DNA from: Candidatus Hadarchaeales archaeon | GTDB taxonomy: Archaea > Hadarchaeota > Hadarchaeia > Hadarchaeales > Hadarchaeaceae | Length of the DNA stretch: 32,000 bases | NCBI GenBank assembly: GCA_038823825.1 | Contig: JAWBCC010000005.1 | Span: forward strand, 1-32,000 | Direction of reading: 5' to 3' | Shown: positions 1-32,000 of the stretch, one piece after another | Layout: the number at the start of each line of letters is the position of its first letter | Position numbering within the stretch: the stretch's first letter is position 1 | Made by a program: the position numbers and the translations under genes | The notes under the pieces: model-generated | What the model saw: only the letters and a program-made list of their open reading frames with translations | What the model was told of the DNA's origin: nothing | The model's database searches: none

Positions 1-3000
1 TACTTTCTAAAGCATATATGTAACGCTTTCCAGAAAGGATGTTTTCAGCGTAGCAGGCGACGGTAGATCCCACTATCCCTGGCCAGGGTGAAAGATTCTC
101 CCACCAGGCTGGCGCATATCTCCAGAACTGGTTGTCTGAAGTTGCTCTAATCATATAAAGAAACGCGCCATCAAAGGAGAGCCTATCATTCGCATAACTA
201 ACAGTCGCTGGAAGAGCTGTTAACGACTCCCATGTGTTCGTGACCACATTATATCGGTAGAAACTCGTTGTTGTTCCGCCCCGCACCGCGTATATGTAAT
301 TCTCGTTTATCACTTCCTGGGCCCCTCCGGCTCCCCAGCTGGCTGGCGCAGATGCAAGTTGCGTCCACGTGTTATCCGAAATCCTATATCTCCAGTACTG
401 GTTTGTTCCGCCCGGAGCATAGTAGAGGAAACCTCCTACTGCCACGAGTGAGGATCCGCTTGCGGGCGGCGGTGGAGTTCCTCCATAAGGCAGATTGTAA
501 AGTTTGGTCCACGTGTTTGAAGTTATAGAATATACGTAAAGCCCGTTTTCGGAGGATCCGTTAAGTATCGCATAAATACTGCTCCCACCTCCCCATGCTA
601 TGCAACTTCCGGAGTACTGATATACCGGAGTGTTTGCAAGAGTCTCCCACTTATTCTCCGGAATGTTGTATCTCCAGAAGTTGGGGGTACCGGATCCTCC
701 TCTGGTCATGTAAATGTAATTATCTTTAGTCCACACCATTCCGCTCCCGGCAGTGGTGGTCGATCCGGGATTTGTTCCCAGATTTTCCCACACATTCTCA
801 AAAATATCAAACCTATACATGTACCGTGTATCAAACGCATAGATATATCTCTTCCCAGAAGCTGAATTTTCTGCATAACAAGCTGTAACATTTTGATTTG
901 TTAATCCGGGCCAAGCTGGTAGATTTTCCCATTCTTCCGTCAACGTTTTTGCGACCGCGTTGCTCGCCTCGCTTATTATCTCGCACAACCCGTCAACGGT
1001 TCTGGTACGCCCGAAACCGGAAGAAGCCCCCACTCTCAAAGATGAATCAGCCAGAACTCTGGGCTCCGAAGAAACGATGGCATCACTACCGATCGTTAAA
1101 GTTGGAGTTTCTGCTTCGAGCGATAGCCTTTCCCAGCTAACAACAGCACCGAGATCGAAAACCCTAGAAAGATACCAACCTGAAAGAGCAAAACGCTGCT
1201 TAAATTCCCATATTTCCCCGCCACCCAATCCTGATGGATTCCCTGCCCAGAAGAGTATTCTGCCAGCTGCATAGGCAATTCTAGGTCCGACATAGTAGTC
1301 TATGCGCCAAGGAAGATTCGGGAATCTCTCCCATTTGTTTTCCTTTATGTTAAATCTGTAGAAGTTGTCGCTGTGCTCTTCCCAGCATGATCCGCCTCCA
1401 GCCGCATAGATGTAATCCTCTTCACCAATCCAAAGGAGAGATGCCCCGTCTCCGACGCCTCCAGTCTCCAACTCGAGAAGTGAGGGAAGATTCTCCCACC
1501 GATTTTCGAGAAGATCAAATCTAGCAAAATTACCGTTGGGGGTCGCTTCAGGCACTTCACCCTGTAAAGCATACAGATACCTTCCACCTGCCCAGACCAA
1601 AGAAGCCCCATCGTCCGTCTGATTATCCCAATTTGGATGGAACGGTAAGATTTCCCACTTGTTTTCCCTAACTGAGTATCTAGCAAAAATCGAAGCATGA
1701 CCACGATAATAACCTCCAGGTCTAGCTTGCTTCCCGAGAAAAGCGTAGAGGTAATTGTCATCATAAACTCCTAGAACCCGACCAGGTACCCACACGAGAG
1801 CATTCCCAGCCCCCTGTCCAGCATAATTTTCGTAAGAGCCCACCGGGTTTACGTAGGGAGTGTCGGCAAGCCTTACCCATCGATTCTCAGAGATGATGTA
1901 GCACCAGAATTCGTAGCGATTGTCATCCGTTCTCCCTCCGGCCAGCGCATATATCCGGTCTCCGTTGTCCCAAGCGAGCACGGTCCCTGAACGGAAGGTG
2001 CCATCAGGAGGCCTAGCTAAGCCTTCCCACCATTTATTTTCTGGATTGTATCTCACGAAATACGCCCGATCCGTCGCACTCCAGCATCTAGCAATGTAAA
2101 GATGTTTATCAGTTCCAACAACGGCCTCTCCGTAACCTCCAGTGAAGTATGTGTTCTCACCTGTGTAAACCCAGTAACCGCTGGTCTCCACAAGCCTGAT
2201 CTCCGCTCCCTTGTGAAGTTTCCAGTTGTCAGTTATCGAAAAAACTGTGTTTTCACGTTCTCCCGGAATCATGTTCTCGAGTTCCGCAGGAATGTCCTCA
2301 AAAAGAACCGTAACAGTTCTAAAGAGCGTTACGCGGTCATCCAGGTATCCTGTAACCAAAATATCAGGCCAGCCGTTAGCATCGATATCTACCACAACCA
2401 TTTCTGACCTTACGTTTCCCGGTCGCTCATACGCCCAGAGGAGAGCTCCGTTTTTCCCATGTAGCGCGTATATCCTGGCGTTTTCTCCTACTCTGTTTTC
2501 GATTTCCGCAGAATCCGTTCCAAAGAGGACATCAAAAACGCCGTCGCCGTTGACATCCGCAATCGTTGGAGATGAGAGGATCTCGTTGCTTGTTCCAAAC
2601 GACCAGAGAACCGTACCGTCCTCGCCTTTGAGACAGAAAACCCTTCCAGCCCTCGAAGCTACAACAACCTCAACCTTTCCGTCTCCGTCCAGATCTCCAA
2701 CTGCTGGATCCGTCTGGACGTAAGGAATTGTGGAAAAGGGGACTGACCAGATCGGTTGTCCATCACTTGCTCTTAAAGCATGAACACCGTTTTCCCAAGT
2801 GCAGACTATTAAATCTGGGGAACCGTCTCCGTTTATGTCCGCGATCGGAACAGTGGAATATATTTTACCTCCAACAGACCTGCTCCACTTTATCTGCCCG
2901 TTATCACCGTAAACGACGTAGACTTTTCCGTTGACGGAACCGAAAACTACCTCGACTTTCCCGTCACCATCAACATCCGAAACGCTTGGAGCCGAGAAGA

Positions 3001-3601
3001 CATTTCCGTCTATAGAGACCGTCCAGAGGACGGAGCCGTTCTCACCTTTAAGGGCGTAAACATACGGACGGAGCTCGAAAATCGTGGAAGGATAGCCAAG
3101 ATTGAAGACGATTTCCGGCTTTCCGTCACCGTTCACGTCATAGATCACTGGGGCGGCCTGCGAACCCATCCCGATGTTGAACTTCCAGACGAGATCTCCA
3201 TTTTCCGCGTTCAGAACGTAAAACCAGCCATCAAGCGAGCTGAACGCAACCTCCAGTTTTCCGTCTCCGTTAACGTCCCCAACCGCCGGGGTCGAGTAAA
3301 CCGGACCACCCGTTGAATAACTCCACTTTATCGAACCATCGGCGTTTATCGAATAAAGCCTGTTGTCCCTCGAACCCACGAATATAACCTTCCTTCCACC
3401 CAAATCCGCTACAACTGGCGAGCCAAGATGGTTTGAACCCAGCCTGTTTTCACCTTTCAATTCGAGACGGGTTATCCGGGCAAAAGGTTTTGACTCGGCT
3501 TTGCCTGTCCTCGCTGGGTTTCCTCTCCCGACTGGCCACTCTGCAGCAGTTAACGGAGTCCCAACTATAGAAATGAATACCGTCAACACTAGCACATACA
3601 T
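1..3601 (-). CDS. Large secreted multi-propeller protein. It has a signal peptide, 7 PQQ/FG-GAP-like blades and two blocks of Kelch-like repeats. The C-terminus lies beyond the left window edge.
   Basis: The gene is missing from the ORF track because it has no stop inside the window. My translation of the minus strand in the frame of ATG 3601 stays open to base 1, about 1200 codons. The N-terminus MYVLVLTVFISIVGTPLTAAEW looks like a Sec signal; an alternative TTG start at 3631 would add ARYFPSRFL. Seven repeats combine xxYALxxxxGxxxW with D(V/I)(N/D)GDGxxE(V/I)V, for example GDVNGDGKLEV, DVDGDGKVEVV and GDLDGDGKVEVVV. At least 11 repeats of (F/Y)(W/Y)R(Y/F)NxxxNxWExLxxxP follow, in two blocks separated by a spacer of about 120 aa. 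Confidence 0.8.
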   Translation of the reverse strand, partial: MYVLVLTVFISIVGTPLTAAEWPVGRGNPARTGKAESKPFARITRLELKGENRLGSNHLGSPVVADLGGRKVIFVGSRDNRLYSINADGSIKWSYSTGGPVYSTPAVGDVNGDGKLEVAFSSLDGWFYVLNAENGDLVWKFNIGMGSQAAPVIYDVNGDGKPEIVFNLGYPSTIFELRPYVYALKGENGSVLWTVSIDGNVFSAPSVSDVDGDGKVEVVFGSVNGKVYVVYGDNGQIKWSRSVGGKIYSTVPIADINGDGSPDLIVCTWENGVHALRASDGQPIWSVPFSTIPYVQTDPAVGDLDGDGKVEVVVASRAGRVFCLKGEDGTVLWSFGTSNEILSSPTIADVNGDGVFDVLFGTDSAEIENRVGENARIYALHGKNGALLWAYERPGNVRSEMVVVDIDANGWPDILVTGYLDDRVTLFRTVTVLFEDIPAELENMIPGERENTVFSITDNWKLHKGAEIRLVETSGYWVYTGENTYFTGGYGEAVVGTDKHLYIARCWSATDRAYFVRYNPENKWWEGLARPPDGTFRSGTVLAWDNGDRIYALAGGRTDDNRYEFWCYIISENRWVRLADTPYVNPVGSYENYAGQGAGNALVWVPGRVLGVYDDNYLYAFLGKQARPGGYYRGHASIFARYSVRENKWEILPFHPNWDNQTDDGASLVWAGGRYLYALQGEVPEATPNGNFARFDLLENRWENLPSLLELETGGVGDGASLLWIGEEDYIYAAGGGSCWEEHSDNFYRFNIKENKWERFPNLPWRIDYYVGPRIAYAAGRILFWAGNPSGLGGGEIWEFKQRFALSGWYLSRVFDLGAVVSWERLSLEAETPTLTIGSDAIVSSEPRVLADSSLRVGASSGFGRTRTVDGLCEIISEASNAVAKTLTEEWENLPAWPGLTNQNVTACYAENSASGKRYIYAFDTRYMYRFDIFENVWENLGTNPGSTTTAGSGMVWTKDNYIYMTRGGSGTPNFWRYNIPENKWETLANTPVYQYSGSCIAWGGGSSIYAILNGSSENGLYVYSITSNTWTKLYNLPYGGTPPPPASGSSLVAVGGFLYYAPGGTNQYWRYRISDNTWTQLASAPASWGAGGAQEVINENYIYAVRGGTTTSFYRYNVVTNTWESLTALPATVSYANDRLSFDGAFLYMIRATSDNQFWRYAPAWWENLSPWPGIVGSTVACYAENILSGKRYIYALES

Positions 3602-3673
3602 AAGAAAGCGAGAGGGGAAATACCTGGCCAAGACTTCTCCCTAAAAATTTTTTATTGTTTTTTGGTAAAAACT

Positions 3674-4357
3674 TTACGTAAACTCCAGAAAGCGCGAAAT
3701 CAATGCCCAATATATATCTCCTATGATAACTGCCAAGACCAGCCCTGCAAAAAGAATCGGTGCGAATGGTGTTCCAATTTTTACTCTTATTCTTTTGGGA
3801 ATCTTTCCTTCATGAGCTAACCTCTTTATCTCTCTCACCTCATATCTGGTCAGACCAGCCGCTCTTTTCGGATCTCCGTAGACTTTTCCTTGATGGGCGA
3901 TAGTCTCCGCAGGTATCATTCCTTCCTTCAAATCATCCACATGAACTGTCTGATAAAAAATACCCTTTCTCCTTCGGATTATGGCAAAAAAGGGGAGACT
4001 AAACACTGTTAAAATAACGGAATTAAAGAGAACTGAAATGAAAAGCGGGTAAGGAGACCCAGTCGTGAAAGGAAGAAGCGCACCTAGACCAGTAAAAAGC
4101 TTTACGTCCCCGCCCGCCCATCCGCCGATCGAGTAGAGAGCTATCCCTAAAATGAATGCCGCGATTGCTCCCAGCGCCCCTGCAAAAATCTCCCATATTT
4201 CACCCCTCACCGCTCCGGAAACACCGTGGTAGATTATGCCAAAAGCAATCATTGGATATGTGATTTTGTTTGGTATTATCTTTCGCCTGATATCGGTATA
4301 CGCTGCAAGTGATGTGAAAATCAGGGAAATGAAAAGCGGGATTTCCATCCCACTCAC
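3674..4357 (-). CDS. A24-family archaeal prepilin/preflagellin peptidase (FlaK/PibD-like)
   Basis: 227 aa polytopic membrane protein. The first catalytic Asp is in AAYTDIRRKIIPN (D22) and the second in GGWAGGDVKLF (D84, GxGD-type). A soluble insert (RRRKGIFYQTVHVDDLKEG...RIRVKIG) precedes the last TM helix, as in FlaK-type enzymes. Confidence 0.85.
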   Translation of the reverse strand: MSGMEIPLFISLIFTSLAAYTDIRRKIIPNKITYPMIAFGIIYHGVSGAVRGEIWEIFAGALGAIAAFILGIALYSIGGWAGGDVKLFTGLGALLPFTTGSPYPLFISVLFNSVILTVFSLPFFAIIRRRKGIFYQTVHVDDLKEGMIPAETIAHQGKVYGDPKRAAGLTRYEVREIKRLAHEGKIPKRIRVKIGTPFAPILFAGLVLAVIIGDIYWALISRFLEFT

Positions 4358-4719
4358 TTTGAAATCTCCCTTTTAAATATAAGGAGACCGCGATACCATA
4401 TTTTCAGAACATCCCCATTTTCGATTCTTATGTCACAGTTGATAATGACCGGGATGTTTTCTATAATCAGCGAATTTCCCTCACCCCGCACGAGCTTTCT
4501 GTCGTTCCTAAAGATTGCCCAAGTCCAATCAGTATTCTCGATATTTTCTCTATCACCCCGGATATTTTCCGGCAATAGGATAATTGCCATTCCGTTTTCA
4601 GCAATTTGCACAGAGGCTTCGAGCGTCACGTTCGGAACAGCAAGCATAACTGAGAAAAACGCAACAGAAATTATGAGAATTGCTGCCGTCGATATCAGCA
4701 GATAGTCCGATATGTCCAT
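4354..4719 (-). CDS. Small N-terminally membrane-anchored protein, possibly a divergent pilin-like substrate
   Basis: 121 aa. A single N-terminal hydrophobic helix (MDISDYLLISTAAILIISVAFFSVMLAV) is followed by a beta-rich soluble part. Its stop overlaps the peptidase start by 4 bp. No family was recognised. Confidence 0.6.
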   Translation of the reverse strand: MDISDYLLISTAAILIISVAFFSVMLAVPNVTLEASVQIAENGMAIILLPENIRGDRENIENTDWTWAIFRNDRKLVRGEGNSLIIENIPVIINCDIRIENGDVLKIWYRGLLIFKREISK

Positions 4720-4747
4720 ATCGCTCAGAAAATGATGTTTTCACGAT

Positions 4748-4766
4748 TACATATAAGTAGTACATA
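4748..4766. promoter_or_regulatory. Putative shared (bidirectional) TATA region between the divergent rnf operon and the 4719 gene
   Basis: The sequence TACATATAAGTAGTACATA contains CATATAAG, which reads CTTATATG on the other strand. It lies about 40 nt upstream of the rnfC GTG (4793) and about 33 nt upstream of ATG 4719. TACATA occurs twice, 13 bp apart. An SD-like GAGGGGATGAGG directly precedes the rnfC start. Confidence 0.35.
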
Positions 4767-4792
4767 CAAACTCGTTTTACAGAGGGGATGAG

Positions 4793-6067
4793 GTGTTCAG
4801 AAAATTTAAAGGAGGAATAAAACTTCCTCACCTAAAGCCTACGGCTGGCTTTACGATCGAAAGAATGAAGCTTCCGTCTCTCGTCGTCGTGCCGTTAAAG
4901 CAGCACATAGGGGCGGTGTGCGAACCACTAGTTCAAAAAGGAGAGAAGGTTAAAACTGGACAGAAAATTGGGGATTCCCATGCGAATCTTTCTGCTCCAG
5001 TTCATTCGCCGATTTCGGGAGTCGTCAAAGAGGTCAGGATGCATCCGATTCCAACCGGAGAAGAGGTTCCGAGCATATTCATCGAAAGCGATGGTGTTGA
5101 TGAATGGGTAGAAACTTCCGGAATCGATCCGGAGAAAGCCGGAAGGGAGGAAATACTTTCGAAAATAAGAGAAGCTGGAATTGTTGGGCTCGGAGGGGCG
5201 GCGTTTCCTACTCACGTGAAACTGAACCCCCCAAAGAAGGTTGATACTCTCATAATCAACGGCTGCGAGGGAGAACCTTTCATCACAGCCGATCACCGTC
5301 TGATGCTCGAGTATCCAGAGCGGATTATGCGGGGTGTGGAGATAATGATGAAAGTTTGCGGAGCCGAAAGAGCAATCATCGCAATCGAGGAGGACAAGAG
5401 AGACGCCGAACAACAGCTGAAAAAATTTGAAACAGAACGAATAAAAATCGCGGTGTTACCATCTAGATATCCACAAGGTGATGAGAGACATCTAATCAAA
5501 GCATTACTCAGAAGAGAGGTTCCAGCTGGCGGTCTTCCTTTTGACGTTGGAGTGGTGGTTCAAAATGTGGCTACAGCGAAGGCAGTGGCTGATGCTATTC
5601 TAGACGGAAAACCTCTGATTGAGCGGATAGTGACAGTCACCGGCGCAGTCCGATTACCGAAAAATCTCTTGGTCAGAATTGGAACCCTTTTTTCTGCTCT
5701 CATTGAAGAATGCGGCGGACCAGCCAGAGAATATGACAAGATAGTTGCCGGAGGTCCCATGATGGGTTTTGCACAGTGGTGCGATATACCAGTCATAAAG
5801 GGAACTAACTGCGTTCTGCTCATGAAATCCGTAGAAGATGAAGAGAGAGATTGTATAAGATGCGGAAGGTGTGTGGATGTTTGCCCGATGGGGCTTGAAC
5901 CAACCATGCTCGCTTCTTTTTCCAAGAAAAAAATGTTTGACAAATGTCTGGAATATCGGGTGACCAGTTGTGATGAATGTGGATGCTGTGCCTATGTCTG
6001 TCCCTCAAAAATCCCCCTCGTGCAATATATCAAGCTAGCAAAAGATGCACTGAGGAGATCCGCATGA
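4793..6067 (+). CDS. rnfC: Rnf electron transport complex subunit C
   Basis: 424 aa with a GTG start. The N-terminus MFRKFKGGIKLPHLK...LKQHIGAVCEPLV is RnfC-typical. GLGGAAFPTHVK is the nucleotide/FMN-binding motif. There are two ferredoxin-type clusters, CIRCGRCVDVCP and CDECGCCAYVCP. It is the first gene of an rnfCDGEAB array. Confidence 0.9.
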   Translation: MFRKFKGGIKLPHLKPTAGFTIERMKLPSLVVVPLKQHIGAVCEPLVQKGEKVKTGQKIGDSHANLSAPVHSPISGVVKEVRMHPIPTGEEVPSIFIESDGVDEWVETSGIDPEKAGREEILSKIREAGIVGLGGAAFPTHVKLNPPKKVDTLIINGCEGEPFITADHRLMLEYPERIMRGVEIMMKVCGAERAIIAIEEDKRDAEQQLKKFETERIKIAVLPSRYPQGDERHLIKALLRREVPAGGLPFDVGVVVQNVATAKAVADAILDGKPLIERIVTVTGAVRLPKNLLVRIGTLFSALIEECGGPAREYDKIVAGGPMMGFAQWCDIPVIKGTNCVLLMKSVEDEERDCIRCGRCVDVCPMGLEPTMLASFSKKKMFDKCLEYRVTSCDECGCCAYVCPSKIPLVQYIKLAKDALRRSA

Positions 6068-6987
6068 ACAAGCTGGTTGTTTCTCCAAGTCCTCACATAA
6101 AAGATTCCATAACAGTAGAGGAGATAATGTATTCCGTCATTATCGCGCTCGTTCCGGCGGTCGTGGCTGGGGCATACTTTTTCGGGATCGAAATTCTAGC
6201 CGTGATAGCTGTATCAATTCTGACGGCCGTGGTTACCGAATACGTCGCAATGAAGCTAATGAAAAGAAAATTCAGAAATGACGGGAGCGCGATTCTCACA
6301 GGTTTGTTGCTCGCTCTCACACTTCCACCCACGGTTCCTCTCTGGATACCAGCTGTAGGGGCATTTTTCGCCATAGCGATTGTGAAATGTGCATTCGGAG
6401 GACTCGGGCACAACATCTTTAATCCTGCATTGGCTGGAAGAATCTTTCTTGCCCTTTCTTGGCCATCTCTGATGAGAAAATGGCCCGAGTGGGTGGGTCC
6501 TGACGGAATAACCACGGCTACCCCACTTCAATTATGGAAGTTTCAAAACACTCTCACTCCCTATTTCAAACTTTTCATCGGAAATGTTGGCGGATGCATA
6601 GGTGAGACTTCCGCTCTGGCATTGCTCATAGGCGGCCTCTTTCTGATTTCCAGAAAATACATAGACTGGAAGATTCCAGTCTCTTTCATAGGAACCGTTG
6701 GGCTCCTGATGTTTCTGCTCGGTCAGGATCCGATCTTCCACATACTGGCGGGAGGACTTTTCCTTGGAGCATTTTTCATGGCAACGGACTATGTGACCAC
6801 TCCATTGACCGGGAAGGGTAGAGTGATCTTTGGTGTCGGGGCTGGAATTCTGGTTGTCATTTTCCGAATGTATAGTGGGATGACTGAAGGTGTGGCGTTC
6901 TCGATTCTCATCATGAACGCCTTTACACCTTTGATAGATAAGGTCATCAAACCCAAGGTTTATGGAACCACAAAGGTGAAAACATGA
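6064..6987 (+). CDS. rnfD: Rnf complex subunit D
   Basis: Polytopic NqrB/RnfD-like membrane protein. I place the start at ATG 6064 (MNKLVVSPSPHIKD), overlapping the rnfC stop as ATGA; the track start at 5977 lies inside rnfC. The covalent-FMN type motif DGITTATPL is at 6502-6528. Confidence 0.9.
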   Translation: MNKLVVSPSPHIKDSITVEEIMYSVIIALVPAVVAGAYFFGIEILAVIAVSILTAVVTEYVAMKLMKRKFRNDGSAILTGLLLALTLPPTVPLWIPAVGAFFAIAIVKCAFGGLGHNIFNPALAGRIFLALSWPSLMRKWPEWVGPDGITTATPLQLWKFQNTLTPYFKLFIGNVGGCIGETSALALLIGGLFLISRKYIDWKIPVSFIGTVGLLMFLLGQDPIFHILAGGLFLGAFFMATDYVTTPLTGKGRVIFGVGAGILVVIFRMYSGMTEGVAFSILIMNAFTPLIDKVIKPKVYGTTKVKT

Positions 6988-7505
6988 ATACCAGAGAGAT
7001 CATGGTTTTGACCATAATCTGCATAATTTCCGGTTTCTGCCTTTTTGCAGTCCACAATCTCGTGAAGGAAAGGATAGAAAAAACTGAAAACACTGAAATG
7101 ATCAGACTTTTGTCCGAAATTTTTCCCTCCTCGGAATTCGCAGAAGAAAACGGGATATATCTCGCGCGGAGCAAAGAAAATGGAGAATTGGAGGGATACA
7201 TAGCGATGGCAGAAGGGAAGGGATATGGTGGTAGCATCTCGTTAATGATTGGAATCCACAAAGATGGGACTATCAAAAAGGTCAAAATCCTAAAACAGAG
7301 CGAGACTCCAGGGCTCGGGGCAAGGATAACGGAAGAAAACTTTCTTGCTCAATTTGAGGGGAAAAGCGTCGATGAGGTAATGCTCAAGAGAGATGGTGGA
7401 ACAATAGACGCAATAAGCGGGGCTACCATAAGCTCGCGGGCAGTCGTGGAAGCTGTCAGAGAGAAGATGCTCGAACTGGCTTATCTTTGGGGGTCCGCGG
7501 GATGA
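6984..7505 (+). CDS. rnfG: Rnf complex subunit G (FMN-binding)
   Basis: 173 aa with one N-terminal TM helix. The FMN_bind-type domain carries the flavinylation motif DAISGATISSRAV at 7407-7436. ATGA overlaps occur at both ends. Confidence 0.9.
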   Translation: MNTREIMVLTIICIISGFCLFAVHNLVKERIEKTENTEMIRLLSEIFPSSEFAEENGIYLARSKENGELEGYIAMAEGKGYGGSISLMIGIHKDGTIKKVKILKQSETPGLGARITEENFLAQFEGKSVDEVMLKRDGGTIDAISGATISSRAVVEAVREKMLELAYLWGSAG

Positions 7506-8098
7506 AGGAGTTCACAAAGGGGATTTTGAAAAGAAATCCGATATTTTACCTCATGCTTGGTCTATGTCCTACGCTTGCGATTACGACAGCTGTCGAAAAC
7601 GCCTTGATAATGTCCGCCGCATTCCTTTTCGTGATGATCCCGTCGGCCGCGATAATCTCGATGGTTAGAAGGTGGATCCCAAGAAATGTGAGAATCCCAT
7701 CTTTCATTGTCATAATTGCAACCTTCACAACCATCATCGACCTCCTCATCCACGGCTTCCTGCCCAGATTTTACGAAGTTTTGGGAATATTCATCCCACT
7801 CATCGTCGTGAACTGCATAGTTATGGGGAGAGTAGAAGCATTTGCCTCGAAAAATCCGGTTAGAGAATCAATACTTGATGCTGCTGGCATGGGGATCGGA
7901 TTTTCGGCCGCCATTGTCGTCGTTTCTATAATAAGAGAATTGCTCGGAAGAGGTTATGTAGAGATCTTCGGATATACGGTGATTCCCTCTTTTACCCGGT
8001 CGCCAATCGGAGTGATGATTCTTCCGCCAGGAGCTTTTCTCACGATCGGGATAATCATAGCGATTTTCAAGAAGAAGGGGTTGCTTAAAGGGGTGTGA
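7502..8098 (+). CDS. rnfE: Rnf complex subunit E
   Basis: NPIFYLMLGLCPTLAITTAVENAL is typical of RnfE/NqrD. The start at ATG 7502 overlaps the rnfG stop. Confidence 0.9.
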   Translation: MKEFTKGILKRNPIFYLMLGLCPTLAITTAVENALIMSAAFLFVMIPSAAIISMVRRWIPRNVRIPSFIVIIATFTTIIDLLIHGFLPRFYEVLGIFIPLIVVNCIVMGRVEAFASKNPVRESILDAAGMGIGFSAAIVVVSIIRELLGRGYVEIFGYTVIPSFTRSPIGVMILPPGAFLTIGIIIAIFKKKGLLKGV

Positions 8099-8101
8099 TG
8101 C

Positions 8102-8680
8102 TTGGAGAACCTGCTCGCCATAGCAGTCGGAATGATACTCGTCAATAACATCGTGCTCACGAGATTTCTCGGTCTCTGTTCGTTCTTCGGGGTTTCGAGA
8201 AGAATAAGAGATGCGCTCGGAATGGGGATCGCCGTGACTTTCGTGATGACATGCTCCGCTGCGATCACTTGGTTTGTGTACGAATATCTGCTTGTGCCTG
8301 CAGGTATTCAGTACATGAGAATAGTAGTGTTCATTCTAGTTATAGCCAGTTTCGTTCAGATGGTTGAAGTGATAGTGAGGAAAAAAGCTCCCAGTCTCTA
8401 TAGAGCGATGGGCATATATTTACCCCTCATTACAACAAACTGCGCGATTCTTGGTGTAGTTCTCATCAACACGGAGGTTGAAAGATATTCTTTCGTTGCG
8501 TCCACCGTTAGCGGTTTTTCTGCCGGCATAGGTTACGCTCTCGCGATCCTACTAATGGCCGGAATAAAAGAAAGGCTTGAAATCGCAGAAATACCCGAAT
8601 CATTCAGAGAATCTCCAATCGGCTTCATAATCGCTGCCCTTCTCGCTATGGTCTTCATGGGGTTTGGAGGGATGGTGTGA
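8102..8680 (+). CDS. rnfA: Rnf complex subunit A
   Basis: LVNNIVLTRFLGLCSFFGVS and YLPLITTNCAILG are typical of RnfA/NqrE. The start is TTG. Confidence 0.9.
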   Translation: MENLLAIAVGMILVNNIVLTRFLGLCSFFGVSRRIRDALGMGIAVTFVMTCSAAITWFVYEYLLVPAGIQYMRIVVFILVIASFVQMVEVIVRKKAPSLYRAMGIYLPLITTNCAILGVVLINTEVERYSFVASTVSGFSAGIGYALAILLMAGIKERLEIAEIPESFRESPIGFIIAALLAMVFMGFGGMV

Positions 8681-8684
8681 AAAA

Positions 8685-9461
8685 ATGATTGAAGCTCTCA
8701 TCTTGGGTGGGCTTGGATTTTCATTTGGAGTAGTTCTGGTCTACCTTGCCAGAAAATTCGAGGTGAAGGTTGATGAAAGACTGGAGAAAATAGTCGAACT
8801 TCTCCCCGGAAAAAACTGTGGGACATGCGGTTTCGCAAATTGTGAAGAGATGGCCTCCGCTTCGCTAAAAGATCCAACATATTTGGAAAGATGTAGAGTT
8901 CTGGAACCGGATAACAGACGAAAAATCGAAGAAATTTTGGGGGTCAGCCTGCAAGATATTTCTAAGAAAATCGCAATTGTAGCATGTACTTTCCAAACTG
9001 AAAACAAGTTTAAATATGTCGGAGTTCAGACATGCGCGGCTGCTGTGCTTGTTTCAAGCGGTTTCAAAAAATGTAAGTATGCCTGTCTGGGTTTAGGGGA
9101 CTGTGTCAGAGTCTGTCCTTTTGATGCGATATCAATCTCCGAGGGTGAGGTCAAAATAGATAAAAACAAATGTGTTGGATGTGGTCTCTGCGTACAAACC
9201 TGTCCGAAGAACGTAATTAATCTCGTAAATGCGGGTGCGTACGTATTTGTTTCGTGCAGCTCTAGAGACAACGCAAAAACTGTTGTCGGCGTGTGCAAGA
9301 ATGGATGTATTGGATGCGGCCTATGCGCAAAGGCCTGTCCCGTCGGGGCGATAAAAATCGAAAACAACCTCGCGATCATAGATTATTCTATCTGTACTGG
9401 ATGCGGAAAGTGCGCTGAAGTTTGTCCTAGAAAAGTAATCTTCAAACTACGGACCAATTAA
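8685..9461 (+). CDS. rnfB: Rnf complex subunit B (polyferredoxin)
   Basis: An N-terminal TM helix (MIEALILGGLGFSFGVVLVYL) is followed by a CGTCGFANCEE cluster motif. Four CxxCxxCxxxCP ferredoxin motifs follow. ATG 8685 is preferred over the track start at 8664. Confidence 0.9.
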   Translation: MIEALILGGLGFSFGVVLVYLARKFEVKVDERLEKIVELLPGKNCGTCGFANCEEMASASLKDPTYLERCRVLEPDNRRKIEEILGVSLQDISKKIAIVACTFQTENKFKYVGVQTCAAAVLVSSGFKKCKYACLGLGDCVRVCPFDAISISEGEVKIDKNKCVGCGLCVQTCPKNVINLVNAGAYVFVSCSSRDNAKTVVGVCKNGCIGCGLCAKACPVGAIKIENNLAIIDYSICTGCGKCAEVCPRKVIFKLRTN

Positions 9462-11565
9462 CTTTGAGGATTTCTCCGGAAGATGAGACGATCAAGGCGC
9501 TCAGACCGAGATTTCTGATTAGCTCCGCTCCATTTTCAGGACCCATCACGAAAACCGCTGTGCTCAGAGCATCTGCATCTAGGCATGTTGAAGCAATGAC
9601 GGTGACGCTCATCGACAAATCTGCGGGATACCCAGTTCTAGGATCCACGATGTGATGAATTCTCTTTCCGCTTAAAAAGAAAAATCTTTGATAGTCTCCG
9701 GAAGTTGCCACAGCTGCGTTCTCGATCTCCAAGATTTCTACGAGCTTTGTTGGATTTCTCGGGTCCTGAACTCCTATTTTCCAGCGCTCTGTTCCCTTTC
9801 TCCCGAATGCCCTCATGTCTCCGCCTATGTCGACGAGGAAGTTTTCGACTCCGTAAGATGATAAAACCTCACAAGCTCTGTCAACCGCGTACCCCTTTGC
9901 TATTCCGCCGAGGGTAACTTTCATTCCTTCTTTCGCTAATTTTCCGGCATTTTCCGTAAGAAGAACAGCTGACCAGTCGACGAATTTTAAAACGTTTTCC
10001 AACTCATCTTGGCTAGGCATTCGTCCCGTTTCCCTCGTCTTTTTCATCCAAAGATCTACCAACGGCTTCACGGTTATGTCAAAACAACCGCCCGAAATCT
10101 TCGAATACTCTTTCGCTTTGCTTAGCACAAAAATCGTTTCTTGTGAGAGCGAAACCCAGTCGCCAGAGTTGTTGAGCGAATAAATCTCACTTTTTGGGTC
10201 GAATTCAGACATCAGAGAATCAATTCTCGAAATTTCGCGGAAGGCGGCGTCAACTGCTATCCTCGCGAGCTTCAAATTTTCATGGCAAACTGTTATCGTC
10301 GCATACGTGTCCATAATCAGTCTGGTCTCGCGAAGAATGTTTCCGGAGATTTCCGTTCGCTCCCCATAAATGTAGGCGACTGCAAGCAGAGAAATCGAAA
10401 AAATAAGCATGATGGCCAGACCCTGCAGAATTTTTTTATAAAAAACTGGTAGTCTGGGTTGTGAGACCGAAACCAAGGAAAACAAAGCGATTATCGAATG
10501 CATGGTAAGCACTGAGGCCGCGAGGCCGGTCACGCCGTAAAGATTTCCAAAAACAATCGCTGTGCCCAGCCAGACAGCAAGTCCAGCAATCTGTGACAGG
10601 AAAATCAGTTGAGGTCTTTTTCTACCATATAGTTCCGAGAACATGATGGCGGAAAGTGATGATGGAAATATTGCAAGTCCGGCTATCTGACATGCCTTCA
10701 CACCTTCCTGAAAGCTTGGGAAAACTTGCCGAACCAAGAGGGGAGATAACACAAAAACGATCAACGACAGAATTGCTGATAGAAGCAGTCCTTTTCTTTC
10801 AATTTTTCTAGTGTCTTCGCCGTTCGATTTCTTTGGAAGAAGATAAAAGAAGAAAATTTGGGAGACCACGGAAAACAAAACAAATATCCTATAAGCAAGT
10901 TGATAAACTGCAAGCGTGGACATCCCGAAGAGCATGCCTACTATAATTTTGTCGACGAACTGCATCGAGCCCGAAACAACATTTGAACCGAGAGCTCCAG
11001 CAGAAAAGGTTATCTCCTCCTTTGTTGGACTCTGCTTGGAAATTCTGAGAGAAAAAAGCGGGATCGAGAAAATGAGATGAGCCAGAGCAAATCCGAGAAG
11101 TATGTAGATCACTAGTCCGGAAAATCTGTACAGCAGAAAACCGAGAAATATGGATAAGGATTTTGAACCAAGCCACATCCACATATAACGGCCGTAGTCC
11201 TCTCTAGCAAGTTCGCGATGAACAGCGAGTGAAAAAAGGGAAAATCCGAGAGCCGAAATTCCAACTATCCAGTGAACAAAGAGAGAAAGTGCGATGGCAA
11301 TCCACACACTCGTGGCTAAAACTATCAGAAAGAACTTGGAAACTGTTTCTCCTTTCTTTCCAAACACAACGATGGTTTTTTCGAAACCGAGAAGGCAGAA
11401 AATTGAAGCAAACATCCCGATCGAGAAAAGCCAGCTCAGATATCCATATGCGTTAGGGTGTATGAGAGTTGCGAGAGAAATCCAGAACAGAGCACCCAAA
11501 AGCGACGCACCCAACTGGCCCGCAGTCACGTTAAGCAGACCTTCGGTCTTTGGCTGGTCCTCCAT
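9442..11565 (-). CDS. apbE: Fusion protein: a MOP/Wzx (polysaccharide-transporter-like) 12-TM domain, one linker TM helix and an ApbE FAD:protein FMN transferase domain
   Basis: I trimmed the 883-aa track ORF to ATG 11565 (MEDQPKTEG...), because its first 176 codons are antisense to nadX. Residues 1 to about 375 contain 12 hydrophobic helices and a Wzx/PST-like segment, SMQFVDKIIVGMLFGMSTLAVYQLAYRIF. A 13th helix (ILQGLAIMLIFSISLLAVAYIY) follows. The rest is an unmistakable ApbE domain: DTYATITV, LGGIAKGYAVD, VDIGGD, ATSGDYQRFF, HHIVDPRTGYP, DADALSTAVFV. Confidence 0.85.
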   Translation of the reverse strand: MEDQPKTEGLLNVTAGQLGASLLGALFWISLATLIHPNAYGYLSWLFSIGMFASIFCLLGFEKTIVVFGKKGETVSKFFLIVLATSVWIAIALSLFVHWIVGISALGFSLFSLAVHRELAREDYGRYMWMWLGSKSLSIFLGFLLYRFSGLVIYILLGFALAHLIFSIPLFSLRISKQSPTKEEITFSAGALGSNVVSGSMQFVDKIIVGMLFGMSTLAVYQLAYRIFVLFSVVSQIFFFYLLPKKSNGEDTRKIERKGLLLSAILSLIVFVLSPLLVRQVFPSFQEGVKACQIAGLAIFPSSLSAIMFSELYGRKRPQLIFLSQIAGLAVWLGTAIVFGNLYGVTGLAASVLTMHSIIALFSLVSVSQPRLPVFYKKILQGLAIMLIFSISLLAVAYIYGERTEISGNILRETRLIMDTYATITVCHENLKLARIAVDAAFREISRIDSLMSEFDPKSEIYSLNNSGDWVSLSQETIFVLSKAKEYSKISGGCFDITVKPLVDLWMKKTRETGRMPSQDELENVLKFVDWSAVLLTENAGKLAKEGMKVTLGGIAKGYAVDRACEVLSSYGVENFLVDIGGDMRAFGRKGTERWKIGVQDPRNPTKLVEILEIENAAVATSGDYQRFFFLSGKRIHHIVDPRTGYPADLSMSVTVIASTCLDADALSTAVFVMGPENGAELIRNLGLSALIVSSSGEILKVNWSVV

Positions 11566-11647
11566 CGGTTCTACTCTCTGTTCGAGAGACCAAATAACCC
11601 AAACGGATATTGGATTTTTATAAGAAGCTAAAAGAAAGAAATTCTCG

Positions 11648-12472
11648 ATGCTGGGAGTTGGAATAATCGGATGCGGCGCTCTCGGTAGCATCTTGGCAAA
11701 AGAGATAGACATAGAAGAGGCGGGAGAAGTGAGACTAGTCGGGGTTCTTGACAAAAAGATGGAAGCTGCAGAAAAACTCTCGAAAACACTTAGAAAAAAA
11801 CCGAAAATCTTCAAAACTATTGAAGAGATGCTCGCGGACAAGGAAATAGACATTGTGGTAGAAACCGCTTCGCAGGAGGCTGTCAAACAGTACTCCGAAA
11901 AGATATTGAAAGCCGGAAAAGATTTGGTGATTTTAAGTGTTGGAGCGCTGGCCGACAAAAAACTTCTTTCCTCGCTCATAAAGATCGCAAAAAAGACTGG
12001 AAAGAAGATATACGTTCCGTCGGGGGCGATCTTAGGAGTCGATGGGATAAAAGCAATAAGCATACGAGAAGTTGACGAGGTACTGATAATCACGAGAAAA
12101 CCGCCCAGAGCGCTCAGCTATAGCGAGTATGTCAAAAGAAAAAGAATTGATCTAAAAAAGATGAGGCATCCGAAGGTCATTTTTGAGGGACCAGCCAAGG
12201 AGGCCGTAAAATTCTTTCCAGCGAGTGTAAATGTGGCCGCAACGGTGAGTCTGGCTGGTGTCGGATTTGACAAAACCAAAGTGAAAATAATCGTGGACCC
12301 AACCCTGAAGAGAAACATACACGAAATACACATTAGGGGGGTTGCTGGCGAATATTCCATAATCGCCAAAAATTTACCTACGGCCGAGTCAGCCAAGACA
12401 AGCATGCTGGCAGCCCTCTCCACTGTGAGGCTTCTCAAGAGCTTGCAAGAGCCTCTCAAGATTGGTGAGTGA
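11648..12472 (+). CDS. nadX: L-aspartate dehydrogenase
   Basis: 274 aa. It has the Rossmann motif GIIGCGALGS, and VPSGAILGVDG, KPP, FEGPAKEAVKFFPASVNVAATV, NIHEIHI and AKTSMLAA. These are collinear with the Thermotoga TM1643-type NadX. Confidence 0.9.
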   Translation: MLGVGIIGCGALGSILAKEIDIEEAGEVRLVGVLDKKMEAAEKLSKTLRKKPKIFKTIEEMLADKEIDIVVETASQEAVKQYSEKILKAGKDLVILSVGALADKKLLSSLIKIAKKTGKKIYVPSGAILGVDGIKAISIREVDEVLIITRKPPRALSYSEYVKRKRIDLKKMRHPKVIFEGPAKEAVKFFPASVNVAATVSLAGVGFDKTKVKIIVDPTLKRNIHEIHIRGVAGEYSIIAKNLPTAESAKTSMLAALSTVRLLKSLQEPLKIGE

Positions 12473-12474
12473 TA

Positions 12475-13302
12475 ATGGATAGAAAACTCATCAGACAAAT
12501 GCTGAAAGAAGACGTCGGAAAAGGGGACATAACCTCAGAAATTCTCATTGGCAGGAAAGTTAGAGCAAAAGGAAAAATAATCACAAAACAAGACGGCGTG
12601 TTGGCCGGAGCAGAAGAAGCTTCTAGAATTTTTGCGGAAGTCGGTGTAAAATCGAAGATTCTGAGGAAAGATGGAGAGGAAATAAAGAAAGGCGATGTTG
12701 TAATGGAAGTCGAAGGACCAGCTAGGAAAATCCTCATGGCAGAAAGAATGGCCCTGAACGTGCTCATGCGAATGAGTGGTATAGCTACTGCAACAAAAAA
12801 GCTACTTGAACTTGCGAGAAGAAAAAATCCAAATATCATAATCGCTGCAACGAGAAAAACTGCCCCACTTTTGCTCGGGCTGGACAAAAAAGCTGTAATG
12901 ATCGGTGGAGGAAGTACCCACAGGAAAAACCTAAGTGAAATGATTTTAATAAAGGATAATCACCTAAAGCTCGTCGGATCCGTTGAACTGGCTGTAAGGA
13001 AAGCAAAAGAGGCCGGCAAAACTCCTGTCGAAGTTGAGGTAACAAATATCGAGGATGCCGTCAAAGCGGCAGAAGCGGGAGCAGACATAATTCTGCTCGA
13101 TAACATGAGCGTCGAAGAAGTGAAAGAAGTCACAAAACTCTTGAAGAGAAAAGGTTTGAGAGAAAAGGTCAAGCTAGAGGTTTCTGGTGGAATAGGCCCG
13201 GAGAATATATCTGACTATGCTGCAACTGGAGTCGACGTAATTTCCTCAAGTTACATGACGATGAAAGCTCCGGCGATTGACATGAGTTTGGAGATAGAGT
13301 AA
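12475..13302 (+). CDS. nadC: Nicotinate-nucleotide pyrophosphorylase (quinolinate phosphoribosyltransferase)
   Basis: Motifs GDITSE, ERMALNVLMRMSGIAT, ATRKT, KDNH, LDNMS and SGGI are present. The start is ATG 12475 or GTG 12469, overlapping the nadX stop. Confidence 0.9.
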   Translation: MDRKLIRQMLKEDVGKGDITSEILIGRKVRAKGKIITKQDGVLAGAEEASRIFAEVGVKSKILRKDGEEIKKGDVVMEVEGPARKILMAERMALNVLMRMSGIATATKKLLELARRKNPNIIIAATRKTAPLLLGLDKKAVMIGGGSTHRKNLSEMILIKDNHLKLVGSVELAVRKAKEAGKTPVEVEVTNIEDAVKAAEAGADIILLDNMSVEEVKEVTKLLKRKGLREKVKLEVSGGIGPENISDYAATGVDVISSSYMTMKAPAIDMSLEIE

Positions 13303-13307
13303 AAACC

Positions 13308-13556
13308 CTAGATATCAACGACCACTGCGGTGTTCGTGTCGACTATCCCTGCTATTTTGTGTATTTTCTCAATTATCACGCTGCTGAGGGTGTTCATATC
13401 CTTCGCTTCAACAAAGGCGATTATATCGTATGGCCCTGTGACCACGTGAACCGATTTCACGCCCTCGATTTTCGTTAACGCCTTGGCCACTTTCTTCACT
13501 TTTCCAATCGCTGCCGTTATCAAAATGTACGCCTCAGTCATTTTCTCTTTCGTCAT
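13308..13556 (-). CDS. Stand-alone Lrp/AsnC-type ligand-binding (RAM) domain protein
   Basis: AYILITAAIGKVKKVAKALTKIEGVKSVHVVTGPYDIIAFVEAKDMNTL matches the AsnC_trans_reg fold pattern, and there is no HTH domain. I prefer the start at ATG 13556 because GGAGGTG lies 7 nt upstream. The track ORF extends to 13577. Confidence 0.75.
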   Translation of the reverse strand: MTKEKMTEAYILITAAIGKVKKVAKALTKIEGVKSVHVVTGPYDIIAFVEAKDMNTLSSVIIEKIHKIAGIVDTNTAVVVDI

Positions 13557-13605
13557 TCTTTCCCACCTCCGTTCCATTATTTATTCGCACGTTAAATAAA
13601 AGCGA

Positions 13606-13869
13606 TTAGGTGGCCGGCCGAACCTCAAGCTTGATGCCTAAGACCAGCTCCGCGGCGCGCACAACAAGACCATTTTGACCAACAGCACGGCCGATCTTGT
13701 CTTTCGGGACATAAACGATTAATCCCTTATCTGTCTCCTCAACTCTTTCGATGGGAACATCGAGCATCGTCTTCAATTTTTGCAAAGTTTGTTCGTCCAT
13801 TTTTGGCCTTAAAGAATTCTCAGCAATTTTTAAAAGGATTGCTTGCTTTCGGTCAATGCCGAAAAGCAT
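13606..13869 (-). CDS. Small KH-domain (RNA-binding type) protein
   Basis: The KH GxxG loop is in KDKIGRAVGQNGLVVRAAE. The protein is 87 aa, or 64 aa from the alternative ATG 13800. It is co-directional with the RAM-domain gene, 28 bp upstream of it. Confidence 0.65.
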   Translation of the reverse strand: MLFGIDRKQAILLKIAENSLRPKMDEQTLQKLKTMLDVPIERVEETDKGLIVYVPKDKIGRAVGQNGLVVRAAELVLGIKLEVRPAT

Positions 13870-13937
13870 GCCACTCTTGTCTTTACTTGACTTGGAGGGG
13901 AAATTTAGATTATACGCCTCGTATATTCAATTTACAG

Positions 13938-14333
13938 ATGCACGAATGGGCTATCGCTGAAGGAATAGTCGCAACAGTCTTGAAGAGCTCTGGAGGAAAA
14001 AAAGTCAAAAAAGTAAAACTTCGAGTCGGTGAACTGCAACAAATAGATTTAGAAATCTTGGAATTCGCCGTTAAAGAAATTTCCAAGATCGAACAGGGAA
14101 AAGAAATAGCTGAAATCGACGTTGAGATCGAGAGAACAGAGTTTGAGTGCCACGAATGTCACAAAAGATGGCGCCTGCACCTTTCACGTTCGAATACAGA
14201 AATTGCGGAACTCGTACACTTCTTGCCTGAGAGCTCAAAGATTCACTTAAGATGTCCGCACTGTGGTTCGTCAGACTTTGAAATCTCCGGAGGTAGGGGA
14301 GTTTGTATAGAATCCTTCGTGATCCAAGAATAG
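13938..14333 (+). CDS. hypA: Hydrogenase nickel-insertion protein HypA
   Basis: The N-terminal Ni-binding signature MHEWAIAEGIV is present. Two CxxC pairs (CHECH ... CPHCG) are separated by a long insert, as in Thermococcales HypA. The track ORF's upstream extension from 13803 is rejected. Confidence 0.9.
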   Translation: MHEWAIAEGIVATVLKSSGGKKVKKVKLRVGELQQIDLEILEFAVKEISKIEQGKEIAEIDVEIERTEFECHECHKRWRLHLSRSNTEIAELVHFLPESSKIHLRCPHCGSSDFEISGGRGVCIESFVIQE

Positions 14334-14347
14334 AAGCGGCAAAACGC

Positions 14348-15028
14348 ATGATGTCTAGAGTAAAACGAATACTCTGTTTCGCCAGCGGAAAGGGGGGTGT
14401 GGGCAAAAGTGTGCTTTCATCAGCTTCTGCTCTGCTCCTTTCTTCGTCTGGGAGAAAAACAGGCTTGTTAGATCTGGACTTCCACGGGCCATCTGCACAC
14501 ACCATTCTCGGAGCGAGAGTTGGATTCGGAGAGAATAGAGGAATAATACCACACGAGTTCAACGGAATAAAAATAATGTCTATTGTTCCGTTTGCCGGAC
14601 GAAAACCGATCTTGTGGAGAGGGAGCGACATCTCTCAGTCCATCTTAGAGCTCTTGGCAATAACGAGATGGGGGGAACTTGACTTTTTGGTGATTGACAT
14701 GCCCCCTGGAACTGGTGAGGAGATTCTCGAAACCAGCAAAATTCTTGAGAGGGGGGAGTTTGTAATCGTGACTACTCCTTCTCTTCTTTCGATCGAAACT
14801 GTCAAGAGGTTGATTCTCGCTCTTAAAGAACTCGAAGTGGAAATCTCCGGAGTTATAGAAAACATGGGGGATGGCAATAAGGCCAAAAAACTCTCCAAGG
14901 AATACAAAATCAGGTTTCTTGGCAATGTGAGATATGATGAAAATCTGGAAAAAGCAATTGGAAAACCAAACAAACTTTTGAAAACCAAAATATCGAAAGA
15001 CCTTCAAAAGATACTGCAAATCCTATAG
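14348..15028 (+). CDS. Mrp/MinD-family P-loop ATPase, probably the HypB-type nickel-insertion partner of HypA
   Basis: It has the deviant Walker A motif GKGGVGKS, plus LLDLDFHGPS and DFLVIDMPPGTGE. The ApbC/Nbp35-type CxxC Fe-S ligand motif is absent. It lies 15 bp downstream of hypA. Confidence 0.8.
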   Translation: MMSRVKRILCFASGKGGVGKSVLSSASALLLSSSGRKTGLLDLDFHGPSAHTILGARVGFGENRGIIPHEFNGIKIMSIVPFAGRKPILWRGSDISQSILELLAITRWGELDFLVIDMPPGTGEEILETSKILERGEFVIVTTPSLLSIETVKRLILALKELEVEISGVIENMGDGNKAKKLSKEYKIRFLGNVRYDENLEKAIGKPNKLLKTKISKDLQKILQIL

Positions 15029-15039
15029 AAAAGAACTTT

Positions 15040-15702
15040 TTAGAAATCCAAACGGAGAGAAAACCAAGATTTTTCGGCATGATTCTGCAGAATCTGCAGG
15101 ATACCTTTAACATGCGCGGCTCCAACAACACACACGACTTTCTTATCGGAGTTTAGAAGAGGAAGCAGTCTATTTGCCATTATGACATTCCGCTGTTCAA
15201 CTAATATTTTGTACGTGAACGGAAAGAACTTTCTAAAATCCGACAAAAGCTTTTCCACCGTTTCCTCCTCCGTGAGATCGCTGATTTTCTTCTCGAAAGG
15301 CATGAAAAGAGAAAAAAGTATTTGAAGACCCATCAGAAACTTTTCCCTAAGCGGAATCCCCATCAGCTGTCGAATTGTTATCTCCATATCCTGATCGATC
15401 AGCATGATCAGAGCTCCCACTTTTCTAGCTTCCTCAATCGCTGTCAGCATTTCTTCTCCAATTGGTGAGCCCGTCAATTTTGCTAACCTTTCTTGAAAGA
15501 TGTAAATTAAACGGATAAGAATAGACGAATTCTGAGTCTTCCAAGTTCCGTAGGTTAGAGCATGATAGCGCGCTGGACAGAGTTCCAAACAGACAACCTC
15601 TGGTTTTTCTTTCGCTATCAATTCCCTAACTTCTCTCACGCTTTCTGGTAAAACATGTCCCACACCCAAGATTATGAAGCCATCTCTGACTTTTTTCAAC
15701 AC
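15040..15702 (-). CDS. TraB/PrgY/GumN-family protein
   Basis: ILGVGHVLPESVREVRELIAKEKPEVVCLELCPARY and VVGAAHVKGI are typical of the TraB family. Confidence 0.8.
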   Translation of the reverse strand: MLKKVRDGFIILGVGHVLPESVREVRELIAKEKPEVVCLELCPARYHALTYGTWKTQNSSILIRLIYIFQERLAKLTGSPIGEEMLTAIEEARKVGALIMLIDQDMEITIRQLMGIPLREKFLMGLQILFSLFMPFEKKISDLTEEETVEKLLSDFRKFFPFTYKILVEQRNVIMANRLLPLLNSDKKVVCVVGAAHVKGILQILQNHAEKSWFSLRLDF

Positions 15703-16352
15703 TGCCGTTCACCAACTTTGTAAATCAGAAGAAGATCTTTTCCAACTTTTTCTATACCAGTTAGTTTGAGCTTTATTCCCTTCTTGACGAGCGGAATTCC
15801 TTCACCTTCAACAAGCGTTTTGGCTCTTTCTCCTCCAACGATCACAGGAGCGATCGATATCCTTATCTCGTCCACCAAGCCATGCTTGAGCATCTCCCAA
15901 TTAAGAGTGGGTCCTCCTTCCAGAAGTATCTTTTTCACACCAAGCTCTGAAAGTTTCTCTAAAAGCTTTCTCAGATCTACTTTCGCTCCATCAAAGATCC
16001 AGACATCCACTCCGGTTTTCCTTATGCTCTCGACCTTTCTTCTGTTCGCCTCCGAGGAGACTGCAACTATCGTTTTCGGATCTCCCCGGAGAACTTTTGC
16101 AGAAAGTGGTATTCTCGCCTTACCATCGACCACTACTCTGATCGGGTTTTTGCCTTTCACTCTTCTAACCGTCAGAGAGGGATCGTCGGAGAGAATCGTT
16201 CCCGCTCCAACCATTACGGCATCAACCTCCGATCTGAGCTTGTGAAGTCTGTCCAAGTCCTCCTCGCAAGATATTCTACTGTCTCCACCGACGGTGACAA
16301 CTTTTCCGTCGACTGTAACGGCTGCGTTCATTATAACGTACGGTTTTTTCAT
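15696..16352 (-). CDS. ribD: 2,5-diamino-6-(ribosylamino)-4(3H)-pyrimidinone 5-phosphate reductase (RibD C-terminal type, riboflavin pathway)
   Basis: MKKPYVIMNAAVTVDGK, DAVMVGAGTILSDDPSLTVR and LLEGGPTLNWEML are present. There is no deaminase domain. Confidence 0.85.
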   Translation of the reverse strand: MKKPYVIMNAAVTVDGKVVTVGGDSRISCEEDLDRLHKLRSEVDAVMVGAGTILSDDPSLTVRRVKGKNPIRVVVDGKARIPLSAKVLRGDPKTIVAVSSEANRRKVESIRKTGVDVWIFDGAKVDLRKLLEKLSELGVKKILLEGGPTLNWEMLKHGLVDEIRISIAPVIVGGERAKTLVEGEGIPLVKKGIKLKLTGIEKVGKDLLLIYKVGERQC

Positions 16353-16391
16353 CCAAACAAAAACCGTGTCGCAGGGTTTAAACCGTTAAGG

Positions 16392-16464
16392 GGCCAGGGC
16401 CGGGATTCGAACCCGGGCTGCGGGATCCACAGTCCCGAATGCTAACCGCTACACTACCCTGGCC
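16392..16464 (-). tRNA. tRNA-His (anticodon GUG) with genome-encoded G-1
   Basis: The reverse complement folds as acceptor GCCAGGG/CCCTGGC, anticodon stem CGGGA/TCCCG with loop CTGTGGA, and T arm CCGGG-TTCGAAT-CCCGG. An extra 5-prime G (16464) sits opposite discriminator C. CCA is not encoded. Confidence 0.9.
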
Positions 16465-16525
16465 GCCAAAATTTTCTCGACAGACTTGGATTTATCTCTT
16501 GCGTCCAAAAATTCTCATGACAAAA

Positions 16526-16807
16526 CTAAACCCGCTGCTTCTTTTGGAGAAATAGAAGATATGCCATCCAGACCAAAAATACTGGTAAAAGCATGACGAG
16601 CCCGAGCAGGATCCCATTCGATATCATCCCTTCAGTTTCCATCTCGAAAAACTCTCCCCCCTCATAGCCAAGCACATGGTCTACCAATATCATGATGGTC
16701 GCTCCCCACAACATGAGACCCAAGATGTCCAATCTATACCGCTTCGGGGCAAAAAGCCAGAGAATTGTCACGATGATGGCCGCGACAAATGTTGTAACCA
16801 GCCACAA
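16526..16807 (-). CDS. Small 3-TM membrane protein, paralog of the upstream gene
   Basis: 93 aa. It shares LGLMLWGATIMILVDHVLGYE and a C-terminal VFLVWMA helix with the 16812-17138 product. Confidence 0.65.
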   Translation of the reverse strand: MWLVTTFVAAIIVTILWLFAPKRYRLDILGLMLWGATIMILVDHVLGYEGGEFFEMETEGMISNGILLGLVMLLPVFLVWMAYLLFLQKKQRV

Positions 16808-16811
16808 AAAA

Positions 16812-17138
16812 TCACCTCAAGATTCCTGTTTTCGTCCTTAGACCACTTTCAGCACGCTTGATTATGCTCGCATTGATCTTAACTATGCCAACCCAGACGA
16901 AAACAGAAGCCAGAGCCATTGGAACGCCAATGTGAAGCATTTCCCCGAAAACGTTTCCGCCTGTTAAAAACGGTGGGTACGGGACAATTTCCCCATGCGC
17001 CACATGCTCGACCATTAGCATCAAACTGCCTCCCCAAAGCATTGCATTTAACCATCCAACATGCCATTCCTTGGGAAACTTTTTTGATAAAAGTGTGGTC
17101 AAAATTCCTAGAAAAAGCGGAACTACAAAGCAAGCCAT
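16812..17138 (-). CDS. Small 3-TM membrane protein, paralog of the downstream gene
   Basis: 108 aa. It has LNAMLWGGSLMLMVEHVAHGE and VFVWVGI. It lies 4 bp upstream of its paralog and 32 bp downstream of the deacetylase gene. Confidence 0.65.
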   Translation of the reverse strand: MACFVVPLFLGILTTLLSKKFPKEWHVGWLNAMLWGGSLMLMVEHVAHGEIVPYPPFLTGGNVFGEMLHIGVPMALASVFVWVGIVKINASIIKRAESGLRTKTGILR

Positions 17139-17170
17139 TCTTCAGCACCCCCTATCGGAGTAATATTTTT

Positions 17171-17902
17171 TTACTTATAAATATTACGATTGCGCAATTC
17201 TTTTGCAACTTCCTCCATTGTTCGAAACTTTACACCTATACGTAGCATATTGGTGAGCACCTTCCTCAAACGTGCCTCAGCGACTTTGCCTGTTGCGAAA
17301 CGACAATCCCATCTAACATTTTTCATCTCCACGAGCTCCCATGGGTGAAAATCCAAAACAAGCGGTCTGAAAACTCTCAGACCGAGCTGAACTATAGACA
17401 AAGAAACTACTGAGGGTAATCGGAGAATGCTCGAAGGCATAGTGTTCATTATCTCGATCAGGCCCGACGTTTCTGGCCGTTGCCCCAGCCCATACACGGG
17501 AACAGAAGAATCGTAGAAATATCCGAGCTTCACAAGAGCCCGATAAGTATGTTTGTTGCATCTGAAATTCGGGCTCCTAAACCCGACGGGTCTTTTCTCG
17601 ATCGTCTTCTCGATTATCTCTGTTGCGAGTTTCAATCTCCTGAACTGTTCATCGAAGGGTAACAGATCAAGCCTTTCGTGGAGGTATCCGTGACACCCCA
17701 CCTCATGATTTCTGGCAATTTCCGCGATTTTATCCGGAAATCGCTCACAACATTCGCCGGTCACGAAAAAAGTTGCACGTATGCCCAATTCGTCCAACAT
17801 CTTTAGAAGTCTCGGTAGTCCTTCCTCAATCCCTCTCCAAGTTTTCAGATAGGGCGGAGCGTCCTGCTCAACATCCACGGAAAAAACCGCTTCACTTGGC
17901 AA
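17171..17902 (-). CDS. Polysaccharide deacetylase family protein (CE4/NodB-type), no signal peptide
   Basis: FSVDVEQD, ATFFVTG, the HGYLH metal motif and FRSPNF are present. The N-terminus is not hydrophobic, so the protein is predicted to be cytoplasmic. Confidence 0.85.
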   Translation of the reverse strand: MPSEAVFSVDVEQDAPPYLKTWRGIEEGLPRLLKMLDELGIRATFFVTGECCERFPDKIAEIARNHEVGCHGYLHERLDLLPFDEQFRRLKLATEIIEKTIEKRPVGFRSPNFRCNKHTYRALVKLGYFYDSSVPVYGLGQRPETSGLIEIMNTMPSSILRLPSVVSLSIVQLGLRVFRPLVLDFHPWELVEMKNVRWDCRFATGKVAEARLRKVLTNMLRIGVKFRTMEEVAKELRNRNIYK

Positions 17903-19028
17903 GCCTAATTACCTCCTCGTAGACCTCCAAAACTCTTTTAGCCATGACATCAATTGTAAAATTTCGCACCGTTTCTAGACCGTTGGCCCGGAGCGATTTT
18001 GATAGATTCTCGTCTGTCAGAACTCTTACCACGGCTTTCGCTAAAGAGCTGTGGTCTCCGACTGGGACTAAGATACCATTAATGCCATCTCTGACTATGA
18101 GGCTGGAACCTGTCGTTCTTGTCGATACAACTGGAGTGCCGCTCGCCATGGCTTCAAGAATCGCCATTGGAAAGGCCTCAGAAAGAGATGGAAGAACGAA
18201 AACGTCGGCTGCAGCCATCAGCTTGGCTATCTCCGTTACAAGCTTCGGCCCTAGGAAATTTACCTTTTCTAGGATCCCAAGTTTTCTAGCGAGTTCCACG
18301 ACCTCTGGGAGATCTTTACCTTTTCCAGCGATTACCAGCCTAGCGTCTGGAACTTCTTTCACAATTTCAACAAAAGCCTTCACAAGAACGTGGACTCCTT
18401 TCAGTTTTTTTATTCTAACCGCACTAAAGACCACTTTTCCGTCCAGACCATATTTTCGTTTTACTTCTTCTTTCTCCTTTTCAGATTTAGGGTAAAAAAT
18501 AGACAAATCGACTCCATTCGGAACTACTCTAACTTTCCACGGAGGGACCCCAAAATTCACACACGTCTCAGCCGCCTGATCGCTCACACCAATCACCATC
18601 GTCGCCTTTTTGACCACTCTCATCATTGGATGATAGAGAACGGACCACCTGCCAATCGTCTTTCTAACAGTGTGGCACGTTATCACAGATGGAATTCTAC
18701 GTCTCTTGCAATACCAGATGGAGAAAAGCGCTGCGCTGGAGTGAATATCCTGCCCGTGTACAACATCAAAGCCACCATAACGAATCAAGTCCCTGAGCTT
18801 TTTCGCCGCCCTCCCAGAGAACATACGCATCAATACGGGAATAACGAATCCATCAAAATAACTCACATTTACATCCGGTGGGATGAATTCGCTTCCTCTG
18901 AGACGCGCTGGGAGCGCCAGCGTAACATCCACACCAATCTTCGCAAGCGCCTTGCAGAGATTGGCGGTATAGGTCGCCGCTCCGCCAATATCCGGAGGAA
19001 ACTCATCTCCAACTATCAGAACCTTCAG
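17892..19028 (-). CDS. GT4-family (GT-B fold) glycosyltransferase
   Basis: The C-terminal half has LVIAGKG, AADVFVLPSLSEAFPMAILEAMASGTPVV (EX7E region) and GILVP. The conserved N-terminus (L)KVLIVGDEFPPDIGGAATYTANL extends 32 codons upstream of the first canonical start (GTG 18932). The start is therefore placed at CTG 19028 (see findings). Confidence 0.85.
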   Translation of the reverse strand: MKVLIVGDEFPPDIGGAATYTANLCKALAKIGVDVTLALPARLRGSEFIPPDVNVSYFDGFVIPVLMRMFSGRAAKKLRDLIRYGGFDVVHGQDIHSSAALFSIWYCKRRRIPSVITCHTVRKTIGRWSVLYHPMMRVVKKATMVIGVSDQAAETCVNFGVPPWKVRVVPNGVDLSIFYPKSEKEKEEVKRKYGLDGKVVFSAVRIKKLKGVHVLVKAFVEIVKEVPDARLVIAGKGKDLPEVVELARKLGILEKVNFLGPKLVTEIAKLMAAADVFVLPSLSEAFPMAILEAMASGTPVVSTRTTGSSLIVRDGINGILVPVGDHSSLAKAVVRVLTDENLSKSLRANGLETVRNFTIDVMAKRVLEVYEEVIRLAK

Positions 19029-19118
19029 CGCTATCCCCCTAACTAAAGCCCTGAAATCTTGATTAAAAAGCTCATGCTGAAGCTTCGGTTTTACTTAAGA
19101 GCTTCAAGAAATGAAGAT

Positions 19119-19703
19119 TTGTTGGTGTTGAAGAACTTTCTGGTTACAGGAAGACCCGGAAGCGGAAAAAGCACGATTGTCGCCAAAACCGTTCAAATTT
19201 TAATCGACCAAGGGGTGAGGGTAGGGGGAATAGTCTGTCCAGAAATCAGAGATGAAAGTGGTCAAAGGATCGGATTCAAAATGAAGAACATTCTTTCTGG
19301 GGAAGAGAGATTGCTTGCACACGTCGGGCACAAAGCAGGACCATCGGTCGGAAAATACGGCGTAATTGTAGAAAATGTAGATTATATGTCAGAAACGTCC
19401 ATCTTGAACAGCTTGGAACACGTGGATGTTATCGTTATCGATGAAATCGCGCCAATGGAAACCTTCAGCGAAAAATTCAAGAAAGCTATCACAACTGTTT
19501 TGGATTCTTCAAAGCCGCTTCTTGCCGCGATCCATATGAGAAGCATGACAGGATTTATAGGGGACATAAAAAAGAGGCCTGACGTTAAAATCTGGGTGAT
19601 AAAACCCGAAAACCGTGAAAGATTGCCTACAGAAATAGCGTCAGAAATCTTGAAAGTCCTCAGAACAGAGAAATCAGAAAATCGTATGGAGCATCCGTCC
19701 TGA
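19119..19703 (+). CDS. Nucleoside-triphosphatase THEP1-like (P-loop NTPase)
   Basis: FLVTGRPGSGKST (Walker A), VIVIDEIAPME (Walker B) and IGFK are present. The start is uncertain: homologs begin 2-4 residues before the FLVTG strand, which fits TTG/GTG at 19119-19128. The track start is TTG 19059, and ATG 19074 is also possible. Confidence 0.8.
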   Translation: MLVLKNFLVTGRPGSGKSTIVAKTVQILIDQGVRVGGIVCPEIRDESGQRIGFKMKNILSGEERLLAHVGHKAGPSVGKYGVIVENVDYMSETSILNSLEHVDVIVIDEIAPMETFSEKFKKAITTVLDSSKPLLAAIHMRSMTGFIGDIKKRPDVKIWVIKPENRERLPTEIASEILKVLRTEKSENRMEHPS

Positions 19704-20811
19704 AACCTGTTGGTGAGAAATGAGTTCTGGAAAAGAAATATCCCGATGATTTTAGGGCTTCTTCTATGCGGGAGAATTTTGGAGGAGATATACCCGCAAC
19801 GCTTGCCATTACGTTTAGATCAAAAAAGGTTGGTGGACCCTCGGCCTCATTCACGCACATAGACAAAAGCCTGAACTCTTGACTCCTCTGTCTAAACTTT
19901 CTCCGACCTACTCCTTCTAAGACTTTTAGAACAAAATTTTTGTCAAAAATCGAGCCCAGCCAAAGAGGACCGGCATGAGCTAAATCCTCTCCGCAATCAC
20001 AACTTGAGGGGAGCTCCGCTGCAGTTCCTTTTGTCAAATATCTCCTGCTACATGAAAAGCAATGGGAAACAAAGCCTTGTTCTTTTAAAACTCCAAAAGC
20101 GGATCCTGAACTTCTCTTTCCAAAAAGATAAACTCTAAGCTGGTGTCTCGACAAATGGGTAAGAAGAGGGAAAAAAGCAAGATCGTGTTTTGCCGCAACA
20201 CGTTGAATGAAACCTATCAAAATTCTCGCGCCCAGTTCGTGACAGTATTCTGTCCTCAGAGAGACCGCACCGTACTTCCGTAGACATGCGGATGGAGCAG
20301 AACCGCATAGCGCCGCCGTATCGGTGGCTGTGACCGCAAGCACTCCCGCCCGGGAAAGAGAAACGCATGCTGCCTCAACAAAAGGGGCCGGTGATCCAAA
20401 TGGGTCGAGATCCACGAAATTGAATCTACCGCGCATCTCGTGCAAAAGAACGTTCGCGTCGCTCCTGACAACGGACACCTCGACCATAGGCTTGTTCAAC
20501 TCCAAGTTCTTTTTGATTATGTCTATCGCCTTTTGTGAAACATCGCTGATGACAACCCGTTCTACTCCTTCCACCTCACAAGCATATCTCAGACCTCGCA
20601 CGCCAACTCCGGCAAACGGATCGCATATTCTCAATTTTCCCAAAATCTCCACAGCGGCCTGTGCCACGGCCACAGCGATGTCTCTAGCCATCTCCACATG
20701 CGGATTGTAAAAGACGTCTGCTCTTGATGGAACATAATCTCCAGTTGGAGCTCTGAAATCCTCGAGACGCGGTACCTCTAGTATTACTTTTCCTTCCGTC
20801 ACACGAACCAT
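19660..20811 (-). CDS. trm1: tRNA (guanine26-N2)-dimethyltransferase Trm1
   Basis: FYNPHVEMARD, DPFAGVGVRG, DLDPFGSPAPFVEAA, a Cys4 cluster (CFSC...CDCG) and the C-terminal THFSPTGFRTDAP are present. Confidence 0.9.
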   Translation of the reverse strand: MVRVTEGKVILEVPRLEDFRAPTGDYVPSRADVFYNPHVEMARDIAVAVAQAAVEILGKLRICDPFAGVGVRGLRYACEVEGVERVVISDVSQKAIDIIKKNLELNKPMVEVSVVRSDANVLLHEMRGRFNFVDLDPFGSPAPFVEAACVSLSRAGVLAVTATDTAALCGSAPSACLRKYGAVSLRTEYCHELGARILIGFIQRVAAKHDLAFFPLLTHLSRHQLRVYLFGKRSSGSAFGVLKEQGFVSHCFSCSRRYLTKGTAAELPSSCDCGEDLAHAGPLWLGSIFDKNFVLKVLEGVGRRKFRQRSQEFRLLSMCVNEAEGPPTFFDLNVMASVAGISPPKFSRIEEALKSSGYFFSRTHFSPTGFRTDAPYDFLISLF

Positions 20812-20827
20812 AGTTACCCACTAGAAT

Positions 20828-21439
20828 TCATTCGATTTCTGCTCTGAAACCCTTTCCTATGATGTAGGACTCTGCACTTTGTTTTCTAGAGGCAATCGGT
20901 TTAGAAACTTTAACAAAATCAAAATTTTTTCTGAATTCTTTGAGAATTTCTGGAAATTGTTCACCTTGGAATACTTTGACCAATGCCCGCCCGCCGGGTG
21001 AGAGAATCTTCTGGCAAATTTTAAGGACTGAGAGGACAAGTTCCGCAGATCTAGCGTGATCGACACTCCATACTCCAGTTATCCTCGGAGATGCGTCCGA
21101 AAGCACAACATCTGCTTTCCTAGGAATTTCCTTCAAAATGCGTTCGGGCGTGGTGGAATCCAAGATATCTGCAACAATCGTTCTAACGTTTGGAAATTTC
21201 AAAGGTTTTATTGGCTGTAGGTCCACGCCTAGAACGAAGCCTTCCTCTCCAATCTTTTCGGCAGCCACCTGAAGCCAGCCACCTGGAGCTGCTCCCAGAT
21301 CTACTACAACGTCTCCTCTCCTGAGAATGTTGTAGCGCTCGTTGAGCTGAATAAGCTTGAAGGCTGCCCTCGACCTATAGCCAATCTTTTTCGCTAGACA
21401 GTAATAGTGCTCTCTTTTTCTTTCCGATTTAAACGCCAA
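20828..21439 (-). CDS. rlmE: RlmE/FtsJ-type ribosomal RNA large subunit 2-prime-O-methyltransferase
   Basis: HYYCLAKKIGYRSRAAFKLIQLNE, VVDLGAAPGGWLQV, VLSDASP and KVFQG are present. I prefer the TTG start at 21439, preceded by GGGAGGGAGG at 21443-21452. The track start is ATG 21484. Confidence 0.85.
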   Translation of the reverse strand: MAFKSERKREHYYCLAKKIGYRSRAAFKLIQLNERYNILRRGDVVVDLGAAPGGWLQVAAEKIGEEGFVLGVDLQPIKPLKFPNVRTIVADILDSTTPERILKEIPRKADVVLSDASPRITGVWSVDHARSAELVLSVLKICQKILSPGGRALVKVFQGEQFPEILKEFRKNFDFVKVSKPIASRKQSAESYIIGKGFRAEIE

Positions 21440-21851
21440 GAGCCTCCCTCCCGTGTGGTTTGAGACCACAAGCCTTGAAGGCATCAGCCGTGACCGACAT
21501 CAAAACTGATATCTCTGGATGATAGAATAGGTGAGTCTGACATTCGCAGTCACTGGAGCCAAAACCCTCGATTGGCTGAAGTCTACTGGAGAGATTTCGA
21601 GCAACTTCACACTCTCCTCTGCCCTCTGCAAAAATGAAGTCTACAACTCTTGCTCTCGTGAGTAGATAGTCAACATGCCAATGCATCCGCTTTTTCTTTT
21701 CTAAGTGTCTCCTCACTCTTTCTTTCAAACCTCCCATTGCTGAACCAACATAGACATAATAACCCGCCCGAAAACTTTTCCTCCCCAAGGCACCGATCAC
21801 GATTTCAACATCGAATGGGACTTGGATAAATAACGCGTAAGTTCCTTTCAT
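21429..21851 (-). CDS. DUF123-type GIY-YIG nuclease-superfamily protein
   Basis: GYYVYVGSAMGGLKERVRRHL, HWHVDYL and GFGSSDCECQTHLFY match the DUF123/Uri-superfamily pattern as I remember it. Confidence 0.75.
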   Translation of the reverse strand: MKGTYALFIQVPFDVEIVIGALGRKSFRAGYYVYVGSAMGGLKERVRRHLEKKKRMHWHVDYLLTRARVVDFIFAEGRGECEVARNLSSRLQPIEGFGSSDCECQTHLFYHPEISVLMSVTADAFKACGLKPHGREALGV

Positions 21852-22312
21852 CTTAGAGATCTGCTCGCGATGGCCCTCTTTCCCGGAGACTCCTCTACCC
21901 AGACTTCCACCTCCAAAATGTTGTTAAACTCGCCCAGTTTGTCCGAAACTTCTGATAAAATTAGACGAGCTAGTTCCTCTGCGGTCACATTCTCAACTGG
22001 AAGAATGAGAACATCCTGCTCGGGAAAAATGTACATTCTTCCGCCGGATTTTAGAGCGAGAGATTTTCCATCGGATTCTAACGTCACATGAGAACTTCTC
22101 CCAGGTAACAGAAGCTTGTGATCATATTTCGCACAGATCTCGGACAAAATTTTTTTGAGAAGATCAAAATCTATAACCATTCCTTTCTTGTCCGTTTCCC
22201 CGCTCACTGAAACTCCAACCGTCCAATTGTGGCCGTGAACATGCTCACACCTCTCATGACCGATGAGGAAATGTGCGGCTGAAAATCCAACCTTGGTAAC
22301 CTCTATCTTCAT
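21848..22312 (-). CDS. queD: 6-carboxytetrahydropterin synthase (QueD) / PTPS-family protein
   Basis: FSAAHFL and the signature CEHVHGHNW (Cx3HGH) are present. 154 aa. Confidence 0.8.
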   Translation of the reverse strand: MKIEVTKVGFSAAHFLIGHERCEHVHGHNWTVGVSVSGETDKKGMVIDFDLLKKILSEICAKYDHKLLLPGRSSHVTLESDGKSLALKSGGRMYIFPEQDVLILPVENVTAEELARLILSEVSDKLGEFNNILEVEVWVEESPGKRAIASRSLR

Positions 22313-22417
22313 TCAAAGAATTCTTTAGCGGCTGGAAGTTTAAAAGTCTCCAGAAAATTTTCATAGCAAACAAAACCTTTTTAAGCGGAGGTTTTCTTTA
22401 AAAAAGGAGGTAAAAAC

Positions 22418-23533
22418 ATGAAAACGACAATTTCCGTCATAAAGTGCGATGTGGGTTCGTTGGCAGGACATCACACTGTTCCAGAGCCTCTCATGAAAAT
22501 TGCAGAAAGAAAGCTAAGCGAAGCCAAAAAGAGCGGGCTAATAAACAGCTACTATGTCTTTCACGCGGGGGACGACCTAGAGCTTCTGATGGTTCATCAG
22601 CGTGGCGAGAACAATGAGGAGATTCACAGACTTGCTTGGGACACTTTCCAAGAGGCGGCAAAGAAGGCAATGGAACTAAAGCTCTACGCAGCCGGACAAG
22701 ATATCCTGAAGACCGCATTCAGCGGAAACATCAAGGGGCTTGGTCCTGGAGTCGCCGAAATGGAGATCGAAGAGAGACAGGCGGAACCGATCATCGTCTT
22801 CGCCGCCGACAAAACGGAACCTGGAGCGTTCAACTACCCGCTGTTCAGGATCTTCGCAGATCCATTCAACACTGCAGGACTCGTGATAGATCCAGCGATG
22901 ACCGGTGGTTTCAAGTTTGAGGTCTTGGACATTTTCGAAGACAAAAAAGTCGTCCTGAAGTGTCCGGAGGAGATGTACGATTTGATTGCTCTGATCGGCA
23001 CACCTGGCCAGTATGTGATCCAAAGAGTCTACAGAGCCAGCGATAACCTCGTAGCTGCTACAACGAGCACAACAAAGCTCTGGCTGATAGCCGGAAAATA
23101 CGTCGGAAAGGACGACCCGGTCTGCATAGTCAGAACACAGCATGGTTTGCCGGCTGCTGGAGAAGCGCTAGCGCCCTTCATGCACAGTTACTTCGTTGAG
23201 GGATGGATGCGCGGAAGCCACTGGGGACCGCTGATGCCAGTTGGACTGAAGGACGCGAGATGCACGGCGTTCGATGGGCCGCCTCGAATTGTGGCGCTAG
23301 GATTCCAGGTCGTAAATGGAAAGATAGCGGAGGACGATGATGGAAGACCACTGATTGCAGATCTCTTCGATGATCCAGCATTTGAACCAGCTAGAAGAGA
23401 GGCCGCCGAGCTTGCCAGAGTTCTCAGAAGGATGGGTGAATTCGAGCCTGCCCGGCTTGGCAAAGATTCGATGGAATACACAACGCTTCCAGCTGTACTG
23501 AAGAAGCTGGAGAGCAAATTCCAAAAAGCCTAA
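22418..23533 (+). CDS. fbp: Fructose-1,6-bisphosphate aldolase/phosphatase (class V FBPase)
   Basis: MKTTISVIKCDVGSLAGHH at the N-terminus, with GDDLELLMVH and WMRGSHWGPLMPV. A strong SD, AAGGAGGT, lies at 22404-22411. Confidence 0.95.
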   Translation: MKTTISVIKCDVGSLAGHHTVPEPLMKIAERKLSEAKKSGLINSYYVFHAGDDLELLMVHQRGENNEEIHRLAWDTFQEAAKKAMELKLYAAGQDILKTAFSGNIKGLGPGVAEMEIEERQAEPIIVFAADKTEPGAFNYPLFRIFADPFNTAGLVIDPAMTGGFKFEVLDIFEDKKVVLKCPEEMYDLIALIGTPGQYVIQRVYRASDNLVAATTSTTKLWLIAGKYVGKDDPVCIVRTQHGLPAAGEALAPFMHSYFVEGWMRGSHWGPLMPVGLKDARCTAFDGPPRIVALGFQVVNGKIAEDDDGRPLIADLFDDPAFEPARREAAELARVLRRMGEFEPARLGKDSMEYTTLPAVLKKLESKFQKA

Positions 23534-23554
23534 AAGTCTGCCAACAACCCCAAG

Positions 23555-23566
23555 TTTTTCTTTTTT
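23555..23566 (+). terminator. Oligo-T tract, likely archaeal terminator for fbp
   Basis: TTTTTCTTTTTT lies 22 nt after the fbp stop. It overlaps the stop codon of the convergent gene. Confidence 0.4.
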
Positions 23567-24572
23567 ATTTTATTCTAAAGTCGTAGTAATCTTCCACTCT
23601 CACTATGTCTTCCGGATGATGAGTAGACGATTCATGTAAAATCAAGTTTGAAACCGCCAAGAATGAGTGAACGGTGCCTGGTCTCAAATGAATTTTCTGT
23701 CCGGGCAAAAGGGGCTTTTTAGAGTTTCCCTTCATGACTACCCACCCTCTTCCTGAGATAACCTTGAGCACCTCGTCCCTTTTTTCGTGATAGTGCATGG
23801 ATGTTCTGTAACCTGCCATTATATAGAGAATTTTTTCCATTCTGCCCTCTTTGACTCCTAAGATTTTCTCATAGCCCCAAGGTTTGTCTATCCTGTTTTG
23901 GTATTCGAGCTTCGCGGTTTCCAAGTCTTTCTCGGTATCCACAGAAATCCAGAACGGTATGTCTTCTTTGTAGTAGCCGAGCTTTCCTTTTCTGGCTAAC
24001 TCTGGAAAAGCGGTTCTTTCGATATCCCCAACCATATACTTCTGAAGTATTGGGAGAATTCTCTTAGACATACAGTAAAATCCCCCATTTATGAAATGAT
24101 TTAAAACCGGTTTTTCCTCAAAACCTATGATTTTTCCACCTTTGAGATTCAGTATCCCGTACGGACTGCGCATCCTAACTGCGAAAATCGATGCCAAGGT
24201 TCCCGACTTTTTCCACTTCTCGTACATTCTTTTGATGTTCAGATCTGCTATCACATCACCGTTGCTAATAACAGCGTCCTCTCTGGCGGTCTCCATTCCA
24301 AGCCTTATCGCATTTAGAGTCCCCATCGGTGTTTTCTCCTGCACATATTCTATTTCAACACCCATGTGCCTCTCGCCGAATTTTTTGCGTATTTTCTCCC
24401 CCAAGTGGGCTGTCAAGAGAATAACACGGTTTATGCCCGCACTTTTATACTGGAAAAGCTGCCTTTCCAGAATTGTGTATCCTGGCTTTAGCTCAAACAG
24501 GACTTTAGGGACGGTTTCGGTCGCAGGTCTGAGTCTCTTGCCCAAGCCTCCACAAAGAATCATTCCAATCAA
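23565..24572 (-). CDS. Sugar-phosphate nucleotidyltransferase with a C-terminal cupin (type II phosphomannose-isomerase-like) domain
   Basis: The N-terminus ILCGGLGKRLRP is the NTP_transferase signature. The C-terminus KPWGYEKIL...MHYHEKRDEVLKVISG...PGTVHS is a cupin metal motif. Confidence 0.85.
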   Translation of the reverse strand: MIGMILCGGLGKRLRPATETVPKVLFELKPGYTILERQLFQYKSAGINRVILLTAHLGEKIRKKFGERHMGVEIEYVQEKTPMGTLNAIRLGMETAREDAVISNGDVIADLNIKRMYEKWKKSGTLASIFAVRMRSPYGILNLKGGKIIGFEEKPVLNHFINGGFYCMSKRILPILQKYMVGDIERTAFPELARKGKLGYYKEDIPFWISVDTEKDLETAKLEYQNRIDKPWGYEKILGVKEGRMEKILYIMAGYRTSMHYHEKRDEVLKVISGRGWVVMKGNSKKPLLPGQKIHLRPGTVHSFLAVSNLILHESSTHHPEDIVRVEDYYDFRIK

Positions 24573-24586
24573 GCTCTTAGCACCTC

Positions 24587-25636
24587 CTACACTTTGCCTT
24601 GCTTTTTAATTTGCTTTCGTCTGTTTTCCATTTTCAGCCTTATACCCATATAACTAAGAACACATGCACCTATCGCAGAGCCAATAACGAGGATTATCAA
24701 ACGGTCAAAGATTGTCGCCAAACCGGCCTTGGCGATGGGAACTTTGGTTAAGACGAACACGGAGAAATATGTGACCTCCACGAGACCGAGACCGCCGGGA
24801 AGAAATGGGACCAAGCCGGCGAGTGGAGGAACTGTAAGCCCCAAAAGAAGGGTGATTATGGTAGGCGTATATCCCACACTTCTGAAGACAAGATAGAGCC
24901 GACAAAGGTTTAAAATCCAGAAAGTTAGGGAGAGAAAGAAAATTTTCGCAGCCGTACGCCAATTACTGAATACCTTTTGACCAGCATCGTAAAACTTTTT
25001 GACATCATGCTTTGATTTGCTTTTACTTCTGTGAAAAATCTTTGAGATCAAGGTGGGGAAGAATTTGCTGAGAAATTTTTCCCCGATTCTGCGCGGAAAG
25101 AAGTAAACCATCGCCAAAACTAAGGTTATAATAGAAGTCGACCAGGCAGCAATTATTGCGAGTCTCCAGCTAATGATTTCGAAAAGAGCGAGCAAAAGTC
25201 CAAGCATGAAGAATGAAGCGGAAATCGTAAGCTCGACTACATATTCTGAAACCGTTGCTGCTAAACTGTGTGAGATTGGTATGTCCTCGCGTTTCCTCAT
25301 GAGATAACTCCGCACTATCGGATCTCCAGCAACATAGGAAAGCGGAGTGATATTTGTTATAAATATGCTACCCAGGATTACCTGCCACGTCTTTAAAACG
25401 CTTATTCTCACGCCTGAAGCTGAAAGAGACACCTTCCATCTGAGAGATATTATGAATGTTCCAAGAAGATAGACTCCTATTGCTCCAAGAAAAAACACCA
25501 AGTTCAGGGTTGGAAGTGCCTCGGTTATTTTCCTGAAATCTACGGCGCTTGCCAAAAACCTGAAAAAAAAGAAACCCAAAATAATCGCCACAACTAACCA
25601 TAGGGCCGTCCTACTACCTTTCAAGGTCTCCCTCAA
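24587..25636 (-). CDS. Flippase-like / LPG-synthase-TM (UPF0104) family membrane protein
   Basis: 349 aa with about 8 TM helices. The N-terminal pattern LWLVVAIILGFFFF...LRWKV...SIFITNITPLSYVAGDPIVRSY is typical of UPF0104. Confidence 0.7.
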   Translation of the reverse strand: MRETLKGSRTALWLVVAIILGFFFFRFLASAVDFRKITEALPTLNLVFFLGAIGVYLLGTFIISLRWKVSLSASGVRISVLKTWQVILGSIFITNITPLSYVAGDPIVRSYLMRKREDIPISHSLAATVSEYVVELTISASFFMLGLLLALFEIISWRLAIIAAWSTSIITLVLAMVYFFPRRIGEKFLSKFFPTLISKIFHRSKSKSKHDVKKFYDAGQKVFSNWRTAAKIFFLSLTFWILNLCRLYLVFRSVGYTPTIITLLLGLTVPPLAGLVPFLPGGLGLVEVTYFSVFVLTKVPIAKAGLATIFDRLIILVIGSAIGACVLSYMGIRLKMENRRKQIKKQGKV

Positions 25637-25671
25637 ATACTTTTCACTAAAGTTTTTTGAGCTTTTTTAAG

Positions 25672-25746
25672 AGCCGCCGGTGGGATTTGAACCCACGATC
25701 TACCGCTTACGAGGCGGTCGCTGTAACCAGGCTCAGCTACGGCGGC
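25672..25746 (-). tRNA. tRNA-Thr (anticodon CGU)
   Basis: The reverse complement folds as acceptor GCCGCCG/CGGCGGC, D arm GCTG-AGCCTGGTTA-CAGC, anticodon stem ACCGC/GCGGT with loop CTCGTAA, and T arm GTGGG-TTCAAAT-CCCAC. The discriminator is U. There is no intron. Confidence 0.9.
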
Positions 25747-25773
25747 TCCGATTCTATTTTACTTGTAGTTCTG

Positions 25774-25781
25774 AAATATAT
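25774..25781 (-). promoter_or_regulatory. Putative TATA box for tRNA-Thr
   Basis: ATATATTT (minus-strand reading) is centred about 32 nt upstream of the tRNA 5-prime end. A second A/T box, TTTTTATTA at 25792-25800, is about 28 nt before ATG 25824 and suggests a nearly leaderless mRNA for the plus-strand gene. Confidence 0.35.
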
Positions 25782-25823
25782 CTTGCCCTACTTTTTATTA
25801 GAGAAAACCGAAAGAAAAAGAAG

Positions 25824-26366
25824 ATGAGAGAAGAGACGAAAAAACAACTCGTTTGGCTCTTTGTAATCGCTTTCTGGACGCTGGGGTTTTTCTTTTCTAG
25901 ATGGAGTAATCCTCCTGCTTTCGCCAAGGAAATCGGGAGATCCATCAGTGTACCACTTTCTGGAGATGCCTGGCTTCCGCTCGTCTACTTTCCCCTGACG
26001 GTCGTGGCATCATTTGTTCTCGCACAGCTGTTTTTCGGCGGCGGCATTATTTTCATGTTTTTCCGAGGGGTTTGGGATTCCACCGTGTTTTCTCGGTTAG
26101 AAGCTATTGTGGCGGAAACAAACCTCATATCTATCCAGTATGGCCAACTGTGGACGATGTTTTACTATCTCATGATTTTGGGATGCAATTTGCCGCTGTG
26201 TCTCTGGGCCGCACAACTTGGCGCTTCTCAATCCTTGAAAGTCTTAGAAAGGTTGCAGGGAAAGCTTGTGAGACCATCAGAAGAAGTTCGATGGAAAATG
26301 CTCATGCTAATCATTGCTTCCATCGTACTTGCAATTCCATCTTCCTTGGCTATTTCATATGCGTGA
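25824..26366 (+). CDS. Hypothetical integral membrane protein (4-5 TM helices)
   Basis: The start is moved to ATG 25824 (MREETKKQLVWLFVIAFW) because the track start at 25680 lies inside tRNA-Thr. No family was recognised. Confidence 0.6.
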   Translation: MREETKKQLVWLFVIAFWTLGFFFSRWSNPPAFAKEIGRSISVPLSGDAWLPLVYFPLTVVASFVLAQLFFGGGIIFMFFRGVWDSTVFSRLEAIVAETNLISIQYGQLWTMFYYLMILGCNLPLCLWAAQLGASQSLKVLERLQGKLVRPSEEVRWKMLMLIIASIVLAIPSSLAISYA

Positions 26367-26417
26367 CCCAGGGCCGAAGAAAAATTTAGTTATATATTTT
26401 GAAGCTCGTGCGTAAAG

Positions 26418-26426
26418 CTTTTAAAT
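26418..26426 (+). promoter_or_regulatory. Putative TATA box of the thermosome gene
   Basis: CTTTTAAAT lies about 55 nt upstream of ATG 26478, and SD TGAGGTGG is at 26464-26471. An alternative A/T box, TTTAGTTATATATTTT, is at 26385-26400. Confidence 0.3.
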
Positions 26427-26477
26427 CGTCCGGTTTTCTTTATTCAAATGGATAACTTGGTAATGAGGTGGAAGTAG

Positions 26478-28118
26478 ATGGCTAGCCAGCTTGCTGGAAC
26501 TCCAATCCTGATCTTGCCTGAGAAAGTTCAGAGATACATAGGTAGAGATGCTCAAAGGATGAACATAATGGCGGCCAGAGTCATTGCGGAGGCTGTCAGA
26601 ACCACCTTGGGTCCAAGAGGGATGGATAAGATGCTTGTTGACAACCTCGGGGATGTCACAATCACAAACGATGGGGTAACCATTTTGGATGAGATGGACG
26701 TAGAACATCCGGCTGCGAAGATGATGGTTGAGGCCTCCAAAACACAAGAAAATGAGGTCGGGGATGGAACTACCACGGTTGTAATTCTGGCTGGCGAACT
26801 TTTGAAGAGAGCAGAAGAACTACTCGATCAGAACTTCCATCCAAGCGTTATAATTTCCGGATACAGGAAAGCGGCCGAATATGCATGCAAGGTGCTAGAG
26901 AAAATAGCCAAACCCGTGACGAAAGACGATGATGAGACGCTCAAGAAAATTGCTCTAACGGCACTGAGCAGCAAGGGGACCGAGGCTAAAGGAGAAAAGC
27001 TCGCCGATCTGTGTGTGAAAGCTGTGAAACAGATTGTCGAGGAGGCAAACGGAAAGATTGAGGCCGACATAGATAATATAAAAGTCGAAAAGAAAACCGG
27101 TGGGAGTTCCGCAGATTCTCAGCTCATAACCGGAATCATTCTTGACAAGGAAGTTGTGCATCCCGGTATGCCAAAGAGAATAGAAAAAGCTAAAATCGCT
27201 CTGTTAAACCTTGCGCTGGAGGTTAAAGAAACAGAAACTGATGCGAAAATAAACATAACTTCGCCTGAGCAACTGAAAAGCTTCATGGAAGAGGAAAGAC
27301 GCATGTTGAAGGATATGGTTGACAAGATAAAATCCGTAGGTGCAAACGTTGTGTTCTGTCAGAAGGGAATTGATGATGTCGCGCAACACTATCTCGCGAA
27401 GGCCAAAATATTGGCCGTTAGAAGGGTAAAGGAATCTGACATGGAAAAGCTCGCAAGAGCAACTGGTGGAAAAATTGTAACAAATATAAAGGATCTTACC
27501 CCGGCCGATCTGGGCGAAGCTGAACTTGTTGAGGAGCGAAAGATTGCTGGAGAAGACATGGTGTTTATCGAAGGATGTAAGAATCCGAGATCTGTGAGTA
27601 TCCTGGTCAGGGGCGGCACGGAACACGTTGTTGACGAAATCGAAAGAGCCGTGCACGATGCTTTGTCTGTGATTTCCGCATCGATTGAGGATGGGAAAAT
27701 AGTGGGTGGAGGTGGAGCTCCAGAAGTAGAGGTTGCCAAAGAACTTAGAAAGTTTGCTGACACCGTGGGGGGAAGAGAAGCGATAGCAATCAATGCTTTT
27801 GCAGATTCACTTGAGATCGTGCCAAAAACGTTGGCGGAGAACGCGGGGATGGATCCGATTGACATTCTAGTCAAACTGCGTGCTGCACATGAAAAGCCAA
27901 ACGGAGAGGTCATGGGACTGAATGTCTTCACAGGAGAGATCGTAGACACTGTGAAAGCTGGGATAATTGAGCCAATTAGAGTAAAAGTGCAGGCGATCAA
28001 ATCGGCTACTGAAGTTTCCGAGATGATTTTGAGAATCGATGACGTGATTGCTGCCGTAAAACTTGAAAAGGAAGAAAAGGAGAAAAAAGAAACAAAGCCA
28101 CCTACTCCAGAATTCTAA
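26478..28118 (+). CDS. ths: Thermosome subunit (group II chaperonin)
   Basis: [63 protein letters not shown] and VGGGGAPE are present. The C-terminal tail is Lys/Glu-rich. Confidence 0.95.
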
Positions 28119-28137
28119 ACTAAAAGGGGGTCACAAT

Positions 28138-28341
28138 ATTTTTCCAGAAAAATACACGAGATATGAAAAAGCCAGAATAATCGGCGCCCGAGCTCTTCAG
28201 ATTTCCTTAGGTGCACCGATTTTGATCAACCCTCCAAAAGGAATAACAGATCCTGTGGAGATAGCTCTCTACGAATTCGAGCAAGGGGTTATACCCATAA
28301 CGGTTATTAGAAGATTACCCGACGAGAGAATTCGCACATAA
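28138..28341 (+). CDS. rpoK: DNA-directed RNA polymerase subunit K (Rpo6)
   Basis: [56 protein letters not shown] is collinear with Thermococcales RpoK. The start is uncertain. The only canonical in-frame start is TTG 28063, inside the thermosome gene. ATT 28138 is preceded by GGGGG with a 7 nt spacer (see findings). Confidence 0.85.
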
Positions 28342-28382
28342 GCAGCAAACTAAAAAGTTAGACTCGTGATATTTTTTCTGAG

Positions 28383-29411
28383 ATGGGGGTCCAGATTTCA
28401 GACATCGTCCCGGCAGATGAAGTACTCCTCGAGGAGCTTAGAGGGAAAACTATTGCTATAGATGCGATGAATTTTCTCTATCAATTTCTCTCAATAATCA
28501 GGCAGAGAGACGGAGAGCTTCTAAGAGACTCCAAGGGAAGGATAACCTCTCATCTCTCCGGACTTTTTTACAGAACAGCAAACTTCATCGAGCTTGGAAT
28601 AAAACCGATTTATGTATTTGATGGTGCTCCACCAATTCTGAAACTCAAAACCGTTGAAGAGAGAAAAATGGCAAGAATCGATGCTGAAAGGGAATGGAAA
28701 AAAGCCCTTGAAGAAGGTCGGATAGAAGAGGCAAGAAAATTCGCACAGCGGGCGGGAAGGGTCGATGAAGAAATGATTAGGCAGGCAAAAACGTTGCTTG
28801 ATTACATGGGCGTACCTTGGGTTCAAGCTCCGGGCGAGGGTGAAGCTCAAGCAGCCCGGATAGTTCAAAGGGGAGATGCTTGGGCGGTTGGTAGTCAAGA
28901 TTACGATGCTCTTCTGTTTGGGGCACCGAGACTCGTGAGAAATCTAGCAATAACCGGAAAGAGAAAGCTGCCTGGGAAGGATGTTTACATCGACGTAAAG
29001 CCTGAGATAGTAGAGCTTGAGAGAACTCTTAAAACATTGGGGATAACGAGAGAGCAACTTGTTGGAATAGGGATTTTAGTTGGAACCGATTACAATGAGG
29101 GAATAAAAGGCATAGGACCGAAAAAAGCACTTGCGCTCGTCAAGCAGTACGCTTCTTTAAGTGAACTTTTGCAAACCGAGTTTGCTGAGAAGTTTGAGGT
29201 AGATCCATTCAAGGTGGCTGAAATATTTCTCAAGCCGGAGGTTACAGACGACTACGAAATCAGAGAAAAAAAACCAAATCCAGATAAGATAAAAGAGTTC
29301 CTCTGCGAGGAGCATGACTTCTCGGAAGATCGAGTAGAAAAGGGTATAGAGAAAATCACAAAAGGTTTGGAGAAATCCACGCAAACTTCGTTAGAACGCT
29401 GGTTCTCATAG
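28383..29411 (+). CDS. fen: Flap endonuclease 1
   Basis: MGVQISDIVP, IAIDAMNFLYQFL, SHLSGLFYRT, YVFDG, GEGEAQAA, SQDYDALLFGAP and GTDYN are present. The C-terminal PIP-like motif is QTSLERWF. Confidence 0.95.
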   Translation: MGVQISDIVPADEVLLEELRGKTIAIDAMNFLYQFLSIIRQRDGELLRDSKGRITSHLSGLFYRTANFIELGIKPIYVFDGAPPILKLKTVEERKMARIDAEREWKKALEEGRIEEARKFAQRAGRVDEEMIRQAKTLLDYMGVPWVQAPGEGEAQAARIVQRGDAWAVGSQDYDALLFGAPRLVRNLAITGKRKLPGKDVYIDVKPEIVELERTLKTLGITREQLVGIGILVGTDYNEGIKGIGPKKALALVKQYASLSELLQTEFAEKFEVDPFKVAEIFLKPEVTDDYEIREKKPNPDKIKEFLCEEHDFSEDRVEKGIEKITKGLEKSTQTSLERWFS

Positions 29412-30068
29412 CCGTTCCTTCCATCCATATTCGCCTATTAGCGGGACAAACGCACATCCTCCATATTCTTCTGTTTTCAATTTTCCGTTTTTCTTTTCAA
29501 GAACTGTCCAAGTCTGAAACATCTCGTGTCTGCCTAGCGGAAGTCCCATTTTCCCGCCCTTTGCTAGTTGTTCTATGAGGGGACGTGGAGGCTCTGGAGC
29601 ACAAGCCGTTACGAGTATTCTATCCCATGGAGCTTCCTTCGCGTAACCGAGAGTTCCATCACCGAGGACGATTGAAACATGAGCGTAACCTGTGCGTTTG
29701 AGGTTATCCTTCGCGAAATTGGCGAGTTCTGGTATTCTTTCGATGGAAACAACTCTCCCGTTTTTTCCAACGACCTCCGCCAGCAGAGCTGCGTTGTAAC
29801 CTGAGCCCGCGCCTATTTCGAGCACTTTCTGGTTTGGCTTAAGGTCAAGCGTTTCCATCATTATCGCAATCATGCTTGGAGCGGAGATTGTCTGCCCGTA
29901 CCCGATCGGTAATGGTTGATCGGAGTATGCGTATTCGCGCAGTTCTTCTGGCACGAATTCGTGTCTCGGAACTTTGCGGAAAGCCTCGATTATCTTTGGA
30001 GTCTTTAGATATCCAAGTGAGATGAGGGTTTTGACAAGTCTCTCCCTTTCGTTCTCAAAATCAAGCAT
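29406..30068 (-). CDS. pcm: Protein-L-isoaspartate O-methyltransferase
   Basis: PRHEFVP, GQTISAPSMIAIMMETL and VLEIGAGSGYNAALLAEVVG are present. Confidence 0.9.
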   Translation of the reverse strand: MLDFENERERLVKTLISLGYLKTPKIIEAFRKVPRHEFVPEELREYAYSDQPLPIGYGQTISAPSMIAIMMETLDLKPNQKVLEIGAGSGYNAALLAEVVGKNGRVVSIERIPELANFAKDNLKRTGYAHVSIVLGDGTLGYAKEAPWDRILVTACAPEPPRPLIEQLAKGGKMGLPLGRHEMFQTWTVLEKKNGKLKTEEYGGCAFVPLIGEYGWKERL

Positions 30069-30112
30069 TCAATAGTTAAATCTCCCTTCTCCTCTAAAAA
30101 ATTTGAAGTCTG

Positions 30113-30526
30113 ATGAAATGGATAATCCGCGCTAGAGGTCATCCAAACATTACGGCAAAACATCCAACAACGTTCATGTTGACGATGGAGAAGGAGATCG
30201 GTCCGCGTGCGGATTGTGTTGTTGGAGTGCAAGCTGAGACCGGAGCAGCTGGACTTGACCAAAATTTGAAGAAACTCTTGAAATCCGGAGCTACCGTCAA
30301 GCTCTTGATCTCCTGTGGGGGGGTTCGTGAGGAAGTCTTGGCTAAAGGGCATCCCTCCCTCTCTTTCGACCATCCAACCGATATCGTCGTCAGAAAAAGT
30401 TCGTACACATGCGGGCGGACTATTGCTATCTTGGCGGACAAGGGGGCAGCGGATTTTTCCAGAGAACTTGTCGAAAAACTGCAACATCCAAACGAAGTTT
30501 TGCTGACGATAGAAATCTTACTTTAG
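30113..30526 (+). CDS. DUF371-family protein (archaeal, function unknown)
   Basis: ARGHPNITAKHPTTFMLT near the N-terminus matches my memory of the DUF371 signature. 137 aa. Confidence 0.65.
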   Translation: MKWIIRARGHPNITAKHPTTFMLTMEKEIGPRADCVVGVQAETGAAGLDQNLKKLLKSGATVKLLISCGGVREEVLAKGHPSLSFDHPTDIVVRKSSYTCGRTIAILADKGAADFSRELVEKLQHPNEVLLTIEILL

Positions 30527-30691
30527 TTCCAGGATTTCTAAGAGGTCCTCTGGCAAAAGATAGGGAATACCATCGATTATGGGATACTTACGGCCACATT
30601 TCTTACAGATCAGATTATTTTTCCTCTTCTGCAGATCTCCCTTGCAAACGGGGCAAACGATTATCTCTAGAATTTTTCGATCCAATTTCAC
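30518..30691 (-). CDS. Trm112-family small zinc-ribbon protein
   Basis: LEIIVCPVCKGDL...LICKKCGRKYPIIDGIPYLLPE is present. The start is set at GTG 30691 (57 aa) because the longer track ORF overlaps the upstream PAP2 gene. Confidence 0.75.
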   Translation of the reverse strand: MKLDRKILEIIVCPVCKGDLQKRKNNLICKKCGRKYPIIDGIPYLLPEDLLEILELK

Positions 30692-30695
30692 AAAC

Positions 30696-31352
30696 TTACA
30701 TCTCTCCTGGTTCAAATATCTTTTTTCCCAAATTTGTCTTCGCGAGGAATTTGACCGCCAGATATCCGGCAAGAGAGTAACCCATTCCCCCCACAATATC
30801 CTGCCAGTAGTGCTCACCTAGATATATCGTTGAGAATGTCAGAAGAATAAACACGATGACCCAAACTGCAAAAATTCTCCTTCCGTATGATCTGACAAAA
30901 AGAGTTGCTGAGAGAGAGTTTGCCACGTGTAGGCTGGGAAACGCTCCATAAGGATATGGGTTGGCGACCTCGCTTATGCCAAACATTTCGCGTCTGACAT
31001 CTCTCACACCGTTTACTGCCATCCTCGGAGGTGCAACAGGAAACAACCACCAAGTTAGCATGGAGATCGACTGTACAAAAATAAAAACCGCCAAATATCT
31101 TTCTAGTCTTGGTGCATCCCTCTTCAGAAAAATGTAAATTCCGGTTCCGTATATCATCATAATGTATCCGAGAGAATAGACCAGAAGCATAAAGATGTCA
31201 AAGTAACGGGAGGATAGGCGATCTTGGAGAAAAAGGACATCTTCGCCGCCGAAAGAATGCGGGTTGACTGGAGAAGGAAGCATTCGTGGGACGATTTCAT
31301 AAATGGCGGTTGCTATGGCTAGAAGAAGCAGTAGCTTCAGGATTTTTCTCAT
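30696..31352 (-). CDS. PAP2-superfamily membrane phosphatase/phosphotransferase (PAP2_3 / Aur1-like)
   Basis: Six TM helices. FPVAPPRM, FPSLH (PSGH-type motif) and LGEHYWQD (Hx3D motif) are present. Confidence 0.8.
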   Translation of the reverse strand: MRKILKLLLLLAIATAIYEIVPRMLPSPVNPHSFGGEDVLFLQDRLSSRYFDIFMLLVYSLGYIMMIYGTGIYIFLKRDAPRLERYLAVFIFVQSISMLTWWLFPVAPPRMAVNGVRDVRREMFGISEVANPYPYGAFPSLHVANSLSATLFVRSYGRRIFAVWVIVFILLTFSTIYLGEHYWQDIVGGMGYSLAGYLAVKFLAKTNLGKKIFEPGEM

Positions 31353-31414
31353 GGAGGATACCTCAAAAACTTTGATGCTCGGAGTTTTAAGTTCTAGTGT
31401 AGATTTGCAGCTTG

Positions 31415-32000
31415 ATGAAAAGCGGATACGTTGGGGAGATTTTCAGCTCCATACAAGGGGAAGGTCTATATGTTGGAAGAAGGCAGGTTTTCGTTAGGTT
31501 TGCCGGGTGTAATCTTTCATGCGTCTACTGTGACACCGTTAAGTTCAGAAAACCGGCGAAATATTGTAGGATAGAAAAAGCCGGAAAATCGGAAATCCGC
31601 AAAAATCCGATGAAATCGGTGGAAATTTTTGAGGAGGTGCTCAGACTTGCAACACCTGACATCCACTCCGTGTCCCTGACTGGCGGGGAGCCTCTTATGG
31701 CGGCAGAGCTGGCGGGAGAAGTTGCCAAACTCTGCAAGAAGGCCTCTTTGCCGGTTTATCTGGAAACCAACGGAAGTGTGCCTGAGGCAATGAAAAAAAT
31801 CGTGAAGTTTATAGACTACGCCTCCATCGACGTAAAGTTGCCAGAACACAAATCTGTTAAACCTGGAGAATGGGAATCCCTCTTCAAAAAAGAACTCTCC
31901 TGTGTGAGGATCGCCAGAAAAAAAGCTGAAACTTTTGTGAAAATTGTGGTTCTGCCAAACACAAAAGAAACTACGATTTTTTCGGTTTGCAAAGAAATCG
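31415..32000 (+). CDS. queE: 7-carboxy-7-deazaguanine synthase QueE (radical SAM), 3-prime end beyond the window
   Basis: Not in the ORF track because it has no stop in the window. My translation from ATG 31415 gives MKSGYVGEIFSSIQGEGLYVGRRQVFVRFAGCNLSCVYCDT...SLTGGEPL...YLETNGS, open to base 32000. Confidence 0.9.
   Translation, partial: MKSGYVGEIFSSIQGEGLYVGRRQVFVRFAGCNLSCVYCDTVKFRKPAKYCRIEKAGKSEIRKNPMKSVEIFEEVLRLATPDIHSVSLTGGEPLMAAELAGEVAKLCKKASLPVYLETNGSVPEAMKKIVKFIDYASIDVKLPEHKSVKPGEWESLFKKELSCVRIARKKAETFVKIVVLPNTKETTIFSVCKEI

What the first reader, a model, noticed from the sequence alone, without database searches (positions are those of the whole stretch)
9442..11565. MOP/Wzx-like 12-TM transporter domain fused through a 13th helix to ApbE, tail-to-tail with rnfB: possible coupling of flavin export to flavinylation
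**Seen in sequence**
- One uninterrupted 707-codon frame joins about 375 residues of polytopic membrane domain to a complete ApbE flavin-transferase domain.
- The membrane domain has 12 hydrophobic helices and a Wzx/PST-like QFVDKIIVGMLFGMSTLAVYQLAYRIF segment.
- The ApbE domain has GGIAKGYAVD, HHIVDPRTGYP and DADALSTA.
- One extra helix links the two domains.
- Lys/Arg clusters fall in loops 2-3, 4-5, 6-7, 8-9, 10-11 and 12-13. By the positive-inside rule this gives N-in, 13 TM helices and an extracytoplasmic ApbE.
- The predicted ApbE substrates sit next door: RnfG carries DAISGATIS (7407-7436) and RnfD carries DGITTATPL (6502-6528).

**Established knowledge**
- ApbE transfers FMN from FAD to a Thr in the Dxx(s/t)gA(T/S) motif of RnfG/NqrC on the outer face of the membrane, so FAD must cross the membrane.
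- The known bacterial flavin exporters Shewanella Bfe and E. coli YeeO belong to the MATE branch of the same MOP superfamily.

**Inference**
- The fusion could be a self-contained module that exports FAD and then flavinylates Rnf.
- I do not remember this architecture being described. Normal ApbE is a lipoprotein or carries a single anchor.
Basis: partly seen in the sequence, partly recalled or inferred. Interest (0 to 1): 0.72.

Follow-up and report, generated by a model that had tools for sequence, protein, structure and literature searches.

The report
Flippase-like transporter fused to flavin transferase
An archaeal gene next to the Rnf respiratory genes joins a 12-helix flippase-type membrane transporter domain to ApbE, the enzyme that attaches flavin to Rnf outside the cell; this may be how the FAD that ApbE needs gets across the membrane, but transport has not been shown.

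Summary
Window 9442-11565(-) is one intact 707-codon gene in a Hadarchaeales archaeon.

- **Domains:** residues 1-368 form a 12-helix Wzx/PST-type MOP domain. Pfam Polysacc_synt_3 scores just above its cutoff, and the best fold match is the WzxE lipid III flippase. Helix 13 follows, then a complete ApbE domain (Pfam E=3e-92).
- **Topology:** Lys/Arg counts (23 inside, 1 outside) put ApbE outside the cell, where the RnfG and RnfD flavinylation motifs are expected.
- **Not an artefact:** intact 712-758 aa fusion ORFs occur in Hadarchaeota, Hakubella (Actinomycetota) and Dehalococcoidia. Most sit tail-to-tail with rnfCDGEAB or near rnfC/D-like genes. Both domains are under similar purifying selection.
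- **Origin:** helix 13 matches the single signal anchor of the closest stand-alone archaeal ApbEs.
- **Caveat:** the closest stand-alone relatives of the membrane domain (39-42% identity) lie in glycosyltransferase clusters, and the tree does not separate them cleanly from the fusions. They differ at a few positions that never vary among the fusions (H36, R226, F240).

FAD export coupled to flavinylation is the best explanation (about 0.45) but is unproven. I found no description of this architecture in the searchable literature. It is a new variant of known parts and moderately interesting.

The parts
9442..11565 (-). Whole gene: 707-aa MOP(Wzx-like)-TM13-ApbE fusion protein. The stop codon is at 9442-9444.
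   Evidence: ORF and translation. A 99%-identical protein is named 'FAD:protein FMN transferase [Candidatus Hadarchaeales archaeon]'. The AF2 model has pLDDT 92.2 and pTM 0.88.
10462..11565 (-). Residues 1-368: a 12-helix Wzx/PST-type MOP domain with N- and C-termini predicted in the cytoplasm.
   Evidence: Pfam Polysacc_synt_3 scores 29.4 bits against a cutoff of 23. The profile search finds about 4,580 relatives, mostly stand-alone proteins of about 380 aa. Foldseek's best non-ApbE hit is the WzxE lipid III flippase 9g9n (E=1e-6, TM 0.67), followed by MurJ and MATE. Helices come from hydropathy and DSSP.
10363..10461 (-). Residues 369-401: the Lys/Arg-rich cytoplasmic loop (QPRLPVFYKK) plus helix 13, which carries the chain to the outside.
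   Evidence: Loop charges. The model shows one continuous helix at 374-400. It aligns with the 'MKR + single helix' signal anchor of the closest stand-alone ApbEs P0160 and P0168.
9493..10314 (-). Residues 418-691: the ApbE (FAD:protein FMN transferase) domain, predicted to be extracytoplasmic.
   Evidence: Pfam ApbE E=3.3e-92. PDB sequence hits are 1vrm at 7e-53 and FmnB 7esa at 2e-43. The fold match to FmnB and ApbE has TM 0.81-0.85. The motifs GGIAKGYAVD, HHIVDPRTGYP and DADALSTA are present.
4793..6067 (+). rnfC
   Evidence: Pfam RnfC_N, Complex1_51K, SLBB and Fer4.
6064..6987 (+). rnfD, a predicted flavinylation target. The motif DGITTAT is at 6502-6522.
   Evidence: Pfam NQR2_RnfD_RnfE E=1e-118. 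Motif position.
6984..7505 (+). rnfG, a predicted flavinylation target. It has an N-terminal helix and an FMN_bind domain, with the motif DAISGAT at 7407-7427.
   Evidence: Pfam FMN_bind E=2e-21. Motif position.
7487..8098 (+). rnfE (the start may be the ATG at 7502)
   Evidence: Pfam Rnf-Nqr E=1e-60.
8102..8680 (+). rnfA
   Evidence: Pfam Rnf-Nqr E=1e-56.
8664..9461 (+). rnfB, convergent with the fusion gene. The 3' ends overlap by 20 nt.
   Evidence: Pfam FeS (PF04060) plus several Fer4 domains. Coordinates. The same convergent layout occurs in L002, L007, L009, L010 and L013.

Best explanation
The gene encodes the flavin transferase that matures the neighbouring Rnf complex. Its ApbE domain sits on the outer face of the membrane. 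There it transfers FMN from FAD to the Thr in the Dxx(s/t)gAT motifs of RnfG and RnfD.

A normal ApbE has a single signal anchor. Here that anchor (now helix 13) is joined in frame to a 12-helix Wzx/PST-type MOP transporter domain.

The most likely role of that domain is to carry cytoplasmic FAD to the outer face, probably driven by ion antiport or membrane potential as in other MOP transporters. The substrate would then be delivered beside the enzyme that uses it.

**Shown:** the domain identities, the fold, the 13-helix topology with ApbE outside (predicted by the positive-inside rule), conservation of the fusion and of its Rnf neighbourhood, and purifying selection on both domains.

**Inferred:** that RnfG and RnfD are the targets, and that FAD is the cargo.
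For: **ApbE domain**
- It is complete and has the FAD/Mg motifs.

**Topology**
- There are 13 helices, with Lys/Arg counts of 23 inside and 1 outside in the window protein and 18-22 versus 0-1 in six homologues.
- Helix 13 corresponds to the signal anchor of the closest stand-alone ApbEs.

**MOP fold**
- Pfam, the WzxE/MurJ/MATE fold matches and a high-confidence model all agree.

**Conservation of the fusion**
- It is one intact ORF in Hadarchaeota, Hakubella and Dehalococcoidia.
- It is convergent with rnfCDGEAB in L002, L007, L009, L010 and L013.
- It lies 3.5 kb from rnfC/D-like genes in L012 and L015.

**Selection on the membrane domain**
- dN/dS is 0.10-0.17 for the membrane domain and 0.12-0.29 for ApbE.
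- All 24 positions conserved across the wider flippase family are kept, for example D205-K206 in helix 7.

**Fusion-specific residues**
- H36, R226 (Gln in 95% of stand-alone proteins) and F240 never vary among the fusions.
- They lie on helices 1-2 and 8, which form the substrate cavity in WzxE. There, Arg pairs are thought to bind pyrophosphate (PMC11706664).

**Genomic context**
- The fusion genes are not in glycan clusters, unlike the stand-alone relatives (versus 33).
- A split, decayed copy (P0012) sits next to an FMN_bind protein.

**Background**
- The FAD source for extracytoplasmic ApbE is an open issue, and the known exporters Bfe and YeeO are MOP-superfamily (MATE) proteins (PMC5655446).
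- Listeria uses a dedicated ECF exporter whose genes sit with apbE genes (PMC9973259).
Against: - There is no direct evidence for FAD as cargo.
- Wzx/PST flippases move lipid-linked glycans, not soluble nucleotides.
- The nearest stand-alone relatives (39-42% identity) are in glycosyltransferase clusters.
- The fusions form one group in only 14 of 100 neighbour-joining bootstraps. Any change of substrate therefore happened over a short evolutionary distance, or did not happen.
- The closest stand-alone ApbEs (ANME-1-like, 50-53% identity) sit beside rnf with no MOP gene nearby. The domain is therefore not generally required.
- I could not read the model coordinates, so I could not inspect the cavity shape or the position of the ApbE active site over the transporter exit.
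- The gene converges on rnf and is not in the same operon.
Confidence: 0.45

Rival explanations
1. Anchor or scaffold only. The 12-helix domain no longer transports anything. It serves as a large membrane anchor or as a docking platform that holds ApbE next to the Rnf membrane subunits while they assemble.
For: - ApbE only needs to be tethered, and truncated soluble ApbEs are active (PMC12052999).
- Related archaea manage with a single anchor.
- The association is with Rnf rather than with any flavin metabolism gene.
Against: - A pure anchor should lose the polar and charged intramembrane residues of the family. Instead all 24 family-wide conserved positions are kept, including D205-K206.
- The clade also adds residues that never vary among the fusions on cavity helices, such as R226 and H36.
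- dN/dS is as low as for the enzyme domain in three lineages.
- In P0012 the transporter ORF stays intact while ApbE has decayed.
Confidence: 0.2
2. Still a glycan flippase. The N-domain keeps the ancestral job of flipping a lipid-linked oligosaccharide, and the protein is bifunctional. ApbE simply uses it as an anchor, or the two activities are co-localised for an unknown reason.
For: - Pfam and fold assign it to the Wzx/PST branch.
- The closest stand-alone relatives at about 40% identity are in glycosyltransferase clusters.
- Those relatives fall among the fusions in the tree: the glycan group plus the Hakubella fusions has 58/100 bootstrap support.
Against: - None of the fusion genes examined is in a glycan cluster. 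The conserved neighbour across three phyla is rnf or rnfC/D-like genes.
- The Q-to-R226, H36 and F240 changes separate every fusion from the glycan-cluster relatives.
- There is no obvious reason why a glycan flippase would travel together with ApbE and rnf between Archaea and Bacteria.
Confidence: 0.15
3. Different cargo. The MOP domain moves another small molecule linked to Rnf maturation or ApbE chemistry. Candidates are riboflavin or FMN, retrieval of the AMP product, or the Mg2+/ion environment.
For: - MOP transporters have very varied substrates.
- ApbE releases AMP and needs Mg2+ (PMC5655446).
- NQR/RNF complexes also hold a riboflavin (PMC12174285).
Against: - FAD is the only substrate ApbE strictly needs from the cytoplasm.
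- No evidence favours these alternatives specifically.
Confidence: 0.1
4. Artefact or two products. The fusion comes from an assembly or frameshift error, or the cell mainly makes a short single-anchor ApbE from the internal ATG at 10410.
For: - A TATA-like TTTATAAAAA lies about 28 nt upstream of ATG 10410, which is the right spacing for a leaderless archaeal transcript.
- Met386 is invariant among the seven closest homologues.
Against: - Intact single ORFs of 712-758 aa occur in independent assemblies from three phyla.
- Met386 is replaced by V, I, L or S in Dehalococcoidia-type fusions.
- The TATA-like run is just the FYKK codons and is absent where the loop reads VRRR.
- A product starting at Met386 would have only a 15-residue hydrophobic stretch with no positive N-region.
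Confidence: 0.04

Closest known systems
ApbE / Ftp / FmnB FAD:protein FMN transferases (PF02424; for example T. maritima TM1553 1VRM, Listeria FmnB 7ESA, V. cholerae ApbE 6NXI)
   Same: The C-terminal 290 residues are a full-length ApbE domain with the same fold and motifs. The gene sits next to rnf, as apbE often does ('rnfF'; PMC5736913).
   Different: Known ApbEs are lipoproteins, single-anchor proteins or cytosolic proteins (PMC12052999). This one carries a 12-helix transporter domain in front of its anchor helix.
Wzx / PST-family lipid-linked oligosaccharide flippases of the MOP superfamily (for example E. coli WzxE, 9G9N)
   Same: 12 helices, a Pfam Polysacc_synt_3 match, and the best fold match. 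The closest stand-alone relatives sit in glycan gene clusters.
   Different: It is compact (about 370 aa), fused to an enzyme, and found outside glycan clusters. It has clade-specific H36, R226 and F240. The cargo is unknown and proposed to be soluble FAD rather than a lipid-linked glycan.
Bfe (Shewanella) and YeeO (E. coli) MATE-family flavin/FAD exporters
   Same: Same MOP superfamily fold. The proposed function, exporting FAD to feed extracytoplasmic flavoproteins, is the same.
   Different: A different family: there is no MatE Pfam hit. Bfe and YeeO are not fused to ApbE. Their function has been tested and this one's has not.
Listeria EetB/FmnA/EcfAA' ECF-type FAD exporter (PMC9973259)
   Same: A dedicated FAD exporter genetically linked to an ApbE-like enzyme and its flavinylated targets. 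Fusions between exporter subunits are used there as evidence of a functional link.
   Different: An unrelated transporter class (ATP-driven ECF). The genes are separate rather than fused to the transferase, and it is essentially confined to Firmicutes.
Trypanosomatid fumarate reductase with an N-terminal ApbE domain
   Same: Another case in which ApbE is fused to a functional partner.
   Different: There ApbE is fused to its protein substrate and acts inside the cell. Here it is fused to a putative supplier of its small-molecule substrate and faces outside.

Membership tests
ApbE (FAD:protein FMN transferase, PF02424) | Significant full-length match to the family profile | tested here: met
   Pfam ApbE E=3.3e-92, covering profile positions 1-265 of 266. 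PDB hits are 1vrm at 7e-53 and 7esa at 2e-43.
ApbE (FAD:protein FMN transferase, PF02424) | ApbE fold | tested here: met
   Foldseek against FmnB, TM1553, Ftp and ApbE gives TM (target) 0.78-0.85 and E down to 2e-19, on a model with pLDDT 92.
ApbE (FAD:protein FMN transferase, PF02424) | Conserved FAD/Mg2+-binding and catalytic motifs (GGIAKG, HHIxDPxTG, DADALSTA) | tested here: met
   Present at 553-562, 637-647 and 663-670, and invariant in homologues. That these motifs are the catalytic and binding elements rests on my own knowledge of ApbE structures.
ApbE (FAD:protein FMN transferase, PF02424) | Located on the same side of the membrane as the Dxx(s/t)gAT target domains | tested here: inconclusive
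   The positive-inside rule (23 versus 1 Lys/Arg) and 13 helices predict that the domain is outside. No experimental topology exists. RnfG has an N-terminal helix plus an FMN_bind domain.
ApbE (FAD:protein FMN transferase, PF02424) | FMN transfer from FAD to the target Thr | not testable with these tools
   Needs a biochemical assay.
Wzx/PST flippases (MOP superfamily; PF13440/PF01943) | Profile match above the curated cutoff | tested here: met
   Polysacc_synt_3 scores 29.4 bits against a cutoff of 23, which is marginal and partial (137-231). Polysacc_synt scores 20.9, below its cutoff of 28.2. Homologous fusions score up to 39 bits.
Wzx/PST flippases (MOP superfamily; PF13440/PF01943) | 12-helix MOP fold | tested here: met
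   12 helices before helix 13. Best non-ApbE fold hits are WzxE 9g9n (E=1e-6, TM 0.67), then MurJ and MATE.
Wzx/PST flippases (MOP superfamily; PF13440/PF01943) | Encoded within a glycan (O-antigen, capsule or N-glycan) biosynthesis cluster | tested here: not met
   The flanking genes are rnfCDGEAB and nadX/nadC, and the nearest glycosyltransferase is about 6 kb away. The same holds in other phyla. The stand-alone relatives do meet this criterion.
Wzx/PST flippases (MOP superfamily; PF13440/PF01943) | Translocates a polyprenyl-pyrophosphate-linked oligosaccharide | not testable with these tools
   Needs complementation or in vitro flipping assays.
MATE flavin exporters (Bfe/YeeO; PF01554 MatE) | MatE profile match | tested here: not met
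   No MatE hit at E<=0.01. There is only superfamily-level fold similarity to MATE structures (E about 5e-6).
MATE flavin exporters (Bfe/YeeO; PF01554 MatE) | Exports FAD or other flavins | not testable with these tools
   Needs transport or secretion assays.
ECF-type FAD exporter (EetB, PF07456 / FmnA) | EetB or ECF-T domain present in the protein | tested here: not met
   Only the ApbE and Polysacc_synt families were found in the protein. No such gene turned up among the window ORFs I scanned. Not every window ORF was scanned.

The most novel reading that the evidence does not exclude
This would be a self-contained module that exports the cofactor and installs it. A Wzx/PST-type MOP transporter has been retooled from lipid-linked glycans to the soluble dinucleotide FAD. 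It hands FAD directly to a covalently tethered ApbE on the outer face. The module has moved together with rnf between Archaea and Bacteria. If true, it would be the first candidate FAD exporter in Archaea, the first PST-branch MOP protein with a soluble cofactor as cargo, and a natural transporter-enzyme channeling fusion.
Probability: 0.4. Interest if true: 0.78.

Novelty: new variant of a known kind. Interest (0 to 1): 0.62.

Why it matters
- **An open gap.** ApbE-type flavinylation works outside the cytoplasm in about half of bacterial genomes (PMC8238504). How FAD reaches it is settled only for Listeria-type ECF exporters. It is explicitly called an open issue elsewhere (PMC5655446).
- **A testable candidate.** A fusion that ties a transporter domain physically to ApbE gives a concrete candidate exporter for archaea and monoderm anaerobes that depend on Rnf.
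- **Residues to mutate.** It offers a short list: D205, K206, R226, H36 and F240.
- **A possible substrate switch.** It may be a natural example of substrate switching within the MOP superfamily.
- **A survey blind spot.** The large flavinylation survey kept only ApbEs with signal peptides or lipoboxes, so it would have dropped polytopic fusions like this one.
- **If the domain is only an anchor.** The finding is then a curiosity of domain architecture.

Tried and rejected
- **Assembly or frameshift artefact: rejected.** Intact fusion ORFs occur in independent assemblies from three phyla.
- **Longer ORF from GTG 12093: rejected.** The extension is antisense to nadX, and homologues start at the position of ATG 11565.
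- **Internal start at ATG 10410: not supported.** Met386 and the TATA-like run are not conserved.
- **Split versions with a separate MOP gene beside a stand-alone ApbE.** The closest stand-alone ApbEs (P0160, P0168) have rnf but no MOP neighbour. The only split case (P0012) has a truncated ApbE remnant.
- **Clean monophyly of the fusions in the N-domain tree: not obtained.** Support was 14/100 neighbour-joining bootstraps, so I do not claim a single origin or a proven change of substrate.
- **Genome-collection scan with the 7-sequence N-domain alignment: failed.** It had no conserved stretch. The 5-sequence alignment worked.
- **Word-indexed protein searches: few hits.** They returned few N-domain hits because of candidate limits. 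The exhaustive representative search was more useful.
- **Rfam scan of the window:** only two tRNAs.


Full report
**1. What is in the sequence**

Window 9442-11565 on the minus strand is one uninterrupted frame of 707 codons plus a stop. The frame stays open upstream to a GTG at 12093. That extension runs antisense through a nadX-like gene (11648-12472, +; Pfam Asp_DH_C). Every full-length homologue begins at the position of ATG 11565, so 11565 is the likely start.

Pfam results:
- A complete ApbE domain at residues 418-691 (E=3.3e-92).
- Polysacc_synt_3 at 137-231, with 29.4 bits against a cutoff of 23.
- Polysacc_synt below its cutoff (20.9 against 28.2).
- No MatE or MurJ hit.

NCBIfam adds only a weak 'MOP flippase family' hit (E=0.002).

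On the plus strand immediately upstream lie rnfC, D, G, E, A and B (4793-9461). rnfB converges on the gene, and the 3' ends overlap by 20 nt. The flavinylation motifs DAISGAT (RnfG, 7407-7427) and DGITTAT (RnfD, 6502-6522) are present. The rest of the window is ordinary archaeal chromosome, including a thermosome, FEN1, class V FBPase and Trm1. A 99%-identical database protein comes from a Candidatus Hadarchaeales MAG.

**2. Topology and fold**

Hydropathy gives 13 membrane helices. With the N-terminus inside, the 'inside' loops hold 23 Lys/Arg and the 'outside' loops hold 1. Six homologues show the same bias, 18-22 against 0-1.

An AlphaFold2 model built on a 141-sequence alignment is confident, with mean pLDDT 92.2 and pTM 0.88. 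It shows 12 helices, a short loop, one continuous helix at 374-400, and then the alpha/beta ApbE domain.

Foldseek against the PDB gives two sets of matches:
- The C-terminal domain matches FmnB, TM1553, Ftp and ApbE (TM of target 0.78-0.85).
- The N-terminal domain matches best the E. coli lipid III flippase WzxE (9g9n, E=1e-6, TM 0.67), followed by MurJ and MATE transporters.

The N-domain is therefore a MOP-superfamily fold of the Wzx/PST branch.

The closest stand-alone ApbEs are from ANME-1 or Methanospirareceae-type archaea, at 50-53% identity and 327-334 aa. They begin 'MKR + one hydrophobic helix + about 12 residues + MGTYATITI'. The fusion reads 'YKK + helix 13 + about 17 residues + MDTYATITV'. 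The gene therefore looks like a 12-helix flippase joined in frame to an ordinary signal-anchored ApbE. This independently supports an outside-facing enzyme.

**3. It is real and conserved**

The evidence comes from three searches:
- Word-indexed protein search: six further full-length fusions of 709-719 aa at 44-71% identity.
- Exhaustive profile search of 1.84 billion representatives: four more 50%-identity clusters besides the window's own, in which Pfam confirms ApbE behind the flippase domain (P0013, P0014, P0015, P0046).
- Scan of GTDB species genomes with two N-domain peptide patterns: 10 loci. The contigs are labelled Hadarchaeota (L007, L010, L013), Candidatus Hakubella or 'Actinomycetota' (L008 = L001, L009) and Dehalococcoidia (L011, L012, L014-L016).

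Wherever the contig continues, the two domains are in one ORF of 712-758 aa without stops. This excludes an assembly-made fusion.

Gene neighbourhoods:
- In L007, L009, L010 and L013, rnf genes follow on the opposite strand, tail-to-tail with rnfB exactly as in the window, running to rnfC or to the contig end.
- In L002 the contig ends 170 bp after the fusion gene, inside a convergent rnfB-like 3' end.
- L002 and L007 also keep nadX-nadC upstream.
- In Dehalococcoidia L012 and L015, the fusion lies 3.5 kb downstream of a cluster made of a molybdopterin oxidoreductase, a Fer4_11 protein, RnfC-like and RnfD-like genes, tatA, tatA, tatC and an AMP-ligase. The RnfD-like protein carries DALTQATPL.

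Nei-Gojobori dN/dS between close pairs in three lineages is 0.10-0.17 for the membrane domain and 0.12-0.29 for ApbE. The membrane domain is therefore at least as constrained as the enzyme.

**4. Where the membrane domain comes from**

The N-domain profile hits about 4,580 representatives, 309 of them at E<1e-30. Almost all are stand-alone proteins of about 380 aa.

Every stand-alone relative whose context I examined lies in a glycan-biosynthesis cluster, with glycosyltransferases, sugar epimerases, NeuB, radical-SAM genes, a GT-C enzyme or an EpsH/archaeosortase-like gene:
- P0008
- P0009
- P0010 (its contig is only 3.3 kb, so the evidence is one adjacent UDP-GlcNAc 2-epimerase gene)
- P0011
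- P0280 and P0281

The family is therefore a normal lipid-linked-glycan flippase family, and the ApbE fusions are the members that left that context.

All 24 positions conserved in both groups are kept in the fusions, including D205-K206 in helix 7. Eleven positions separate the fusions from the bulk of the family.

The nearest relatives, P0010 and P0279-P0281 at 39-42% identity, share several of those eleven. Compared with these, H36 (helix 1-2 loop), R226 (helix 8, Gln in 95% of stand-alone proteins) and F240 (helix 8) are found only in the fusions. G296 is nearly so, with Ala in two fusions.

In WzxE the cavity is formed by helices 1-2 and 7-8, and Arg pairs are proposed to bind the pyrophosphate (PMC11706664). 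By helix number, the fusion-only residues sit on cavity helices. I could not check this in three dimensions because the model coordinates are not exposed.

An important caveat comes from a neighbour-joining tree with 100 bootstraps. The fusions, together with the decayed copy P0012, form one group in only 14 replicates. The glycan-cluster group P0010/P0279-P0281 joins the Hakubella fusions in 58. The order of fusion and fission events is therefore unresolved. Any change of substrate happened over a short distance, or did not happen.

**5. A natural split**

P0012 (loci L024-L026, in a bacterial context with recO and paaX) is an unfused member with the fusion signature (H36, R226, F240).

Right after its stop lies a 65-codon ORF. 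This ORF encodes a helix-13-like anchor and the first 35 or so residues of ApbE ('...RDTFVTITVIAEDTQKAEEAV'), and then it ends. ApbE has decayed there while the transporter ORF is intact.

Divergently upstream lies an FMN_bind protein with HGITGATVT, plus a polytopic membrane protein of unknown family. This links the subfamily to flavinylated proteins other than Rnf. It also hints that the transporter domain has value of its own. It is a single case on short contigs that contain N-runs.

**6. Explanation**

I am confident (about 0.85) that the protein is the Rnf-maturing flavin transferase and works on the outer face.

For the membrane domain, the best explanation is export of FAD to the tethered enzyme (about 0.45). 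The reasons are:
- Rosetta-stone logic from the fusion itself.
- Co-inheritance with rnf across two domains of life.
- Purifying selection on the membrane domain.
- Retention of the family's conserved polar residues.
- Fusion-specific residues on cavity helices, including a gained Arg.
- Precedent for MOP-superfamily FAD exporters: Bfe and YeeO, both MATE (PMC5655446).
- Precedent for dedicated FAD exporters genetically tied to ApbE: the Listeria EetB/FmnA system (PMC9973259).

The rivals are:
- A non-transporting anchor or docking scaffold (0.2).
- A retained glycan flippase (0.15).
- Another cargo (0.1).
- An artefact or a separate short product (0.04).

Two facts weigh against the main idea. 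The nearest relatives look like glycan flippases. ANME-1-type archaea run rnf with a plain single-anchor ApbE and no MOP neighbour.

**7. Known or new**

- The ApbE review describes lipoprotein, anchored, cytosolic and substrate-fused forms only (PMC12052999).
- The large flavinylation survey kept only ApbEs with a predicted signal peptide or lipobox, which would drop a polytopic fusion (PMC8238504).
- Papers on Hakubella and on deep-sea Chloroflexi simply label an 'apbE' next to rnf. I did not check that those genes are the fusion.
- No paper in the library combines ApbE with Wzx, MurJ, MOP or flippase in a relevant way.
- Database names are 'FAD:protein FMN transferase' or 'thiamine biosynthesis lipoprotein'.

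Both parts are known families. The architecture and the implied function are a new variant. I could not query InterPro architectures, so the fusion may be listed there without comment.

**8. Verdict**

- Novelty: a new variant of a known kind.
- Interest: 0.62. It offers a specific, testable candidate for a recognised gap, namely how FAD reaches extracytoplasmic ApbE, especially in archaea. The key functional claim is still an inference, and the closest relatives are glycan flippases.

Noticed in passing
L024 1-3265 (also L025, L026): This is a split and decayed version of the fusion. The MOP ORF (P0012) is intact and keeps the fusion signature. A 65-aa ORF follows it, encoding a helix-13-like anchor plus the first 35 or so residues of ApbE, and then recO. 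Divergently upstream are an FMN_bind protein (HGITGATVT) and a 236-aa polytopic membrane protein with no Pfam match.
   Followed up: partly
L012 899-9669 and L015 (Dehalococcoidia): An unusual cluster: a molybdopterin oxidoreductase, a Fer4_11 protein, RnfC-like and RnfD-like genes (DALTQATPL), tatA, tatA, tatC and an AMP-ligase. No rnfG, rnfE or rnfA was detected. The MOP-ApbE fusion follows. It may be a non-canonical RnfCD-containing complex with a flavinylated RnfD-like subunit.
   Followed up: partly
window 10433-10442 (-): A TATA-like TTTATAAAAA lies inside the coding sequence (the FYKK codons), about 28 nt upstream of the internal ATG at 10410. That spacing would suit a leaderless archaeal transcript. 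It is not conserved in homologues whose loop reads VRRR, and Met386 is not conserved family-wide.
   Followed up: partly
window 9442-9461: The 3' ends of rnfB (+) and the fusion gene (-) overlap by 20 nt. The convergent layout is conserved in Hadarchaeota and Hakubella loci, so any co-regulation is not by co-transcription.
   Followed up: partly
window 15696-16352 (-): A RibD_C-domain reductase (riboflavin biosynthesis type) lies about 4 kb from the fusion gene. Next to it are a tRNA-His gene and a TraB/PrgY-family gene.
   Followed up: no
window 2-3640 (-): A very large ORF of more than 1,213 aa runs off the window start. It has FG-GAP, Kelch and PQQ-like beta-propeller repeats and is probably a surface protein. 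An archaeal A24 prepilin-type peptidase follows at 3674-4357 (-).
   Followed up: no
P0015 (796 aa), P0026, P0049, P0066, P0148: P0015 has an insertion of about 70 residues between helix 13 and ApbE. Four other members of the same flippase family carry long C-terminal extensions (629-1,292 aa in total) with no Pfam match, so this flippase family has been fused to other unknown domains as well.
   Followed up: no
L013 and L010 compared with L012 and L014: Fusions from contigs labelled Hadarchaeota (L013, L010) group with Dehalococcoidia-type fusions rather than with the window's clade. Rnf proteins are 50-63% identical between the window and Hakubella. Either the rnf + MOP-ApbE module has moved between Archaea and Bacteria, or some contigs are mis-binned.
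   Followed up: partly
window 13932-15028 (+): hypA (nickel metallochaperone) lies next to a ParA/NUBPL-type P-loop NTPase. These are probably hydrogenase maturation genes close to the rnf region.
   Followed up: no
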